Assembly (NCBI GenBank): GCA_039024555.1 | Contig: JBCCQQ010000029.1 | Span: 1-64,000, forward strand | Reading direction: 5' to 3' | Length of the DNA stretch: 64,000 bases | Source: Cyanobacteria bacterium P01_D01_bin.156 | GTDB taxonomy: Bacteria > Cyanobacteriota > Cyanobacteriia > Phormidesmidales > Phormidesmidaceae | Shown here: piece by piece, positions 1 to 64,000 of the stretch | How positions within the stretch are numbered: position 1 is the stretch's first letter | Layout of the letters: each line of letters starts with the position of its first letter | The notes under the pieces: model-generated | The model's input: the letters and a program-made list of their open reading frames with translations, nothing else | What the model was told of the DNA's origin: nothing | The model's database searches: none | Made by a program: the position numbers and the translations under genes

Positions 1-128
1 CTAGCGATGAATAATATCGCGAAAAAATGGAATCGACCGATTAAAGATTGGCGTGCTGCCTTGTCACATTTTGCTATTCTCTTCCCAGAACGCTTTTCTC
101 TTTAAGCAAACAAGCGTTTACACAAAAT

Positions 129-464
129 TCAGATCACTCTCAATGCGATCGCATTATGCCCCTTATAGGGTTGACCAGCGTAGAGCCCTTCTGCTTCAAA
201 CTCAAACATTACAGATGTGTCGTCATTGAGCACGTACTGCGGTTCCGAAAACGTCAGTCGGTCGCCTGCCGCTTCATGGTCTCGACATTTGGCAATCATC
301 TGCTGGCGTCCCTCTGGTCCGCTAAACTGGCCCCGATGAGCCCCCATCGGAAACCAAAACATCATTTCCTCGGCCAGCACTGCAATGTAGGGATCGAAAT
401 TGCCAGTAGTCCAACCCTGAGCAAACAAATCAAAGGCTTCACGAGCCGTTGCAATATCTATCAT
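129..464 (-). pseudogene. SnoaL/NTF2-like (ketosteroid isomerase-like) protein, probably C-terminally truncated
   Basis: AFDLFAQGWTTGNFDPYIAVLAEEMMFWFP...VMFEFEAEG...YKGHNAIALRVI is NTF2/SnoaL-like. It stops before the usual last strand (GKI..FREY), close to a HIP1 site at 145-152. Confidence 0.6.
145..152. repeat. HIP1 octamer GCGATCGC (representative; about 30 copies, nearly all beyond 18.6 kb)
   Basis: Read directly, e.g. at 145, 18607, 21981, 29712 and 42370. HIP1 is a hallmark of cyanobacterial genomes. Confidence 0.85.
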
Positions 465-693
465 GACATCTAGCGCTAACGGTGACTCACCAACTATACA
501 CCCCTTAAATCAAGGGTGCTGACTGATAACTCTGCTCCCATAATTCTTAAAGAATTCGCGGACAAATAAGCCACACATTTGAGTGGGATTCAAGCACCCT
601 GCCTGTACTCATCGCTGTTCTTCAACCCCTGCGCTTGCCAGCACGAACCTCAGTTCACCAAATGTAATCTCAGCAGTTTGCGATCATAAGCTA

Positions 694-713
694 TCATCCC
701 CTCAGGGGGATGA
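694..713 (+). promoter_or_regulatory. 8-bp perfect hairpin (TCATCCCC-tcag-GGGGATGA) in the cas6 leader, CRISPR-repeat-like
   Basis: Inverted repeat read directly, ending 27 nt before the ATG at 741. The CCCC-N4-GGGG stem is typical of cyanobacterial CRISPR repeats. Single copy only. Confidence 0.35.
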
Positions 714-740
714 ATTGACCTCGTTCCCTTGCTCCCTGAC

Positions 741-1874
741 ATGCCGCGTCCCACAAAATCCTCAACCACCCTAAATCTTTCCGCCAAGACCTACTGGCCG
801 AAAACGACCGAGCTGGTTAGCCTAGAATTTCTCTTTAAACCCCAGGGCAATAGCGCTCTCTATCCACAGTACACGATTGGTCTCCATGCCTGGTTACTCC
901 ACCAACTTAGAGACATTGACCCAGAACTCTCGGCCTACATGCACGATGGCGAGTCCGAAAAACCCTTTACCATCACTGGGCTCGATGGTCAGTTTATCCC
1001 CCAAAGCCAGTCCCTCAAACTTCAGAAAAACAAAGTCTATCGTTGGCGCATCAGCAGTCTGTGTAAACCCGTAACCCAGGGTATCGCCACCTGGCTACGT
1101 CAGCTACCGGACGAGATTGCCCTTAGAAACTCTCCCCTGACCATCAAGGCTGTTAATTTTGCTCATCCACCCACCACCTATGCCAAGCTGCTACAGCAAG
1201 GCAACACTGGAGAAGGGAGCATTAGCCTGAGTTTCCATAGCCCTACCAGCTTTCGCCGCAAGGGTAATCATTTTCCCTTACCCTTACCTAAGAATGTATT
1301 CCATAGCTACCTACGTCGCTGGAATCATTTTGCCAAAAAGCCCGTAAACCCAGAAGACTTTCTCGACTGGGTGGATACCTACGTTATTCTCCGGCAGCAT
1401 CAGCTCGTCACCCACAAAGTTGCTGTGGGTAAACAAGGCTCCGTTACTGGCTTTACCGGTGCCGTTATCTATGCCATCGATCGTCGTGGCCTGACTGAAG
1501 ATTCTTTTGTTCATCTGTTCTATGCCCTGACGCAGCTGGCCCCCTACTGCGGTACCGGTCACAAAACCACCTTTGGCCTAGGCGAAACCCAGCTGGGCTG
1601 GCATACTGCCCAGGCGGCACCCCCTGTGCCTACCCAGCAGCGATTATTGGCCGAGCGTATGGATGAACTTACTGAAATCTTTCTCTCTACCAAAAAGCGT
1701 CAGGGTGGCCGCCGTGCCATCGATACTGCCGAAACCTGGGCCACCATTTTAGCTAGACGGGAGATGGGGGATTCGCTTCAGGAGATTGCCGATGATATGG
1801 AGCTGGTGTATGACACGGTGAAGACATATTCGAAGTTGGCACGACGTGCGATGCGAGAGTTTGAGGAAGAGTAG
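741..1874 (+). CDS. cas6: CRISPR RNA processing endoribonuclease Cas6 with C-terminal HTH-like extension
   Basis: EKPFTITGL, FHSPTSFRRKG, GSVTGFTG and the G-rich loop YCGTGHKTTFGLG. C-terminal GDSLQEIADDMELVYDTVKTYSKLARR is HTH-like. ATG at 741 preferred over TTG at 729. Confidence 0.93.
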   Translation: MPRPTKSSTTLNLSAKTYWPKTTELVSLEFLFKPQGNSALYPQYTIGLHAWLLHQLRDIDPELSAYMHDGESEKPFTITGLDGQFIPQSQSLKLQKNKVYRWRISSLCKPVTQGIATWLRQLPDEIALRNSPLTIKAVNFAHPPTTYAKLLQQGNTGEGSISLSFHSPTSFRRKGNHFPLPLPKNVFHSYLRRWNHFAKKPVNPEDFLDWVDTYVILRQHQLVTHKVAVGKQGSVTGFTGAVIYAIDRRGLTEDSFVHLFYALTQLAPYCGTGHKTTFGLGETQLGWHTAQAAPPVPTQQRLLAERMDELTEIFLSTKKRQGGRRAIDTAETWATILARREMGDSLQEIADDMELVYDTVKTYSKLARRAMREFEEE

Positions 1875-1939
1875 AGGCAGGGGAGCATGGGTATTTTCTT
1901 ACATCACTATTTTTTTTGGTAGTGGGTCATTGCGACTAA

Positions 1940-2110
1940 CTATTTTCGCAACACCCCATGGTGTTTAATCACACGCTGGTTGAGCTGCCCCAGGCGAATG
2001 CGGATGGCTGCATTGAGTTCAGTAAAACTCTGAAACTGCAGATGACGAAAAGGAGCCAGGATTTGTCGTTCTACTTCTTGTACCGTTTTTTCGATTTTAA
2101 GCTCGATAGA
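1940..2110 (-). mobile_element. IS21-family transposase (IstA) remnant
   Basis: The minus frame reads KIEKTVQEVERQILAPFRHLQFQSFTELNAAIRIRLGQLNQRVIKHHGVLRK*, matching the IstA pattern K.KVE..V..VER.ILA.LR...F.S..ELN.AI...L..LN.R. Only a fragment is present. Confidence 0.75.
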
Positions 2111-2157
2111 CCAATCCTCTTAATCTTGAACCTGGTCTCCTGATTCCATAAAACACC

Positions 2158-2290
2158 GGCTTTGGTGCGTGAATGTTCAATTATCAATCAGTTCACTCAT
2201 TTGGGAATGCCGGATAGCTACCCTGTTGAAGCCTGAAATCGATGCCTTGGAGGATCGATCTGACTGACAGAACATTCACGCACCAAAGCC
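2158..2290 (+). mobile_element. 133-bp MITE / internally deleted IS5 (IS903-group) element
   Basis: Perfect 21-bp terminal inverted repeats GGCTTTGGTGCGTGAATGTTC (2158-2178, 2270-2290), with an IS903-like GGCTTTG start. The interior encodes CSIINQFTHLGMPDSYPVEA*, resembling an IS903-group transposase C-terminus. No target-site duplication seen. Confidence 0.8.
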
Positions 2291-2366
2291 TGAACTGAGT
2301 GAAAGGTGAAAAAACATAGCTGCGACACTACTTGATAGAACTCCATCACAATACCTCCCCATAGGA

Positions 2367-3734
2367 CTACCAAAACCTGATGGGAATAAGCTTACTGATC
2401 TCTCTGTAAAGACGTTTATGTAGTGGAATCCATTTCGAAAAAATTTTAGCATAACCGCTTGAACCTGGTCTTAGCTCTTCGTCTTTGTTCTCGATAGAAA
2501 TCTCAACTGCGGCAATACGATTTTGTTGAGTTTCATCAGTTTCTATTCTATAAGAAGAGATTTCTTCGACGCGTCCCTCATGAACTTCCTGTTTTGACTG
2601 CTGCACTCTAACCCTGATAGGTGCTCCTAAGTTTACGTATTCAAAATCGTCCTCTTTAACTTCTACTTTGGCAGTTAGTTCCTGCAGGTTAACAACCTTC
2701 AGTATGATTGTATTCGGCCCTATTTCTTGGCCTAATGCAAGATCCAGATCTTCGCTTAACACTCTGCCAGAGAGAGTCGAATAAACGGTTAGTGAAGTTT
2801 GTTGAGTCTTAAGACTTTCAAGCCTTTCTGTCAGTACCTGAATCATCTCTTCATAAGCTCTAATATTAGCATTTGCCTCAGCAATTTTCAAAGCTGACTG
2901 TTGTGCTGCTGTTTGGTATTCGGCGTTGAAAGTTTGATCTTCCATACTTTCAAGTAGTTGTCGGTTTGTCAGTTTGATTTCTTCACCAACAACGATTAGT
3001 TCTTTTTCAGTTTCTTGATAGGCGCTCTCAGCGTCGCGCACTACTTTTTCGGCCATGGCTCCGGCCTCATAGAGTGTCCGGTAGTTATCGATGTCCAATT
3101 TTAATTCTCCAAGTCGTTCCTGCAAACGGCTGGCTCTTACTTCCAGGGCCTTTAGTTCCGGAGGAGGAGAGCTGGTTTTGAGTTGAGTAACGCGGTTCTG
3201 TAAACGATTCGCTTGAGTTTGGGTAGATTGAGCAAGAATTGCGGCCTCACTCAACTTAGTTTCTAATTCCACTTGTTGGACTTGTAATCTTTCTAATGCA
3301 GACTGGGCCTGGGTTAATTTTTCCTCAGTTTCAGTGATTTCACGTTCGAGTTCCAGATCGTTGAATTTAACCAAGGACTGTCCTGGAGAGACTGTATCTC
3401 CAGTATTAACATAGATTTCCTGAACGACTGCTCCTCTAGGAGCATAAACGGCTTGTCGTTGTCCTTCAGTCGATTCTAGGGTGACTTCTCCTCCGACCCA
3501 GTAAGGTGTGGGAATAAAGGCGGCAGCAGCTAATCCTGAGACAATCAATCCTCGCCTCAACCAGACTCTATGGGATATGGGGGGTTCCAAGAAGTTATTC
3601 TCAGATGGAGTAGCTTGGCCTGAACTCATCTTAGCGGTAGCACCCTCTTCAGGAGTTTTTGGGAGGGGAGTGTGATGCTTGGGCATGATGATGCGCAGAG
3701 GTTTTTTAGGGGCTGGATTGGGATTTGCAGTCAT
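2367..3734 (-). CDS. HlyD-family membrane fusion / periplasmic adaptor protein
   Basis: N-terminal hydrophobic segment, lipoyl half-motifs (VYAPRGAVVQEIYVNTGDTVSPGQSLV; VYSTLSGRV), long coiled coil and C-terminal LRPGSSGYAKI. Start taken at ATG 3734, overlapping the end of the M50 gene. Confidence 0.88.
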   Translation of the reverse strand: MTANPNPAPKKPLRIIMPKHHTPLPKTPEEGATAKMSSGQATPSENNFLEPPISHRVWLRRGLIVSGLAAAAFIPTPYWVGGEVTLESTEGQRQAVYAPRGAVVQEIYVNTGDTVSPGQSLVKFNDLELEREITETEEKLTQAQSALERLQVQQVELETKLSEAAILAQSTQTQANRLQNRVTQLKTSSPPPELKALEVRASRLQERLGELKLDIDNYRTLYEAGAMAEKVVRDAESAYQETEKELIVVGEEIKLTNRQLLESMEDQTFNAEYQTAAQQSALKIAEANANIRAYEEMIQVLTERLESLKTQQTSLTVYSTLSGRVLSEDLDLALGQEIGPNTIILKVVNLQELTAKVEVKEDDFEYVNLGAPIRVRVQQSKQEVHEGRVEEISSYRIETDETQQNRIAAVEISIENKDEELRPGSSGYAKIFSKWIPLHKRLYREISKLIPIRFW

Positions 3735-4902
3735 GGAGCTTAGTAGGGGCAGTGTAATACAACAACCAGAGTACAGATAGAACGATTGTGAGATAGGGTA
3801 CATGGATGAAAATCCAGATACCAAAGCTAAATAGGAATTTACCAAAAATTAAAATGAGATAGATCAAGCTCAGAGGTGCATAGGCCAACAAAATCCAGAA
3901 ATCCTGACCGGATTCCAGGGGTGAACGACCACCGAGGAGTCTTTGATACAGGAGAAAGGAACGACTGCGCAGGTTGTTGATACCGGTAATAGCAACAGCA
4001 ATGTAATAACCATCGAATCGGACCAAAGGATTGAGATTGAGTGCTACCGTAAAGAGTGCAGCCACCATGAGTAAATAACTACTGGTATGCAGCCAGGTAT
4101 TTTCAGCCGATGTGAACCACAACCAGAAGGCTGCTGCTCCAATGATAAGTTGACAGGCTACACCTGCGACTACAACCCAAAAGCGCTGTTGTCTTTTGAT
4201 CAAGCAATAGGCATCGGTTGTATTGGTATAAGCAGCCGGAAACAAGCACATAAAAATTAGGCCAATCTCAGGAACAATACCACCGTAGTGCTTGAGGGTA
4301 AAGGCATGGCCGAGTTCATGGATTGATACGACTGCAACGGACAGAAGAATAAAGGGAATTAACAGATTCCCTCCCTGGGCTGCAACGAGCTGTTGGCCGA
4401 AGTAAGTGATTGCTGCTCGATGGTGGAGAGCTAATACTGTTGTGTAGGTCAGAAAAATTCCGAGGGTGACGGCAACTGGACGAGTCCAAATCCAGTGCAA
4501 TTTATCAATATGCTGTGAGAGCCACTGATCAGGATTGATGAGTTTGCGTCTGAAATATAAAAGTTGAAGTGGCGTGAATTTTCGTTTGGGCGGTTTAGGA
4601 GGGCTGCTCCCCTCTAACATGCCGGTCAGACTTAAGAGTCTCAGCAAATGTTGCAGCTCTTGGGGAGAGACATCGTAGGCTCTGATAACTCCATGAGGAG
4701 CATGTTGACTCAGGGCTTCAATGACTTGCTTGTCGGGAGAACTGACTTGTAAGTAAGTCACGTCTTGAGTATTGCGCAGTAACCAGTAGCCGTCGGGATG
4801 CTCAATCCACTGAACGACATCTTTAAGAGCAAAGTTCACAGTGGGTTTTGAATTTTGGTGAAATGAGGTAGGCACAGTCAAACTTGGCTCCTGAACTCGC
4901 AA
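3706..4902 (-). CDS. M50 (site-2) intramembrane zinc metalloprotease with N-terminal PqqD/RRE-like domain
   Basis: HELGH and NLNPLVRFDGYY motifs with several TM helices. N-terminal YWLLRNTQDVTYLQVSSPDKQVIEAL...LQHLLRLLSLTGML is wHTH-like. TTG start. Confidence 0.88.
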   Translation of the reverse strand: MRVQEPSLTVPTSFHQNSKPTVNFALKDVVQWIEHPDGYWLLRNTQDVTYLQVSSPDKQVIEALSQHAPHGVIRAYDVSPQELQHLLRLLSLTGMLEGSSPPKPPKRKFTPLQLLYFRRKLINPDQWLSQHIDKLHWIWTRPVAVTLGIFLTYTTVLALHHRAAITYFGQQLVAAQGGNLLIPFILLSVAVVSIHELGHAFTLKHYGGIVPEIGLIFMCLFPAAYTNTTDAYCLIKRQQRFWVVVAGVACQLIIGAAAFWLWFTSAENTWLHTSSYLLMVAALFTVALNLNPLVRFDGYYIAVAITGINNLRSRSFLLYQRLLGGRSPLESGQDFWILLAYAPLSLIYLILIFGKFLFSFGIWIFIHVPYLTIVLSVLWLLYYTAPTKLHDCKSQSSP

Positions 4903-4925
4903 ATTTAGTTAAGCTGCTAATTCAT

Positions 4926-5939
4926 CTAACGGTGTAATGGATTTTGGAAGATGGGCTTGCCCTGAGAATCGCATAACGCTTTGCCATCAGCATCTCGTTC
5001 GGCATCGCAAAAGAGATAGTTACCCTCATCATCTTGTTTAAGATGCAGTTTACCGTGAAGGTATTGATAGGCAGGTGTCTGAAACTGAGGATTGCCTTCG
5101 TGCATAAAAATGTTGCCGTTTTCGTCTTTCAGCACTGGGCAGACGACTAAATTGCCCTGCTTATCGAAGACGAAACTTTGGGTCTGAGGATCGCGTACTG
5201 GGGTGGGATACAGAGGTAATTGAGGTTTTTCCGCAGTGGATTCTACAGTCAGAGGTTGAAGAAATACAGGCTCGCCTTGGGGATTTTTGACTAGGAGACC
5301 TGTTTTCGGATCTCGTAAGGGAAGGGAACGAGGAACTGGCGGTTTAAGGTCTGCAATGTCGGGAAGGGGAGGATGGAGGTTGGGCAGATCGATGCCTTTG
5401 GGAAGGTCGTAGTGGCGGGTATATTGAACAGCAGTGCGACTAAAACCAAGTTTTTCCAGAAGAGCGTGAAGACCGCTGAGGTGAGCACCGACCATGAGGT
5501 CAATGTCGCTGACTTTCATGGAGTCGGCATGTTGTAGTGCCGCGTCAACCAGCAGCTTGATGGCTTCTAGGGTACGGTGCTCTGGCTCTACGTAGAAGGC
5601 AAGTACAGAGCCAATACGGCGGTATTGATAGGGATGGAGATCGCGGTGTCTAGCTCTGAAGTCCTGAGATAAGTTAGACGATGGAGATTCGTCATAGTAG
5701 TTGCCAATCAGAAAGCCTACTGCTTTATGGTCAGTTACTAACGAAGAATCCTGAGTTTTTAATAGCCAACAAAAAGATAAGGGTTTCGAAATTTGGTGAG
5801 CAGCATACTTCTCAAAATCGAATCCATCTTTGACGGCCACAGAAGGATTTTCTTGAGTTCTCTCTAAGACAAAATTTTTCCAATGATCGGCGATGATCTT
5901 GCTGTCTTCAGGAAAGGCACGAGTGACTGAGAAATTCAT
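4926..5939 (-). CDS. GNAT-family acyltransferase with C-terminal beta-hairpin repeats
   Basis: AVGFLIG, IGSVLAFYVEPEHR and ALLEKLGF are GNAT motifs. The C-terminus has repeated RDPKTG/RDPQTQ/DKQGN/KDENGN/DDEGN/DADGK/DSQGK hairpins. Confidence 0.75.
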   Translation of the reverse strand: MNFSVTRAFPEDSKIIADHWKNFVLERTQENPSVAVKDGFDFEKYAAHQISKPLSFCWLLKTQDSSLVTDHKAVGFLIGNYYDESPSSNLSQDFRARHRDLHPYQYRRIGSVLAFYVEPEHRTLEAIKLLVDAALQHADSMKVSDIDLMVGAHLSGLHALLEKLGFSRTAVQYTRHYDLPKGIDLPNLHPPLPDIADLKPPVPRSLPLRDPKTGLLVKNPQGEPVFLQPLTVESTAEKPQLPLYPTPVRDPQTQSFVFDKQGNLVVCPVLKDENGNIFMHEGNPQFQTPAYQYLHGKLHLKQDDEGNYLFCDAERDADGKALCDSQGKPIFQNPLHR

Positions 5940-6012
5940 GGCTTGTTCTTCGAAACTCCATCAAAGTATTTGGTTTGAAGAGGGGCAATTAGAAATATGC
6001 CGAATAAGACAT

Positions 6013-9000
6013 CTAATCTATGTCGCCATTATCTTTAATCTCCTTATAGGCAATACCTTTTTGATCTAGCCAAGCTTTCACATTGTTTGGTATTGATGAT
6101 GAATGGATTTCAAATTTTTTGTTGAATCTTTCTGCTGTCGCTGAATGTTGCGATGCTTGAGACTTGAAATCATTAAAGAGTTTTGGATTTTCTCCTATTC
6201 TCTTTATGCGTTCAGGATGCTTTGCGTCCCACCATACATTACCTTTAGCTCCATCAAATTCACGAGCTTTGAGAGAACCAGGTATGCTGACTTCAAATCC
6301 ATACTCCCCAGTTACCTTAAACTTCAAATCGGCAATTTCTGACAACTCTGCCTTGATCTCTGTAGGGCGATCAGATTTCCTGTAAAATCCCACATATTCT
6401 TCAAATCCTTTACCTGATAATCTGTCAAAGCTTATAGGAAGATTTTTATCTGCTTCTATTAAGCTTTTAGTTGCAGGAGACTGGAAAAATTTCTTTAGTG
6501 AAGCATTCTGAATTCTCTCGAAGAGAGACTTTACAGGCTTGCTGGTTACTAGTTGTTTTGCAACACCACCTACTCCAGGCGCTAACCCAATGAGAGAACC
6601 CGCTGCATTTACCCAGTTCAAAGGCTCATCCATTGAACTAGGATCGCTTTGAAATTTGTCATAGATGATCTTTAAATCGCGTATATCTGTTGCTCCAGTA
6701 GGATCAAGTATGTCAATCATGGTTCCTAGAAAGACTTGACCAGATGATGGATTTCTGTTGAATTCGCCAAGTAAAGCCCCTGCAAGGAATTCCATTTCTT
6801 CGCTTTTTGGAGGCTTAATACCTGTTATGTCTTCTCCTAGAAACTCACTCACTCCGCTCAGTGCCTGCCGAAACTTGGCACCTGCTAGGCCTGCAGTAAT
6901 AACATCATCTTCAAACTTATAGTTACCTGGAGTGAGTTTAAAGTCACCGAAATCAGGATCCTCTAGTGCTCCGGCTATTGGGTCTTGAGGATTATTGATA
7001 GAGTCACCAGGAAATAGTGGATCCTCACCAGACTCATTGTCTTGTTCAGGAATTTCGTTAGTAGCAATGAAGATAGCAGCTATTTTTTTCTTAGTATCTA
7101 CAGAAATATCCTGGAACACTTCATTAGCCTTTTCAGGTTCCATTTCTGCAAGAACACTAATCTGTTCATTGGGATCATCCAGTTGTTCGATCACAGTAGC
7201 AGCAACATCATCTGGTAAATCTTCTACAGTGTCGCTTAAGGCTAATAGCCGATCTTCTCTAGGCAGATCTTCCACTGAAGCTAAAACTTCCTCTGCACGT
7301 TTTTCTAAAGTTTCTTGCCTGCTGCTGTCATCTTCAGCATCTTGGTTGTCTTGTGAATCCTCTTGTGGTGTGACTGCATCTTTGTCCGCAATTTCATCGA
7401 CAGCCGTTCTGATTTCTTCATCCCATGTGCCTAACAGAGAATCGATACCTGACAGCCATGCATTAATACCGCCAGTGCTGATTGCACCTGCCAGTGCTAG
7501 CCCAGTATTGCCCGTTTTATCGACGTATTTCAGAGCAGTATCTACTGCATCATTAAAGAAGCTGCTAAAGCTTGTACTAATACTAATGGCCCCGTTGAAT
7601 AACCCCTCAACTGCAGCAAACCAATCTCCATCTTTGATCGCATCGATACCGTCATAAATCATTTGGGGAGCTTTTTCTAAGCCATTCAGCACTGATTGCA
7701 TCACCTTTGAGCCCGTAGAGGAAAGCTGAGAGAAGACATTCTGTAGCCCTTGAGTTGCCGCACCCGCCGCACCACCAAGAATCTGCAAGGCTCCCAACAC
7801 ACTTTCGCCAGTCTTAATCGAGCGGATACCATTAAAGGCTCCTGATGTGGCTGCTTGTAATCCCTGCAGGCTACGAGTAGCGATGGATCCTATAAGATTT
7901 CCTGCGCCAGCAGTAACAGCACTTACACCAGCCATAACTGCCCCAAAGGCAGCCCCAGCCCAGTCACCATTAATAGCGGACTGGATGGCATTAATCCCTG
8001 CGCCCGCTGCAATTAAACCGATGCCAACCACCTGTAAACCGGGGACAAAACTGACGACGGTACCAACTAAGCTGACGACCGTGGAAAGCGTGCTAAGGAC
8101 CTTACTCCAAACTGCTTTTTTCCGCTGTTTACGGATCTCCTCTCGCCTGGCGATTACTTGCTCGATAGCTTCCCTCGCAAGTCTTGCCCGCTCTTCGGCG
8201 ATTGCCACTTGGCCCTCTGCATAATAAATACCTGCTAGGACTGCCGAATACTCTGCATCTAGCTCATCCAGCAGAACCCTTATTTCCTCATTCTTTTCTG
8301 CCTCTTCAAAGAATGTCTTGACGGCAGCTTCCAGATTCGTTTGGGCCTGTTGTAAAAGCTGTCCCTCTTTCTGAGTTTCGGCATCAATTTCAGCGAGTTC
8401 TGCCTTATAGCGATTTATTTGTTCAACTATGCCGTCAGCAGCGGCAATGATATTCGCTTGAATATTGGCGGCTTCTTCACCTTGTAAAGCTAAGTGGATA
8501 TCTCCTTTCACCTCAATCAAGAGAGCTTTCAGGTCATCAGGAAGATCCGGCTCTTCAGTTTCCAAAACATCTAGTTGCCCCAGCAAGCTTGCCATCTGAG
8601 ACTGCATCTGGACAGGGGATTCGACGACATCCAAGTCGGTCATCCCCAGGCTGCCTCGAATTTCGTTGAGCGCTTGTTGTAGGTCTGCCTCTGCCTGAAC
8701 CTGTTCCAGTTGTTCTATTTGCGCCAGAACAACTTGGCGTTTACGCTCAATCGCCTGTCTTTCGCGGGCGAGCCAGTTTTCGAGGCTCTGGTCAATACCA
8801 GCCTCCCGCTGCTTGGCAATTTCGATCTCTAACTGGGCCTGAGCCAGATTGAGCTGCTCTAGATTAGCGACCTGGATAAAGGTTTGCTCAGCTTCTACTC
8901 GGACTTCTTCAATAACTTTGATGCGAATCTCGATGAGTTCCAGGTCGCGGTTCTTGTGCTCAATCTCTTCCTGAGATTGAGCGATTCGGTTGTTAATCTT

Positions 9001-12000
9001 GTCGAGTTCTTGCTGGGCAATTTGGGTATCTCGTTGCAGAATTTCAATATTTGCTTCTGCTTGTTCACGCTTATTTCTTAATTTGATAGCCTGAAAATTT
9101 TTCTGTATATCCAATACTTCCAGGCGTCTCCATTCTTGATAATACTGATCCGCTAATTCTTGATACTCAGGCTTAGCGGTCTTGTTATCACTCGCCAGAT
9201 CATTAAACTGTCTATAGGCAACTTCGGCAGCAGAGGCACTATCGATTGCTCTAATTCGATCCAGCCATATTTTCCGCTCGTTTTCAGCTAAATCTTTTGC
9301 CTGCTGTAGCAAGTTAGTAATTTCAAACTCTATCGTATTAATTTCACGCTGTTTTTCAGTCGCTTGCAACGTCAGGTCTACTTGTTCTTCCGTGGCTTCT
9401 CGCAATTCGCGCAGTGTTTGTTGCTGCAGCCGTGCTTCCTGAATGTGGCGGTCATTTTTAGCCAGCAAGTCTTCTCTCAGGCTCTTCAGTGGTTGAGTCA
9501 GTGCCTGACTACTAGCTTCGGCTTGCTCGGCTAAGCGCTGAGCTTCTGCAAGCGCTTCACGGGTAGCCAGCAACTCGGCTTCAAGGATGCTGGTGTCTTG
9601 ATCAGGATTAAGAATATAGGCTTGCAGCAGTTTGGTTTCAGCCGCAACCACGGCATCGCTCGCAGCAACGAGTTCTCGTCTTTGTGCCAGTGAGGCTTGC
9701 TGAGCTTCGGTAACATTTAGTTTGCTCACCGCTAGAGCCAGAGATTGCTGCAATTGTGAAACTTTGGTCTGAAGCTCAGTCAATTCACTAGGAGAGGTGG
9801 CCAGAGAAATCTCGTCTTGAGTCGCAGCCAATGCTTCCTCAAGACGTTGTTTGATGGTGATTGCCTGCTGTAACTCAGTGTTTATCGAGATACTTTGTCC
9901 CTCGATCCAGCGCTCAATTTCAGCCAACATACTGCGGTATTGCAGCGCTTGGCGATCAACCTGGCTCCGTTGCTCAACGACTTGTGTAGCAGCTTGGCCA
10001 AATGCTTGGGATTGTTCGAGATACGTCTCCCAGGCTTGCTCGACAGAAGCTTGAACCGATAATGCTTCCTGCTGCGCCTCAAGGGCTTGTTTCTCCAAAG
10101 TTTCCAGCAAACTTTGGATCTCTTCTTCAGATGACAACTCTAACTCTGTCTTCCTCTTGTTTCGAATATTCTTTAAACGATCTGCAACATCATCAATCTT
10201 CTCACTAGCCCGCCGTGCTGCATCATGAGCCTCTGACCATTGGCCTACAATATCTACAAATTTTGCATAAGTACTTTCTGCAGATTTGAAGGCAAACCTT
10301 AAACTCTCAACTTGGTAAGAATGGCTCTTGACTTCATTGGACCAATATTTCCAGGTGTCCCAATGAGGATCAGGGATAGGATGCACTTCTGTCGTCCAAG
10401 TTATCAATCCGAATGGGCCCTTGACTGGAACCCTTTTATTCCAGAAACCATCAACAACATCTGGCGAACTATCATCTGGCCATCCATGTTGGACTCTATA
10501 ATTTCGACTTGCATGCCAACTAATTCTTTCATTTTCTCTTGCTTTATTGAGAGCAAAGATCTCCGCATCCAGATCTATTTTTATAGAGCCAAGTCGTTCT
10601 TCAGTATCCTTAAGTGTGTTTTCGAAGGATGGTAGAAGCTTCGCAATTGAATTTTTGACATTATCGATCCTTAAATTTAGGTCTTGTGTGTAATAGCTTA
10701 ACTCACTCTCCCAATTTGCTAAGGAATCTTGATAATGACTCTTTTTTAAGGAAAGTTGAATCAAGGCAGCCCGATTTCTTTTTATTTCTTGATTGTTTTT
10801 TATGTTTCGCGCCTTAATAATGGACTGAATTGAGAATAAATCCCTTAATCCGTCACGAGTGGTTTTATAGTCTCCAAAAGGACCCGACAAATCACTTTGA
10901 ATAGTATTGACTAAACTATCTACAGAATCTGACTGCTGAGATTGAGCCTCAATTAAATCTTGAGTGATTTGGTAACTCGCCTGTAAGTTTGTAGTCCACT
11001 TTGTTACTGCATCAACTAAATCATCAGCCACAGAATCATGAAGCTGTGCATAGGACTGAATGGACTTCTCACCCAGAGCTGCATCGGCTTTATCCAATGT
11101 GACTAGCTCAGGCCGGGGAGTCAGGAGCTGCTTTTCTAAATCACGACGTTCTTGTAAAAATGCAAGAGTGCTCCAGGCATTATTTAGTAATCCCCTTAGG
11201 TCTTCTGCAACAGAAATAAACGAACTTTGCCAGATATCTACATTACTGATGTGTTCTATTAAGAAGTTAAGGTCATTAACACTTTCCTCCAGACCGTTCA
11301 TTTGTAGAGTCTCAAGGATTTTTAGTAAGTTATTCTTGTGAGATTCAATAGATTGATATTGTTGTTGAAGCTCAGCCAAGAAATCTAACACTATTGTTTC
11401 AACTTCAGCATAGAAATATTCTGGATTGGATTCAGAAGCAGCTAGGCCAAACGCAATTAGTTTTTGAATTGATTCAGCACGAGACTGCATATCATCGTCA
11501 AAGTCTGCCCACTTAGCAGATGATTCAATAATTCCAGCCTCTAGTTCAGCCAGTTGACTTTCAAGTTGGTCTGAGATTTCAGTCAGATTCTTGTCAAAAT
11601 CGATTGAAGTATCACTATCTGGAATTTCCTGTCCCAGATCTTCAAGCTCTTGCCTAATTCGTGCAAGTTGGGACTCCACATCTTGTCTTTGGCTCTCTAA
11701 ATCATCAATGTCTTCAGTTAATGACTGAATTTGAGCCCAAAGCTTATTTCTTTGATCGGCAATCAGAGAAGCTTGCTGATAGTTTTCACGCTCCGCAAGT
11801 GCCTCAGATTCAGAATAAAAGCCTTCACTCCAGGTATTGGCTTTATGCTCAAGGGAAAGGTTGTAATAGTAAGCCTGTTCCTCTTTCAGGAGTTCATCCT
11901 GTAGGAAAAGTTGATCCAGTAATGAGTTCTGCTCTGTCAGGTTGTTCTGGATATTAGTCAACTGAGTCTGAGCCGAGACGTAATCTCTTCTGAGAACAGT

Positions 12001-15000
12001 ACTTTCTAGAACTTCCAGGGTTTCCAGAACTTCTCCTGTCAAGCCTTCCTGCTCTTGTTCTACATTTTCCCACTCTTGAGCCTGCTCCTGATACTGTTGA
12101 GCCTCACCCTCAAGCTGAACAAGGAATGCTTCCCTGTGGTTTAGCTTTTCAGTGAAACCTTCTATCTGTTTAAGATAGCGTTCGGTTAGTTCAATTGATT
12201 GATACTTTTCTTGTAAAGCCTTTTCAGTATTGATTATGGCTTCCTGCAGGCTTTGATGTTCGTCTGGATGCCAGTATTCAATCTCAGGATCAATATCTTT
12301 CAGGAGTGGAATAGCCTGATTAAGCTGCGTATGCTCATCCCAGAGTTTTTCCAAAAACTGCTTGGCCTCGGTATAAGCCAAATCGGCCATTGTTTGATGC
12401 TCAGCAAGTATCTCTCGGTTACCCGAGTAAGCTTGTTGACCTTCAAGAACTTGGTTGAGATACTCGACATACTGCTGAGCAGGCAAATCATCCGAGCTAT
12501 CAGGCCACTGATACCCCTCTAATTGGTAAATAAATTTGTTAATGGCCTGTAGCTGTTCCTGACTCAGAAAAGCCTCGCTACTGCTGGATTGCTGATAGGT
12601 TTGAATGTCTTCAATTAGCGCCTCGATAGTATCAGTGGATAGTCCCGAAGCGCTAATAGTGCTGAGATTCGCGTGACCAGAAATTAGTTCTTTTTGGAGT
12701 TTTTCCTGTCGGGTTACATTATCTGGATCAACCTGTTCTAAACGTTGGTTGAGATATTCAATTTGTCCTTCAATCGCTTCAATTCGCTCTCGATAGGGAA
12801 TCGCAAATCCCGCAATTTCTAGTAACTCCCGTAAGCGTGCTTGAGCATCATCTTGAGCGAGATGAATTGCTTTCAATTCATTAGGGATACCTCGAGCCTG
12901 AGCATTAATAAGTCCGATCTCTTCCTCAGCAGAATTTATCTTGCTATTGATCTCATCTATTTGATGCTGCTTTTGGCTGACTTTAAGATTTATTAATTCA
13001 AGATCCTGTGCCCTCTCAAGTTCACTTAGATTCAACCAATCATCAATTGCTAAACGCTCTAATTCATGAGAATCTAGCTCTCTCTTTATTCCTAAACCTT
13101 TCGGTGAATCCCATCTATAATCACCCAGTCTTTGTTGTGTATTAATAATTAAAGTTTCTAATTCGGTAATTCTTTCTATATTCCTTTCTCTTTTTTTTGC
13201 ATCAGCCTCAAAAGGATTGGGTGTTTGTCGAAATTCTTTATCTTCAATATATTTCTCTAAATCATCTATTAAGGTTTGCTTATGGGTCTCAAGTACAAAC
13301 CTCTTGTTTAACTTAACTTGAGTTTCCTGCTCTAAAAGAGCCAGGTTATTCTCCAGCTGCTGCTCTTGAATAGCAAGGCCCTCAACCTCGGTCTTGAGCT
13401 CCTGGTATTCATTCAAGACTTCAAAAGCATACTGCCCTACTGAAAAGTCTCTGGTTTCGTCAACCCCAAGAAGCTGCTGCCATAGATCATCATTCGCCTT
13501 ATCAGAAACCTCCAGTAGGGGTGAGCTTACATCCTGAGGATCTGAGGCGGGTCTCGCCAGAGTTGTAACTCTGCCTTCGCCACTAAAGGAATCTACTGGA
13601 GCAGCGTTAGGAACGGTGAGCTCAGTGCCTTCCGTCTGCTGAGCCAAGATAATAGCCTCAGCAACATCCAATAAACCGGCACCCGTCGCCGGATCCCAAC
13701 CCGGTTCAGCCAAATCATCCGCCGCTTTTAGCAGGATCTCCTTCACCTGCTGGTAATTCAGTTCTGGATTCGCCTTCCATAAGAGTGAGACCGCCGCCGT
13801 CACATAGGCGGTTGCTTTTGAGGTGCCGACAAACGCATTCGGATCCGTTTCCCACTCTCCCCCAGGGGCGACTAGAGACAGTCCCTCACCTTGAGCTGAG
13901 TAATCGGCTTTCTCTTGCCAGCGGTCAACTGCACCCACCACCAAGATGTTGTCAAATTTCTGGGCTACAGCTCCTAAGGCTGACATTAAGTCGCCTGTAT
14001 TGCCTGCTGCAGTCACTAACAAAACATTGTTTTCCTGAGCATATTGAATGGCCTGCTGCTCAGCAGGGGTCAACTCATACCGAGTCGTTGTATGCTCCAG
14101 GTTATCAAATTGAGCCAGGTCAAGGCCCAGGTTCACGACTGCGTTAGGGGTTTCAGACGAGATCGCCTGATCGACTAATTCTGTAAGTTTCTCCGCCCAG
14201 TCTGCTCCGTCGGTGTATTTGACCGTATAGGCATCATCATCTAGCTGGTGAATGGCATTAAAGGTCTGCAGTGTTTTGCGATCATGGCCCTGTTGCGCAA
14301 ACTCAATGAAGCCAATCAGGGGCAACAAGCCTTGGTAGGGCGGTAGTTCTGCCAGGTCATGCGCCTCGACTAAAAGCTTCTCCCAAGCGGAAGACCCGGC
14401 TTTCTTTAGGGCTTCATACAAAGAATCAGGCAGTCCCAATTCCTGGCCTATCATCTCACTGTGAATAAGTTGATAGGCTGCGTCGACCTGGGGCTGATCA
14501 ATACCTAAAGCCAGCAAGGTATCTGGTTGCACTAAGAACTTGAAGGCTCGAGGCTGCTTTTCGATGAGGCTGTCGAGTGTATCAACCAGATTGGTTAAAC
14601 CTTCAGACGATCCAGCATTAGTATCTTTTGCTAATGTTTCCAAGACTTCTTTAACCTCTATTAACAATTTATCAATTGCCTCAGTGGTTTCAGAGTCGGG
14701 CACATCCAAGATCAGGATAGGACGCTGAATGATGCTTTCACCATTACCGTTGGTTGCTCGAATCGCAATTTGCTCAATGTCGATCTCAGCTGAGGTCGGT
14801 TCTACCAATAGAGTCTGTCCCTCAAGACTGAGATTTAGCTCCGGACTCCCAGCATCAACCACCTCATAAGTCCACTCTCCGCTCTTTGGAAGGGTTACAA
14901 AGAGTTGTTCGATCTCGATTTCTGTTGCTCCGCTTGGATCGAGCATCACGATTAGCTCATCTGGTTCTACGAAGGACTGAGCATATTCGATAATTTCCTG

Positions 15001-15795
15001 GCCAATGACTGTTTCTCGCCAGTCATCATCAGGGTTAATGTATTCGTCTAGGCTCTCCGTTTGACCTCTAGCACCTTCAATCCTGAAAACTAGATCGTTA
15101 TAGTCTTCATCTGAGCCGGTATCGATTCTTAGATCTTCAAATGTAAAGGTATTGCCATCCCCTGTAACATCTAGGAGTTGCTTTACATGAAAGTGATCCT
15201 CGGGATTAGCTGTGGCCATTGAGAACAAAGGGCGTGCTGCTCCTTCAACCTCAGGATTATCCAAGACCTCTTGAAATCTACCGTTAGGTACCAACATGAG
15301 ACCGAAGCGATCCCCTGGCTTCATCTTGACAGGCTTTGGACCAAGGTAATCTCCAGCATTGAAATCGCCTTCATGGTTAAAGCTGCTACTGAATTTAGCT
15401 CCTTCTGAGGGATCAGAGATAACAATATGCCCCAGATCTGTACCACTGCTTACTCGTTGGGCGGCCTCTTGAATAAAGTCAGTTGAGTTGGGATCAAAGG
15501 TATCCATGCCTTCAAGGCTAAAAATTCCTAGCTCGCCTTTGTATCCCCCCCCATCAAATAGAAAGTCAAACTTGACTTCACCATTGCCTGTAACTTGGAA
15601 GATCCCTGACTCAAAAGCTTCAAGACTTTCCGTGATGGGTGGGGCACTTGAGATCGCAGAAAGTAGCCCATCATCATTGAAAGCGACATCAGAATCTTGG
15701 TTTGTTTGTTCCAGGTCAACCAAGCTGCTTAATGTCAGGATTTCTTCAAGGATGAAAGTCTGATGGTTTGGATTGAATGAAGATGAGTCAGTCAT
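6013..15795 (-). CDS. Giant (3260 aa) polymorphic-toxin-like protein: DUF4114-like / S8 subtilase / coiled coils / hydrophobic helices / pre-toxin / REase-fold nuclease
   Basis: FEDLRIDTGSDEDYNDLVF (DUF4114-like). VTAAGN, SLVAPGG, GTSKATAYV and GWDPATGAGLLD (S8). About 1800 aa of heptad-rich helix, then hydrophobic SLVGTVVSFVPGLQVVGIGLIAAGAG. GALLGEFN...DIRD...IGLAPGVG is pre-toxin-like. The tip is REFDG...WWDAK...FEIHS...WLDQKGI. Confidence 0.8.
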   Translation of the reverse strand: MTDSSSFNPNHQTFILEEILTLSSLVDLEQTNQDSDVAFNDDGLLSAISSAPPITESLEAFESGIFQVTGNGEVKFDFLFDGGGYKGELGIFSLEGMDTFDPNSTDFIQEAAQRVSSGTDLGHIVISDPSEGAKFSSSFNHEGDFNAGDYLGPKPVKMKPGDRFGLMLVPNGRFQEVLDNPEVEGAARPLFSMATANPEDHFHVKQLLDVTGDGNTFTFEDLRIDTGSDEDYNDLVFRIEGARGQTESLDEYINPDDDWRETVIGQEIIEYAQSFVEPDELIVMLDPSGATEIEIEQLFVTLPKSGEWTYEVVDAGSPELNLSLEGQTLLVEPTSAEIDIEQIAIRATNGNGESIIQRPILILDVPDSETTEAIDKLLIEVKEVLETLAKDTNAGSSEGLTNLVDTLDSLIEKQPRAFKFLVQPDTLLALGIDQPQVDAAYQLIHSEMIGQELGLPDSLYEALKKAGSSAWEKLLVEAHDLAELPPYQGLLPLIGFIEFAQQGHDRKTLQTFNAIHQLDDDAYTVKYTDGADWAEKLTELVDQAISSETPNAVVNLGLDLAQFDNLEHTTTRYELTPAEQQAIQYAQENNVLLVTAAGNTGDLMSALGAVAQKFDNILVVGAVDRWQEKADYSAQGEGLSLVAPGGEWETDPNAFVGTSKATAYVTAAVSLLWKANPELNYQQVKEILLKAADDLAEPGWDPATGAGLLDVAEAIILAQQTEGTELTVPNAAPVDSFSGEGRVTTLARPASDPQDVSSPLLEVSDKANDDLWQQLLGVDETRDFSVGQYAFEVLNEYQELKTEVEGLAIQEQQLENNLALLEQETQVKLNKRFVLETHKQTLIDDLEKYIEDKEFRQTPNPFEADAKKRERNIERITELETLIINTQQRLGDYRWDSPKGLGIKRELDSHELERLAIDDWLNLSELERAQDLELINLKVSQKQHQIDEINSKINSAEEEIGLINAQARGIPNELKAIHLAQDDAQARLRELLEIAGFAIPYRERIEAIEGQIEYLNQRLEQVDPDNVTRQEKLQKELISGHANLSTISASGLSTDTIEALIEDIQTYQQSSSSEAFLSQEQLQAINKFIYQLEGYQWPDSSDDLPAQQYVEYLNQVLEGQQAYSGNREILAEHQTMADLAYTEAKQFLEKLWDEHTQLNQAIPLLKDIDPEIEYWHPDEHQSLQEAIINTEKALQEKYQSIELTERYLKQIEGFTEKLNHREAFLVQLEGEAQQYQEQAQEWENVEQEQEGLTGEVLETLEVLESTVLRRDYVSAQTQLTNIQNNLTEQNSLLDQLFLQDELLKEEQAYYYNLSLEHKANTWSEGFYSESEALAERENYQQASLIADQRNKLWAQIQSLTEDIDDLESQRQDVESQLARIRQELEDLGQEIPDSDTSIDFDKNLTEISDQLESQLAELEAGIIESSAKWADFDDDMQSRAESIQKLIAFGLAASESNPEYFYAEVETIVLDFLAELQQQYQSIESHKNNLLKILETLQMNGLEESVNDLNFLIEHISNVDIWQSSFISVAEDLRGLLNNAWSTLAFLQERRDLEKQLLTPRPELVTLDKADAALGEKSIQSYAQLHDSVADDLVDAVTKWTTNLQASYQITQDLIEAQSQQSDSVDSLVNTIQSDLSGPFGDYKTTRDGLRDLFSIQSIIKARNIKNNQEIKRNRAALIQLSLKKSHYQDSLANWESELSYYTQDLNLRIDNVKNSIAKLLPSFENTLKDTEERLGSIKIDLDAEIFALNKARENERISWHASRNYRVQHGWPDDSSPDVVDGFWNKRVPVKGPFGLITWTTEVHPIPDPHWDTWKYWSNEVKSHSYQVESLRFAFKSAESTYAKFVDIVGQWSEAHDAARRASEKIDDVADRLKNIRNKRKTELELSSEEEIQSLLETLEKQALEAQQEALSVQASVEQAWETYLEQSQAFGQAATQVVEQRSQVDRQALQYRSMLAEIERWIEGQSISINTELQQAITIKQRLEEALAATQDEISLATSPSELTELQTKVSQLQQSLALAVSKLNVTEAQQASLAQRRELVAASDAVVAAETKLLQAYILNPDQDTSILEAELLATREALAEAQRLAEQAEASSQALTQPLKSLREDLLAKNDRHIQEARLQQQTLRELREATEEQVDLTLQATEKQREINTIEFEITNLLQQAKDLAENERKIWLDRIRAIDSASAAEVAYRQFNDLASDNKTAKPEYQELADQYYQEWRRLEVLDIQKNFQAIKLRNKREQAEANIEILQRDTQIAQQELDKINNRIAQSQEEIEHKNRDLELIEIRIKVIEEVRVEAEQTFIQVANLEQLNLAQAQLEIEIAKQREAGIDQSLENWLARERQAIERKRQVVLAQIEQLEQVQAEADLQQALNEIRGSLGMTDLDVVESPVQMQSQMASLLGQLDVLETEEPDLPDDLKALLIEVKGDIHLALQGEEAANIQANIIAAADGIVEQINRYKAELAEIDAETQKEGQLLQQAQTNLEAAVKTFFEEAEKNEEIRVLLDELDAEYSAVLAGIYYAEGQVAIAEERARLAREAIEQVIARREEIRKQRKKAVWSKVLSTLSTVVSLVGTVVSFVPGLQVVGIGLIAAGAGINAIQSAINGDWAGAAFGAVMAGVSAVTAGAGNLIGSIATRSLQGLQAATSGAFNGIRSIKTGESVLGALQILGGAAGAATQGLQNVFSQLSSTGSKVMQSVLNGLEKAPQMIYDGIDAIKDGDWFAAVEGLFNGAISISTSFSSFFNDAVDTALKYVDKTGNTGLALAGAISTGGINAWLSGIDSLLGTWDEEIRTAVDEIADKDAVTPQEDSQDNQDAEDDSSRQETLEKRAEEVLASVEDLPREDRLLALSDTVEDLPDDVAATVIEQLDDPNEQISVLAEMEPEKANEVFQDISVDTKKKIAAIFIATNEIPEQDNESGEDPLFPGDSINNPQDPIAGALEDPDFGDFKLTPGNYKFEDDVITAGLAGAKFRQALSGVSEFLGEDITGIKPPKSEEMEFLAGALLGEFNRNPSSGQVFLGTMIDILDPTGATDIRDLKIIYDKFQSDPSSMDEPLNWVNAAGSLIGLAPGVGGVAKQLVTSKPVKSLFERIQNASLKKFFQSPATKSLIEADKNLPISFDRLSGKGFEEYVGFYRKSDRPTEIKAELSEIADLKFKVTGEYGFEVSIPGSLKAREFDGAKGNVWWDAKHPERIKRIGENPKLFNDFKSQASQHSATAERFNKKFEIHSSSIPNNVKAWLDQKGIAYKEIKDNGDID

Positions 15796-16563
15796 CTGGG
15801 GGGCTTCCTACAATGGCTAAAGAGCAATACAAGTTGCTAGACAAAACCGACATCAACTATTTGGGCACTAACTCGGTAATCTATGTACCCATCTAAAACA
15901 CAAGATTGTTAGTTGTTAGGACTAGAACCCTATCTGAGTCGAAAACTGAAAATGCTTGAATAGAAACCCTACAGTTTCAAAGTTAGACGAGAATTGAATC
16001 GCTGCAGCAATGTTTGAATTCTTCATGCTCTTCAAGCTTCAACTAGAGAATTCCGAAAAATCAATTGAGACGAGGTTCTATAATCTTGTCGGATAAGTTT
16101 AAGTAGAAGATATTCGACTCACATTGAAATCAGACAGAGAGTGAGAAAAAGCTGATTTTGTGTGAGCGCTTTCAAAGTGTTCCAAGCACGTGTCAGCCAT
16201 ACCAAAAGTTTAGTCAAAGAATATCAGACAGTCTGGAAAAACTACGCGAGGATATTGCTAGACGAAACCATAAAAAAATCAGCATCAGACTTCAGGAATA
16301 ATCTATCGATGATTTGAAGAACTTTGATGTGTAGTGCACCCAAAAGCAGATGAGCCTATGGCAAATTCCTAACCTTATTGGAAGATACAACCGCTAGAAA
16401 CTTGAGAGCACGTAAAAACCCTCTAAAAATTAACTTGGGATGCTGCCCCAACACAAACTATCTTTTGGATGGCTACATTCCTTGCCATATGGAATTTCTA
16501 GAATGTTAAGGAGATATCCTAGGTTGGGGAAGTTACAAACTGTATTGTTAATTTGCGTAAACC

Positions 16564-19152
16564 ATGGGTAGAGCAAGCTATGGGCCAGTTGCCCAACGAA
16601 GGACGCTGGAAGTTCTAAAGTTGTTGTTAAAGATTGCGAACTTAGAGGTTGACTTACCCGACCATGTGGCGATCGACTATCGTTGGTCTGATAAAAGTAA
16701 CCGCCTGAGTTCTCTAACTATCAAAACTACCTTATCTGATTTATTGAAGATTGATCAGACTCAGGCTAAGACAACTAAACAGACAACGGAAAGCTTGCGG
16801 ACAGCATTGAAAGCCTTGAGAGACTATTTGGAGATTCTGACTGATCATCGAATCAACCCTCGAGGGACTACGACTTGGTATTTTACTCTGGATTTATGGT
16901 CTCGTTGTACAGAGCTCAATCTGAAACAAGCAGAAAGACTCTGGCAGCAAAAGCGTTCTTCAGAGTCTGTATCTCCTGTTCAAGATTCTTTGTCTATATC
17001 GCATCAAGATGTACCGGCATTGGATCTCTCCTGCTTTTCGAAGATTTTGGAGGATTATGCCCAGTGGTATAGACAGAGTTATGGAGTTATCAAAATTTTG
17101 CCAGGACTTATGCAGAGACCGATCTCCTTAGATGCTGTCTATGTGGATGTCAAAGTTTTAGATCAGCAAAGTAAGCGGCTTCTTTCCCCTAACGCCCTTG
17201 AAACCTTTTATCAAAAGTTCCAGAGCCGCAGTTTATTTGGAAGTGAGTTACTTCGTCGAGACGGACTTGTCGTAGCTCGAGAATGTCCATACCTGATGGT
17301 GTTGGGTTCTCCAGGTATAGGAAAATCTATCTTTCTAAAAAAGCTTGGCTTACACGCTTTTGCAGATAATGACTCTGCCAAGGATAAACAGATTCCTATC
17401 TTGATTGAACTTAATCGATTGGAGCAGTCTCAATTTAATTTGAAAAACATAATTCATCAAGTTTTATTCAAACAGAAACATCCTAATAGTAGAGCTTACG
17501 TAGAACATTATTTGCGCCAGGGAAGTTTTCTTTTGCTTCTAGATGGCTTAGACGAAGTATCTGAAACTCAGCGAGGCATTCTGGTTCAACATGTTCAGGA
17601 ATTTATTGAGAACTTTCCCAAAAATCAAGTTGTTATCTCTTGTCGAACAGCTGCTCACTATTTTAGTTTTACGCAATTTGTAGATGTGGTAGTAGCTGAG
17701 TTTAGTGATGCTCAGGTTCGTTCTTTTTTGGATAATTGGTTTGAGGCACACACCAATTATGCTACTAAACAAGCTGTGTTTCTCTGGGACTTTATCAATC
17801 AGCGAAATAATGCTCCTCTTAAAGAGTTAGCCCGTACTCCCTTGCTGCTGACTTACCTCTGTTTAGTGTTTGAATCAGTTGCAGAGTGTCCAGCCACACG
17901 CAACTTGTTATACGCTCAAGTGTTAAATCTATTTCTAAAAGACTGGGAACAGCAGAAAAATCTTTCTGTGGCCGAGCACCCTCAGTTACCGCTTTATCTC
18001 CAAAAACAGCTACTTTCAGAAATTGCTTATGAAACATTTAAGGCTGAACAATTATTTATTCCTCAAACGTATTTACGACAAAAAGTATTGACATTTCTCA
18101 AAGACCATATATCAGCCAATTCTGATATTGATCCAGATAGTTTTTTGCAGCACCTTGCAACGAGACAAGGGTTACTAGCAGAGCGCTTTCAAGATCGCTG
18201 GTCTTTTTCGCATTTAACCTTGCAGGAATACCTTGTCGCTCAATTTATCATTCATAATGCACAAACTGATTTTTTACTGAATGAGTTTCTGACAAGTCCA
18301 CGTTGGCGAGAAGTGGTGATTTCAACTGCTGAGTCTCTTGACGGAGAGGCCTATAGTTACTTGGTGGCTATTCAAGCTCAGGCTAACAGATTTATCAGTG
18401 AAAATCTGAAATTGAAAAAGATTCTTAGTTGGTCTCAAAACAGTCTTAAAGCTTCATCAAGTTTTGCCTTGACGTTATCCGAACGGGCGAGTTTGATTGC
18501 GGCTTTTAGCGCAATTGCTGCTTCCAGAGCTAGTGACTTTGATATTGATAACTCAGTTGGTTACAAGATCGCCTTTGCTCTGGTGACAGGTTGTGAAAGT
18601 GCTGTCGCGATCGCACAAGAGGGCTCAGCGATATATCAGGCTGCTGTCACTAGCTCTGTAACTATTGCTGCCGCTCGGGCGAGTGCTGCTGATGAAGCAC
18701 GGGCAATCAATATCGACTATGTGATTCGAGGAGCTCAAGACTTAATTGATGATGTTAGTAACGAATCAGGCATTTTACGTGAATATGATCGAGCTCGGAT
18801 TGTTCGCCGAGGCATCGGATTTTCTTCCCAAATCGCGAATATTGCTAAACAAGCACCCTCTAGTTTTTCTGAAATATTGACTGAGTTAGACCGTCAACTA
18901 ACTAACGCTTTGGAGACGGTGCCAGATGAAACAGCCAATGTGCAAACTTGGCGAGAATGGTCAGAGCGCCTGGAGAAAAGTTGGATCCAAGCTTTTAGGT
19001 GCTCGAAGGATTTAATGACCCTGACATTGGCGGAAGCAGAAGCTTTTGAAAAGTATTTATATCTCATTGAGTTACTAATTCACTGTATAGATTCAGCTTG
19101 GCAAGTTCCGGAAAGCAAGCGTCAGACCTTAAAGCAGGGATTGCTAGTCTGA
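16564..19152 (+). CDS. NACHT (STAND) NTPase with N-terminal cyanobacterial helical/HTH domain and C-terminal NACHT-associated helical domain
   Basis: Walker A GSPGIGKS, Walker B LLLLDGLDE, VISCR, TPLLL, SFSHLTLQEYLVA. Confidence 0.9.
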   Translation: MGRASYGPVAQRRTLEVLKLLLKIANLEVDLPDHVAIDYRWSDKSNRLSSLTIKTTLSDLLKIDQTQAKTTKQTTESLRTALKALRDYLEILTDHRINPRGTTTWYFTLDLWSRCTELNLKQAERLWQQKRSSESVSPVQDSLSISHQDVPALDLSCFSKILEDYAQWYRQSYGVIKILPGLMQRPISLDAVYVDVKVLDQQSKRLLSPNALETFYQKFQSRSLFGSELLRRDGLVVARECPYLMVLGSPGIGKSIFLKKLGLHAFADNDSAKDKQIPILIELNRLEQSQFNLKNIIHQVLFKQKHPNSRAYVEHYLRQGSFLLLLDGLDEVSETQRGILVQHVQEFIENFPKNQVVISCRTAAHYFSFTQFVDVVVAEFSDAQVRSFLDNWFEAHTNYATKQAVFLWDFINQRNNAPLKELARTPLLLTYLCLVFESVAECPATRNLLYAQVLNLFLKDWEQQKNLSVAEHPQLPLYLQKQLLSEIAYETFKAEQLFIPQTYLRQKVLTFLKDHISANSDIDPDSFLQHLATRQGLLAERFQDRWSFSHLTLQEYLVAQFIIHNAQTDFLLNEFLTSPRWREVVISTAESLDGEAYSYLVAIQAQANRFISENLKLKKILSWSQNSLKASSSFALTLSERASLIAAFSAIAASRASDFDIDNSVGYKIAFALVTGCESAVAIAQEGSAIYQAAVTSSVTIAAARASAADEARAINIDYVIRGAQDLIDDVSNESGILREYDRARIVRRGIGFSSQIANIAKQAPSSFSEILTELDRQLTNALETVPDETANVQTWREWSERLEKSWIQAFRCSKDLMTLTLAEAEAFEKYLYLIELLIHCIDSAWQVPESKRQTLKQGLLV

Positions 19153-19728
19153 ATACAGGATTTTTCTATTGAGAGTCGACTTCTTCTCGATATATTGTCA
19201 AATCTGGTGTATTAGGATTGATTAGGCGACCTTCTGTCTGAGGCTAGTTTGGGTTTCTGGCTCAAGGCGGATACCATCCTTAAATGGAACTCTCTCAATG
19301 ACATCACCCAGCCGTTTAAAGCCACGAATTTGGAGCCATCGTTTTTGAGCACTCTGGATTCATTTGAATACCAGGGAGAGAATAGAATCGGGCGAAACGG
19401 CTCCTCGGGTTTTGCCGGTTCTGAGTCGGACGGTGGCAAAGGTCGATTGAATGGGATTGGTGGAAGAATATGTGCCCAATTCTTAGCTTTGACGTACCAC
19501 TAGGTTTCGAACTTATAGGAAGCAATGCACAATCGCATATTTCGTTCTAATCCCAACTTTAGTCTGATGATTCTAGACCGCTAGCTTATTTACACTGCGG
19601 ACAACTATCGCAAGTTGCTGAATGGTTTGGCTGCTCTTTTTGTAACCAGTTATGGCGATTTTGCATTTTAGCGATGGCTAACACGATCTATATCAGGCTA
19701 TGTGTTGCGAGGCCGTTAGATACTTATT

Positions 19729-19974
19729 ATGATTCACTCAGACGCACACCCTGTGTGGGAACCGATTGCCCCAACTGCTATGCCTATCGGGAAGCTGGCT
19801 CCTGCCAGTTTGCAGAGCGATCGCAACAATCTACCCCAGCTATCTGATATAGCAGTTCAACTTCTCAACGATCCGCTGCAGGTGCGTCGCCTCACGGAAC
19901 GGGTGCATCAGCTTATGCAGGCAGATCTCCACCTTCAGCATGAGCGTCTGGGGGGGTATGGATGTCGCCAATAA
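19729..19974 (+). CDS. Small eCIS-associated protein
   Basis: LTERVHQLMQADLHLQHERLGGY matches the C-terminal motif of the 1959-aa protein. It overlaps the start of the tube gene. Confidence 0.7.
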   Translation: MIHSDAHPVWEPIAPTAMPIGKLAPASLQSDRNNLPQLSDIAVQLLNDPLQVRRLTERVHQLMQADLHLQHERLGGYGCRQ

Positions 19975-20981
19975 TCTTAAAACAAGGTCAGCAAATCCGC
20001 TCTCTTTATTTGAAAGCGCATCTTATTCGTACTAAGGCGCTTAAAGCGCTTAAAAAAGCAAAACATAACCCCATAGCACTGGCCCATGCCAAAGCAGAGC
20101 TAGACAGGGCTCAACATATTCTTCAGAAAGTTCAAAAAAAGCATGAGCATTTTCTGAATAAGATTCCTCTTGAAATACTTCCCTGGGTTCAACCATCTGA
20201 GCAAGAGCAGTTATTGATTGCTCGGTCTGAGCAGGCTTATAACAGCTATCAACAGGATATCCATACCGTAGCTGAGAAAACCAAAAAATCTAAAAGAGAC
20301 AAAACACGTGTAAAAAAAGAACCGAAACGTTTCCAAAAGGCCAAAAAGAATCGAGAAGCCCTGAGTTCAGCATTGGCAAAAACTCGCCAAGAGCAGCGCG
20401 CCCGAGCTAAATCTGTAGCCCATCGCGAATATCGGGCGAATTATGTTCTTAGTCACCGTTTTTATGTCGAAATGGATGGCGTCATCCGAGCAGCGTTTAA
20501 TGAATGTTCTGGCTTTGGGTTAGATATTAAAAAAGAGCTTTACCTAGAAGGTGGAGTGAATGAACAACAGCGGGTCATGCTAGGCCATGCTGAGTTTCAA
20601 GATACGGTATTGAAGCGAGGAATGACCAACGATCCATCATTTTGGGCCTGGATGCATGAAGTATTAGTGGGACGTACATTGACAGCAACAGGCAAACGGC
20701 ATAGTTCCTCGACTGTGGTTCGCACCCGACGAAATATCAATATTTTGATGATGAACCAGGCTGGGGCCATTATGCAGGTCTGTACTTTAGTAGGGGCCAT
20801 TCCCATTGGGTGGAAAGCCCCTGCATTTCAGTCGGACAGCGCTACTGTGGCGATCGAAGAGATGACCGTAGCCTACGAAGGAATTCATCTTCAGTTTCAG
20901 ACGGAAGCCGAGACCCTTGCGGCAGGTGGAGCTTCCACACTGCTATTGCGAGATGAGTTGGGCTTTTTTCCAGAAAATTAA
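19962..20981 (+). CDS. Phage tail tube protein (T4 gp19 / Afp1-5-like) with ~150-aa basic N-terminal extension
   Basis: RFYVEMDG...FNECSG...EGGVN...VLKRGMT...FWAW...A.PIGWKAP...VAIEEMTVAYEG. Confidence 0.88.
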   Translation: MSPIILKQGQQIRSLYLKAHLIRTKALKALKKAKHNPIALAHAKAELDRAQHILQKVQKKHEHFLNKIPLEILPWVQPSEQEQLLIARSEQAYNSYQQDIHTVAEKTKKSKRDKTRVKKEPKRFQKAKKNREALSSALAKTRQEQRARAKSVAHREYRANYVLSHRFYVEMDGVIRAAFNECSGFGLDIKKELYLEGGVNEQQRVMLGHAEFQDTVLKRGMTNDPSFWAWMHEVLVGRTLTATGKRHSSSTVVRTRRNINILMMNQAGAIMQVCTLVGAIPIGWKAPAFQSDSATVAIEEMTVAYEGIHLQFQTEAETLAAGGASTLLLRDELGFFPEN

Positions 20982-20999
20982 TGTTTCTGTTGTATCAGT

Positions 21000-23900
21000 A
21001 TGTCTCGTTCTGCTCCCTCTGATCAGCCTACATTGTCTCTTAAATCATCTAGGGAGCAGCCTCAGGAGACCTTGGGGCCAGAGTATACGCAGCGAATTAC
21101 TCCCCTAGGACAAACCTATATAACCCTAAAACCGCTCCAGTCCTTTACTCAGTCAACTATTGCTGTATTGCAGCGACAGCCGCTAGGGCGATTACAACCC
21201 TGGTCAACGGATGGTTTGGCTAGCTTCAGCCAGCATTGGACAACCTCCGACTCTTCCATGGGAGAGATGGATACAGTACCGTCCGATTATGGTTCTTCGG
21301 TTCTTCAACCGCAGTTGTTCCCAGCTTCTCCACAATCTACTGTTGCTTCTGAGATATCTCGACAACCCTATCATTCTCAGATTTCTTCAGAGGTGGAGGC
21401 TGATGCAGTTACTACACAAGATGTTCAGCGTCAGCTAGAACAGCGCCAACCCTATCCACTACCACCGAGTGAGTTACAGCAGAATGAATCGCATTCAGTC
21501 AGTCTAGCCGACGATGAATTTGCTGAGCCAACGGTGGATTCACCCCATAAAGGGTCAACGGTACAGCGCTCTCCCTCTGTTTACTTGCCCAAGCCAGTAC
21601 AGAGATCGCCCCAACTACAGCGTCAGATCAAGAGTAGCAAGTCGAAAATTTTGAGATCGCTCCAGTCCCCGCCGTCATCAGGTTCAACTAATTCCCTGCC
21701 TATAGCTAATACGGGGCCTGGGGTGAACCGTTCAGCACCATTGCTTGATCAAGCTGTTGCCTCCCATGGTGCCAGTGTGCCAAGCATTCAGGCCGATGCT
21801 ATGCCAGGAATGGCTGGGGGGGAAAATACACCTACAGTGAGAGTTGAACCGCAGGCGGGTATGCCTTCAGCTATGGAGGATAAGGGTCCAGGGAATATCG
21901 CCTCTGGGTCAACGTCTATACCGGATACTAATCCAGTGGTGCAGCGGTCAGATTCAGGGAGTAGTGAACCTGAGTCGCGTGCGATCGCTAATAAAAACTT
22001 GTCCCGTTCCTCGAATGCTGCGATGGCTGCTGAGGTTGCACCGCCAGTGGCTAACGAGCCGTCACCGAGCATTGATGCGACAACGCATGTACAAGCTGTG
22101 GCAAAGCTACAGCAGCGCTCGGCAACTGTAAAGCAACAGGTACAACAGAGTAAACTTCGTAGCCTACAGCGTTTGCCAAGGGCCAGTAACCATGAGCCTC
22201 CTACCGATGCTCCGTCAGACGCTGCTGTAAGTTCCAATCCTGTCACCGTTGGTGAGGATTCAACCTCCCATAGCAGCAGTTTGAAAACAGGTTTAGAATC
22301 GGCTGCCAACCTACAGCTAAAGTCTGCTCATGATTCGCAGAGTATACACAATAAACTATCTCGCTCTTTAGAGCCACCTGATCGGGCCGAGCCCCAAGCG
22401 ACAAGTATTGTAGAGGGGAAAAGCACTGCTAGCGGGGAGATTCAGAACATACCTAATTCTGAAACATTTGAAAATTCTACCCAACAGATTTTAACAACAG
22501 GTCCTGGCACTGGCAGGGAGGCAAATATTCAACGGATAGAGGAGGAACCTGCTACTACAGGACTAGGGAGTCAACAAACACCGAACATTGTTTCAGCTAG
22601 TAGTCAAAAAGTTGAGACTGAAGCGGATAATACCGTCCTTGAGACTAATACAATAGATTCGACGATTCAGCGAGTATCTCAGCCATCTGCTGTCCCAGCC
22701 CAACCGTTCCCAGCCAAGACTGCGAATACTGAGAATATAATGACTCAGCCGGTGTCCCAATCGACTCCAGCGAATGATCTATGGGCGGCCACTGAAAGAA
22801 ATCAGGCTGAGGCGAGCGGGAATGTGTCAGGCTCAAGCATTCATCGGGCACCTCAAGTTGCTAGCGTGTCAGACTCCATGCAACAGATTAATACTGAAAA
22901 TAGAGCAGTTAGGTCTAAGTCTGAGCTGACAGAATCTAATACTCAGTATTCTTCTGTAGATACGCAATCAGTTGAAACCAACATTGAGAATGCTGAGGTT
23001 AAGACTGATCTTACGGAACCAAAAATTCAGCAGTTAACTCAATCTGAATCGATTGGAGTTTCTGAACAACTCACTGAACCAGAAGAGTTTAGCTTTAAAC
23101 CTAATATTCAAGAGAATGGTTTTAAACAATCGTCCCAATTACCCGCACAGCAGATTCAACGTGCTGAAACTGGAATAAAAGATGCCGAGGTTGAACCTGG
23201 TACAGCAGACTCAGAAGTTCAGCTTTTGCCGGATTCTTCAACTTTTCTAGCAGATACACAACAGATTAAACTCAAATCTGGCGAGCCTATTCTTGGGACT
23301 AATTTAACGCAACAAAATATCCAACGAGCTTCCCAGTTTTCTACAGCGACTGCACAGCAGGCTGCGGCTGAAAATATAAGCGCTGCCACTCATACTGGTT
23401 TAGAGCAATTAGATAGTCAGATATTAACTGACAATACTGTTGCATCAGATAATATCCAACGGACTAAGGATAAAAGCACTGTCGCCAACACCCAGCCTTC
23501 TATTCAAGCAGTGCCGGTCAAGGTTCAACGTGGAGAAACTGGGCCAGCCGATGCGGCGCTTGTCTCTCTGGATGCTCCGGACTCGAAAACTCAGCAGGTA
23601 TCCCAGTCTCCTTTGCTTTCTTCTAATATCCAACGACGTGAGACTCACCATAGCGGACACCCTTCTCCTCAAGACTTATCTCCAGTCGATGGGCTTTCAT
23701 CAACCTTGCAACGGTTAGATACAGAAAACTCAAACGTGGAGCCTGATTCTAAGGAGAGAATGACTCAACCGTTGCCTCAGGATTCTCCTGGTCAAATTCA
23801 GAGGTCTGAAACGGTAGATATGACCGATGAATTTGAGATTACTGATGTAGGCGAGTCGGCAGTGCAGCGATCGCAACGAGCTTCTTCATCGGATTTATCG

Positions 23901-26879
23901 TTATCGCAACTAATTACGGCAGCGACACCTACCCATGAGACCAGGCCATCTGTGCAGCAGAAAGCTGATGAAAATCCTGTCCCGGCAACCATCTCATCTG
24001 CAAAACTGCCCAGAAATTCTCCCTCTGTTGAGAGCTCTGGGCAATTATCGCCTTTATCAACATCGTCTACAGCAGACGCTATCTCTACTGCCCAGGAAAT
24101 TCAGCGTATGGATGCTGCGGGTGCAAGTTTGATATCTTCATCCGAAAGCTCAACCATACCCTCGCCAGAGACGGCGGAACCCACGAAATATTCCCAAAGC
24201 ATTGTTCCTGACCCAGCGCCTCTAACTCAATCAACACCGCTCGCACCTGTTGAGTCAACTTCATCTGAGACTCTGCAACGAGCTATCGCTGATACGATAA
24301 CGTCTGAAAATGATCAGGGTATAGGGGCTAATCAACTGGCAATGTCGCCGTTGACCAATGCCTCAGAGCAAGGTACAGATATACCTAATGATGCAGGAAG
24401 TGCTCTCGCATCACGTCCAATGACGTCTGAGTCTACTGTGCCATTGCCGACAGACATTCAGAGAGAAACAGATGAGCTCTTGAGAAAAACGTCTGCAGCT
24501 AAATCAGACCCACAAAATATCATCAATTCAGTTCTATCTGCCGACTCTTCATCTCATCCGCTCCAGAGAGAACCGATGGATGGACCTGTTGTCAAAACTC
24601 AATCGACTACGCAGCAGGGTGGCAGTGCATTATCATCAGATTCATTTTCTTCTGAGGGTATTATTCAGAGAGAATCCAATCATAGGTTAGATGTCTCTAC
24701 AGCCGCCCCTATAACGGCTTCAGAGAAAAATGATTCAGTACAGCTGGCAGCTGCTGGGAGTACACCCAAGGCAAATATCGGTAGTCAGCCAGAGTCTATA
24801 CATCAAACACCAATCCTTGATCTTCCTGCAGAATCTCATAAAGAGCCTATGCATCAGGCTCCAGCTAATACCATTGTTAAGCCAGATGCTCAGAATTCAA
24901 ATACGTTAGAGCTATCTGCACAGACTAATCTACAGAGGAGTTCGACTAATCCATTAGAAGAATCTGCTCCTAAACCAGTGGAAAAAAGGCAGCGAGAACA
25001 TTCCTCGATTGTGCCTGCTAATAGTTTGCAGAGGTCGTCTATTGAGCAGTCTACTGCACTATCAGATAGTGTAGTGGAAGATTTTTCTGTTAACGATGAT
25101 TTAGACAATCAAGCACATCCGATAGAATCTTCTAGCTATCAGGCTGCTAATACCATTCAAAGACAGAAAGCGCCTACCCAGAGTACAGAGTCTAGAGCAG
25201 TTGTTCAAAAGGGAAACGGCGATCGGTTAGGCAATGATGGGAAAGGATCTGCTGCTGTTCCCAATAGTATTCAACTGCAAAATCTCAATGATGATATTCA
25301 GTCGTCTTCAGAGACCATAAACCCTTCTCTCCATCGTTCGGTAGATATGAAGGCTAAGACGCCATCATTTAAACTGGATACCCCTGGAGATACCCAAGAG
25401 AAATCTACGAAAAAACAAGAATATGATAATTTCAACTCGTCTGTCGCGAGCGATATTGAGCCAACTACAGCAACCTCTCATCAAGAGGCTCTCCAAAGAG
25501 ACTCTGTTGCAGAACCAAGTAGATCCCTAGGATTGAGAGAATCTTCTCATAGCCAGTCGTCTGAAGTCGATTTACAGCGTTCCGTAGACAATGACGCAAC
25601 ACACTTTAAAGATTCACTAGACAACGGACCAATAGACTCCCTAACTCCCGCTGGAGAAACTGGTAACCTATATCCACAACAGGTATCGCACCAAGCATCA
25701 CAGGCTGCTGATACTAGCATTCAGACTAGTATTGCAAAAACGACGGCTTCGCTTCCACCTGAGACTGCTAAGAGTCAGCCATCGCAACATTTTTTGAAAG
25801 CGTCTACGAGCTCGGAAATATCGGATCTGCAAACAAGTACGTTAAATTCAGCTGATAAGGATACTAATTCGTCTGTTTCAGATAGCCAACGATTATCAGT
25901 ATCCTCTGTTTCCAATGAGGCTAGGGTTACGAGGACCCAAGAGCAACAACAGTTGGATGTGTCCCCATCTAATGTATCGAGTATCGCGCTTTCTGAAGTG
26001 CGATCGCAACCTCCAACCCATCCGACACCGACCACTCAGACTCCACAAGAGATCCAGCTGCTGTCTGAAAGCTCAATGAATGCTGTTGCTCGATCTTCAG
26101 CTACACCTGGTCTTTTATCACGATCTATTGTTCAAGAATCAGAGGATAATGACATACTACATCGATCTTCTGAGAATGAAAGTTCTTCTAGCATTAATTC
26201 CTCAGAGCTGACGGTGGCACAGCTCTTACGACAAGACGCTCTTCCCATTCATCCCACCAATGTGGCAGCTGATATGGCGGTGATTCCAACCCATGCTAAC
26301 GTGGTTCAACCAGCGTTAGTCGACGATATTGCTCCAGATACTGATGAGCCCGATGATGATTCTGACGATTTAGCTCGTTTCTTTAGCGGAGCAGCTCAAA
26401 AGCAACGTTCCAACGCTAGCAAAACTCGCCACACTCAGCAAAAAAAACGTAAGAAAGATAAAAAGCAGTTGAACTTGCATCAGGCTCAATACTTACCTCC
26501 TGGAATATCAGGTGGTGTGCATGGAATCAGAAGCAGTCGGTTTATGGGACAGTCTGCTCAGTCAGCAGACAGGCTGCAGGAGTCGTTGTTTTCACGGGCA
26601 CAAATTAAAGCAGAGGCAAATGCATATCAGGGAAGACACATCAAGAAAATTGACAAAGCAGAACTGGGGGATATTGCACCTAAGCTAGTGCCTGCTGTGG
26701 AAATGAGAAAATTTGAGACTCAGGAGAAACAGGATGATGAAAAATCTAAAGCTACTGATACGGTGGATGATAAATCGTTTGAACTGTTAGCACGAGAGGT
26801 CTATCACCTATTGCAACAGCGCTTAGCTGTCGAGCGAGAACGGTTTGGTGGTTACTATCGCGATCGCACTCGCTTTTAA
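21000..26879 (+). CDS. Large S/T/Q/P-rich low-complexity eCIS protein with repeated [VIL]QR motifs and conserved C-terminal helix
   Basis: Open 1959-aa ORF between tube and tube-initiator genes, with many VQR/IQR/LQR motifs and the C-terminus FELLAREVYHLLQQRLAVERERFGGYY. Confidence 0.75.
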   Translation: MSRSAPSDQPTLSLKSSREQPQETLGPEYTQRITPLGQTYITLKPLQSFTQSTIAVLQRQPLGRLQPWSTDGLASFSQHWTTSDSSMGEMDTVPSDYGSSVLQPQLFPASPQSTVASEISRQPYHSQISSEVEADAVTTQDVQRQLEQRQPYPLPPSELQQNESHSVSLADDEFAEPTVDSPHKGSTVQRSPSVYLPKPVQRSPQLQRQIKSSKSKILRSLQSPPSSGSTNSLPIANTGPGVNRSAPLLDQAVASHGASVPSIQADAMPGMAGGENTPTVRVEPQAGMPSAMEDKGPGNIASGSTSIPDTNPVVQRSDSGSSEPESRAIANKNLSRSSNAAMAAEVAPPVANEPSPSIDATTHVQAVAKLQQRSATVKQQVQQSKLRSLQRLPRASNHEPPTDAPSDAAVSSNPVTVGEDSTSHSSSLKTGLESAANLQLKSAHDSQSIHNKLSRSLEPPDRAEPQATSIVEGKSTASGEIQNIPNSETFENSTQQILTTGPGTGREANIQRIEEEPATTGLGSQQTPNIVSASSQKVETEADNTVLETNTIDSTIQRVSQPSAVPAQPFPAKTANTENIMTQPVSQSTPANDLWAATERNQAEASGNVSGSSIHRAPQVASVSDSMQQINTENRAVRSKSELTESNTQYSSVDTQSVETNIENAEVKTDLTEPKIQQLTQSESIGVSEQLTEPEEFSFKPNIQENGFKQSSQLPAQQIQRAETGIKDAEVEPGTADSEVQLLPDSSTFLADTQQIKLKSGEPILGTNLTQQNIQRASQFSTATAQQAAAENISAATHTGLEQLDSQILTDNTVASDNIQRTKDKSTVANTQPSIQAVPVKVQRGETGPADAALVSLDAPDSKTQQVSQSPLLSSNIQRRETHHSGHPSPQDLSPVDGLSSTLQRLDTENSNVEPDSKERMTQPLPQDSPGQIQRSETVDMTDEFEITDVGESAVQRSQRASSSDLSLSQLITAATPTHETRPSVQQKADENPVPATISSAKLPRNSPSVESSGQLSPLSTSSTADAISTAQEIQRMDAAGASLISSSESSTIPSPETAEPTKYSQSIVPDPAPLTQSTPLAPVESTSSETLQRAIADTITSENDQGIGANQLAMSPLTNASEQGTDIPNDAGSALASRPMTSESTVPLPTDIQRETDELLRKTSAAKSDPQNIINSVLSADSSSHPLQREPMDGPVVKTQSTTQQGGSALSSDSFSSEGIIQRESNHRLDVSTAAPITASEKNDSVQLAAAGSTPKANIGSQPESIHQTPILDLPAESHKEPMHQAPANTIVKPDAQNSNTLELSAQTNLQRSSTNPLEESAPKPVEKRQREHSSIVPANSLQRSSIEQSTALSDSVVEDFSVNDDLDNQAHPIESSSYQAANTIQRQKAPTQSTESRAVVQKGNGDRLGNDGKGSAAVPNSIQLQNLNDDIQSSSETINPSLHRSVDMKAKTPSFKLDTPGDTQEKSTKKQEYDNFNSSVASDIEPTTATSHQEALQRDSVAEPSRSLGLRESSHSQSSEVDLQRSVDNDATHFKDSLDNGPIDSLTPAGETGNLYPQQVSHQASQAADTSIQTSIAKTTASLPPETAKSQPSQHFLKASTSSEISDLQTSTLNSADKDTNSSVSDSQRLSVSSVSNEARVTRTQEQQQLDVSPSNVSSIALSEVRSQPPTHPTPTTQTPQEIQLLSESSMNAVARSSATPGLLSRSIVQESEDNDILHRSSENESSSSINSSELTVAQLLRQDALPIHPTNVAADMAVIPTHANVVQPALVDDIAPDTDEPDDDSDDLARFFSGAAQKQRSNASKTRHTQQKKRKKDKKQLNLHQAQYLPPGISGGVHGIRSSRFMGQSAQSADRLQESLFSRAQIKAEANAYQGRHIKKIDKAELGDIAPKLVPAVEMRKFETQEKQDDEKSKATDTVDDKSFELLAREVYHLLQQRLAVERERFGGYYRDRTRF

Positions 26880-26948
26880 TATCTCCTAAGGTACAGGCTA
26901 TTTTTCAACTATTCTCTATCATCATTACTCGTCTATTGAGGTTTTATT

Positions 26949-27875
26949 ATGGCTTCTAACAGCGGTTCTGGCAGTAAAATTGGCAGTAAATTAGCTAGCA
27001 GCGGTCTTCTTGGCAAGGCGGTGGAAGTTGTTGCCGCCGGGGCAGATATTTTGGCTACACAGCTAGCTAATGATCTTGCAAAAGACAAAGACGATAACTA
27101 TGCAGCCTTTGAAAGTGCAGCCCAAGATGCTGTTATGGCTCGTTACAATCAACAATTTGTTGAAGGTAAACGCTTAGTCAAAGCTGCATTAATTCCTCGT
27201 AGTGGAGAATCGGCTCCGATCATTCGGTTTATGTTTAACCCCACCGATTTACAATTTAGCCGTGCGGTGTCTATTGAAACGGTTAAGGGGGCACGGACGT
27301 TTCGGGGGCTACCTAAAGTGAATTTTGGCTTTATTGAACCCTATGAATTAAAGTTGGCGGGTCTGGTATTTGACACATTTGAAACTGGAGAAGATGTCTA
27401 CAAGCTAATCAAACCCCTGCGCGATGCTGTAGACTTTAGCAGCTTTCAAGACCCCTTTAAAGAGAAAACAATTACAGATGAAAACGGTAATACTGTGACT
27501 TACAGTGAGCGTAGTGTCAAAACTAACGTTACCAACGTGCTTGGGCAAAAAGCCCTAAATGCGGTTGCTGACACAGTCGCTAGTTTGGGAAATATGTCTG
27601 CTAGCGTTAATGCTGCTGGCTTTTTTGAATACGGCACTGATCTAGATAAACAAGCCCTCGAATTGCGCCGTCCACCGGTGTTTTATTTTATTTGGGGTGA
27701 GCACAACTATATTCGCTGCATGGTTAAAGATCTCAGCTTTAAGCTGACCATGTTTTTACCCAATGGTCGGCCCGTGCGAGCCATGGTAGACATGACTTTA
27801 CAAGAGGTCGATCTGGGTGTTGCCAGCCATGCCCTCAGTGAGCGTTCAACGATTCTTGAGGTTAAGGCAAAGTAG
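26949..27875 (+). CDS. CIS tube/tube-initiator protein (Afp7-like), no LysM domain
   Basis: FMFNPTDLQFSR, LVFDTFE, RPPVFYFIWG, LTMFLPNGRPVRAMVDMTLQE. Lies immediately before VgrG. Confidence 0.85.
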   Translation: MASNSGSGSKIGSKLASSGLLGKAVEVVAAGADILATQLANDLAKDKDDNYAAFESAAQDAVMARYNQQFVEGKRLVKAALIPRSGESAPIIRFMFNPTDLQFSRAVSIETVKGARTFRGLPKVNFGFIEPYELKLAGLVFDTFETGEDVYKLIKPLRDAVDFSSFQDPFKEKTITDENGNTVTYSERSVKTNVTNVLGQKALNAVADTVASLGNMSASVNAAGFFEYGTDLDKQALELRRPPVFYFIWGEHNYIRCMVKDLSFKLTMFLPNGRPVRAMVDMTLQEVDLGVASHALSERSTILEVKAK

Positions 27876-27930
27876 TTGTTGTCACATGAATCGTTAAGTA
27901 GGTGTTCCTAATTAGCTCTCGGATATTGAG

Positions 27931-27993
27931 GCCCCCTTTTCCCAATCCTGGGGGCTTTGAGTATAGTCTCCCCCAGGATTGGGAAAAGAGGGC
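27931..27993. repeat. Palindromic dispersed repeat (REP-like hairpin)
   Basis: 24-bp arms GCCCCCTTTTCCCAATCCTGGGGG / CCCCCAGGATTGGGAAAAGAGGGC with one mismatch, in the tube-initiator/VgrG spacer. Confidence 0.8.
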
Positions 27994-28060
27994 AAGTTCA
28001 ACCGGTTAACAACTTATTTGCATCTTACAAAAGATTGAGTTCACCTACTTACGTCTAATC

Positions 28061-30028
28061 ATGAGCCAGAGTCTTTACGTTTCTACCCCGGTCATTGAAA
28101 TCGAGGGGGCTGACCCTACATTAATGATGTCGTTTCGACGAGATGTGTTGCAGGTCTGTGTTGAAGAAAGTCTGGATTTGCCCAGTATGTTTACTCTGGT
28201 GATCAACAATCCCTACTTACCTCCTGACGACGATACTAAAACCTGGCAGTATGAATCGCTGATCCAAATGGGGACAGTGGTAAAGTTAGGATTTATTGGA
28301 AGTACTACAGAAACAAAAGATAAGTCACCTTCCCAAGGAATTATCATGGTTGGGGAGATTACCGCTATCGAAACGCATTTTACTCGACAGACCCAGGCCC
28401 CGATCCTCATTCGAGGCTACGATATTTCCCACCGATTACATCGTGGTCGCCACAATCGCTCTTTTCAGAATAAAACAGACAGCGACTTGGTAAAGCAACT
28501 AGCCGCTGAGGTGGGTATTGAAGCAACGGCCCAAACGGTAAAGCCTAGCGGTGACCCCCACGACTATTTGTTTCAAGAAAACCAAACGAATATGGAATTT
28601 TTGCGAGAACGAGCGGCTCGCATCGGGTTTGAGCTATTTGTTCAGGGGGAACAAATACACTTTCGTCCACCGACAGAAGGAGAGGTTCTGGCGCTGCAGT
28701 GGATGAAGGATTTAGAAACCTTTCGGGTACGCGTGGCCAGCGCAGAGCAGGTTAATGCTGTGGAAGTGCGGGGCTGGGATTACCGTCGTCAGGAAAATCA
28801 GGAGATTGTTGCTAGGGTGCCCCATGAGCAAATACAGCAGACTCGATCTCAGTCCTCAAGCCTGGTTTCTCCTAATCGAGTATCAGGTGAGGTGATTACT
28901 GAAACCGTGTTTGGTGAAGGCGATCATACGGCCAAATTTGGTGATAATTCTCCTTCACCGGAGCTGTTAGTTGTCGATCGCCCAGTGTTTAGCAATACCG
29001 AAGCTGAACAGTTAGCGCAGGCACTCTGGCAAGAAGTGGGTGGAGAATTTATTCAGGCGGATGCCTATGCCGCAGGCAACCCCGCTATCCGGGTGGGCAA
29101 AGTGGTGGACTTGACCAATATGGGCCGCTACAGCGGACGCTACTACATCACTGAAGTGCGACACATCTATCAAGATGGCAAGTATGCTACGGAATTTTGT
29201 GTGCGAGGGCTGCGGGGCGGTACCTTGCTAAACCTATTGCAGGGTCAACAGTCTTTGCGCCCTAGTCAAACACTGATGGTGGGCATTGTGACCCACAACC
29301 ACGATCCCGAAGGGCTAGGACGGGTACGGGTACGATTTCCCACCCTGACTCCAGAGCGGGATGGTAGTGCCCATTCTAGTAATTGGGCCAGAATTGTTGC
29401 TGTTGGGGCCGGGGAAGACCGTGGGTTTGATTGGGTTCCTGAAATTAACGATGAAGTGTTACTGGGATTTGAACATGGCGATATCCGCCGCCCTTATGTG
29501 TTGGGTGGTCTCTGGAATGGTAAGAATAAACGCCCTGAAACGGTGGAAGATACCGTGCCTAAAGAGGGGGCCAATCGCGGTAAAGTTCGGTTGCGTACCC
29601 TGACAACCCGTACCGGGCATAGCCTTCAGTTTGTTGAGGAGGACGAAGGTCAAACTAAAGCAGGAGTTACCCTGACCACTAGTCAAGGGCATCAATTAGC
29701 CCTTAACGATAGCGATCGCACCGCTAGTTTGACGACGGCCAATCAGCACACCATTACCCTGGATGACCAGCATCAAAACATTGTGTTAAAGACTGCCAGT
29801 GGTCAAGAAATTCAGCTGAATGATAGCTCGGGAACCATCACCATTAATGCCAATCGGAACATTACTCTCCAGGCGAAGGGTGGAATTACCTTGAGTCCGG
29901 GGATGGGTCAGGTGAGTGTACCCGGTATTGTGCGCTGTCAAGGTCTATTGACCGGCTCGGTGCTGATTCAAGGAGGGGGAGCGGCCCTAGATGTAGCGCA
30001 AGCGTTGGCACCTAAAAGAAGAGATTAA
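28061..30028 (+). CDS. vgrG: VgrG-related spike protein (Afp8-like; gp27/gp5)
   Basis: GYDISHRLHRGRHNRSFQN, QENQTNMEFLRERAARIG, DPEGLGRVRVRFP, PEINDEVLLGFEHGD, and a beta-helix tail. Confidence 0.93.
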   Translation: MSQSLYVSTPVIEIEGADPTLMMSFRRDVLQVCVEESLDLPSMFTLVINNPYLPPDDDTKTWQYESLIQMGTVVKLGFIGSTTETKDKSPSQGIIMVGEITAIETHFTRQTQAPILIRGYDISHRLHRGRHNRSFQNKTDSDLVKQLAAEVGIEATAQTVKPSGDPHDYLFQENQTNMEFLRERAARIGFELFVQGEQIHFRPPTEGEVLALQWMKDLETFRVRVASAEQVNAVEVRGWDYRRQENQEIVARVPHEQIQQTRSQSSSLVSPNRVSGEVITETVFGEGDHTAKFGDNSPSPELLVVDRPVFSNTEAEQLAQALWQEVGGEFIQADAYAAGNPAIRVGKVVDLTNMGRYSGRYYITEVRHIYQDGKYATEFCVRGLRGGTLLNLLQGQQSLRPSQTLMVGIVTHNHDPEGLGRVRVRFPTLTPERDGSAHSSNWARIVAVGAGEDRGFDWVPEINDEVLLGFEHGDIRRPYVLGGLWNGKNKRPETVEDTVPKEGANRGKVRLRTLTTRTGHSLQFVEEDEGQTKAGVTLTTSQGHQLALNDSDRTASLTTANQHTITLDDQHQNIVLKTASGQEIQLNDSSGTITINANRNITLQAKGGITLSPGMGQVSVPGIVRCQGLLTGSVLIQGGGAALDVAQALAPKRRD

Positions 30029-30037
30029 AAACAATTT

Positions 30038-32560
30038 TTAAGGTGCAGGCTTAACCAGTGACGACTGTATTTGTAAAGGGCGCAACGGCACCAGTCCTGT
30101 TTTACTCAAAAGTTGTTGCCCTTCATCTGTGGTCATCATCTGAATAAAGCTGGGGGCAACAGGGGTACGACTGTTGTCAACCTGATGGTGCACGGCAATC
30201 GGGTAGGCCAGTGGGTACGTTTGGTTAGCAAATAGGTCCTGTTGGGGTTTATAGTTACCCTTATCGCCACAGAGATCATCTGCAGGGGTAAGGGGGCTTT
30301 GATCTGGATAGGCTAATGGTTGAATTGCGGTGCTACTGTCGCTAGCAATGGCTAAAGGATACACCGAGCACTGACCGTACACCTGACTGAGGTTGGCAAA
30401 TCCGATGCTACCAATCTGGGGCTGATTTTCAAAGTCTTGTAATACGCTTCGGAGAATGTCTAGGGTGGGTAATGTTTCGCCATTGATTAGGTCCGATGCT
30501 GTAAACCCTTGGGTTACAGTGCCGCTTACTGTAGTAGATTCTAATCCCCACTGTCGTCGAAATGTTGCGATCGCAGCCGGGGTTTGCAGCACCCGTTCTT
30601 CAAATAGTTGAATTAACGCAGGCTGCTCCGGCAAATATAGTTTGACCGGTAGATCCGGGCCTCCCAGTTCTTGCCAATTGAGAATTTCCCCTGTGTAGAG
30701 CTGACGGAGCTGAGTTAGGCTAATTTGTCCTTGCAAATGGTGGGGCAAGCCGCGAGCCCGTTCCACATAGCTAAAGGCCACAAATACAGCCAGACCATCA
30801 TAGGCAATCGGCTCAGCCAGTAGTGACCGCTCAGCGGTGAGGGGAGTAACGGCAAAAGCTGCTTTTCCTTGTTCAACTTGTTCAATCGCTGTTTGGCTGG
30901 ATGCGGTTAGATGTAGCTGCAAGTCCAGAGCCGGTTCAATAGTTTCTACTATCTGTTCTAGACTTTGATCGGCACTCACCAGATTCTGACTAGTCCACAG
31001 TGAATGCCAGCTGTTGGATGCCGTGTAGGTAAATTCACCCGGGGGAATAGCCGGGACCTCTGCCATGCAGCAGAGGGGGAGGACGGCTTTAGAAACAGGT
31101 CGACGGCGCAACCACCACCAGCTGAATAATGAGCCGGTTGCTAGCAGTCCGAGGCCCCCTAGCAGTAGCCAGATTAACCACCTAGGGAACCGATGACTCG
31201 GACTCTCTTCAGCTAAAGATGGGACGGGGATGGCTGTGGAATCAACTGGGGGTGTGGGTAGACGCAGTAGGGATTGTCGGGCCGTTTCTGCACTGTCGAA
31301 GGGAACATCTTCGAGTCCTAACAGCTGTTTAAGATAGGCTTCTAGTGGTGGATCTTGCCCTGGCCACAGATGTGGATTTTGTGGTTTTAGGGCACGACCG
31401 TAGATATCTATCCATTTTCCCCGTAGTAAATAAAAGCCCACAGTGCCTACGGCATTTAGATCATCCATCACCTGAGAGACTTTGGCAGGAGCAGGCGGGG
31501 GCACGAACAAACTTTCCCACAGCCCTAAATCTCGCAAAAATACTAATAGCTGAGGTGTTTCATAATAGGTCGCTGCCTCCGGCTGCATCACCAGGCTATC
31601 CAGGGTGATATTACCGTGAACCAGTCCGGTCTGAATTTGTCCTGTTTGTAGGGCGTACTTTTGTCCGTGGAGAGATTCGAGAGTTTGTAAGATTTGATTG
31701 AGAATTTGTCGCACCTGCTGAGACGTAAAGGCTCCCTGCTGGGTCAGTACCGTGCGTAAGGTGGGGTAAGTATCTATGCCATCGACCGTAATCAGATAGC
31801 ATCGTTCTGACGCTTGGCGGTCGCCAATTATATCCCAGGGTTCAACCAGACGAAAGTCTTGCTCTCTGCCGTCTGCTAGCTTTAACCCTGCAATGGTAGC
31901 AAAGGTTTCATGAATGAGTCGCTGTTCTGTAGGATTAAAGTGTTTTTCTGGGAGCAAATATTCCCGGAGAATAACGGGTTGTCGCCGAGTCAGGTCCTGG
32001 GCCTTGTAAAGTCGTCCCCGACCCCGCTGTCCTAAAAATTCTCCTACACGATAGCGCCCCCGCTGTCCTCGAATCTCAGCGTCGATAGCAAGCAAGCTAG
32101 GAAAGTCGCACTGCTGACAACGGTTAGTGTCTATAGTCTCGGTGGTAGAGGGCTGCACCAGATGTGAACAGGCCAGTGGGTGCTCAGTACAGCGATATCG
32201 AGAATAGGGAGACTGTGGTGTTTCGGGACGTATAATCTGGTCGTCGGTGGATGCTAGGGCTTTCGGAGGAGCATCGATGACGGGTTGCCGGGACTGCCAT
32301 AAACGCTTAATGTCTTCCCGCACAAATGGCAGCACCATAAGCATGGGGGTGGGCAACAATCGCAACAGACGAAAAAGGATGCTGGTGCGAAGCATGCCTA
32401 CTTGCTGTTCAGCACGACTTTTCCCCATTTGTTGTAAAGTCTCTAGGGTATTGGGTCTAGTGGCATCAGCTGATGGGTGCTCCTCTGGGGGCGCTGTCGT
32501 GGTTTTAGTGAGTTGATTACGGGAAATTGACGCCAGTAGGCGCGAAGGCAGACGAGGCAT
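30038..32560 (-). CDS. Membrane Ser/Thr pseudokinase fused to PstS-like periplasmic binding domain
   Basis: Cys cluster CTEHPLAC..CQQC. Kinase fold with LGQRGRGRLY, VILREY, VHGNITLDSL and DLG. TM WLIWLLLGGLGLLATGSLFSWWW. PBP motifs IAYDGLAVFV, NWQELGGPDLPV, YPLAYP, EGQQLL. Confidence 0.82.
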   Translation of the reverse strand: MPRLPSRLLASISRNQLTKTTTAPPEEHPSADATRPNTLETLQQMGKSRAEQQVGMLRTSILFRLLRLLPTPMLMVLPFVREDIKRLWQSRQPVIDAPPKALASTDDQIIRPETPQSPYSRYRCTEHPLACSHLVQPSTTETIDTNRCQQCDFPSLLAIDAEIRGQRGRYRVGEFLGQRGRGRLYKAQDLTRRQPVILREYLLPEKHFNPTEQRLIHETFATIAGLKLADGREQDFRLVEPWDIIGDRQASERCYLITVDGIDTYPTLRTVLTQQGAFTSQQVRQILNQILQTLESLHGQKYALQTGQIQTGLVHGNITLDSLVMQPEAATYYETPQLLVFLRDLGLWESLFVPPPAPAKVSQVMDDLNAVGTVGFYLLRGKWIDIYGRALKPQNPHLWPGQDPPLEAYLKQLLGLEDVPFDSAETARQSLLRLPTPPVDSTAIPVPSLAEESPSHRFPRWLIWLLLGGLGLLATGSLFSWWWLRRRPVSKAVLPLCCMAEVPAIPPGEFTYTASNSWHSLWTSQNLVSADQSLEQIVETIEPALDLQLHLTASSQTAIEQVEQGKAAFAVTPLTAERSLLAEPIAYDGLAVFVAFSYVERARGLPHHLQGQISLTQLRQLYTGEILNWQELGGPDLPVKLYLPEQPALIQLFEERVLQTPAAIATFRRQWGLESTTVSGTVTQGFTASDLINGETLPTLDILRSVLQDFENQPQIGSIGFANLSQVYGQCSVYPLAIASDSSTAIQPLAYPDQSPLTPADDLCGDKGNYKPQQDLFANQTYPLAYPIAVHHQVDNSRTPVAPSFIQMMTTDEGQQLLSKTGLVPLRPLQIQSSLVKPAP

Positions 32561-32621
32561 CAGCTCTCTCCTGGCAGGGATAAAACAAGTATCGAGATGT
32601 TAGAAAAACGAGCCGAGCGGC

Positions 32622-33911
32622 TTAGGGCCGTTCATGGTTGTTATCTTCCAGATCAGCAACGGCCGCTTCTGGACTTTTACCGTCTTCTAGAATGCTGATA
32701 ATTCCTGGCAGATAAAGATCTAAGGTATGCACATTGAGATAAACTAAATTCTTAACTAGAGCATGGGTGAGGCGGTCTCCTTCTGCATCCAAACTGGTTT
32801 TATAACGAATTTCTCCAGTTTTATAGTTAAGTTCAAAATTACCAATAATCAGACCACTGTTGGCCCGCATTAAAAATTCAGCAATTGGACCATAGTTTTC
32901 GGCTGGGATTATTAGGGGACAAATCGAGTAAAAGACGACCTGCTCAGCGTCATTGTCACACTGGGCTAAACAGGTCCAACGGCCAGCATCTCCTTGAAAG
33001 GCCAGTTGGAGAATCTGGGAGTCGGGTAGCTGCACATAGGCCCAGTCGTCCATATCAAAAAACTGTTTGACGACGTCGGAAATGATGGGTGCCTTTGAGG
33101 AGTTGGCCGCAACGTCTGCGATCGCAGTTTCCCAGTCCACTTGTTCTAAGGCTGCCACCAGCTGATCGGATAGGTGCGACAGGCTGCTTTGTAATTGAGG
33201 TAATTCAGCGTCGATTTCTGTTTGAACAGCGGTTTTGGCTTTGTTTAATAAGGTGCTCAACTGTTCTAGGGCGTCACTGCCAGAGTTGATCAGGGGTTCG
33301 GTAATCTGGGGCGTTGTATACGCCCATAGAGTAGTATAGCCAACAGTCTCTTCCCCCTGCTGCTGTCGTACCGAGCGACAGTACCAATTTTCCATGTAGC
33401 ACCAGGGTGAAATGCTGTCTGTGGCATCAGGATTGGCAGCTGTCGTTGCCGATACTAAAGCCTGCAGTAGCTGTTCGGTTGGTTCGGTAGTTGCCGGTGA
33501 GTCTAAAACTGCTAGGAGCTGGGTTAATACCGGCTTAACAGGGGCTTCTGAATTAGCGGATTCTAGGACCGCTGATGACAACAGTTGGCTATCTAATCCA
33601 AGTTCTAAACTAATGGCGGTATCCGCTTGCAACGTTAGCGACTGCAGTGGCCCCCGAACTTCTGGTCGCAGGTGAAACAGTCCCTGTTCTAGAATTTGTT
33701 CGTACTGTTCTAGGGAAACTGTAACTGTCAGGTAACAGTCGGTAATTTTTTGCTGACTGTCTTTCACACTGGTCAGCTGCACTGCCGTGACCATGAATTT
33801 GCTGACTGGCTCTGCTGTTGTACTCCACAGACGTAATGGACAGTTGAGAGGCAGCGTGTGAACGCTATCAGCAGTTAGGGGGGACTGGGTCACGGTGGCA
33901 GTTGGCATCAT
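32622..33911 (-). CDS. YbjN-domain protein with long N-terminal extension
   Basis: C-terminal FQGDAGRW...VVFYSICP...EFLMRANSGLIIGNFEL...GEIRYKTSLD is the YbjN (T3SS-chaperone-like) signature. Confidence 0.8.
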   Translation of the reverse strand: MMPTATVTQSPLTADSVHTLPLNCPLRLWSTTAEPVSKFMVTAVQLTSVKDSQQKITDCYLTVTVSLEQYEQILEQGLFHLRPEVRGPLQSLTLQADTAISLELGLDSQLLSSAVLESANSEAPVKPVLTQLLAVLDSPATTEPTEQLLQALVSATTAANPDATDSISPWCYMENWYCRSVRQQQGEETVGYTTLWAYTTPQITEPLINSGSDALEQLSTLLNKAKTAVQTEIDAELPQLQSSLSHLSDQLVAALEQVDWETAIADVAANSSKAPIISDVVKQFFDMDDWAYVQLPDSQILQLAFQGDAGRWTCLAQCDNDAEQVVFYSICPLIIPAENYGPIAEFLMRANSGLIIGNFELNYKTGEIRYKTSLDAEGDRLTHALVKNLVYLNVHTLDLYLPGIISILEDGKSPEAAVADLEDNNHERP

Positions 33912-33925
33912 ACATATCCCATAGA

Positions 33926-36900
33926 TTATTGCTTTTGGGCTTGAGGTGTGGCTCGAATAATGACATCAATGGTTTCTGGATTCAGACGACGCACTTTCGA
34001 ACTAACTTTCATTTTGCGGTCTTGAGCTTGGTCTATTTTGTCAACAGACTTAGCCGTTTTGTCAGTAGACGAAGGTGTGACTTTATCCGGTGTAGGCGTA
34101 TCCGCAACAGGTTCTTTGGTGGGAGTGGCCGTATCGGTTTTGTGATCAGTGGTTGGATCAGCTGCCTTGACTGAAGTCTTCGGTGGGGGAGCATCGGCTG
34201 CTGTTATTGGCTTCGCTGTGTCGGTCTGGGTAGATTTGCTAGCCGTGGGGTTGTTGACGTTATCGGTAACCTTGGCGGCTCCTTTACGGGCTGCACCCCC
34301 TAAACGCTTTAGAAAACTAGCGATTTTGCTGGCGCGTATAAACTTGGCCCGACCGTTAATCTTGACAATGTATTGAAATGAGTCTCCTACCTCTGCATAG
34401 GTTACGAGCTTTACAAGCTGCATTTCAAACATGACCCGTACTTTGTCCAGCTTGCGAGCAACGGTATCCGGATCGGGATCTTGGTTGACGATATCTTGAA
34501 TGACTTTAACAATATCGTTTACCAAGCTAGGGGGGAGAGCCTCTTCTGGAGTTTCTTCCTCCTCAGACATTTGGGTGTCTTCTTCTGGAGGGGCTTCCTC
34601 TTCTTCTTCTTGTTTTTCTTCGATTCTGACGTTCACGGTGAGCTTAGAATCTTTATCGGTAATCCGCGATCGCACCGTCACATCTTCTTCTTTTTTGCCA
34701 CCTCCCGATAGCAGTCCACTGGCCGCTGCTCCAGCCGCTGCCCCAGCTGCTACTGCAGTCAAATTTCCTGCTTCAGGCGTGCTTTCTCCGGTGTTTTCTG
34801 CATCCCGCTGGATCCACAAACCCAGCCCCGATCTATCAGCGACTCGCTGTACCGGTGGAGGTGTTGCCTCTGGACGGGAGACACGCTGCCCCACGGCTGG
34901 CTGGTCGCCCGATTGCTGAATCACATGGGTGAGTTCGTGGGCCAGCAAGTGTTGACCACTATCAGTCTCTGGAGCATAGGTGCCCCGTCGGAAAAAGATA
35001 TCCCGCCCGGTGGTAAATGCCTTGGCCTGTATGGCACGGCTAAGGCGATCTCCTTCGTTCCCAGTGTGTATACGTACAGGGCTGAAGTCCGTGGCAAACG
35101 CATCTTCTAACGGTGCCCTAACGGCTGAGGAAAGGGTCTGGCCCCGTCCCTCAGACCGCTGAATATCGGTTTCGAGGGTGGGTTGGATAATGTGTTGTGG
35201 CTGGGCAGGAGCGGCGGCAACTTTTTGGGCCGATTTATTGTTCTTTTTATCGACTTCTCCGCTAATTTTGTACCGACTGCCGTCGCGCTTAGTCTTGGTA
35301 ACGGTGAGGGCCTTCAGCTTGTACTGTTTTTTCAGTTGTTTGGCATATTTTTTAATCTTTTTGAAGTCGGCATTGCGTTTGATTCTACCTTTGAGTTTAT
35401 CGCGAACCTTTTTGAGAACCTTATCCTTTTCGACCAGTTTTGCTTCTACCGTAAAGTCACCTTTCTTTTTAGTGGCCTTAAGTTTTTTCTTTTTGACGGC
35501 AACGTCATTATTCTCATCTTTCCAATCACCCTGATTGGATTTACGCTGGGCCACACCCACCTGATGTCCTGAACGCTGTTGCTGTACATGGGTGAGCTCG
35601 TGGGCCAGTAAATGTTTTCCCTGGGGAGTATCGGGCTGGTAATGCCCCTGCCGGAAAAAGATATCTTGATTGACGGTGAATGCCTGGGCATTCATGGCTC
35701 GGCTCAAGCGGTCACCTTCCGCATCGTGGTGGATGCGTACACCCGAGAAATCAGCCGTGCCGAAGGCATCTTCCATGGAGGACTGCACCGGGTCAGATAG
35801 CTGATTTCCCTGCCCTGATAAGCGTTGGACATGCTCTTCTACGGAAGCTGAATCATGGGGGACTGCGGTTACCCCAGGCAAAGGTTTTCTGCGGGCCTTG
35901 GTTCCTTTACCCTTTTTATCCGGTTTGGCAGTGGCTTTGCCAATAACCTGGTATTTCTTGTTGCCTTTTTTCTTTAATGTTAAAGAATCCAGATCGCGTT
36001 TTTTCTTGATACTCGACAACTTGCCTTTGACCTTATCTGGATCCCGTTTGTCATCTGCCAGGTTGCGGACATCTGTAACAGCAGCCTTTAACTGCTTCTT
36101 TAGATTACTTTTAGGGTTGTTTTTTTTATCCTTGTCTTTATCCTTTTTCTTCTTAGGATCCTTGTCATCATCGTCATCGTCTTTTTTCTTCTTTTTAGGA
36201 TCCTGCTTATCATCGTCCTTTTTCTTTTTAGGATCCTTGTCATCATCGTCATCCTTCTTTTTCTTAGGATCTTGGCTATCATCATCGTCATCATCATTAT
36301 TTTTCTTCTTATTGGAGTCTTGGTTGCTCTTGTTAGAATCTTTTTCTGCTGTGGACTTATCTTGGGAGTTAGTTTTACCTTTATTGGTATCGTTTGCCTG
36401 GCCAGTTGGTTTGGACGATTGCTGGTTAGTGGAATCCTTATTCGCAGGCTGACTTGAGTTCTTAGATGAAGCAGGAGTACTGCTATTTTTTTGCTCCGGT
36501 GGCTTGTCATTGGCCTTATTTTGCTCGGATGACTTGTCATCATCATCGTCTTTATTCTTCTTCTTATTGCGTTTTTTCCCAGATTTACTAGCTGCCTTAT
36601 CGGCTAATCCCGATACTCCACCTTCAATGGCCCCCACTGGATCAAGCAGCATACCCAGTTTCTCAAAGATTCCGCCTAATCCTTTATCAACAGGGGTGCG
36701 TAATTTCTCAACAACGTTACCAATTTTATTTGGAATGCCTCCCAGCCCCAGGAGGCTAGCAAAGAAACCAAGGGCGAGGGGGATGATTTTTGCCAGGGCT
36801 AATTCAACCGCCTGGGCTACCGGTTGCCAAGTTTTGGAAACAACAGCTGAGAAAACCGCCCCAATGGATTTTAGAACCTCGAAAATCATGTCTTTGTTGT

Positions 36901-39900
36901 TGATCAAAAAGATCACCACATCAACAATCATTTTGACGATTTTGGCAATGCCGGACGCTGGGTTCATTAATCCAATAATGTATTGAATGCCTGCGATCGC
37001 AATCTCTGGAATAACAACCTGGGTCACAATCATGGTGATAAACTCACCCTTGAGGCTAGAAAATACATCCTTGATGAAATCCCAGATAGCCATAAAGCCT
37101 TTTTTCGGAAAATCACCAATGGCCTGGAAAAAGCTCATCACATACTGGGGGACACCTAGGTCTTTCAAAGTCTCCGTTAAATTAGATAAAGCACTCAAAC
37201 CCTGATCGAGCAGCATCCGTAGCAGCTCAACCGCCCAATCTGGCATCAGACTGGCGGCTAATTCAAAAATGGCATCCTTGGTTAGCCCCAAAATTTGGAG
37301 CAAAATATCGATAACCCCCTGTAAATCGAACTTATCTGGAAACTTAATTTGAATGCCGCTACCCAGTAACCATTCAAAAAAGCCATTAATAACGTGCTTG
37401 AGAATGTTGTTGCCAAATTTTTTGAAGCCTTCACCAATGCCCGTGAAGAGCGTGTTCATTACTCCACCAGGATCATCCACAAAGGCATCTAAAAACGCAT
37501 TAACATGGGAACCAATGCCAGGAATCAGGGAAATGGGCGGCTTCAAAATGTTCAAAACCTGCCGCAAAATCCATTTGCCAATTTCCGCTAGGGCGCTAGC
37601 AATTTTGCTCACCAAACTGGCATTGGCGGCCTTCAGTTCTTCAATGCGTTCATTAACTTCTTTTAGGGACGCTTCATACTTCGCCTTAAGATCGTCAACC
37701 AGGGAGTTTTGTTTATCTCGAATGGTCTGTTCTAGGCCGTCAAACTGTGCTTGGACCGTTGCTGCAGCATCTAGGCCAATGGAGCGGAGATCATCGGGTA
37801 GTGCTGCCACATATTCTTGTACCCGCTGGCGGCCACGATCCACTTCGGCTTTAGCATTGGTTAGCTCTTCTTCAACAATATCGGCAATGCGATGGACACC
37901 TTGGCGTTGAACATTTAGGTAATCCTCTTTGGCAATCTCATAGATATTGTTAACCTCATCGGGGAGGCCGGTAAATACCTTATTCACTAACCAAAGGGGA
38001 GTATTAAAAATTGGCTTCATATAGAAGCGAATTTTTATATATGCCCAGCCAGCTTTGATTTCTATCCAGGGGATATACATCGGGTTGCGCACCCGATAGT
38101 ATTGGTGTTTCCAATTCTCAAACAGCTGCTTTTGTCGGCGTTCAAAGACAGCCTTGGCTCGTCTATCGGTCGCTGCAAATTCATCATTGACCCGCTGATC
38201 CATCCGGGTCAGAGTGCCGTTGACATTGCCTTTAGTCTCATCGTAGATGGCTTGAATTTCTTGGGAAACGCGGGTCCGTTCACTTTCGTCTGTGGTTTGA
38301 CTTTCTTGCTGGCTCTCCTGTACCCCTAGCATTTCTTCCATGCGGGTGGCAAACATATCGTCGTTGCCTGCCGCAATAGTATCGGTCTGGGATTTTTCAG
38401 TATCTGCTTGTACAGAGGCTTCTGTTTGGCGAAATTTTTGCTGAGCGCCACCACCAAAATGTTGTTTGCCCTCCTCCAGGGCTCCGGTGGCATCTACACC
38501 GGCATCCTTCTCGTAGGACTTCAGACGATTCTCGTCTAACGGGACTGGGTTATCTTTTTGCGTGGGAGTTTCCGCCTCCACTATGGCCTGGCGCTGCAAA
38601 AACAGCCCTGGCAGCAGTTGAATATCTGGCAGCTGAGTAACCTGGGGCTGACGCTGGACCTCTTGGCCGTTCTCGGTTTCAGTCTGTACTGCCGGGTCAG
38701 TTGCTGTTTCAGGTTGAGGGGTAGCAGGGACTTGTTTATTGTGCTTGGCGGGTTCAGTTGCCAGTTTGGGAGTGTTCATCGCCATGACGGTATCCGCCAT
38801 GTGATCGGCTTCCTGCTCAAATTTATCCCCCGGTGCGCCAACCATAAGTTTGGCCTGTATGGGGGGGAGGTCCTTCTTATTCTTGGGAACTAAATTTTCA
38901 AGCGCCTGCTGAGTTTCTTGCAGGGGTTTTTCCACCTCTTCTTCGGTGCGAGGTTTTGGCGTGGCTGCGGTTGCATTAATGGACTCATCCGGTGGTTTTT
39001 CACCAGCTTCTTCGACGGCTTCAGGAGCTTGCGTAACCGGTTTAGGGTCTTCACTAGCTGGGTCCGGGGCGCGGGTGGCTGACTCTTTTAATTCACCTTC
39101 CGACTTGGACTTGGCTTTATTGACTTCGGCGGTAACTTTCTCCGAAGAGCCATCCATGCCCTTGCCTTCTTCAATATCCTTTTGGGATTTTGGTTTATTC
39201 GATTCTAGGACTGAGAGAAGGGCAGATACGAAGGATTCTCGATCAAATAGCTGAGGCTTTTTCCCGGCAGCTTCCTCCGATTGGGTCGCTTGGGCACGAC
39301 GGCTTTGCTGCGCCGGGTCGTTGACGGCATCTTGCGCTTCGCGGGCTTTATCAACCGCTGGTTTATGGGTGGATTGTTGGGCTGCAACGTGCTCACTTTG
39401 ATCGACAACGGCGGCAAAGGCCGGGTCTTCATCCGGTGAGCTGGGGGCCTTGGTACCGCTAAAATCAGGGGCTTCGACTAGCCCTGGATCGGGTAGGTGC
39501 TCTGGAGTGCCAATGGGTGTAAGTTCAGGGCTGACCTCCCCGGATTCAGCTGAGCCATCGGCACCTTCTGGCTGTTCTTCGGCAGCGGCTTCTTCACCGT
39601 TATTTTCTGCTTCGGCCTCTTCTGATTTTTTTTGCTGGGTTTCTTTTTCCTCTAGGGCCTTTTGCTCTGCCTGACCAACATCGCTTTGTTGTTTTTGAGT
39701 CTCCTTTTCACCAGTGTTTTCACCCTCATCCTGAGCTTTCTTAGCTTCATTCTCACTTTTGTTCTTTAAATCCTCGGCGGCCTCTTCAGCTTTGTCTTCA
39801 TCGCTGGCATTGCCTAATTTGCTTTTGGCCTCATTGGCCATGTTTCGACCGGCATCACCCCCTTTATCCGCTGCTGAGGTATCGGCTTCACCACTTTGTT

Positions 39901-41053
39901 TACTATTGATCTCCTGATTAATCCCTTTGATGCCCTCATCCACGTCTTTTTTGACGTCATCCTTTTTATCCCGTTGCAGTACCCCTTGAACCCCATGGGA
40001 AATGGAGGGAGCACGGTCGCTCGTTCGCTGCAGAGTATCTGTTTCAGGCCCCTCCTGGGTGTGTTTCACAACCTGGTCTGCCATGCGATCGGCTTCTTGT
40101 TCATAGCGATCGCCTACAGCCCCGACCATTAAATCAGGCTGGATTGTGACTGAAACTTCTTCTAGATTGCCCACCGGTCGGGTTGCTACCTGGGAAATCT
40201 TCTGGCGCTGAACCTTAGGGGCAACGCTGGCGGCAACTGGCTGAGCAGAGGTTGCTAAAGGGGATTTGTTTATCTTTTCGGTCTTTTGGGCTAACCGTTT
40301 AGGATTTACGGTGGATGGGCCAGTTTGTTGAATGGTGTGGGTGAGTTCGTGGGCTAGTAACCGTTTGCCACCAGTGGATTCTGGATTATATTTTCCAGAA
40401 TTGAAGTAAATATCATTTCCGTGGGTAAATGCCTGAGCTTTCAGATTTTGATTCATCTGTACCGCTTCGGCATTGGTGTGGACACGTACCCCACCAAAAT
40501 CATTGCCAAAGCGCGATTCCATGAAGTCACGCGTATTATTTGAGAGGGGTTGTCCTCCGCCCTTACTGCTTTGTAAGCGGCTTTCAATAGTAGACCCCGC
40601 TTCAAAGGAACCGTCCTCTGATTTGGTTTGTAATGGTGGGGCTGTTAATGAATTAGGCTCTGCCTTGAGGGTAACGGCACCGTCTTCCCATTTCTCGTCG
40701 GCTTTGGAAACGTTATCTGCCAGGGGGCCAGTTTCTAGAGGTTTGAGACTGACGGCACCATCTTCCCAGCGTTCTTTGACACCGTCTACTGTCTGTCGCT
40801 GAATGCGTCGTTGAATCGGTTTAGCCGGTCTATACTCGGCAATTGCCACCTGTTCAAAGTGGTGGCCCTGGGTATCCGCCTGTTGTATTGGGTTATTGGG
40901 TGGTTCACCCGCCATTTGAATCTGGCCACCTTCATAGTCCAGACTTTGCTCATCGGATTCTGGCTGAGTGTCCTGGCTGTCAAACAGAGATTGTCCGCCA
41001 GCGGGAGCCGGAGTCGGAGTCGCGGAAACCTGAGTTTTTGCCTTTGTTGTCAT
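33926..41053 (-). CDS. Giant eCIS cargo / tape-measure-like protein with three DUF4157 (eCIS core) domains
   Basis: Three DFS.VR.H...AFT.G.DIFF..G.Y.P...G..LLAHELTH..QQ domains, two VG..GD..EQEAD motifs, a central amphipathic/hydrophobic helical region and a K/D-rich linker. Confidence 0.88.
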   Translation of the reverse strand: MTTKAKTQVSATPTPAPAGGQSLFDSQDTQPESDEQSLDYEGGQIQMAGEPPNNPIQQADTQGHHFEQVAIAEYRPAKPIQRRIQRQTVDGVKERWEDGAVSLKPLETGPLADNVSKADEKWEDGAVTLKAEPNSLTAPPLQTKSEDGSFEAGSTIESRLQSSKGGGQPLSNNTRDFMESRFGNDFGGVRVHTNAEAVQMNQNLKAQAFTHGNDIYFNSGKYNPESTGGKRLLAHELTHTIQQTGPSTVNPKRLAQKTEKINKSPLATSAQPVAASVAPKVQRQKISQVATRPVGNLEEVSVTIQPDLMVGAVGDRYEQEADRMADQVVKHTQEGPETDTLQRTSDRAPSISHGVQGVLQRDKKDDVKKDVDEGIKGINQEINSKQSGEADTSAADKGGDAGRNMANEAKSKLGNASDEDKAEEAAEDLKNKSENEAKKAQDEGENTGEKETQKQQSDVGQAEQKALEEKETQQKKSEEAEAENNGEEAAAEEQPEGADGSAESGEVSPELTPIGTPEHLPDPGLVEAPDFSGTKAPSSPDEDPAFAAVVDQSEHVAAQQSTHKPAVDKAREAQDAVNDPAQQSRRAQATQSEEAAGKKPQLFDRESFVSALLSVLESNKPKSQKDIEEGKGMDGSSEKVTAEVNKAKSKSEGELKESATRAPDPASEDPKPVTQAPEAVEEAGEKPPDESINATAATPKPRTEEEVEKPLQETQQALENLVPKNKKDLPPIQAKLMVGAPGDKFEQEADHMADTVMAMNTPKLATEPAKHNKQVPATPQPETATDPAVQTETENGQEVQRQPQVTQLPDIQLLPGLFLQRQAIVEAETPTQKDNPVPLDENRLKSYEKDAGVDATGALEEGKQHFGGGAQQKFRQTEASVQADTEKSQTDTIAAGNDDMFATRMEEMLGVQESQQESQTTDESERTRVSQEIQAIYDETKGNVNGTLTRMDQRVNDEFAATDRRAKAVFERRQKQLFENWKHQYYRVRNPMYIPWIEIKAGWAYIKIRFYMKPIFNTPLWLVNKVFTGLPDEVNNIYEIAKEDYLNVQRQGVHRIADIVEEELTNAKAEVDRGRQRVQEYVAALPDDLRSIGLDAAATVQAQFDGLEQTIRDKQNSLVDDLKAKYEASLKEVNERIEELKAANASLVSKIASALAEIGKWILRQVLNILKPPISLIPGIGSHVNAFLDAFVDDPGGVMNTLFTGIGEGFKKFGNNILKHVINGFFEWLLGSGIQIKFPDKFDLQGVIDILLQILGLTKDAIFELAASLMPDWAVELLRMLLDQGLSALSNLTETLKDLGVPQYVMSFFQAIGDFPKKGFMAIWDFIKDVFSSLKGEFITMIVTQVVIPEIAIAGIQYIIGLMNPASGIAKIVKMIVDVVIFLINNKDMIFEVLKSIGAVFSAVVSKTWQPVAQAVELALAKIIPLALGFFASLLGLGGIPNKIGNVVEKLRTPVDKGLGGIFEKLGMLLDPVGAIEGGVSGLADKAASKSGKKRNKKKNKDDDDDKSSEQNKANDKPPEQKNSSTPASSKNSSQPANKDSTNQQSSKPTGQANDTNKGKTNSQDKSTAEKDSNKSNQDSNKKKNNDDDDDDSQDPKKKKDDDDDKDPKKKKDDDKQDPKKKKKDDDDDDKDPKKKKDKDKDKKNNPKSNLKKQLKAAVTDVRNLADDKRDPDKVKGKLSSIKKKRDLDSLTLKKKGNKKYQVIGKATAKPDKKGKGTKARRKPLPGVTAVPHDSASVEEHVQRLSGQGNQLSDPVQSSMEDAFGTADFSGVRIHHDAEGDRLSRAMNAQAFTVNQDIFFRQGHYQPDTPQGKHLLAHELTHVQQQRSGHQVGVAQRKSNQGDWKDENNDVAVKKKKLKATKKKGDFTVEAKLVEKDKVLKKVRDKLKGRIKRNADFKKIKKYAKQLKKQYKLKALTVTKTKRDGSRYKISGEVDKKNNKSAQKVAAAPAQPQHIIQPTLETDIQRSEGRGQTLSSAVRAPLEDAFATDFSPVRIHTGNEGDRLSRAIQAKAFTTGRDIFFRRGTYAPETDSGQHLLAHELTHVIQQSGDQPAVGQRVSRPEATPPPVQRVADRSGLGLWIQRDAENTGESTPEAGNLTAVAAGAAAGAAASGLLSGGGKKEEDVTVRSRITDKDSKLTVNVRIEEKQEEEEEAPPEEDTQMSEEEETPEEALPPSLVNDIVKVIQDIVNQDPDPDTVARKLDKVRVMFEMQLVKLVTYAEVGDSFQYIVKINGRAKFIRASKIASFLKRLGGAARKGAAKVTDNVNNPTASKSTQTDTAKPITAADAPPPKTSVKAADPTTDHKTDTATPTKEPVADTPTPDKVTPSSTDKTAKSVDKIDQAQDRKMKVSSKVRRLNPETIDVIIRATPQAQKQ
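36120..36300 (-). repeat. Coding tandem repeat (DDDD-x-DPKKKK) x4
   Basis: Repeated TCATCATCGTC...TTCTTAGGATC units encoding DDDDDSQDPKKKK DDDDDKDPKKKK DDDKQDPKKKKK DDDDDDKDPKKKK. Confidence 0.85.
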
Positions 41054-41096
41054 GACGGTGAACCAATGGGGAAGATATCAGCCAAAAAACTAGGGA

Positions 41097-42407
41097 TTAT
41101 CCCCCCACGGTCATGAGCGTTAGGGCTTTGTTAAGCCAGTGAGACTTTTGCGATCGCTGGTGTGGGAAAATAGTATCCACGTCAATTTCGCCATAGTCCA
41201 GCTGTTGAATCAGGGCCTTACAGAGCTGAATGGTGTTATCTTCTGGCTGATGTAACAGTTCAGGATGAGAATTGTCGAATACAGGATCTAAATAGCGGCC
41301 ATCGACCCAGGTGGGCGAAACCCCCAAATAGGCTTTGGCGTTGAGCGGTTGCCCCGGTTGGTAGGTAAACTTGAGATAGGCTAAACGCTTAACCAACAGA
41401 CATTCGCGATAGGGGGCCAGCTGATCTGACCAGTGTTGCAACAGAGCTGGGAAGGGTGCCAGGTTATCCTGAGACCGTATATAGCCGGGATAGGCCAGTA
41501 GTGCAGCTGCGCGATCGCAGGAACAAATTCCCATCGTCACCAGGCGATTCAGAACCTGTTGCCAATCGTTTTTTTGGCCAAAGTAACATTCCACCGCAAT
41601 GTGCGGTGATAGCTCGTGGTGAATTTCTAGCTGTAGGGATAGGGATTGGGCACCGTGACACACCCCACTTAGCAAAGGTGTCAGTAGATCCAGGTCCCCA
41701 GACCAGTTAAGCTGCTGGAGCATTGAACGTATCCGTTGCAGCGTCATATCCTTGATGTAAAGCCTGAGACCGGGTACATCATCTGACTGGCTAACCCGAC
41801 CTGACAGTGCACCCACTTGAAACAGCGGAGTGGTGGGTGAGAGTGTGGAAAGACACTGCTGTAGTGTGTGCTGAGTGTCTGTTGGCAAGGTACGGCCCAG
41901 CAATGCGGGTAAAGCCTGTTGGCCAATCCAGTCTAGACTGTTGCCACGGCTCTCCTTGAGTCCGAAAAAGCTACTAGGTACCGGCAGCTCTGCATTATTT
42001 TGATTGATGTCAAATTCTAACCAGATATCTTCAATCTCGGATTGGAGAGCCTGTTGGGGAGATTGCCAAAGACGGGCCAACTGCTGAATATGGTGCCAGG
42101 GCGTTTGAGTCCACAGGTCTGTAAACCCTGGAGGCATTAACTCCGGTTCTCGATGTAGTTGACTAAGGACCGGTAGCGTTAAGGGTTGTCCCGCTAAGAG
42201 GGACTGTCCCCAGGCTCCACTTACCCGTAAGAAAAAGTCCGCCTCCGTCGGCTGGGATAGGGGACATTCAAACCCTACCGTTGTTCCTAAGGTAAGCGGT
42301 AACTGTTCTGCGACTGTACCAATTGCGGCCAGGGCTGACGGTGTTATCAGCTGGTCAGAAATTGTTGGTGCGATCGCAATAATAATGTCATTTAGGGAAG
42401 ATACCAT
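41097..42407 (-). CDS. Putative ABBA/DMATS-like aromatic prenyltransferase-fold protein
   Basis: GFECPL...ADFFL, DIWLEFD, FQVG, LRLYI, IAVECYF and LKFTYQPGQPLNAKAYLG give alternating alpha/beta blocks ending in a K-x-Y strand, as in ABBA barrels. Start at ATG 42407 (MVSSLND), 2 nt after the upstream stop. Confidence 0.45.
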   Translation of the reverse strand: MVSSLNDIIIAIAPTISDQLITPSALAAIGTVAEQLPLTLGTTVGFECPLSQPTEADFFLRVSGAWGQSLLAGQPLTLPVLSQLHREPELMPPGFTDLWTQTPWHHIQQLARLWQSPQQALQSEIEDIWLEFDINQNNAELPVPSSFFGLKESRGNSLDWIGQQALPALLGRTLPTDTQHTLQQCLSTLSPTTPLFQVGALSGRVSQSDDVPGLRLYIKDMTLQRIRSMLQQLNWSGDLDLLTPLLSGVCHGAQSLSLQLEIHHELSPHIAVECYFGQKNDWQQVLNRLVTMGICSCDRAAALLAYPGYIRSQDNLAPFPALLQHWSDQLAPYRECLLVKRLAYLKFTYQPGQPLNAKAYLGVSPTWVDGRYLDPVFDNSHPELLHQPEDNTIQLCKALIQQLDYGEIDVDTIFPHQRSQKSHWLNKALTLMTVGG

Positions 42408-42409
42408 CC

Positions 42410-42565
42410 TTAGGGCTCCTGGGCTATTAGCTGGTAAACCTCTTGCACCCAACGATGGCGCTCTTGATGTTCCAGCGACAAAATTTCTTGACGTGACCAG
42501 TGAAAATGAAACGCAATTAAGGCTATCTCTTGGTACAGCTGTTCCAAGGGATAGCCAGGAGCTCC
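42410..42565 (-). CDS. DUF6760-like small eCIS protein, probably the -1 frameshift extension of the upstream tail-assembly chaperone (missing from the ORF track)
   Basis: The -1 frame reads GAPGYPLEQLYQEIALIAFHFHWSRQEILSLEHQERHRWVQEVYQLIAQEP*. No ATG in frame. GGGGGAG at 42568-42562. Confidence 0.8.
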   Translation of the reverse strand, partial: GAPGYPLEQLYQEIALIAFHFHWSRQEILSLEHQERHRWVQEVYQLIAQEP

Positions 42566-42909
42566 CCCATTAGGGAAAGCCGGTAGTCGGAAGGATTGAT
42601 ATCATTATAAAGCTCGATCAAGTAGTGTACATCGGCCATAAAGAGATGACCCACATCATCGGCACTCAGCTGTGGATGTCCCTGGAGCTGTGTAACCCGT
42701 GATAAGCGTAACAAGATTCCATAGGCATCACTGTCCATCATTTGTGACCCATGGTGGGCAGCCAGTTCATCGGCTCCAGTGGCCAATCGCATGTGGCCCT
42801 GGCGATACGCCTCTGTCTCAGTGGTGAATCCTTGGGGAAGTTCCAACGGTACTTGGGTAGAACCAGGTGGTTTACTGGCTGGTTCTAAGGAAGGCAGGGG
42901 AGACATCAT
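42523..42909 (-). CDS. Tail assembly chaperone-like protein (paralogue 2)
   Basis: LELPQGF...RQGHMRLATGADEL...LSRVTQL...LFMADVHYLIELYNDIN is the conserved eCIS post-tube protein pattern. Confidence 0.78.
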   Translation of the reverse strand: MMSPLPSLEPASKPPGSTQVPLELPQGFTTETEAYRQGHMRLATGADELAAHHGSQMMDSDAYGILLRLSRVTQLQGHPQLSADDVGHLFMADVHYLIELYNDINPSDYRLSLMGELLAIPWNSCTKR

Positions 42910-43295
42910 GACGTCGCAGCAACAAGTTCTTGGGTAAGCGCATTTTCGATATCTGTTATGGACTCAGCAGAAATATCTGCCTCGGTAAGTATTGCCGGAC
43001 TGTTGATCTGTCGATAAAGGGTTTGCAGGTAGCCCAAGTCCGAGGCAAACATATTTTCCAACACCTGGGGAGTCACTTCGGGTAAATCCCCTAGGGAGAC
43101 AATCACCCGAGTCAGGATGATAATGGAGGCATAGGCTGGGTTAGCTTGTACCCGAGGGTCCTGCAGGGGTAAAATCTCATCCATGGCCCGCGATCGCCTC
43201 ATGATGCCCACTTGGTGCACCTGACCAAAGTCATCAACATAGCCAGTGGGTAAGCAAAACTCAAATTCTGTTTGCATCATTGTTTTCTTTTGCAT
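42906..43295 (-). CDS. Tail assembly chaperone-like protein (paralogue 1)
   Basis: TEFEFCLPTGYVD..G.VH..GIMR...DEILPLQDPRVQANPAY...LTRVI..LG...ENMFASDLGYLQTLYRQIN. Confidence 0.85.
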   Translation of the reverse strand: MQKKTMMQTEFEFCLPTGYVDDFGQVHQVGIMRRSRAMDEILPLQDPRVQANPAYASIIILTRVIVSLGDLPEVTPQVLENMFASDLGYLQTLYRQINSPAILTEADISAESITDIENALTQELVAATS

Positions 43296-43298
43296 ATG

Positions 43299-43829
43299 TT
43301 AACTAATGGGGCTGACCCGCTTAAAGCCTTCGCAGGCCAGCTCTAAATCTTCAAAGGCTAGGTCTGTGCCCGACACCATACTGTCTGACAGGGTGTAACT
43401 GACCGGCCAGGCACCCTCAAACTGAAACCGGGCTCCGGCGGTGCCATCCTGACGATAAAGTGTGATCGAACCATCTTTGCAAGCCGCTGGCCATCCCCCA
43501 TCCTGGGCCAGGTCAATCCAATTCCACAGGGTTTCTGAGGCCCCCATACCCCGGCGCAGATTAATATTGTCAATGCGCTCGACGCCAGGAATTTTACTGC
43601 GATGGATAAGTCCCACCGAACTACCCTGACGGCCCCAACCTTCAGGGAACGATTCTGTGAACTCAATCACATCTTGGTAGTACTTGAGCCCCTTACATTC
43701 CATAAACAATCCGTCCACATCATCTACGCTGTCGTTTAAGTGGAGTTCCACATAAAAGCGAGATGCCGTGAGATATTCATAAAATGTTGTGGTGTCCTCA
43801 GGGGATGGTGTGGTTACCACATTCACCAT
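43299..43829 (-). CDS. Phage tail tube protein (gp19/Afp1-5-like)
   Basis: RFYVEL, FMECKGL, NINLRRGM, LWNW, KDGSI, RFQFEGAWPVSY, FEDLELACEG. Confidence 0.9.
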   Translation of the reverse strand: MVNVVTTPSPEDTTTFYEYLTASRFYVELHLNDSVDDVDGLFMECKGLKYYQDVIEFTESFPEGWGRQGSSVGLIHRSKIPGVERIDNINLRRGMGASETLWNWIDLAQDGGWPAACKDGSITLYRQDGTAGARFQFEGAWPVSYTLSDSMVSGTDLAFEDLELACEGFKRVSPIS

Positions 43830-43961
43830 GCTGTAACTCTCCTTTTATAACGTTGAGTATTAGGGTGTTAGAGCCATAGTCATTACCCACATCGCAAGAT
43901 GTAATTTAGGACGGTTCGAAGTTTTGTAGACTCACCCAGAAGCCGCGTTTTTACCCTATCC

Positions 43962-44486
43962 CTAGGCGGATGTACCCGCTGTCGGTACTCGAATTAGGCC
44001 TGCATGGGCAATCTCAATGGTTTCCTTAAATAGATCGGTACTCTCGGTTTGCACCTGGGTGGTGGTGTACTTTGCTGGAATCGCATCACGAATTGACCAG
44101 CGTGCACCTTCTGTACCATCTTGTTTGTAGAAGACTAAACCACCCGAAAAGCGATTTTTCATTTCTGGGCGGCCACCACCAATGGCAGACTTGGGATGAC
44201 AATCCAGGTACCAGTTCAACAAAATATCATTTTCGCGGGCAGTCACAAACTCTAGCGTTAGGTTCTCGTAGGTGACGCCGCTGGGGGTAATTTGGGTTTG
44301 GGTGACAATTCCTTTACCAACACCGATAGGTTGTCCTTCGGCAGCGGGATCAATTGAAATGGATACACCGCTACATTTGGAAATTAAAAGGCGGGTGGTG
44401 GCATCATATTCAAAGTAAAATCGGCTGACGGTGAGATATTCCATTCGTGCCGTACTGTAGGCAAAGGCGCTGGCTGCAGCAACCAT
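43962..44486 (-). CDS. Phage tail tube protein (gp19-like, divergent)
   Basis: RFYFEYD, TYENLTLE, LLNWY, RWSIRDAIPAKY, ETIEIAHAGL. Confidence 0.85.
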   Translation of the reverse strand: MVAAASAFAYSTARMEYLTVSRFYFEYDATTRLLISKCSGVSISIDPAAEGQPIGVGKGIVTQTQITPSGVTYENLTLEFVTARENDILLNWYLDCHPKSAIGGGRPEMKNRFSGGLVFYKQDGTEGARWSIRDAIPAKYTTTQVQTESTDLFKETIEIAHAGLIRVPTAGTSA

Positions 44487-44566
44487 GGTGGGGTACTCCT
44501 ATGTAATAACTAAAAAACTGAAGCGTAGTTCAAAAAAACTACGGATTAGACTCCTGAAAAGAGACT

Positions 44567-45118
44567 TTAAGAATAGCTCACCGCCAGGGAAGCGCGACGA
44601 TCGGAAGCGCTGGTATTAGAACTCGATAGCGAAACAACCTTATCAATATGTTCGGCCACGAGTTCGTAAGTCTCCACCGCCAAGTCTTGTCCAGTCACAT
44701 CAGGATCGGAAATAGAGTACTTTTTAACCCAGGCCCGGAATAAGTTCCAACGCAGTACCTCGTCACCTTGGGGATCGTAGACAACAATGGAGCCCGTGCG
44801 ACGGTTTTTAGACCAGTTGCCACGACCGCCATCACTGGGGGGTAAACACTCTTGGAACCAGTTATAAAGTTGGAAGCTGGCACTACGAGAGTCGTCGCAC
44901 ATATAGACTTCCACCGTCATTGACGGACTAGAATCGTAGCCGCCAGATGTGGTCTGTCGAGATGTTTTACCACCCTTGGTTGAGGCAATTGCTTTAGCAT
45001 TACCCGTGACCTTAGCCTCATAGGAGAGCTGGGCCATGCTCTTAATTTCTGCTTCTGTGATGCCGTCGAATTCAATGTAGTAACTCGACGCCGTGGTGGT
45101 AAAAATTGGTTCAGCCAT
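44567..45118 (-). CDS. Phage tail tube protein (gp19-like, divergent)
   Basis: YYIEFDG, LYNWF, RRTGSIVVYDPQGDEVLRWNLFRAWVKKY, LAVETYELVAE. Directly follows the sheath gene. Confidence 0.87.
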   Translation of the reverse strand: MAEPIFTTTASSYYIEFDGITEAEIKSMAQLSYEAKVTGNAKAIASTKGGKTSRQTTSGGYDSSPSMTVEVYMCDDSRSASFQLYNWFQECLPPSDGGRGNWSKNRRTGSIVVYDPQGDEVLRWNLFRAWVKKYSISDPDVTGQDLAVETYELVAEHIDKVVSLSSSNTSASDRRASLAVSYS

Positions 45119-45219
45119 TTACTAAGCCTCCGCAGTAATTTTTTGGTTGCTTTCTGTTACTTACCAGAAAGCTTCTAATGGAAATTGGGTGTTATGGGAG
45201 ATTGAGATTTTCCGCATAC

Positions 45220-45260
45220 AAAAAATGATCAAAGGATGGGATGGACATCCCTTGATCATT
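45220..45260 (-). terminator. Intrinsic terminator-like hairpin between sheath and first tube gene
   Basis: Minus strand AATGATCAAGGGATG-loop-CATCCTTTGATCATT running into a T-tract, 8 nt after the sheath stop. Confidence 0.65.
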
Positions 45261-45268
45261 AGAGGAGA

Positions 45269-46999
45269 CTAACTCTCGTCCTGACCATTCCACTGGCTGA
45301 TGCGGAAGATCACAAATTCCGCAGGACGTACCGGGCATACTCCCACTTCGATATACAATCGACCTAACAGCATGGTGTCAGAGGTATTTAGCTCACCGTC
45401 GCACTTAACGTAAAAAGCCTGTTCAGGGCTGCTACCCATAAGTGCGCCTTGTCGCCATAATTCTGTCAAGAAATTACTAACAACTCGCTTGACGCGCTGC
45501 CACAGATCTTCGTCGTTGGGCTCAAAAACAACCCACTGGGTACCTGTTTCGATGGACTTTTCAATGTAGCTCATTAGACGACGTACATTGATGTAGCGCC
45601 ATTCAGTAATATCGGGTTCCACCAAAGTGCGAGCACCCCAAATACGAATGCCACGACTGGGGAACGGACGTAAACAATTAATACCAATGGGGTTAAGTTG
45701 TTCCTGTTCCCGGAAGTTGCAATTGTAGGCTAGACCAGTGACACCGCGTGGTACCTCGTTGGCTGGCGCCTTGTGTACACCACGGGTTTCATCGGTGCGC
45801 GCCCACACACCCATAATATGACCACAGGGAGGAACCGTAATCGGGCGGCCACCATTGCGAGGGTTGGGGACTTCAATCCACGGATAGTAGAGGGCTGCAA
45901 ACTGCGAACGACGATTAAACTCTTCTGATAACCAGTGACTGACATCTTCAGGTTTTATGCGATCTGGGGGAGGATCAAACACCACCATACGATTAGGCGG
46001 ATTTGGAATGTCTCCTGCCGCGGCGGCTTCGCACATGCTAATCATCAAATCCATTACTGAGTGGACCTGATCAATATCCATTAACCCGGCTTCGTATACC
46101 CGCATAACATCGGGACAGGCAATAATGGTGACTTCGTCAATTTCAAATAGCCCCCGTAGGCCCGTACGATCATTGCCTGCCCCTTCTAAATGGCTAGGTA
46201 GTTCATCTTGGGATGATACGGGTAATGGTGGACTAATTTCGTAAAGTCCATTAGCTGGGCGGCGAGCCAAAATGCTACCGGTACTGTTGAGGGAGGTGGC
46301 AACAACATAGTTAGAGGTGCGTAGAGCATCCTCCACGTAGTCGGCAACGGCAGTATTTACCTGGGGATTCATGGTCAAGTGTTCAAACCGCTCTAGGGTT
46401 TCGTCACCTTGACGTACTGCAACAGTAAAGAACTCACCTGTATTGATATTGACTGTGGTGGCAGTAGCGGTGTTACCGTTACTGCTTTCTCCATCGCCAT
46501 TGTTGTCGACAGCGCTGGGTGGTTTGGGAGTACCGTTTAGGATTTGAATTTTCAGCGCACGGCTACCACCATTTTGAGATCCATTACTGAGTTGAGGCAT
46601 GCCGCTAGACTGCAGAGAGAATCTCAGAGTAGGGCGATCTCGACGGCTGAGTAAATCAGTGCCACTTTCAGTGACTTCGGGGGCAGGTGTTCCTGGGAGA
46701 CGTGTACCTATGCTGGTTACCCAACAACGACCACCGCCATTGAGAAACCAACCATAGACCGAAAATGGTAAATAGGCATCAAAATCAGTAAATCCATCGG
46801 AGTTAGGTTTGCCAAAATACTCCAAATACTGATTCCAGGTTGTTACCATCATGGGTCGAAAGAGTTCAGCCCCACCCCTAACATCCTCTGTAAATCCTAC
46901 AAAGCCAGCGATCGCAGTGGGTAATCCTTCGATTGGACGACTGCCGCGATCAACTTCCTCGACGTAAACCCCTGGCGCAAAATAGTCCAATCTTGCCAT
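45269..46999 (-). CDS. Contractile tail sheath protein (Afp2/3/4-like)
   Basis: YFAPGVYVEEV, FLNGGGRCWV, AALYYPW, VHKAPANE, IWGARTL, WRYINVRR, WVVFEPN, PVRPAEFVIFRISQ. ATG at 46999 preceded by GAGGT. Confidence 0.96.
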   Translation of the reverse strand: MARLDYFAPGVYVEEVDRGSRPIEGLPTAIAGFVGFTEDVRGGAELFRPMMVTTWNQYLEYFGKPNSDGFTDFDAYLPFSVYGWFLNGGGRCWVTSIGTRLPGTPAPEVTESGTDLLSRRDRPTLRFSLQSSGMPQLSNGSQNGGSRALKIQILNGTPKPPSAVDNNGDGESSNGNTATATTVNINTGEFFTVAVRQGDETLERFEHLTMNPQVNTAVADYVEDALRTSNYVVATSLNSTGSILARRPANGLYEISPPLPVSSQDELPSHLEGAGNDRTGLRGLFEIDEVTIIACPDVMRVYEAGLMDIDQVHSVMDLMISMCEAAAAGDIPNPPNRMVVFDPPPDRIKPEDVSHWLSEEFNRRSQFAALYYPWIEVPNPRNGGRPITVPPCGHIMGVWARTDETRGVHKAPANEVPRGVTGLAYNCNFREQEQLNPIGINCLRPFPSRGIRIWGARTLVEPDITEWRYINVRRLMSYIEKSIETGTQWVVFEPNDEDLWQRVKRVVSNFLTELWRQGALMGSSPEQAFYVKCDGELNTSDTMLLGRLYIEVGVCPVRPAEFVIFRISQWNGQDES

Positions 47000-47638
47000 A
47001 GGTCTGACCTCTAACCTCCACAATTAGTGCGAATCGAGTATTCATTTCAGTAAAAAAGGTTTCTGTTCTAAAAGAACAATCTTTTGTTGCACATTAGCGG
47101 AGACCTCTTCATCTCGGTTAGTAGACTTTTGTCGGGTTTCCTAATCTTTGCTCCATCTTGTGATGGTGACAGTCAGTTCTCTGGCGGATTAAACCGTTTC
47201 CTATTAGGTGTTATTGAGTCTCTGTTCGCAAACACATCTGTGAGATGTCAGTTATATGTCGTCAGAGTTAATCAAGAAAGAATCAAAACTTTTTGATAAT
47301 TTGTTACAGAGCCCAAAAACGCGATAGTGAGCCAGATAAATCTGTTTAATAATAATTTTAGAATGCCATAGAAAACCTTTTGAGCCAGCTGTTTAGATGC
47401 ACAGACATTGTCTGTCAAAACCATCCTACTTTCAGGCGATTGCTAATTAAACAACTGTTTGTATCATTCATGAAATCTGTCTACGTGGTAACTCGGTGGG
47501 ATGATTGCAAATATGAGGGTTAATGGTTGAAGAGAGCTTGGTGGTTAGCCCCCTATTAACCAAGACAAACTATTTCAGTCAAAAACTCCCTTTTAAAGCA
47601 GTGATACTTCTCAAGACATCAAGCATTTATCAGAATAT
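47000..47638. promoter_or_regulatory. Divergent AT-rich promoter region between the sheath operon and the regulator/ATPase operon
   Basis: About 640 bp, non-coding and AT-rich, between divergent starts. No specific operator identified. Confidence 0.55.
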
Positions 47639-48367
47639 ATGACTGTTTCTACCGATTTGCTTCAACGCTTCTCAACTGCTGAGGATCCTCTCTCGTTGCA
47701 ACAATATTCTATATTGTTGGCAGATGGTGACTGTAAGTTTCGTCAAGGATTACGATTGCTGTTGGAATTTTATAATGCTAACGGTAATCGTAAATGTGTG
47801 GTGGTGGGTGAGGCTGCCTCGGGGGCACAGGCTCTGCACCTGAGTCAAAGCCAACATCCTAGCCTGATTATTCTAGATGTCGGTTTAGAAAATAGCTGGG
47901 AAGCTACGGTTGACATTTTGGCTCAATTACAGCAACAGGACTCTGCTCCCCATGTATTACTGGTTAACAATAGTCAGGAACCTGACCATTTGTTTGAAGG
48001 AATGCAGGCAGGAGCATCAGGCTACCTGACTAAAGACCGGATTGCAACAGAATTATTACAAGCCATTAGTACCATTGCTGCTGGCCAAGTTTATCTCAGT
48101 ACGGCGATGGTGAATATGTTTTTCTACTTGTTTCAATCCCATGCGAAACAATCTCTAGAGAAATGTAAATTGCTTCACCTGAGTAAGCGTGAGCAGGAGG
48201 TGCTTAAGCTGTTGGCTCGGGGAGAGTCAAATGAAGAGATCGCTGGAGAACTCTTCATTTCAGTGGCTACCGTTAAATCGCATTTTACTTCTATTTTTGA
48301 AAAACTAGGGGTGAAAAGCCGGACTCAAGCGATTATTCGGGCCCTGCGACTGGGGCTGGTGTCATGA
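47639..48367 (+). CDS. NarL/LuxR-family response regulator (REC + LuxR HTH)
   Basis: VVGEA, LIILDV, GASGYLTKD; LSKREQEVLKLLARGESNEEIAGELFISVATVKSH. Confidence 0.92.
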   Translation: MTVSTDLLQRFSTAEDPLSLQQYSILLADGDCKFRQGLRLLLEFYNANGNRKCVVVGEAASGAQALHLSQSQHPSLIILDVGLENSWEATVDILAQLQQQDSAPHVLLVNNSQEPDHLFEGMQAGASGYLTKDRIATELLQAISTIAAGQVYLSTAMVNMFFYLFQSHAKQSLEKCKLLHLSKREQEVLKLLARGESNEEIAGELFISVATVKSHFTSIFEKLGVKSRTQAIIRALRLGLVS

Positions 48368-49662
48368 GTAATCATTTAGCGATCGCAACTGTAACGGCCA
48401 CTGTGCAGCGGCTGTTGCAGCACTCGGTACAAACCAGCGTGGAGGGGGCTCGGGTCACCTGGGCTCGACCTGAAAACCAGGGGGGCAATGTCCCGGAAAC
48501 GGGCATTACCCTCTACCTATATCACCTGAAACGAAATACCGCCTTTGGCAATGCCGACAGTCCGGGACGACAACGGCGCAGTGACATTGCCCGGCGCAAT
48601 CAGTTGGCCATTGATCTATATTATCTTCTCTCTTTTTATGGCGATGGGGGAGAATTAGAACCCCATCGTTTATTAGGGAGTACGCTACAGCTGTTTGAAG
48701 ATCAGGCATTACTCACCAGCCGCATGGTTCGCGAGACCCTGGCGGACCCTACCTATGGCTATCTGGCTGATTCTGATCTAGCAGAGCAGTTAGAAATGAT
48801 GCGATTTGAGCTGTTGCCATTGTCAACGGACGAGCTGTCAAAAATCTGGTCGGTGTTTTTTCAAACCCCCCATGCCCTGTCAGTTTGTTATAAGGTCACC
48901 GTCGTCATGATTGAAGGGCGAGAGCCGGGGCAGCGAGCCTTGCCCGTACGCGATCGCCGACTGGGGATTGCCCCCTTTACGCAACAGCCTGTAGTGGAAC
49001 AGGTGCTGGCGGCAACGGGGCGCTATGATCCCATTTTGGCCAATAGTGTGTTGCGTATCCATGGCAGGCTGTTAGCCGCTACTACGGTGCAGGTACGCAT
49101 TTGCGGGGTGGAGGTTACCCCCACCCAGGTCAGCGAAACAGATATTGTCGTGCCCCTACAGGCTGTGCCCCGAGAGGCCATGCAGGTTGGGGTGCAAAGT
49201 CTTCAGATCGTGCATCAGCGATCGCGGACTCCCGAGCGCCGACAGCCAGCGGCCACGGTGATGACCTTAGCGCCTACCGCTGTTGCGGTGGAGTCTAATG
49301 TGGCTCCATTTGTATTGCGGCCCACCATTGAACGGCTGCAGGTCCATCAGGAGTCTAGTTTAGATGATGAACCCCGGCGGGTGACATTTACGGTGACAGT
49401 GGATGTGCCGTTGCGGCCTGGGCAGCGGGCATTGCTTTGCCTAAATGAGCGCAGTGCCGATGCGCCAAAGGCCTATGTCTTTGAGACGGAACGAATTCTT
49501 GAGACCACTACAACGCTGACTTTTTCGACCTATCAACTATTGCCAGGGGATTATCTTGTGCGGTTGCAGGTGGATGGGGCGGAAAGTGTGTTGCAGGTGG
49601 ATCAAAATCCCCAAAGTCCCACATTTGAACAATATATTGCCCCCCTCTGCAGCATTTCATGA
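48364..49662 (+). CDS. Pvc16/Afp16-like (DUF4255) cap/tail terminator protein with C-terminal Ig-like domains
   Basis: MSNHLAIATVTAT, LYLYH, DLYYLLSFYG, ELSKIWSVF, SVCYKVTVVMIE. ATGA overlap with the regulator gene. Confidence 0.87.
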   Translation: MSNHLAIATVTATVQRLLQHSVQTSVEGARVTWARPENQGGNVPETGITLYLYHLKRNTAFGNADSPGRQRRSDIARRNQLAIDLYYLLSFYGDGGELEPHRLLGSTLQLFEDQALLTSRMVRETLADPTYGYLADSDLAEQLEMMRFELLPLSTDELSKIWSVFFQTPHALSVCYKVTVVMIEGREPGQRALPVRDRRLGIAPFTQQPVVEQVLAATGRYDPILANSVLRIHGRLLAATTVQVRICGVEVTPTQVSETDIVVPLQAVPREAMQVGVQSLQIVHQRSRTPERRQPAATVMTLAPTAVAVESNVAPFVLRPTIERLQVHQESSLDDEPRRVTFTVTVDVPLRPGQRALLCLNERSADAPKAYVFETERILETTTTLTFSTYQLLPGDYLVRLQVDGAESVLQVDQNPQSPTFEQYIAPLCSIS

Positions 49663-51635
49663 CTCTCACGGCTTCTCCCCTTACCTGGCAACAGGCCAAT
49701 CAGCAGTACTTACAGGCCCAGTTAACTAAAATAAAATTACAGCTGAGTCAAAAGGCTGAACAGCCCTGTGATCTGCCAGACGATCCGATTAGGGATATCG
49801 AACAGGCCGCCCAACAGCTAGAGTCTCCCTCCTCACTAGAACAGCTTTGCGACACCTTTGAGCTGTCCACCTTTGAGCGAGATATTTTAGTCCTGTGTGC
49901 GGGCATGGAGCTGGATGCCAGCATTGCCCCGCTCTGTGCCCTGGCCCAGGGAGACCCGCAAAAGCCTTTTCCCACATTGAGTTTAGCGCTGAGTTTATTT
50001 ACAGATGCCCATTGGAGTGCGCTAACGCCCCGTGCGCCGCTGCGGCGCTGGCGTTTGATTGAGCTGGGTAAAGGTCTGGGGTTGATGCAGCGATCGCTAC
50101 AGGTGAATGAGCGAATTTTGCATTACCTGGCGGGGATTCATCATTTGGATGAGAGACTGACTGGCCTGATAGAGCCGCTTGGCACCCTAAGTAATCTGGT
50201 GGCTTCTCACCAAGCCTTGGCCAATCAGCTAGCCGATACCTGGGCGCAGGCAGCGGAGCAGCCGACATTGCCTATTTTGCAGCTGGCGGGGGATAGTCCT
50301 ACCAGCCAGCAAGCGATCGCAGGTCGGGTGTGTCGAGATCTCAATCTGCAGCTGCATAGTTTGGCAGGGCAAGATGTCCCGGCTAATGCAAAGGATTTGG
50401 TGCAGTTTCTTCAGCTATGGGAGCGTGAGGCGATCCTGAGCAGCAGTGCGTTGTTGCTGGACTGTACAGAAACCAGTCTAGAAAAACATCAGGAACCGAT
50501 CACTCGGCTGCTAGAACAGATTCGCAGTCCGCTGATGGTGACCACTCGCGATCGCGTTCACTGTCAGAAACGCACCATCCTCAATATCGATGTCAATAAG
50601 CCCAGCCATGGCGAACAGCAAAACCTCTGGGAGCAGCATCTGCAGGCATTTGATCCTAAGTTCCTTCAAGTTGTTCCGGCGTTAGTCACCCAGTTTAACC
50701 TTAGCCATCCTGAAATTGCGGCGGTATGTACCCGTGTGTTTAGTCAGGTGGATCGGGCGACGCTTACCCCTGCGATTCTGCAGGCTGAACTGTGGGATGG
50801 CTGTCGGTTGCAGGCACGACCGCAAATGGACGATTTGGCCCAGCGCATTACGGTAAAAGCCACCTGGGACGATCTGGTGCTGCCGGAGACTCAGCTAGAA
50901 ACCTTGCGTACGGTGACAGCCCAGGTGCGACAGCGGGTAAAGGTATATGAAGACTGGGGATTTTCGAGTAAAAATATGCGCGGTCTGGGCATTAGTGCAT
51001 TGTTTGCTGGACCTAGCGGTACAGGTAAAACTACAGCTGCAGAGATTTTGGCCAATGAGCTAAACCTAGATCTTTATCGCATTGACTTGAGTGCTGTCGT
51101 CAGTAAATACATTGGAGAGACGGAGAAAAATTTACGCCGAGTATTTGATGCGGCGGAAGGTGGCGGTGCGGTGTTGTTGTTTGATGAAGCCGATGCGCTA
51201 TTTGGTAAGCGCAGTGATGTCAAAGACAGTCACGATCGCCATGCAAATATTGAGGTGAGTTATTTGCTGCAGCGGATGGAAGCCTATCAGGGGTTAGCGA
51301 TTCTCACCACTAACTTGAAAGGGGCCTTAGACAGTGCCTTTATGCGGCGGATTCGGTTTGTGTTGCAGTTTACATTTCCGGATGTGAGTCAGCGGATGGA
51401 AATCTGGCGGAGGATTTTTCCAAGGGAGACTCCGACTAAAGACTTAAGTGTGGAACGTCTCGCTCGTTTACAGGTGGCAGGGGGAAATATTAGAAATATT
51501 GCTCTTAATGCGGCGTTTTTGGCTGCAGATGCGGGGGAACCGGTGATGATGAAGCATTTGCTGGTTTCTGCACGAGGGGAATATAGCAAGTTGGAAAAAA
51601 CACTGACGGATCGAGAGATTAAGGGGTGGGTTTAA
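49659..51635 (+). CDS. eCIS AAA+ ATPase (Afp15/Pvc15-like)
   Basis: GPSGTGKT, VVSKYIGETEKNL, LLFDEADALFGKRS, ILTTN, AFMRR. Confidence 0.95.
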   Translation: MTLTASPLTWQQANQQYLQAQLTKIKLQLSQKAEQPCDLPDDPIRDIEQAAQQLESPSSLEQLCDTFELSTFERDILVLCAGMELDASIAPLCALAQGDPQKPFPTLSLALSLFTDAHWSALTPRAPLRRWRLIELGKGLGLMQRSLQVNERILHYLAGIHHLDERLTGLIEPLGTLSNLVASHQALANQLADTWAQAAEQPTLPILQLAGDSPTSQQAIAGRVCRDLNLQLHSLAGQDVPANAKDLVQFLQLWEREAILSSSALLLDCTETSLEKHQEPITRLLEQIRSPLMVTTRDRVHCQKRTILNIDVNKPSHGEQQNLWEQHLQAFDPKFLQVVPALVTQFNLSHPEIAAVCTRVFSQVDRATLTPAILQAELWDGCRLQARPQMDDLAQRITVKATWDDLVLPETQLETLRTVTAQVRQRVKVYEDWGFSSKNMRGLGISALFAGPSGTGKTTAAEILANELNLDLYRIDLSAVVSKYIGETEKNLRRVFDAAEGGGAVLLFDEADALFGKRSDVKDSHDRHANIEVSYLLQRMEAYQGLAILTTNLKGALDSAFMRRIRFVLQFTFPDVSQRMEIWRRIFPRETPTKDLSVERLARLQVAGGNIRNIALNAAFLAADAGEPVMMKHLLVSARGEYSKLEKTLTDREIKGWV

Positions 51636-51637
51636 CG

Positions 51638-54600
51638 ATGGTCAGACGACGACAGCGACAAACTCAACAAGACTTACCTCCAGTGGCTCAACTGGATCGG
51701 CCATCTTCAAGTAATTCCTTGTTTGCATCAGATATTGATACTTCAGAATGGAACTCTGAAGAAAATAGTGAAACAATCTCTCCCCAAAATCTTTTAACCC
51801 ATTCTCAACAACAAGGATTTCAATTTTCCCATACGCCTATTCTGTCTACCGCAGAAAAACAGGCACCCTCATCACCAATCCAAGCAAAACTAGCCGTAGG
51901 CTCAGCCAACGATGCCTATGAACAAGAAGCGGACGATATTTCAGAGCAGGTTATTGGCCAAATATATGAATCAGGAGATGGCCACCTTCCCCAAAATACG
52001 ATAAATCTTCATAAAAAATCTCCATCACCCTTCAAAGCACTGCAGTGCTATAGATCAACACCTCAGCCAGCAAAAGGACAACAGCCCGTTTCCCCGGAGG
52101 TTGAAACACAGGTTGATCACATGCGGGGCAAAGGCCAATCTCTGCCCCGTGAGACTCAACAAACAATGGAGCAGGCCTTTGGCACTGACTTTAGCACTGT
52201 CAAAATACACACAGATAATCAGGCCCATCGATTAAATGAGTCTGTACAGGCTAAGGCATTTACCACTGGGCCAGACATTTTCTTCCGTAGAGGCACCTAT
52301 CAGCCCAGTCATCAAGAAGGGCAAAAACTAATTGCCCATGAGCTGACCCATGTTGTGCAGCAGCAAAGGTCTCCAACTGGTCAGACAACGATTCTCCAAC
52401 GCGATCCCACAAATAACTCTTCAGATAAGACTTCTGCAGAAACTGATGATAAGGATGATATTAAAGCTACATCGGAAGGTGAAGCATCTGCATCCTCTAC
52501 AGCAGATACTGGAGGAGAGATGAACGATTTTGACTTAGGACAGTCTCCATCAGTTGGGATCTCAGGTTTGTTAGCTAGAGGTCGTAGCAGCTCTCGAAGG
52601 CCGATAGGTAAAAAAGCAGATTCTTTGAAGCCTACTAATACAGGCTCTTCAAATAAACAGCTAATACATTCATCTACATCTCCTACGACAAACACTGGGA
52701 AAAATAGTTCATTCCTTGGTAAAAGAAATCCACATATAAAGTTCGGTGTTTTGGACCCTGATCTGGAGGCAGAATTTAATCATTCCCCAACCTTTGACCA
52801 TGTGGATGATACTTCCCAATATCATAGAACCAGTCAACCGCTCAAGAGAGTGGGAAATCATTCTACAGAAAGATCATTAGAACAATATTTATCAGAGGCT
52901 AGTCTGGAAATTGCCAACATCGAAAATGAGGTCTTAAATATTGCAGATAAAAGTTCTGAGGAAGGTAAGAATAGTCAAGAAAATTTATCTGAATTAAAGA
53001 TAAAAGAAGAAAAAATCAAAGAAATATTTGAAACATTAGATAAATGTCGTATAGGTCTTCGAACTAAAAATGTTGATGCTTCACATGATGATTTCTTAGG
53101 TGAGACCCAAGAGAATAATTCTGAAAGTTTTGAAAAGCTTAGACTTAAGTATGCAGAAGCAAAAATTATAAAAGGTAAAATAGAAGACCTGATCACAGAA
53201 AACAAGTATGAAAGCATTCGTCAAAACATAGATGGAGAAACTCTTTTGACGGATGTTGAGGTTGGTGGTGCAGCCTCAACGGTTACCAATGCTGCGCTAG
53301 GGACGTTAGATACTGCAAAAGCTTCAACTTATCAGTATTCAAAACAGGTCTATGAGGACTCTAAATATGTTCAGAATAAGGCTAATCAAATTGGTGGCTA
53401 TGCCGAATACGTTGAAGATGCCCAAACAGCTTATTCAAAGGCAGATGAACTTGATAAAATTCCTCCAAATAAGGTGCTTTCTTCAGATGAGCAGGTAAAG
53501 ATTCAAGACCTCAGATTAAAGAAAGAAAATATTGTTAAGCGCATTACTCTTAAGCGCACGAAAAAAGAATCTATAGAGGCTAAACTCAAGGATAAGAGTC
53601 TTCTTGTAGAAGCTGATGACTACGCCGATAAGCTGAAAAAAGCTCAAAGTATCGTAGAGTTTAAGCAAGAGTTTGTTTACTATTTTTATGATCAGACAAA
53701 AATAATACAAGAAGAATTCAAGGATAAAGAAGAAAATCCTGAAAAAAATAAAGCAACAGCAAAAGCTAATGTAATGGCAGCTCATGCCAAGTCTGCAGCT
53801 GATGAAATCAGAGGCCATAGACTTGAAGCTAAGAAAATTCGCAATGATTTGAGAAAACAAGGGGTATATCCTGATATACCTCATGCTATTGCTGGAGCTG
53901 CAAAAACAGAAGTTAGGGACTTTTTAGTTGGAGTTGCGACTTTAGGCTTAGGAACTGCAAAGGCACAGAAAGATAAGCGAGGCTATACCGAAGGTACTGA
54001 ATACACGTCAATATTTTCTCAAGTCAAGGAAGCCTATCAAAAGGTTAAAGCACTTACCAATATTAATCCTGACGAAGATGGATATTTAGATAAGTTTGCT
54101 GCTGGTTTAGAGGTAATTAATAGCTGCCTAATTGAACCCGTTAAGCGTGTTGCTAAAAACATAGGCTTGCTTGCAACTGGCCTATCTTTTGTTCCAGTGC
54201 CAGGTATACAGATAGTCACTGTCACCATTGCAACAATTGCTAGTACTGTGAAGCTGATTCTCTCAACGATTAAAGCTGCAATTAGTGCAGTTATTGGTGT
54301 TATCAGAGGATTGCAAACCGTTATCTCTGCATGGTGGGCTCAAGATCCAAGGACAGCTATGTATCGGCAGGCACAACTACAAGATAGTGGGTTTACCACG
54401 TTGAAAGATGCAGCAGGAGTCGGTGGCTCGGAACTAACAGGCTTCATGGCGAGTATTTCTGAGCTAAATAAAATTGAACCGGTTACAACTCAAGATATCT
54501 TTTCTGGCAATTTAGAAGGTGAGGTAACTGAAAACATTAACAGTAAAATAGAAGCTAAACTTCCAGAGGAGAATGGAGCATCCACGTCTGAAGCAGAGTC

Positions 54601-55195
54601 TGCTACCTTGCAAGAGCAATTCAAAGCCAAGGCCGCAAAAGTGCCTGAGCAGGCATTGTCAATAGCTCAAACAGTTGCTGTCCAAGGACCTAGTGCTGCT
54701 GTGGATAGCACGACTGCTATAGCTAGTGCTGCGTATCTTAGCGGAGTAAATGACAACACTGATACCCGTAAACAACAAGAAGCAGGGAAACTGTCACCCA
54801 CTGCTGGTCATCAAACTGGAGCTGTATCCAACAATGCATTGTCTGCCGCTTCGACGATGGAACGAAAGGTTTCTAAAGGCTTAATTATGCAGCGACGTGA
54901 CAAGGCAACTGAAAAGTTGGGGTACATCACTCAAAACTTTGGAGATGCAGACAGGAAAGTTGGAGACGTTGAAAAGAAATCAAACGAATTAAATACCGGA
55001 CTGCAGCCACAAGCTTCACAGTCAAATGATACAGCTGAGGTTACTGAAGAAGACCGTAGTTCTGCCTCTGGTACAGTTCAAAAAATTAAGGATACGCTTC
55101 AAGATGCTAAAGACGGATTTGCTGCTGGCAAATCGTTTTTACAACAGGGACAAAAAGGTGTTGAGAAAGCTGTTACATCTAAATTAGAAGAATAA
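51638..55195 (+). CDS. DUF4157 eCIS cargo/effector with helical, hydrophobic C-terminal region
   Basis: IQAKLAVGSANDAYEQEAD, DFSTVKIH...AHELTHVVQQ, then LLATGLSFVPVPGIQIVTVTIATIAST. Start at ATG 51638. Confidence 0.85.
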   Translation: MVRRRQRQTQQDLPPVAQLDRPSSSNSLFASDIDTSEWNSEENSETISPQNLLTHSQQQGFQFSHTPILSTAEKQAPSSPIQAKLAVGSANDAYEQEADDISEQVIGQIYESGDGHLPQNTINLHKKSPSPFKALQCYRSTPQPAKGQQPVSPEVETQVDHMRGKGQSLPRETQQTMEQAFGTDFSTVKIHTDNQAHRLNESVQAKAFTTGPDIFFRRGTYQPSHQEGQKLIAHELTHVVQQQRSPTGQTTILQRDPTNNSSDKTSAETDDKDDIKATSEGEASASSTADTGGEMNDFDLGQSPSVGISGLLARGRSSSRRPIGKKADSLKPTNTGSSNKQLIHSSTSPTTNTGKNSSFLGKRNPHIKFGVLDPDLEAEFNHSPTFDHVDDTSQYHRTSQPLKRVGNHSTERSLEQYLSEASLEIANIENEVLNIADKSSEEGKNSQENLSELKIKEEKIKEIFETLDKCRIGLRTKNVDASHDDFLGETQENNSESFEKLRLKYAEAKIIKGKIEDLITENKYESIRQNIDGETLLTDVEVGGAASTVTNAALGTLDTAKASTYQYSKQVYEDSKYVQNKANQIGGYAEYVEDAQTAYSKADELDKIPPNKVLSSDEQVKIQDLRLKKENIVKRITLKRTKKESIEAKLKDKSLLVEADDYADKLKKAQSIVEFKQEFVYYFYDQTKIIQEEFKDKEENPEKNKATAKANVMAAHAKSAADEIRGHRLEAKKIRNDLRKQGVYPDIPHAIAGAAKTEVRDFLVGVATLGLGTAKAQKDKRGYTEGTEYTSIFSQVKEAYQKVKALTNINPDEDGYLDKFAAGLEVINSCLIEPVKRVAKNIGLLATGLSFVPVPGIQIVTVTIATIASTVKLILSTIKAAISAVIGVIRGLQTVISAWWAQDPRTAMYRQAQLQDSGFTTLKDAAGVGGSELTGFMASISELNKIEPVTTQDIFSGNLEGEVTENINSKIEAKLPEENGASTSEAESATLQEQFKAKAAKVPEQALSIAQTVAVQGPSAAVDSTTAIASAAYLSGVNDNTDTRKQQEAGKLSPTAGHQTGAVSNNALSAASTMERKVSKGLIMQRRDKATEKLGYITQNFGDADRKVGDVEKKSNELNTGLQPQASQSNDTAEVTEEDRSSASGTVQKIKDTLQDAKDGFAAGKSFLQQGQKGVEKAVTSKLEE

Positions 55196-55283
55196 AAATG
55201 TGAGAAACAACATTGCTGAGCAAGGTGATTGCACCATTTTGAGGGTGTTAAGCGTTTTCTCAAAAAAACTGTACCGGTTTAAT

Positions 55284-55352
55284 GCTCCCCTCACTTCTAC
55301 ATCCTAGAAGGAAAAGACTCAAAGTTCCCTAGAATTCAGGACTTAGGGGGCC
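55284..55352. repeat. Degenerate cyanobacterial palindromic dispersed repeat
   Basis: ACTCAAAGTTCCCTAGAATTCAGGACTTAGGGGGC resembles the CAAAGTCCCCCAGAATTGGGGGATTTAGGGGGC-type repeat (recalled, not searched) and is related to the 27931 element. Confidence 0.5.
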
Positions 55353-55529
55353 TAGATGTCTATGAGCTTTTTTACAAGACCTGTTTAAGGGATAGTGTAT
55401 GACGTGCCGTGAGCGAAGCTTCAAAAGCGGGCAACCTCCAGGGTGAGGTAAGCATTAAATATGCAGCAAGAAAAAGACATTCAGTTCTTAAAACCTCATT
55501 GCCCAGTAGGTAGCAGTAGGGACAGTTCA

Positions 55530-57938
55530 ATGGCAGTGAAGCAGCGAAAACGGCGATCGCAAGAAAATCACCCAGTTGCGATCGCAGCTCCAAACAGCAT
55601 TTTTGCTGCTTCAGAACTGGATGCCATCGAGCCTACTCAAGACCTCTCAGCTGAAACACCCTTTACAACTACCACCACGCTAGACCAACGCCGTGAGCAA
55701 GCCGCCACCGGTAGTTTCCAATTTGGACAAACTGATTTATTCAGCACATCTACTGAAGCAGCGCCCATTCAACGCCAGACTGAAGACGAAGAAGAAACCG
55801 CCCAGCTAAAAGCCGTTTCCAATCAGCGCCACCCATTCTTTAGTAGCGATCGCGAAGAAGACCCGCAAACCCTAGCCCCCCGCGACAGTGGTTCTCCACT
55901 GCCAGAAACATTACGGGCCAAAATGGAGCAATCCTTCGATACTGACTTCTCTGCTGTACGCATTCACGAAAGCAACGCCGCCCAACACATTAATGCCCTA
56001 GCCTACACCCAGGGTCAGCACATTCACTTTCAACCCGGTAAGTACAACCCCGACAGTTCCAAAGGTCAGGAACTCATTGGCCATGAACTTACCCACGTCG
56101 TCCAGCAACGGGCGGGTCAAGTAGCCAAACCCCAGTGCAAGGGTGGTGCCCCCATCAATACGGACCGGGGCCTAGAAACCGAAGCCGATACCGTAGGTGC
56201 TAAGGCAGCCCAGGGCGAAAAGGTCGCTGTAAAAGGTGTTGGCAATGGCATCCAGCGTAAAGCAATCCATGAAACAGAAGAATATTACCTAAAACTACGG
56301 CAGCAGTTAGTAGACAAAAAGTCCGAGCATCTTGCCAGCTTTGACAAACTGATGATCAGTCGGGGTATGGTTCCTCCCGTAGCCACTGAAGAACCTGCCC
56401 CTAGCAAACTGGAGCAAGCGCTAGAAAGCGATACGGCAACAGTGACAGGTGGTGTGGCCGAAACCATAGAAGGGCTCACCGGCATTACGGGGGAAGTTGG
56501 CACCCAAGGGGGCGGCAACTCCGGTGATACCGATACAGGGGTGTTTGAAAAATACTTCAAAGCCGCTGGCGACAAGATGTCTGGAGAAGAACGCAATGTT
56601 CTCAGCGGTCAAAGCGACATGGTGGGAGCCGCAGCTGGTGGAGTTGGCAATATCATGGGGGTTGCCGAATCCATCCAAGACTGGCGCAAGGCAAAAGGGG
56701 GCTTTGGTAAAAGCAAAGCTGTTGCAGACGGTCTTGCTAATGTAACTGGGTTTGGTTCAAATGTGGCTAAAGGCGTAGGCGGCTATCTCACCCAAAAGGG
56801 TGGAGGCGACTCTACAGCGGCAGGCTTAGGCGGGAGCTTTATCGATCCAGCCCTCAATTCCAGTGATAGTGCCAAGTTTATTGGTGATGCAGGGGCCGCT
56901 GGTTCCTTAGGATTGAGCACCATCGGCCAAGCCATCGGCGGAGCTAAGGACTTTAAATCGTGGTGGCGCGATAAAAAGAAAGGTATTTTTGGCAGCAAGA
57001 AATCAGGTGGTAAAGGTGGTTCAGCCTTTGGCCGCTCCATCGGACGAGGCATCAAGAGCCTGGGTAAAATCGGCAAAGGCGGAGTGGATACCGCCCTGGG
57101 CATTAGTAAACTGGTCGCTCAGAATGCAGCGGATGGCGGCAAAATCGCTGGTGATGCGCTTAAGCTAGGCTCAAAAGGGGCGATTACTCCATTAGCCAAT
57201 TTAGCAGCCGCTTCAGGAGGTTTGAGCATTGCCACGGGGGCCATGGACATTGGCAGCGGTGGATTCAAAGCATTTAAGGCGACCAAGCGTAAGGGCTTTA
57301 TTAAAGGCTTGCAAGCTGGGGATAAGCAATTTGGAAAAGTCAGTTCCTCCGATCGAGATGCGGCTTTAGCGCACCTCAAGGAAATTCAAACGAAGAAACA
57401 AAAACGAGGTGCGATCGCAGCGGCAGAGGGAGCCATTGGCGTGACCGCTGGAGCCTTAGCCTTAACTGGAGCGGGGGCCGTAGTGGGCGCTGGTTTAGCA
57501 GGGGCTGCAGGGGCATCTAAGTTAGGACGGTTTGCCTTTAACAAGATTAAACAAAGCCGTCGAGATAAAGCCGCCCGTAAAGATAAACAACTGGAAGCAG
57601 ATTTACACTCAGCCGGTCTGAGTGAAGAGCAAATTAATAATGTTTTCCTAGCTCGGGAATCACGGGAACAGCAACAATATGACGACGATGTGAAAAAAGG
57701 TGGTTTCTCCAAGTTTAAGGCCAAGTTTAAGAAGAAAATGAAGGCCGATAAGACCAAGAGTACAGACGCAAAAGATCAGCGCTATGAAAAGACTGCAAAA
57801 ACCTTACTGAGTATGCATGAATCGGAGCCGGAGTCCGGTATCCTGCTGAAGCTGGTCAATATCCCCAGCAAACAAATCGAGGGTCTCACCCCAGACGAGA
57901 AACATACAGCCATTGTCGATGCCCTCAAGAAACGCTAG
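55530..57938 (+). CDS. DUF4157 eCIS cargo/effector with Gly/Ala/Lys-rich glycine-zipper region
   Basis: DFSAVRIHE...GHELTHVVQQRAG...LETEAD, then G/A-rich helices (GAIGVTAGALALTGAGAVVGAGLAGAAGA). ATG at 55530 preferred; 55461 is possible. Confidence 0.87.
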   Translation: MAVKQRKRRSQENHPVAIAAPNSIFAASELDAIEPTQDLSAETPFTTTTTLDQRREQAATGSFQFGQTDLFSTSTEAAPIQRQTEDEEETAQLKAVSNQRHPFFSSDREEDPQTLAPRDSGSPLPETLRAKMEQSFDTDFSAVRIHESNAAQHINALAYTQGQHIHFQPGKYNPDSSKGQELIGHELTHVVQQRAGQVAKPQCKGGAPINTDRGLETEADTVGAKAAQGEKVAVKGVGNGIQRKAIHETEEYYLKLRQQLVDKKSEHLASFDKLMISRGMVPPVATEEPAPSKLEQALESDTATVTGGVAETIEGLTGITGEVGTQGGGNSGDTDTGVFEKYFKAAGDKMSGEERNVLSGQSDMVGAAAGGVGNIMGVAESIQDWRKAKGGFGKSKAVADGLANVTGFGSNVAKGVGGYLTQKGGGDSTAAGLGGSFIDPALNSSDSAKFIGDAGAAGSLGLSTIGQAIGGAKDFKSWWRDKKKGIFGSKKSGGKGGSAFGRSIGRGIKSLGKIGKGGVDTALGISKLVAQNAADGGKIAGDALKLGSKGAITPLANLAAASGGLSIATGAMDIGSGGFKAFKATKRKGFIKGLQAGDKQFGKVSSSDRDAALAHLKEIQTKKQKRGAIAAAEGAIGVTAGALALTGAGAVVGAGLAGAAGASKLGRFAFNKIKQSRRDKAARKDKQLEADLHSAGLSEEQINNVFLARESREQQQYDDDVKKGGFSKFKAKFKKKMKADKTKSTDAKDQRYEKTAKTLLSMHESEPESGILLKLVNIPSKQIEGLTPDEKHTAIVDALKKR

Positions 57939-57956
57939 TCGCACCTAAACACTCCC

Positions 57957-58397
57957 ATGGATTTACAGGCCATTCAAACTCTGATCGAGGCCGATGACTT
58001 TACCACATCTTTCGAGCCCGCCACCCCAGACATTCCCCTAGATCGGCTATTCGTTCTCCTCAACGAAGAAAAACAATTACTGACTGAGCTGCTATTTATT
58101 CCCCTAGAAGCAGAGGTAGAAAACGTTCATCTGCTGCAGTTTTATGTAAATGTGCCCATTGAGCTGGGGTCTTCAATCCCAACCGATTTACAACAATTAA
58201 TTCTCAACCTCAATGCCAAAATGCCCATTGGCAGCTTTGGCATCAATGGAGAGGATAACCTCGTCTACTTTCGGTATGTTTTGGTGATGCCCCAAAATCA
58301 AACACCTGAGGATAATAATACAATTGTGCAATCCCTCTGGTTGGTATTTTATTTGGTGGAATCCTTTCTACAACAGATTCAAGCGGTCGCCGCCTAA
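57957..58397 (+). CDS. YbjN/CesT-like chaperone-fold protein (candidate chaperone or immunity)
   Basis: Small acidic protein with LLQFYVNVP...LILNLNAKMPIGSFGI...VYFRY, starting 18 nt after the effector stop. Confidence 0.65.
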   Translation: MDLQAIQTLIEADDFTTSFEPATPDIPLDRLFVLLNEEKQLLTELLFIPLEAEVENVHLLQFYVNVPIELGSSIPTDLQQLILNLNAKMPIGSFGINGEDNLVYFRYVLVMPQNQTPEDNNTIVQSLWLVFYLVESFLQQIQAVAA

Positions 58398-60841
58398 AAT
58401 CTCTCAGGTCTGAGATCTGCTGACTTAGGCCTAATATTAGGTTTGTCGCTAGATGGTTTGAGGCTGCTGTTATCTTCTGGATGTATAGGTGGCTCGGAGG
58501 GTGGCTCTGTTGCTTCTGGCAAAGGACTTGGCTCTGGTGGTGCTGGAATGGTTAGGGACTCTAGAACCTCTGGAGAGGCTGTGGTTTCCAGGGTGAGCGA
58601 TCGCACTATCTCTTCGCCATTTACCGAGGTCACTTTTAGGGTGAGCGTTTCTTGGGTGTTGGCCGTGAGGGGATAGTCTAAACTCCCGGCCAATGGCACC
58701 GTTCCCGGCGATGGCAACAGCTCCACTTGGGTATAGGGACCACCCAGCACTTTCCAGGCCAGGTTCACGGTGCTGTTATCCTCCCCGGACAACACTGTCT
58801 GATACTTGGTTGGTGCCTCCTCACCATTTAGGGTAAATGTCTCAATCTGTATAGGAATTGGCACAATGGGAATTGGCGGTGTCTCTGCCGTAGCCACTGG
58901 CTCACCTTGTAGGTCTGTAAACGCCTGCAACCCATAGCGATAGGTGCCCACGGTTTTAGCCGTTGTTGGCAGTTCTCGACAGGTAAATGCCGTTTCTGTC
59001 AGGGTGCAATACTCTTCTAAATTGGCCGGAAGCCCGTTGGTAAGATCGTAGTTTGTTGGGGCACTGAGGGGCGACCCATCGGCCAATTGGCCAGTTAGGG
59101 TAATATGCGACAACGGCTCCGTTAGGGCAATTTGCCAGTTTAGGGCCATGGCCTTGGGGGGCGATGGCTCGTCATCAGCCGTAGGTTGTTGTAATTCTGG
59201 GGCCAGGGCTTCCCAATAGCGTGTTTGGGTCGCCCCAAATGTAACCATCTCCGGTGGCGGTGTGGGGAGAATTGTGGCTCTTCCTGTCTCGGCTGTAATG
59301 GGTTGTCCCCCATCGCCTTTAGTGACCACCGTAAGCGTAAAGTCATAATTGCCCGGCTGTCGTGCCCCGGTTAGCACATTGCTACAGCTCAGTGCCTGTT
59401 CCAGCACGCAGTAGGGGGTTAAATCTGGCGGTAAACCATTGCTGAGGTCGTACACCATGGGGGGTAGGGCGGCCCCTTCGGTATCCGTCTGGCTATCAAT
59501 TTCAATGCTCTGAACCTGTTGTCCATGGTCAATATGCCAGGTGAGCCGGATAAAATCCTGTTGCTGCTGATAGTAGGTAGGGGCAGTGGTGCTAAAGGCC
59601 GTTACCCTGGGGGGGGCCGGGGGCCGCAAAAAGAACCACCAAATTAGACCTGCGATCGCACTCACCCCACCAGCTGCCAACAACAGGATTAATGCCATAT
59701 GCCACCAGGGACGACGCTCCCATAGCAGCTCAGCCGTCGTTGTTTCAGGTAATGGTAGATCATGCTGATCGTTAACCACCAATCGAAACGAGATGTCTCG
59801 TCCTGGACCAATCCAGGCCCGCTTTTGCAAACTGTCCGGTGTGGCCGTCAGCGTGGCATGGGCCGTGGTCATGGAGGGAATCCGTATCCGCCCCGGTTCT
59901 AGCCGGTAAGTAAACAGCGGATCTTCTCGGTCCTCTTTGGCCTGGATGGTAATCTCACGGGCCGTATTACCTGCATTGGTAATGTGTAGATGAAACAGGG
60001 CCGCCTGGCGTTTTACCCGGCGAATGATGGCTTCTGGCTGCACCGTCAACTCGTAGCGGGCAGAGACTTCAAAGTACATTACATCCAACAGCACCAGGTC
60101 GGGGTCGTTGACCGACCGCAGGCGTAACGTAGCTAAATATCGTCCCGCCAAGGTATTGACCGGACAGTTAACCACCAGACGGATCAGTCCCCTACTGCCT
60201 GGATTAAGAGCTAGATAATCGGTATCGATAACCAGCCCTAATTCCCCTAGACCTTCTGGGTAATATACCTGGTACCAGTCGTCGGGAAAATCGGTAATCT
60301 CTAAGCGAAACTGATCGACCCGATTGGAGCGATTGTGAACAATCACCTGCACCTCTGTTGGTGTCTCAGGAGCTAGGGTGGCCGGATGATCAGAGCGAGT
60401 TTCTGGCCGTGTCGCAAAGGTGGCATCGTTGAGGTTAATGGCCGACTCCACCGGGGGCAGCACATTAATCGTGGCAGGATACCGCAGGGGCGTATCCTCC
60501 GGGTAATGGTTAGGGGCATCGACAACAATTAAATAGTCGTAACTGCCCGGTAGCGTTTGTATGGGGATTTTGACCTGAAACCGGACCTCACTGCTGTGGC
60601 CCATTTCTAGAGCTAGGCGCTCATAGGGATTGCTACACCAATGACACAATTCCTGGGAACTTTCATCCAGGTAGACATCGATGACGGCCCCCTGTTCCCC
60701 CTGGTTATCAATGGTGAGAGAAATTTCGATAGTCTCTCCAGCCGAGACCGCATAGTGACCGGATGGGCTGATCAATACCCGCAAAGGGCCTATGGTGGGG
60801 GCAGAATGTGCGATCGCGCTAGCTACCAAATGGGTGGTCAT
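58394..60841 (-). CDS. Bitopic membrane protein with Ig-like repeats (COG1470-like)
   Basis: N-terminal Ig-like units (I.N.G...; VHNRSNRVDQF; ITNAGNTAR), a single TM RPWWHMALILLLAAGGVSAIAGLIWWFF, and two C-terminal YDL.NGLP..L..YC.L....C repeats. Confidence 0.78.
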   Translation of the reverse strand: MTTHLVASAIAHSAPTIGPLRVLISPSGHYAVSAGETIEISLTIDNQGEQGAVIDVYLDESSQELCHWCSNPYERLALEMGHSSEVRFQVKIPIQTLPGSYDYLIVVDAPNHYPEDTPLRYPATINVLPPVESAINLNDATFATRPETRSDHPATLAPETPTEVQVIVHNRSNRVDQFRLEITDFPDDWYQVYYPEGLGELGLVIDTDYLALNPGSRGLIRLVVNCPVNTLAGRYLATLRLRSVNDPDLVLLDVMYFEVSARYELTVQPEAIIRRVKRQAALFHLHITNAGNTAREITIQAKEDREDPLFTYRLEPGRIRIPSMTTAHATLTATPDSLQKRAWIGPGRDISFRLVVNDQHDLPLPETTTAELLWERRPWWHMALILLLAAGGVSAIAGLIWWFFLRPPAPPRVTAFSTTAPTYYQQQQDFIRLTWHIDHGQQVQSIEIDSQTDTEGAALPPMVYDLSNGLPPDLTPYCVLEQALSCSNVLTGARQPGNYDFTLTVVTKGDGGQPITAETGRATILPTPPPEMVTFGATQTRYWEALAPELQQPTADDEPSPPKAMALNWQIALTEPLSHITLTGQLADGSPLSAPTNYDLTNGLPANLEEYCTLTETAFTCRELPTTAKTVGTYRYGLQAFTDLQGEPVATAETPPIPIVPIPIQIETFTLNGEEAPTKYQTVLSGEDNSTVNLAWKVLGGPYTQVELLPSPGTVPLAGSLDYPLTANTQETLTLKVTSVNGEEIVRSLTLETTASPEVLESLTIPAPPEPSPLPEATEPPSEPPIHPEDNSSLKPSSDKPNIRPKSADLRPERF

Positions 60842-61017
60842 GGAGCAAGTTCAGGGGATAGTTATTGCCGTTTTAGGGGGATGGCCAACGAAAAACTAGT
60901 AGACCAATGGCTATTTCTATCTCCTCGGCGATGATGAAACTTGCGATGCGACTTTTGTCGGATAGTGATGGTTTATTTCCTCGCCTATAAGAGAAAGGCA
61001 GCATTATTGGCGTGCCC

Positions 61018-61452
61018 ATGGTCAACACAACACAGCGGGTAACTACCTCCCATTTAGGACAGGGATTTGCTTTTCCCCTTGGCATTGGTCAGCAAGGATG
61101 TTTGACCCTCAGTGCCGAAGAGCAAAGTGTACGGGAATCGGTTTGGCTAATTTTGTTGACGGAGCCAGGAGAACGACTCTACCGCCCAGAATTTGGGTGT
61201 CGCCTATCGGAACTAGCCTTTGCCCCCATCAATTCGGAAACCCTAATGCTAATGCGCATTTGGGTACAAGAAGCCTTAGAACGCTGGGAGCCCCGGATCA
61301 TTTTGGAAGAGGTCCAAGCCCGTCCCCAGGTAGAGCAGGGCATTGTGTACCTGATTATTAACTACCGTCTCAAGACCACCTACGAGCAACAGAGTCTGGT
61401 GTATCCGTTTTACCTGCAAGGAACGCCCCTCGAACCATCTGTAAACGGGTAG
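61018..61452 (+). CDS. GPW/gp25 baseplate protein (Afp9-like)
   Basis: LGQGFAFP, ILLTEPGERLYRPEFGC, ALERWEPRI, LVYPFYL. Confidence 0.93.
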   Translation: MVNTTQRVTTSHLGQGFAFPLGIGQQGCLTLSAEEQSVRESVWLILLTEPGERLYRPEFGCRLSELAFAPINSETLMLMRIWVQEALERWEPRIILEEVQARPQVEQGIVYLIINYRLKTTYEQQSLVYPFYLQGTPLEPSVNG

Positions 61453-61467
61453 CCCCAAGGAGCATCG

Positions 61468-63729
61468 ATGGCTTTAGATTTTTTGCCCAACTTACCCAAA
61501 GCAGATTTGGACGATCGCCGCTACAGCGACTTGCTCCAGGAATGTTTGTTGCGCATCCCCCGCTACTGTCCTGAATGGACTAACTATAACCCCAGTGAAC
61601 CCGGGGTGACGCTGCTGGAATCCTTTGCCTGGCTTACGGATCAAATGTTGATGCGGTTTAACCAGGTACCCCGCCGTCACTATGTTGCCTTTTTGGAGTT
61701 GTTGGGGGTGCGTCTGCAGCCGCCCCAGCCCGCTACCACTGAGCTCACATTTTATTTGGTATCCGAGCTACCGGAAACGTACCACATTCCCATGGGTACC
61801 CAGGTGGCCACCCAACGCACCGCCAATGAAGAGGCGATTGTCTTTAGTACGCGCCAGCCCTTAGAAATTGGCCAGCCCCGTATCCGCCATCTGTTAACTG
61901 CACCCGCATTGGAAGAGGTGCCAACTGTGCTACGAGATTGTCTTAGCAATGTGTGGAATCGCGCTCAAGATGGTCGGTGGGATGGTCCTGAACTTTCTCT
62001 CTTTAGTGAGCAGCCCCTGTCTGGTAATTGTGCCTACGTGGTACTAGAAGACATGGGTAATACTCTCCATGGCAATGTTGTTGCCATCACCGTTAAAGGG
62101 CAGGCGGCCACACCCACCGGCATTAACCCACAGCATCCCCCTCGGTCCTGGCAAGCCTGGGATGGTCACCAGTGGCGTTCAGTATTGTTGCAAGAAACGG
62201 ATGATCAGACCCAGGGCTTTAGTTTCGCCTCCCTGGTGGAACAGGGAGGCAACCCGCTACAGGGGGTGGATTTAGTTCTGCATTTACCCCTAACCCTACC
62301 GGTCACCCAGTTTGGGAACTATCGAGGACACTGGCTACGGTGTGTTTGTGATGCGCCCACAGCGGGCCAAGCGGCCTACAGTCATGCACCACGGATTACC
62401 GGGTTGTCAGTGCGGGCCATTGGTGGCACCGTACCCGCTAGCCAGTGCGAAGTGATTATCGAAGAAGTGCTAGGGGAGAGTGATGGTACCGCAGGGCAAG
62501 CGTTTCAGGTGCAGGGAGTGCCCATACTCACCCGTCAGGAAGATGAATATTTAACGGTGATGGCCCCTAATCAGGATCCAGAGATATGGACCGAGGTAAC
62601 AGATTTTTCCCAGTCGGGGCCTGCGGATCGTCACTATGTCATTGACTCAATTACGGGGCTAGTGCAGTTTGGCCCTCGGGTGCGAGAACCATCCCAACTA
62701 CGTCAGCGGAGTGAACTACAAACTCGATTTTTGACCCACGCCACAGAGTCTGTGATGGCCCAAATGGTGACATCGCCGGAAGCGGGCCGAGCTGGCTTAA
62801 GTGCCAATGAATGGCATACGGAACTGCGGGCGTTAAATCAACTGGAGCGGCAGTATGGGGCAATTCCACCCAAGGGAGCAGTTATTCGGTTATCTAAATA
62901 TCGGACTGGCGGTGGGCAGCGGGGTAATGTTCAGCCCCAGGTGCTAACGGTACTCAAGTCCGCCGTTCCCTATGTGGCCTCCGTCACCAACCATGGACCA
63001 GGGTGCCATGGGGCCGATGCAGAATCCTTGGAGCAGGCAGCGATTCGGGTTCCCCAACTGCTGCGCACGCAAAATCGGGCTGTGACGTTAGAGGATTTTG
63101 AGCATCTGGCGTTGCAAGCCGGTCAGGGGGCAGTGGCCCGGGCCCGCTGTTTACCCCCTGATGAACCCGGGGTGATTAAGCTAATGTTGATTCCCCGTGT
63201 GGATCTGGATCGGTTACACCAGGGCATGTCTCCTGAGAGATTTAAACTGACACCGGCACTACAACGGCAGGTGTTGTCGTTTTTAGATCGACGGCGACTT
63301 CTGGGCACTCAGATCCGATGTGAGGAGCCTGACTATGTCGGGGTTACGGTACAGACGGAGATTGCGTTGGCTCCAGATTGGCGCTCTCCTGAAGCCCAGG
63401 CTCAACTTCTACATCGTTTGCAGACTGAGCTGTATCAATTTCTCAACCCGATTACCGGAGGCCGTGAGCGCCAAGGCTGGCCCATCGGTCAACCCCTCTA
63501 CCAGTCGGATATTGTTTCGCTGCTACAGGCAATGCCGGGGATTCGCTATTTGGGAGCTGTGCAATTGTTCAAGCTGCAAAATCAGGGCAACGGCTGGCTG
63601 CGGCTACCGCCCACCCCCAGTATTCATCCTGGCCCCAACGGTATGATTTGTTCCTGGCATGATCCCAACATTAACTCGGGCCACACCATCAATATTGTGA
63701 CGGACAACAGTCTAGCGGAGGTGTCCTGA
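61468..63729 (+). CDS. Baseplate assembly protein J-like (Afp11-like)
   Basis: LDDRRY...IPRYCPEWTNYNPSEPGVTLLE, YRTGGG.RGNV, RAVTLEDFE, LDRRRLLGT. Confidence 0.93.
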   Translation: MALDFLPNLPKADLDDRRYSDLLQECLLRIPRYCPEWTNYNPSEPGVTLLESFAWLTDQMLMRFNQVPRRHYVAFLELLGVRLQPPQPATTELTFYLVSELPETYHIPMGTQVATQRTANEEAIVFSTRQPLEIGQPRIRHLLTAPALEEVPTVLRDCLSNVWNRAQDGRWDGPELSLFSEQPLSGNCAYVVLEDMGNTLHGNVVAITVKGQAATPTGINPQHPPRSWQAWDGHQWRSVLLQETDDQTQGFSFASLVEQGGNPLQGVDLVLHLPLTLPVTQFGNYRGHWLRCVCDAPTAGQAAYSHAPRITGLSVRAIGGTVPASQCEVIIEEVLGESDGTAGQAFQVQGVPILTRQEDEYLTVMAPNQDPEIWTEVTDFSQSGPADRHYVIDSITGLVQFGPRVREPSQLRQRSELQTRFLTHATESVMAQMVTSPEAGRAGLSANEWHTELRALNQLERQYGAIPPKGAVIRLSKYRTGGGQRGNVQPQVLTVLKSAVPYVASVTNHGPGCHGADAESLEQAAIRVPQLLRTQNRAVTLEDFEHLALQAGQGAVARARCLPPDEPGVIKLMLIPRVDLDRLHQGMSPERFKLTPALQRQVLSFLDRRRLLGTQIRCEEPDYVGVTVQTEIALAPDWRSPEAQAQLLHRLQTELYQFLNPITGGRERQGWPIGQPLYQSDIVSLLQAMPGIRYLGAVQLFKLQNQGNGWLRLPPTPSIHPGPNGMICSWHDPNINSGHTINIVTDNSLAEVS

Positions 63730-64000
63730 TGGTGCAGTCCTATCGGTCTCCGGTGGCGTTAGATGTGGTTCCTATGCAGCTGCCAGATATGAATCTGGCC
63801 TATGGGACGGAGCTGTCAGCCGCGACAGATGATTTAGCGGCAACCCAACCTGAGGATGCCAGTCTTGTACTGTATCCGGGAGAGCCCACTGAACTCATGT
63901 TGCGGCTGCGCAATGAGAGTGAGCGCCCCCTGAGGTTTGTTGTCCATTTCAACAGTATCTTTCCCGACGATTGGCAATTAACCCCTTTAGAGGACTACGA
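63729..64000 (+). CDS. Partial CDS, probably the next baseplate/tail component with an N-terminal Ig-like domain (runs off the window)
   Basis: TGATG overlap with baseplate J. MVQSYRSPVALDVVPMQLP...LVLYPGEPTELMLRLRNES is open to the window end. Confidence 0.6.
   Translation, partial: MVQSYRSPVALDVVPMQLPDMNLAYGTELSAATDDLAATQPEDASLVLYPGEPTELMLRLRNESERPLRFVVHFNSIFPDDWQLTPLEDY

Follow-up and report, generated by a model that had tools for sequence, protein, structure and literature searches.

The locus and its gene order

ORF analysis of the window (the whole 64,000-nucleotide stretch of DNA that was analysed) identified four minus-strand open reading frames at 6013-15795, 4926-5939, 3706-4902 and 2367-3845, spaced along the run by 73 nt, 23 nt and then an M50/HlyD overlap, which bears out the co-oriented, tightly packed arrangement described in an earlier note on this DNA. 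Pfam matched their products to DUF4114 (E 1.5e-23), Peptidase_S8 (4.6e-17), Acetyltransf_1 (2.2e-4) and Peptidase_M50 (1.1e-6), as well as to HlyD_D23 and HlyD_3 (both above cut-off). All four frames are open with catalytic motifs retained, and the giant product, put at about 360 kDa in the note, computes to 363.5 kDa. The HlyD frame opens at TTG, with a likelier start at the ATG at 3734, giving 455 residues. The features of the locus are as follows:

2367..3734, minus strand: dedicated periplasmic adaptor of HlyD type, whose frame overlaps the stop of the M50 gene
3706..4902, minus strand: M50/site-2 intramembrane zinc protease, 398 aa, with HELGH and NLNPLVRFDGY intact
4591..4851, minus strand: RRE/PqqD-like N-terminal domain of the M50, from HHalign profile comparison
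4926..5939, minus strand: toxin-associated GNAT-fold protein, 337 aa, from linkage and fold match
6013..15795, minus strand: putative giant polymorphic toxin precursor, 3260 aa, pI 4.4, no Cys
6013..6480, minus strand: variable tip, predicted restriction-endonuclease-fold nuclease, from motifs and ESM Atlas neighbours
6553..7317, minus strand: pre-tip module, about residues 2827-3081, common to the relative L115
7381..8145, minus strand: conserved delivery region, residues 2551-2805, from an alignment of 44 sequences
8146..13488, minus strand: long helical shaft, rich in E and Q and poor in Gly, about residues 770-2550, probably a coiled coil
13606..14328, minus strand: S8 subtilase, about residues 490-730, putatively active
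15073..15324, minus strand: DUF4114 domain, residues 158-241
15718..15759, minus strand: N-terminal tag, residues 13-26 of the giant, family consensus [QK][TS]FILEPILTPSGLVD

As the note had also stated, the locus has no ABC transporter, with no ABC-family Pfam match among the 27 window ORFs. Promoter and terminator counts at the locus were at chance level. A contractile injection system is encoded from 19.7 kb onward in the window, with the full eCIS locus about 4 kb from the giant. Across cyanobacteria these gene families recur together more often than by chance, although the exact run of giant, GNAT, M50 and HlyD in one direction is rare: among 401 genomes, it was seen only in this one and in a second genome (G246), in which the giant and the GNAT are separated by cassettes. 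Searches for the body and the M50 in two same-genus genomes gave no match. In place of the one fixed four-gene system that the note had proposed, we find two separable modules side by side, an exporter and a toxin.

An RRE-like M50 protease coupled to a dedicated HlyD adaptor

The M50 and its dedicated HlyD are each present in a single copy in this genome, which also encodes many other HlyD-like genes elsewhere. The M50 retains the zinc ligands HExxH and NPxxxxDG within hydrophobic segments, and its best family match is the daptide family NF041824 (148 bits, under the 300-bit cut-off). The claim that this protease bears an RRE holds to the extent that the M50 is intact and carries an RRE-like domain: profile comparison with the N-termini of distant fusions, two of which are confirmed as PqqD, gave an HHalign value of 90% (E 1.6e-6, 80 columns), while direct Pfam RRE/PqqD matches were weak (4/31, E 0.034 or worse). 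Most M50 relatives carry an additional domain ahead of the RRE-like one, which the window M50 lacks; a tandem-RRE arrangement in these longer proteins gains no support from profile comparison, in which the extra N-terminal domain aligns poorly with the retained one (HHalign 2%).

Coupling of the M50 to HlyD, also claimed in the note, is supported by the overlap here and by gene fusions: among the 48 long, close homologues of the M50, 47 are fused to this HlyD, and more distant PqqD-M50-HlyD fusions (~30%) are homologues as well. The adaptor itself matches TIGR01843 at 52 bits against a cut-off of 208. It is absent from 18 of 37 M50 loci, an HlyD search found no match in 4 of the 10 genomes searched, and in three genomes of one genus it sits apart from the M50, directly upstream of a tagged giant. 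ABC motifs occur in 3 of the 37 M50 loci. Elsewhere in this genome we found five C39-domain matches, none on this contig, and TolC-type matches on four other contigs. A single full-length SecA is present in this genome and in 5/5 others, with no secondary SecA in these six genomes; the window has no GAF match and one HlyD.

An N-terminal tag as a likely export signal

The giant carries near its N-terminus a short tag, overlooked by the earlier note, whose sequence and distribution suggest that it is likely an export signal. It is borne by only one ORF in this genome. Pro is retained in 128 of 130 sequences, but the window copy has E and L at the two consensus Pro positions, a variant that recurs in the relative P0170. 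Strong tag matches were found in 23 of 401 genomes, all of them within the 28 having a close M50 and none among the other 373, with 18 of the 23 tag-positive genomes having contributed sequences to the tag training set and 5 lying outside it. The tag lies near the N-terminus in 131 cluster representatives, preceded by a basic stretch and followed by an acidic one. Of the 61 tagged representatives of at least 1000 aa, 59 resemble the S8 or DUF4114 of the window in sequence matches, and two GGxGxD repeats occur in none of them; the window giant has no such repeat at all. The M50/HlyD pair appears to serve tagged S8/DUF4114 proteins more broadly, among them peptidoglycan hydrolases and adhesin-like proteins. 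The tag is detectable in just 4 of 8 S8-type toxins, and for one of them (G388) neither tag nor M50 was found. A prepilin-type site at the tag was ruled out, there being no Gly before the Phe, a Glu at +4 and no hydrophobic helix.

One branch of the toxin family lacks both the tag and the S8 domain and often ends in RTX repeats, which Pfam detected in 7 of 12 examined members. No close M50 was found in the 6 genomes sampled from this branch, but the branch represents about one event, so that this 0/6 does not amount to six independent tests. That a single protein family has exchanged a tag at the N-terminus for RTX repeats at the C-terminus provides independent support for the tag as an export signal.

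A conserved body with a variable tip

Within the giant, candidate S8 catalytic residues are E498 (Asp in relatives), H504, N599 and S659. Body-proximal S8 domains have the Ser and Asn in 8/8 cases and an Asp with nearby His in 6, while the window domain has Glu in place of Asp and a His placed by alignment only; the subtilase named in the note has plausible catalytic residues, and its activity is putative. The shaft was delineated from composition, a weak SMC-like NCBIfam match and conserved blocks. The delivery region contains an invariant R2551/R2555/R2558 basic patch with conserved Lys, a hydrophobic hairpin at 2566-2604 (from hydropathy), an NGDWxG motif and Gly/Ala-rich helices. It has no significant match in the PDB, and its ESM Atlas neighbours, PT-TG and SctE translocators at scores below 0.9, serve as leads only.

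The tip has a GC content of 0.374 vs. 0.452 in the body and is predicted to be a PD-(D/E)xK-like nuclease, based on a motif of this type (E3132, D3180, D3190-A-K) and on ESM Atlas matches (0.92 to Tox-REase-3, with the ten best named matches all in one clan); it has no Pfam match and no PDB sequence match. No tip homologues were found in proteins of near length, plasmids or 300 other genomes of the class, such that, of 301 class genomes, this one alone was found to have it. P0170 shares 55% identity with the giant over residues 1-2795 but ends in a lipase tip, L115 joins the same pre-tip module to a different tip, and 26 tips fall into 17 clusters, in keeping with the note's view of the cargo as a polymorphic toxin. 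Other tips in the family include M23, amidase, lipase, C39 and pesticin, and several relatives end without a known tip. A giant and an RHS partner share one tip at 73% identity, and another locus (L027) contains an orphan cassette of a CdiA-type RNase with CdiI. No immunity gene follows the window tip, the 73 nt to the GNAT holding only a 7-codon frame.

A GNAT partner that travels with the toxin

The GNAT consists of a domain (1-180) followed by a beta-hairpin repeat tail. Its motif A is non-canonical (consensus HRxPEAI), and at positions 122-127 Gly is outside the four commonest residues. The model adopts the complete GNAT fold (Z 17.9, rmsd 2.4, 146 aligned), and the fold matches listed are acetyl-CoA enzymes. 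Pfam gives only Acetyltransf_1 and NCBIfam nothing, with no match to the HlyC family; no RTX-activating acyltransferase is among the fold matches listed, and neither is ApxC, to which kinship may still exist. Because the GNAT models as an ordinary one without such an acyltransferase among the matches listed, the HlyC-like role suggested in the note stays an analogy, while the tie to the toxin stands: the gene is found with the toxin body in 12 of 14 body genomes and with the M50 in 5 of 71 loci, and it travels with the body, not the exporter, even where no M50 was found. In both trees, the RTX-type loci form one side of a branch that spans several families.

Relation to known systems

For SecA-linked loci, Kamneva, Poudel and Ward (2015; PMC4452313) proposed that an M50 acts as a pore in place of an ABC transporter, so that this part of the earlier note's inference was already in print for those loci. 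Our locus resembles their secondary SecA_DEAD / M50-HlyD / GAF-HlyD locus in joining an M50 to HlyD with no ABC transporter, but differs in having no secondary SecA (6/6 genomes) and one adaptor, and in containing neither GAF-HlyD nor TolC; in the available main text of that paper, cyanobacteria are absent and no substrate or tag is described. RiPP intramembrane leader proteases (daptide NF041824, EpeP/YydH; PMC10885120) also combine an RRE-like domain with an M50, and EpeP is thought to cleave and export, whereas here the substrates are proteins of 1,000-5,000 aa, the protease is coupled to HlyD and RiPP tailoring enzymes are absent. The occurrences of M50 in two other papers (PMC4446572 and PMC8277102) proved irrelevant.

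The tag and cargo recall the LEPRxLL/Planctomycete export-signal giants (NF012209, PF07595; PMC8567305, bioRxiv 10.64898/2026.03.19.712371), very large exoproteins with a short N-terminal LE-x-x-L motif. This likeness is by eye: 0/20 tags match LEPR-8K (NF012209) or Planc_extracel (PF07595), 0/5 tag-bearing genomes have either above cut-off, and the cyanobacterial cargo instead combines S8/DUF4114 with toxin tips. Polymorphic toxin systems (Zhang et al. 2012, PMC3482391) and S8-PTS (PMC9424270) share a conserved N-terminal trafficking part, an S8 protease for processing, a variable C-terminal toxin, orphan cassettes and RHS partners, but here the S8 lies inside the toxin, with no Sec signal and no adjacent immunity gene. 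The available text of PMC3482391 contains no occurrence of M50, HlyD or T1SS, and that of PMC9424270 none of cyanobacteria, M50 or HlyD.

Both hlyCABD RTX operons (PMC8339906) and class IV CdiA/CdiC, in which CdiC acylates CdiA (PMC8510554), pair an acyltransferase-fold protein with a large toxin bearing a hydrophobic segment, and hlyCABD additionally shares HlyD with our locus and RTX repeats with the sister branch. Our locus differs in that HlyB and RTX repeats are missing and the tips vary, and its partner protein is a GNAT by Pfam, ends in a repeat tail and has no match to the HlyC family; unlike type I secretion, it lacks a cognate ABC transporter. Our literature search returned no description of this cyanobacterial system, although cyanobacterial members may be listed in the supplementary M50 tree of PMC4452313 (S8 Fig) or in the additional file of PMC3482391; as far as these searches show, the toxin-GNAT family and the signal swap are likewise absent from the literature searched.

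A proposed export mechanism and its alternatives

We consider it somewhat more likely than not that the locus delivers a polymorphic antibacterial toxin through an export module that is guided by the tag and uses no ABC transporter. In the cytoplasm, the RRE-like domain of the M50 would bind the FILEPILTPS-type tag with which the protease co-occurs, and the zinc site would remove it. The chain would then pass N-terminus first through the M50, the HlyD sleeve to which fusions couple it, and a TolC encoded elsewhere; a signal at the N-terminus leaves the C-terminus free for tip exchange. Before export, the GNAT may act on the conserved body that it accompanies, and we tentatively favour acylation of Lys within the basic patch that precedes the hydrophobic hairpin over a role as chaperone or guard, which is almost as likely. 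Outside the cell, the S8 domain would mature the precursor and the helical shaft reach a neighbouring cell, where the hairpin may insert in the membrane and deliver the polymorphic tip, here a nuclease.

Alternatively, the M50 might be only a leader peptidase and receptor, with an unlinked ABC transporter or Sec moving the chain by way of this HlyD and TolC. The module lacks an ATPase, the genome has a single canonical SecA, and its five C39-domain transporters (a possible energy supply) and many other HlyD-like genes could fill this role; we nevertheless judge it unlikely, as fusions place the adaptor on the protease, only 3 of 37 M50 loci have ABC motifs and tagged cargoes lack RTX repeats. 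That the M50 frees cargo only into the periplasm or membrane by regulated intramembrane proteolysis, with HlyD optional and the protein cell-bound, would suit the roughly half of M50 loci that have tagged cargo without HlyD and the many non-toxin cargoes that bind or cut peptidoglycan. Here, however, HlyD is present and overlaps the M50, the producer's periplasm offers a DNase tip no target and sister toxins have RTX repeats, all of which leave this reading little chance.

Rather than a delivered toxin, the giant may also be a filament on the cell surface or an exoenzyme for scavenging whose catalytic ends can be exchanged, or this copy may be decaying; we hold this to be improbable. In favour are the lack of an immunity gene, the many tips that are wall hydrolases or lipases, the several relatives without a known tip and, here, the tag drift and shortened M50. 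Against it stand the nuclease-like tip that follows a conserved hydrophobic hairpin, the orphan toxin-immunity cassette and RHS partners of related loci, the four open frames with catalytic motifs kept and the tag variant held in common with P0170. Least likely, and by our estimate very improbable, is that the giant is cargo of the nearby contractile injection system: its full locus begins about 4 kb away and PVC-type toxins often lack immunity genes (PMC3482391), yet eCIS genes occur in 1 of 142 fetched loci, which has no toxin body, and the giant has no eCIS_core domain. Of the earlier interpretation, the RRE-like domain on the M50, the M50-HlyD coupling, the lack of a linked ABC transporter, the polymorphic tip, the S8 with plausible catalytic residues and the toxin-tied GNAT find support, while the single system does not stand.

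Implications

A bolder and rather doubtful proposal is that the RRE-M50 and HlyD form a self-sufficient channel that carries proteins several thousand residues long through both membranes without a dedicated ATPase, that the toxin family has switched between this channel and classical type I secretion, and that the GNAT, kept throughout, both arms the delivery domain and protects the producer, where tip-specific immunity genes would otherwise do so. If true, the RRE-M50 and HlyD would be a new type of secretion channel reading a ribosomal-peptide-style N-terminal tag. Our analysis offers a candidate 14-residue signal and a minimal two-gene machine for the route of export put forward in 2015. 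Because this genome has a single M50, a single dedicated adaptor and a single tagged cargo, and lacks an additional SecA, whether an intramembrane protease can act as a secretion channel is amenable to direct experiment. The analysis further delineates a family of toxins in cyanobacteria that form mats and blooms, organisms whose interbacterial weapons are, to our knowledge, little known; the family has a dedicated GNAT partner, and an immunity gene is often not evident.

A four-gene cassette without an ABC transporter

The four tightly packed minus-strand genes described in the earlier note are present, with the spacing it reported:

2367-3734 (counted from the likely ATG), minus strand: HlyD, with Pfam HlyD domains
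3706-4902, minus strand: M50 protease, 398 aa, Pfam Peptidase_M50
4926-5939, minus strand: GNAT, 337 aa, Pfam Acetyltransf_1
6013-15795, minus strand: giant protein, 3,260 aa, Pfam DUF4114 and S8

No ABC family was matched by Pfam in any of the 27 window ORFs scanned, which bears out the claim of a module lacking an ABC transporter. Across the 6.6-Mb genome, which its named relatives mark as cyanobacterial, we found one SecA, TolC-type matches on four contigs other than the window's, and five C39-domain matches, none linked to the four-gene run. The best NCBIfam match of M50 was the daptide intramembrane protease, which scored 148 bits where the cut-off is 300. The cassette is real and patchily distributed, and was not found in two genomes of the same genus.

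Kamneva et al. 2015 (PMC4452313) describe loci that pair M50 with HlyD and lack ABC transporters, and propose that M50 forms the pore while a secondary SecA serves as motor; the word stem "cyanobacteri" does not occur in the main text of that article. The window system is a SecA-less variant of this predicted export module, and it resembles type I secretion in architecture but is not a member. In the literature searched, mostly outside subscription journals, we found no description of the cyanobacterial N-terminal tag (see below), the cargo's toxin family or the GNAT.

Other features of the window include:

129-464: SnoaL-like gene
729-1874: Cas6, 381 aa, with a weak sigma-like match at its C-terminus
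16564-19152: EAD4-NACHT-NCH2 protein, oriented divergently to the giant
19729-63729: large extracellular contractile injection system locus (Pfam)

The injection locus encodes a sheath, four gp19 tube genes, CIS_tube, VgrG-like, Pvc16, AAA ATPase, baseplate J and a LuxR-type regulator, as well as three eCIS_core proteins of up to 2375 aa. NACHT paralogues of the EAD4-NACHT-NCH2 protein are numerous in the genome.

The giant has a conserved body and a variable tip

Similarity between the giant and its relatives ends near residue 2805, separating a conserved body from a variable C-terminal tip; one relative (P0170), for example, shares 55% identity over residues 1-2795 and terminates with a lipase. 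Toward the end of the body, at 2551-2560, three invariant Arg and conserved Lys are shared by 44 distinct body segments, which also keep a hydrophobic hairpin and the NGDWxG motif. In the non-RTX group, 26 tips of at least 100 aa fell into 17 clusters. Of 25 tips scanned with Pfam, 13 had some match, among them M23, amidase, C39, lipase, pesticin and RTX repeats. A giant and an RHS protein that follows a body-ending giant share one tip at 73% identity. At four loci (L026, L028, L075, L121), giants end just past the delivery region (residues 2551-2805) with a short Cys-containing end, and the next protein is an RHS protein, so that the two may form a two-chain toxin there. Another locus (L027) carries an orphan CdiA-type RNase with CdiI.

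The cargo is a polymorphic toxin-like protein, and the polymorphism in the earlier note's reading of it is supported by this arrangement of conserved body and variable tips. As to the predicted nuclease, the window tip, which is lower in GC, has PD-(D/E)xK-type motifs and Tox-REase neighbours in Atlas, but no Pfam match, PDB match or sequence homologue. No immunity-sized ORF follows the window tip; an ORF of 60 aa directly after the tip is also lacking in 12 of 30 relatives, and in two the GNAT comes next. A seven-codon frame (5989-6012) begins right at the giant's stop codon and is possibly the relic of an immunity gene. In the body-proximal S8 domain, Ser and Asn are kept in 8/8 copies and Asp with a nearby His in 6, with Glu for Asp in the window copy; S8 self-processing of the giant is plausible.

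GNAT accompanies the toxin, and M50 is more widespread

We ran three queries (GNAT, giant body and M50) against one set of 401 genomes from the phylum. GNAT matched 17 genomes, 13 of them over its full length or truncated at the end of a contig (a count that leaves out four fragments or weak matches); the body matched 14, and the two occurred together in 12. M50 matched 39 genomes, 28 of them closely (E below 1e-70), and of the 14 genomes with a body only 7 had such a close match. In a named collection of 71 GNAT loci, which may in part repeat genomes of the 401-genome sample, a body, S8 or DUF4114 match lay within 10 kb of GNAT in 46 loci (27 of the 32 with full flanks), and the body itself in 39 (22 of 32). 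M50 is present in 5 of the 71. GNAT precedes the giant at some loci and follows it at others. Because GNAT is tied to the body in most genomes and loci but rarely to M50, we conclude that GNAT belongs to the toxin and that the role of M50 is wider.

The single T1SS-like module of four genes proposed earlier therefore does not stand as one unit, although its GNAT-toxin and M50-HlyD pairings hold separately. A large S8/DUF4114 or tag-bearing protein lies inside the fetched stretch in 18 of 30 loci around close M50 matches. GNAT fragments with stops were also observed in mobile-looking regions of several genomes (L035, L036, L038, L039).

A candidate export tag co-occurs with M50

The large proteins of these M50 loci share an N-terminal motif, a candidate export signal that we call the tag. 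A profile built from 20 N-terminal segments matched 24 of the 401 genomes, 23 of them strongly, in a search that scored at most 19 candidates per genome. All 23 strong genomes (18 of which supplied training sequences and 5 of which did not) fall among the 28 close-M50 genomes, with none in the other 373. Among 1.84 billion representatives, we found 131 tagged proteins with the consensus [QK][TS]FILEPILTPSGLVD, at a median position of 33, preceded by a basic stretch and followed by an acidic one. Of those of at least 1,000 aa, 59/61 match the S8 or DUF4114 of the window and none has two GGxGxD repeats; other tagged cargoes carry LGFP, M23, LysM, PA14, Ig-like and NucA domains. Some genomes hold 4 to 8 tagged ORFs and one M50. 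In the window's genome, tag, M50 and dedicated HlyD are each single copy. The window tag has Leu in place of a Pro kept in 128/130 sequences, a change shared by P0170. The tag resembles LEPRxLL by eye only, and matched neither the NF012209 nor the PF07595 profile.

The putative M50-HlyD exporter

Both zinc motifs of M50 are conserved. The RRE previously assigned to this protein is supported as an RRE-like domain: the N-terminal domain aligns (HHalign probability 90%) with the corresponding end of 72 distant fusions, two of which were confirmed as PqqD. M50 is fused to dedicated HlyD in 47/48 long close homologues, which argues for a physical complex of the two. Counting against M50-HlyD as a universal channel, dedicated HlyD occurs in only 19 of 37 M50 loci, and a search of 10 genomes gave no match to it in 4. 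Three genomes of one genus have it immediately upstream of a tagged giant rather than at M50. ABC motifs were found in 3/37 M50 loci, and SecA was single in 6/6 genomes tested.

Small proteins with apparent signal peptides adjoin M50 or giants, often where HlyD is absent (L132:4803-5156, L133:12089-12445, L125:7190-7891, L059-L064), with ends that we take to be PEP-CTERM-like. One M50 homologue (P0224) has, in place of its C-terminal half, a lipase domain resembling some of the toxin tips, and in another genome (G092, L051:866-10822) M50 also sits on the border of an injection-system locus.

GNAT fold and possible role

The structural model of GNAT (mean pLDDT 88) shows a complete GNAT fold with a tail of hairpin repeats after it, and has ordinary and N-terminal acetyltransferases as best fold matches (Z 17.9, rmsd 2.4, 146 aligned). 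The usual motif A pattern of GNATs is R-x-x-G-x-G/A; in 47 homologues it reads HRxPEAI, with Gly not among the four commonest residues. RTX-activating enzymes are GNAT-like without CoA-binding elements (PMC8339906), and CdiC acylates a polymorphic toxin (PMC8510554). Taken together, the model, motif A and these precedents leave two main readings, in which GNAT would perform acyl-ACP-dependent acylation or act as a chaperone or guard. One homologue (P0004) carries a tandem pair of GNAT domains ahead of the repeat tail.

A possible swap between tag and RTX repeats

One branch of the toxin family has neither tag nor S8. Pfam RTX repeats were found in 7 of 12 examined members (two others being cut or broken), and none of the 6 sampled genomes of this branch, four of them rechecked, gave a close M50 match. 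On the S8-type side, M50 is present in 7/8 genomes and a detectable tag in only 4/8 toxins. The RTX-type branch, which spans several families, forms one side of both the body tree (a quick tree, support 73) and the GNAT tree (support 98). Body identity and GNAT identity correlate between pairs (rho 0.53, 29 pairs, 0/999 permutations), a value inflated by kinship. The branch, and with it the putative exchange between tag and RTX repeats, amounts to about one event.

Follow-up and report, generated by a model that had tools for sequence, protein, structure and literature searches.

A tail assembly chaperone gene and DUF6760 are probably joined by a programmed -1 ribosomal frameshift in a cyanobacterial eCIS locus and its relatives

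The main finding of this study is that the second of two tail assembly chaperone (TAC) genes in a cyanobacterial eCIS locus, TAC2, probably undergoes a programmed -1 ribosomal frameshift, which would yield a short product, G, of 128 aa and a long product, GT, of 166 aa that carries the DUF6760 domain. We put the probability of this reading, which is built on sequence comparison, at about 0.88. The overlap of the two frames, the slippery site and its codon phase, their conservation, the selected pairing potential downstream and the natural in-frame fusions are all seen in the sequences. The locus lies on the minus strand of the window, by which we mean the whole stretch of 64,000 nucleotides that was analysed, and its central features are as follows.

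42906..43295, minus strand: TAC1, a paralogous chaperone, G only; phrog_508 tail assembly chaperone, E 1.9e-4
42523..42909, minus strand: TAC2, short product G, 128 aa; 63 bits on a custom eCIS TAC profile, 27% identity to TAC1
42562..42568, minus strand: slippery heptamer G_GGG_GAG, codons Gly115 and Glu116 of TAC2; read from the sequence
42521..42556, minus strand: predicted 3' stimulatory stem-loop, 5 nt past the heptamer; -19.8 kcal/mol, z -4.1
42545..42547, minus strand: TTG, the one codon upstream of the core at which T could start on its own; 14 nt past the G-run, inside the hairpin stem
42410..42565, minus strand: the -1 frame T, DUF6760, 51 codons from the slip site; Pfam PF20546, 50.4 bits

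Re-reading of the window bears out the junction, with every coordinate, as the first-pass annotation had described it. Near its end TAC2 reads CTA ATG GGG GAG CTC, with G_GGG_GAG at 42568-42562 in the chaperone frame, a heptamer that is imperfect as X_XXY_YYZ. Bounded upstream by TAA TGA at 42601, the -1 frame has GGG as its codon 12 and ends with the TAA at 42412-42410; it comprises 63 codons without a single ATG, and TTG 42547 is indeed the only ATG, GTG or TTG upstream of the conserved core. The complete DUF6760-like domain that had been recognized from the G-run onwards is a member of the family, the T segment scoring 50.4 bits against a Pfam cut-off of 27. The contig of the likely source run, which is not an independent source, has identical letters and no indel.

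The -1 relationship between the two frames is nearly invariant among relatives. Loci were collected by DUF6760 alone, and the queries of the collection scans excluded the slip site. A Pfam draw in the window's phylum (36 of 401 genomes) returned 30 loci; the others came from plasmids and phages, from the best 80 each of the genome and metagenome scans, and from five viral loci. Parsing succeeded for 199 of the 205 loci, and an upstream TAC was present in 194, with two lost for lack of a profile match, four for failing the anchoring pattern (L003, L004, L022, L093) and five for lack of a TAC in the available stretch. Among the matches listed, 193 of 194 loci place DUF6760 at -1 to TAC, as do 131 of the 132 left by dereplication at 85% identity; the exception is L153, where DUF6760 forms a gene apart that starts with an ATG. 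As the first scans favour consensus-like loci, a second Pfam draw covered the phyla to which three centre genomes belong, one archaeal (25 of 351 genomes), one actinobacterial (14 of 301) and one from Chloroflexota (17 of 251). Here 59 of 60 loci were parsed and 58 had a TAC (L271 failed the pattern and L274 had no TAC match); all 58 are at -1 and none is fused, three of them being the centre genomes already counted. Kin are not independent in these frame counts, and the pattern covers two domains, bacteria and archaea. The viral contigs contributed five loci, three of them full matches, which are eCIS-like by their neighbours. The same arrangement might be left by a broken fusion gene or by an assembly error in a homopolymer, as in-frame TAC-DUF6760 fusions exist and the break falls at the G-run. 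However, the recurrence of the identical -1 break in 193 of 194 listed loci and again in 58 of 58, complete genomes included, refutes this explanation, to which we leave almost no probability, and the coding of the T frame is fully conserved.

The slippery motif is conserved together with the frame. Among the matches listed, G_GGG_GRN is present in 119 of 131 dereplicated loci, always in the codon phase of TAC, and at one fixed position in 101 of 131; the 119 sites are GGGGGAA (38), GGGGGAG (29), GGGGGGG (27), GGGGGGA (22) and others (3). Within the gene bodies of TAC homologues, 4 of 13,219 codons show an in-frame G_GGG_GR, and the G-run at the junction is thus more than chance. The third base of the glycine codon is G in 116 of the 131 listed loci, GGG making up 22% of glycine codons. 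Twelve of the 131 are without the motif in the searched span, but one of these is phage BCD7, whose site lies just outside, which leaves about 11. In the second draw 57 of 58 loci have G_GGG_GRN or G_GGA_AAN / G_GGG_AAA. The substitutes are slippery heptamers as well, namely G_GGA_AAG (L164, L179), G_GAA_AAG (L002, from the same genome as the window) and G_GGA_AAT/C in seven haloarchaeal loci. The accessible part of PMC5009743 counts G_GGA_AAG among the shift-prone sites and assigns G_GGA_AAC to halovirus HCTV-1, and according to that of PMC10274946 the "fivetwo" motif in SEA-PHAGES chaperones is GGGGGAA, with re-pairing via G:U. In the haloarchaeal loci (L238-L244, L036) G_GGA_AAT/C precedes the position of the bacterial site by at least 12 nt, in the manner of halovirus sites, and methanogen-type loci of the same phylum retain G_GGG_GAA. 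The first-pass annotation had proposed a comparison of homologues and held that lack of conservation of site or frame would speak against recoding; with 193 of 194 loci at -1 and 119 of 131 carrying the motif, both prove to be conserved across bacteria and archaea. Conserved runs of five to seven G, with seven in 27 of the 131 listed loci, might also be read as places where RNA polymerase adds one G to the transcript. Polymerase slippage, however, usually requires longer runs of A or T; the window has just five G, the G_GGA_AAG/T/C variants have runs of three, and a fixed codon phase with a hairpin at 5 nt fits a ribosomal slip. We consider transcriptional slippage very improbable.

A further alternative is that DUF6760 is a separate small gene, in which GGGGGAG serves as a Shine-Dalgarno (SD) sequence and translation begins at TTG 42547, at some near-cognate codon or through coupling with termination of TAC. 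The G-run does resemble an SD sequence, RefSeq lists DUF6760 proteins that stand alone, in some cases with an overlap of 4 nt, and L153 is a genuine case of a separate gene. A start codon directly follows the site in 27 of the 131 listed loci, and a GTG, ATG or TTG is found near the TAC stop in 14 of 15 drawn Actinomycetota loci, where coupled initiation could occur. All these loci with a nearby start retain the G-run too, so that coupling may add to the slip there rather than replace it. Against a separate gene, no start codon is conserved for the DUF6760 frame: among the matches listed, 76 of 131 loci have no ATG, GTG or TTG between the site and the core, and 33 of 131 have no in-frame start anywhere upstream. 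The position of TTG 42547, which had already been doubted as the true start, is a start codon in just 13 of the 131, and the TTG itself, 14 nt from the G-run, is buried in the stem. The site invariably keeps the codon phase of TAC, which an SD sequence would not have to do, and the G7 and G_GGA_AAT variants are slippery yet poor as SD sequences. In addition, a stable hairpin just behind an SD sequence would hinder initiation, and here such a hairpin is predicted. Taken with these points, a separate gene appears improbable, and a programmed ribosomal frameshift remains our preferred reading.

The predicted hairpin, which was absent from the first-pass annotation, is selected at synonymous sites and conserved in homologues. 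In the window, 2 of 2000 synonymous shuffles are as stable as the stem-loop at 42556-42521 (shuffle mean -6.6), which buries TTG 42547 and holds the TAC2 stop, TAG 42525-42523, within its 3' arm. Across the 104 loci that share the common site position, the folding z against synonymous shuffles has a median of -3.4 and is below -2 in 92, compared with medians of -0.1 and -0.35 in two downstream control windows, where it is below -2 in 8 and 5 of 104. Codon choice in the stem is skewed accordingly, with GTA for Val in 77 of 93 (background 9%), GAG for Glu in 102 of 104 (63%) and CCC for Pro in 85 of 92 (25%). Of the cells in the 12-pair helix, 85.7% pair, and double changes account for 36, against 13.0 +/- 3.0 in shuffled data; since a helix slid as a control gives 33 cells against 36 and a score of 0.154 against 0.161, covariation by itself is weak evidence for the hairpin. 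RNAalifold gave no consensus pairs on all 104 junctions and 10 pairs on 23 hand-picked non-actinobacterial rows; in actinobacterial loci the stem folds in a shifted register. SD-like words upstream stimulate -1 slips in dnaX and in IS elements. In 65 of 104 loci such a word stands 8-16 nt ahead of the site, compared with 4-17 of 104 in four control windows; the window itself is without one.

Natural fusions of the two frames were found by a profile search. It gave 606 DUF6760 representatives, and the best 150 of the 606 include four in-frame TAC-DUF6760 proteins of 140-159 aa (P0099, P0029, P0033 and P0149), seen as protein sequences. P0033 and P0149 are single, and P0099 and P0029 have four and three cluster members with differing sequences and no Gly-Gly at the joint, which makes a homopolymer error unlikely for these two. 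A search with P0099 in 401 genomes of the window's phylum gave matches in 37 and no in-frame fusion. An earlier word-index search for longer DUF6760 proteins had given nine candidates, none of which scored. In the AlphaFold2 model of P0099 (pLDDT 92.7), residues 1-94 align with the HK97 TAC 2ob9 at Z 6.2 (rmsd 3.4, 82 aligned) and with YqbN 3klu at Z 6.5 (rmsd 4.2, 86 aligned), and the best BFVD matches of the G domain include a BCD7 protein, a tape-measure chaperone and Mu FS-gp41. The G domain is thus predicted, with moderate confidence as Z is below 8, to fold like the HK97 tail assembly chaperone. Foldseek of the model against the PDB returned nothing at E <= 0.001, and the best Atlas match of P0099, at 0.79, was uninformative. 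On the T side, 9 of 19 DUF6760 members match Phage_P2_GpE (PF06528) weakly, the best at E 0.0093, which is below the Pfam cut-off. Profile-profile comparison of DUF6760 with relatives of P2 E' gave 93.4% and a score of 34.1, against a maximum of 18.6 in 100 column shuffles and 8.0 for the reversed profile; the match covers 30 columns of shallow alignments. These results suggest that DUF6760 is likely a distant homologue of P2 E' and not a member of PF06528. The extension of Mu gp41 showed no match to DUF6760.

Taken together, these features suggest how the junction may work. With GGG in the P site and GAG in the A site, ribosomes would be held up by the hairpin, and this structure, 5 nt downstream, would likely assist a slip on G_GGG_GAG; a minority would slip by -1 and make GT (115 + 51 = 166 aa), while most would terminate at 42523. 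In a tandem slip, tRNA-Gly would re-pair from GGG to GGG and tRNA-Glu from GAG to GGA with one G:U pair; alternatively, the P-site tRNA alone may slip, and the junction residue would be Glu or Gly depending on the mode. On the model of lambda G/GT and P2 E/E+E', many copies of G, those of TAC1 included, would coat a long tape-measure-like cargo, few copies of GT would recruit tube subunits via DUF6760, and the frameshift would set the G:GT ratio. That GT recruits tube subunits seems to us somewhat better than an even guess. Likewise by analogy, we infer that DUF6760 is the T domain, with no gene of its own and homologous to P2 E'. The earlier proposal that DUF6760 is the T segment of eCIS and that the phage recoding mechanism has been kept is therefore supported, but P2 E+E' is apparently a nearer phage model for T than the lambda GT that it had invoked.

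The P2 gpE/gpE+E' pair (NC_001895, annotated -1 frameshift, PF06528) has the same sheath-tube-chaperone order and slips near the end of the chaperone, and its E' is an extension of about 50 aa with an A-x-x-x-x-F-H-W core, as in DUF6760, in keeping with the 93.4% profile match. However, the slip of P2 occurs on a T-run, with the tape-measure gene directly behind, whereas the eCIS locus combines a G-run with a hairpin, belongs to a cellular injection system and has no recognizable tape-measure gene next. Lambda gpG/gpGT are alike in making a short and a long chaperone by low-level -1 slippage, the slip being inferred for eCIS, and the lambda-type G_GGA_AAG is present in two eCIS loci (L164, L179), although the eCIS heptamer is mostly G_GGG_GRN and lambda is a virus while eCIS is a non-viral host system. 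According to the accessible part of PMC5009743, lambda G coats the tape measure and T binds the tube subunit at a ratio of 30:1, and the frameshift is conserved among tail chaperones (Levin 1993; Xu, Hendrix and Duda 2004, 2013, 2014, as cited there). An HK97-like prophage chaperone cluster frameshifts at 6-7% (PMC3711429, in the part available). The GGGGGAA of SEA-PHAGES actinophages (PRFect, PMC10274946, in the part available) is the same as the commonest eCIS variant (38 of the 131 listed loci), with the same tRNA-Glu G:U pair; those sites are of curated annotation, while eCIS has none, and eCIS second codons also include GAG, GGG and GGA. T4-like gp26/gp51 chaperones are the subject of Vladimirov, Gautam and Davidson (2022, PMID 34826709). 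As far as the accessible part of that source goes, two eCIS TAC genes, one of them with T, recall the separate short and long genes of that system, but in eCIS the second gene still needs a frameshift. Finally, in Bacillus phage BCD7 (JN712910; L037:4222-5180) the gene BCD7_0090 ends GGG GAG TAA, and an unannotated DUF6760-like -1 frame lies between it and the tape-measure-like BCD7_0089. BCD7_0090 matches phrog_150, "baseplate hub", and is a top fold match of the eCIS TAC. By its sequence this is likely a frameshift missed in a GenBank phage; unlike in the window, a tape-measure gene does follow the T frame.

The surroundings of TAC2 in the window are those of an eCIS operon, with Pvc16_N, AAA, DUF4157, sheath, tube and VgrG as Pfam markers. 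The genes before and after the two chaperones are listed here.

45269-47023, minus strand: sheath gene; Pfam
44567-45118, 43962-44486 and 43299-43829, minus strand: three gp19-like tube genes; Pfam
41097..42405, minus strand: gene after T, 436 aa from ATG 42405; Atlas Trp_DMAT cluster score 0.90, TM 0.55
33926..41053, minus strand: 2375-aa protein, hydrophobic at its centre, with DUF4157 in three copies; Pfam

The order on the minus strand is sheath, three tubes, TAC1 and TAC2, which places the chaperone genes directly downstream of the tubes; the tube-TAC-DUF6760 order is also found in annotated plasmids, and the best plasmid matches of the locus are from Pseudanabaena and Kovacikia. TAC1, a second chaperone gene upstream of TAC2 that the first-pass annotation did not include, is its paralogue (27% identical over 90 aa, E 2e-8), and the TAC2 ATG overlaps the TAC1 stop (ATGA). 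TAC2 alone has no match in Pfam, PHROG or NCBIfam and is assigned to the TAC family by homology only, to TAC1 and to the eCIS TAC profile. The 3' end of TAC1 was inspected and has neither a slippery site nor a T frame. Among 28 parsed loci of the window's phylum, 17 have two or three TAC genes in the 1.5 kb ahead of T. A position upstream of a tape-measure gene, which had been implied by the lambda model, was not borne out: no recognizable tape-measure gene directly follows T, and the 436-aa product of the next gene resembles, by Atlas leads only, an aromatic prenyltransferase (ABBA/DMATS) and no tape-measure protein; it has no sequence match in Pfam, PHROG, NCBIfam or PDB. In the other loci that were read this position is not so occupied, and downstream of T there is often, by eye, a second tube gene or a low-complexity ORF. 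The locus may thus work like G/GT without being a textbook G/GT-TMP cassette. By analogy, a tentative candidate for a tape-measure-like client of the chaperones is the 2375-aa DUF4157 protein (41053-33926), which has hydrophobic segments at 1338-1430, a helical middle and Lys/Asp-rich repeats, and gave no tape-measure match in PHROG; this is the weakest step of the model, and we hold it with rather less than even confidence. Its architecture is like that of Tme, a tape-measure-related DUF4157 cargo (PMC11126660, in the part available).

The mechanism is known from phages, and its occurrence in eCIS was found unreported within the literature searched. A full-text search gave no paper on an eCIS chaperone frameshift and none containing "DUF6760", and the word "frameshift" was not found in the accessible main text of PMC10020575, PMC8894136, PMC6899500, PMC10066040, PMC8213781, PMC11126660, PMC13277306 or the preprint 10.64898/2026.05.27.728243. 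The content of Vladimirov 2022 lay outside this coverage, and it is the main risk to novelty because its authors' group works on eCIS. If the reading is true, an unannotated G/GT cassette with an RNA stimulator would be common to cyanobacteria, actinomycetes, Chloroflexota, proteobacteria, firmicutes and archaea, a widespread bacterial and archaeal addition to the short list of conserved cellular frameshifts, and a likely function would be at hand for DUF6760 and for a conserved "hypothetical" eCIS gene. It would also follow that databases wrongly split TAC-DUF6760 into two genes or leave DUF6760 out. Lineage II and Streptomyces systems are reported to be without a typical tape-measure protein (Chen 2019; Casu 2023, in the parts available); such eCIS would still build their tube around a chaperone-coated cargo, with length control tied to cargo loading via DUF4157/Tme-like proteins. 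That a G/GT pair has been kept speaks for a hidden client, and it opens the control of tube length and the loading of cargo to tests by single-base changes. Some lineages would be caught between a frameshift and separate genes, as with TAC1 plus TAC2-T and the in-frame fusions. With rather less than even confidence, we speculate that DUF6760 marks one of the most widely conserved cellular programmed frameshifts, that DUF4157/Tme-like cargo is chaperone-coated and that lineages are shifting to separate genes. The loci also offer a natural series of slippery sites, and codon optimisation of recoded eCIS genes would destroy the frameshift signal.

Other observations concern the genome as a whole. 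It has five TAC homologues on three contigs, and two of the five carry T. The second TAC-DUF6760 pair (L002:1453-1638, contig C24) has G_GAA_AAG and the same hairpin, and lies away from its sheath operon on the opposite strand. Further eCIS operons, at C16 near 43749-44177 and C24 near 58199-58558, each have a TAC without a T frame, followed by large low-complexity genes, and GT may be shared in trans among the eCIS operons of the genome. The window contains three large DUF4157 proteins, at 33926-41053 (minus strand), 51626-55195 (plus strand) and 55461-57938 (plus strand). YbjN-domain genes at 32622-33911 (minus strand) and 57957-58397 (plus strand) each lie directly behind a large DUF4157 gene and possibly encode cargo chaperones or immunity proteins. 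A LuxR-type response regulator at 47639-48367 (plus strand) is divergent from the sheath operon and stands ahead of Pvc16 and the AAA ATPase.
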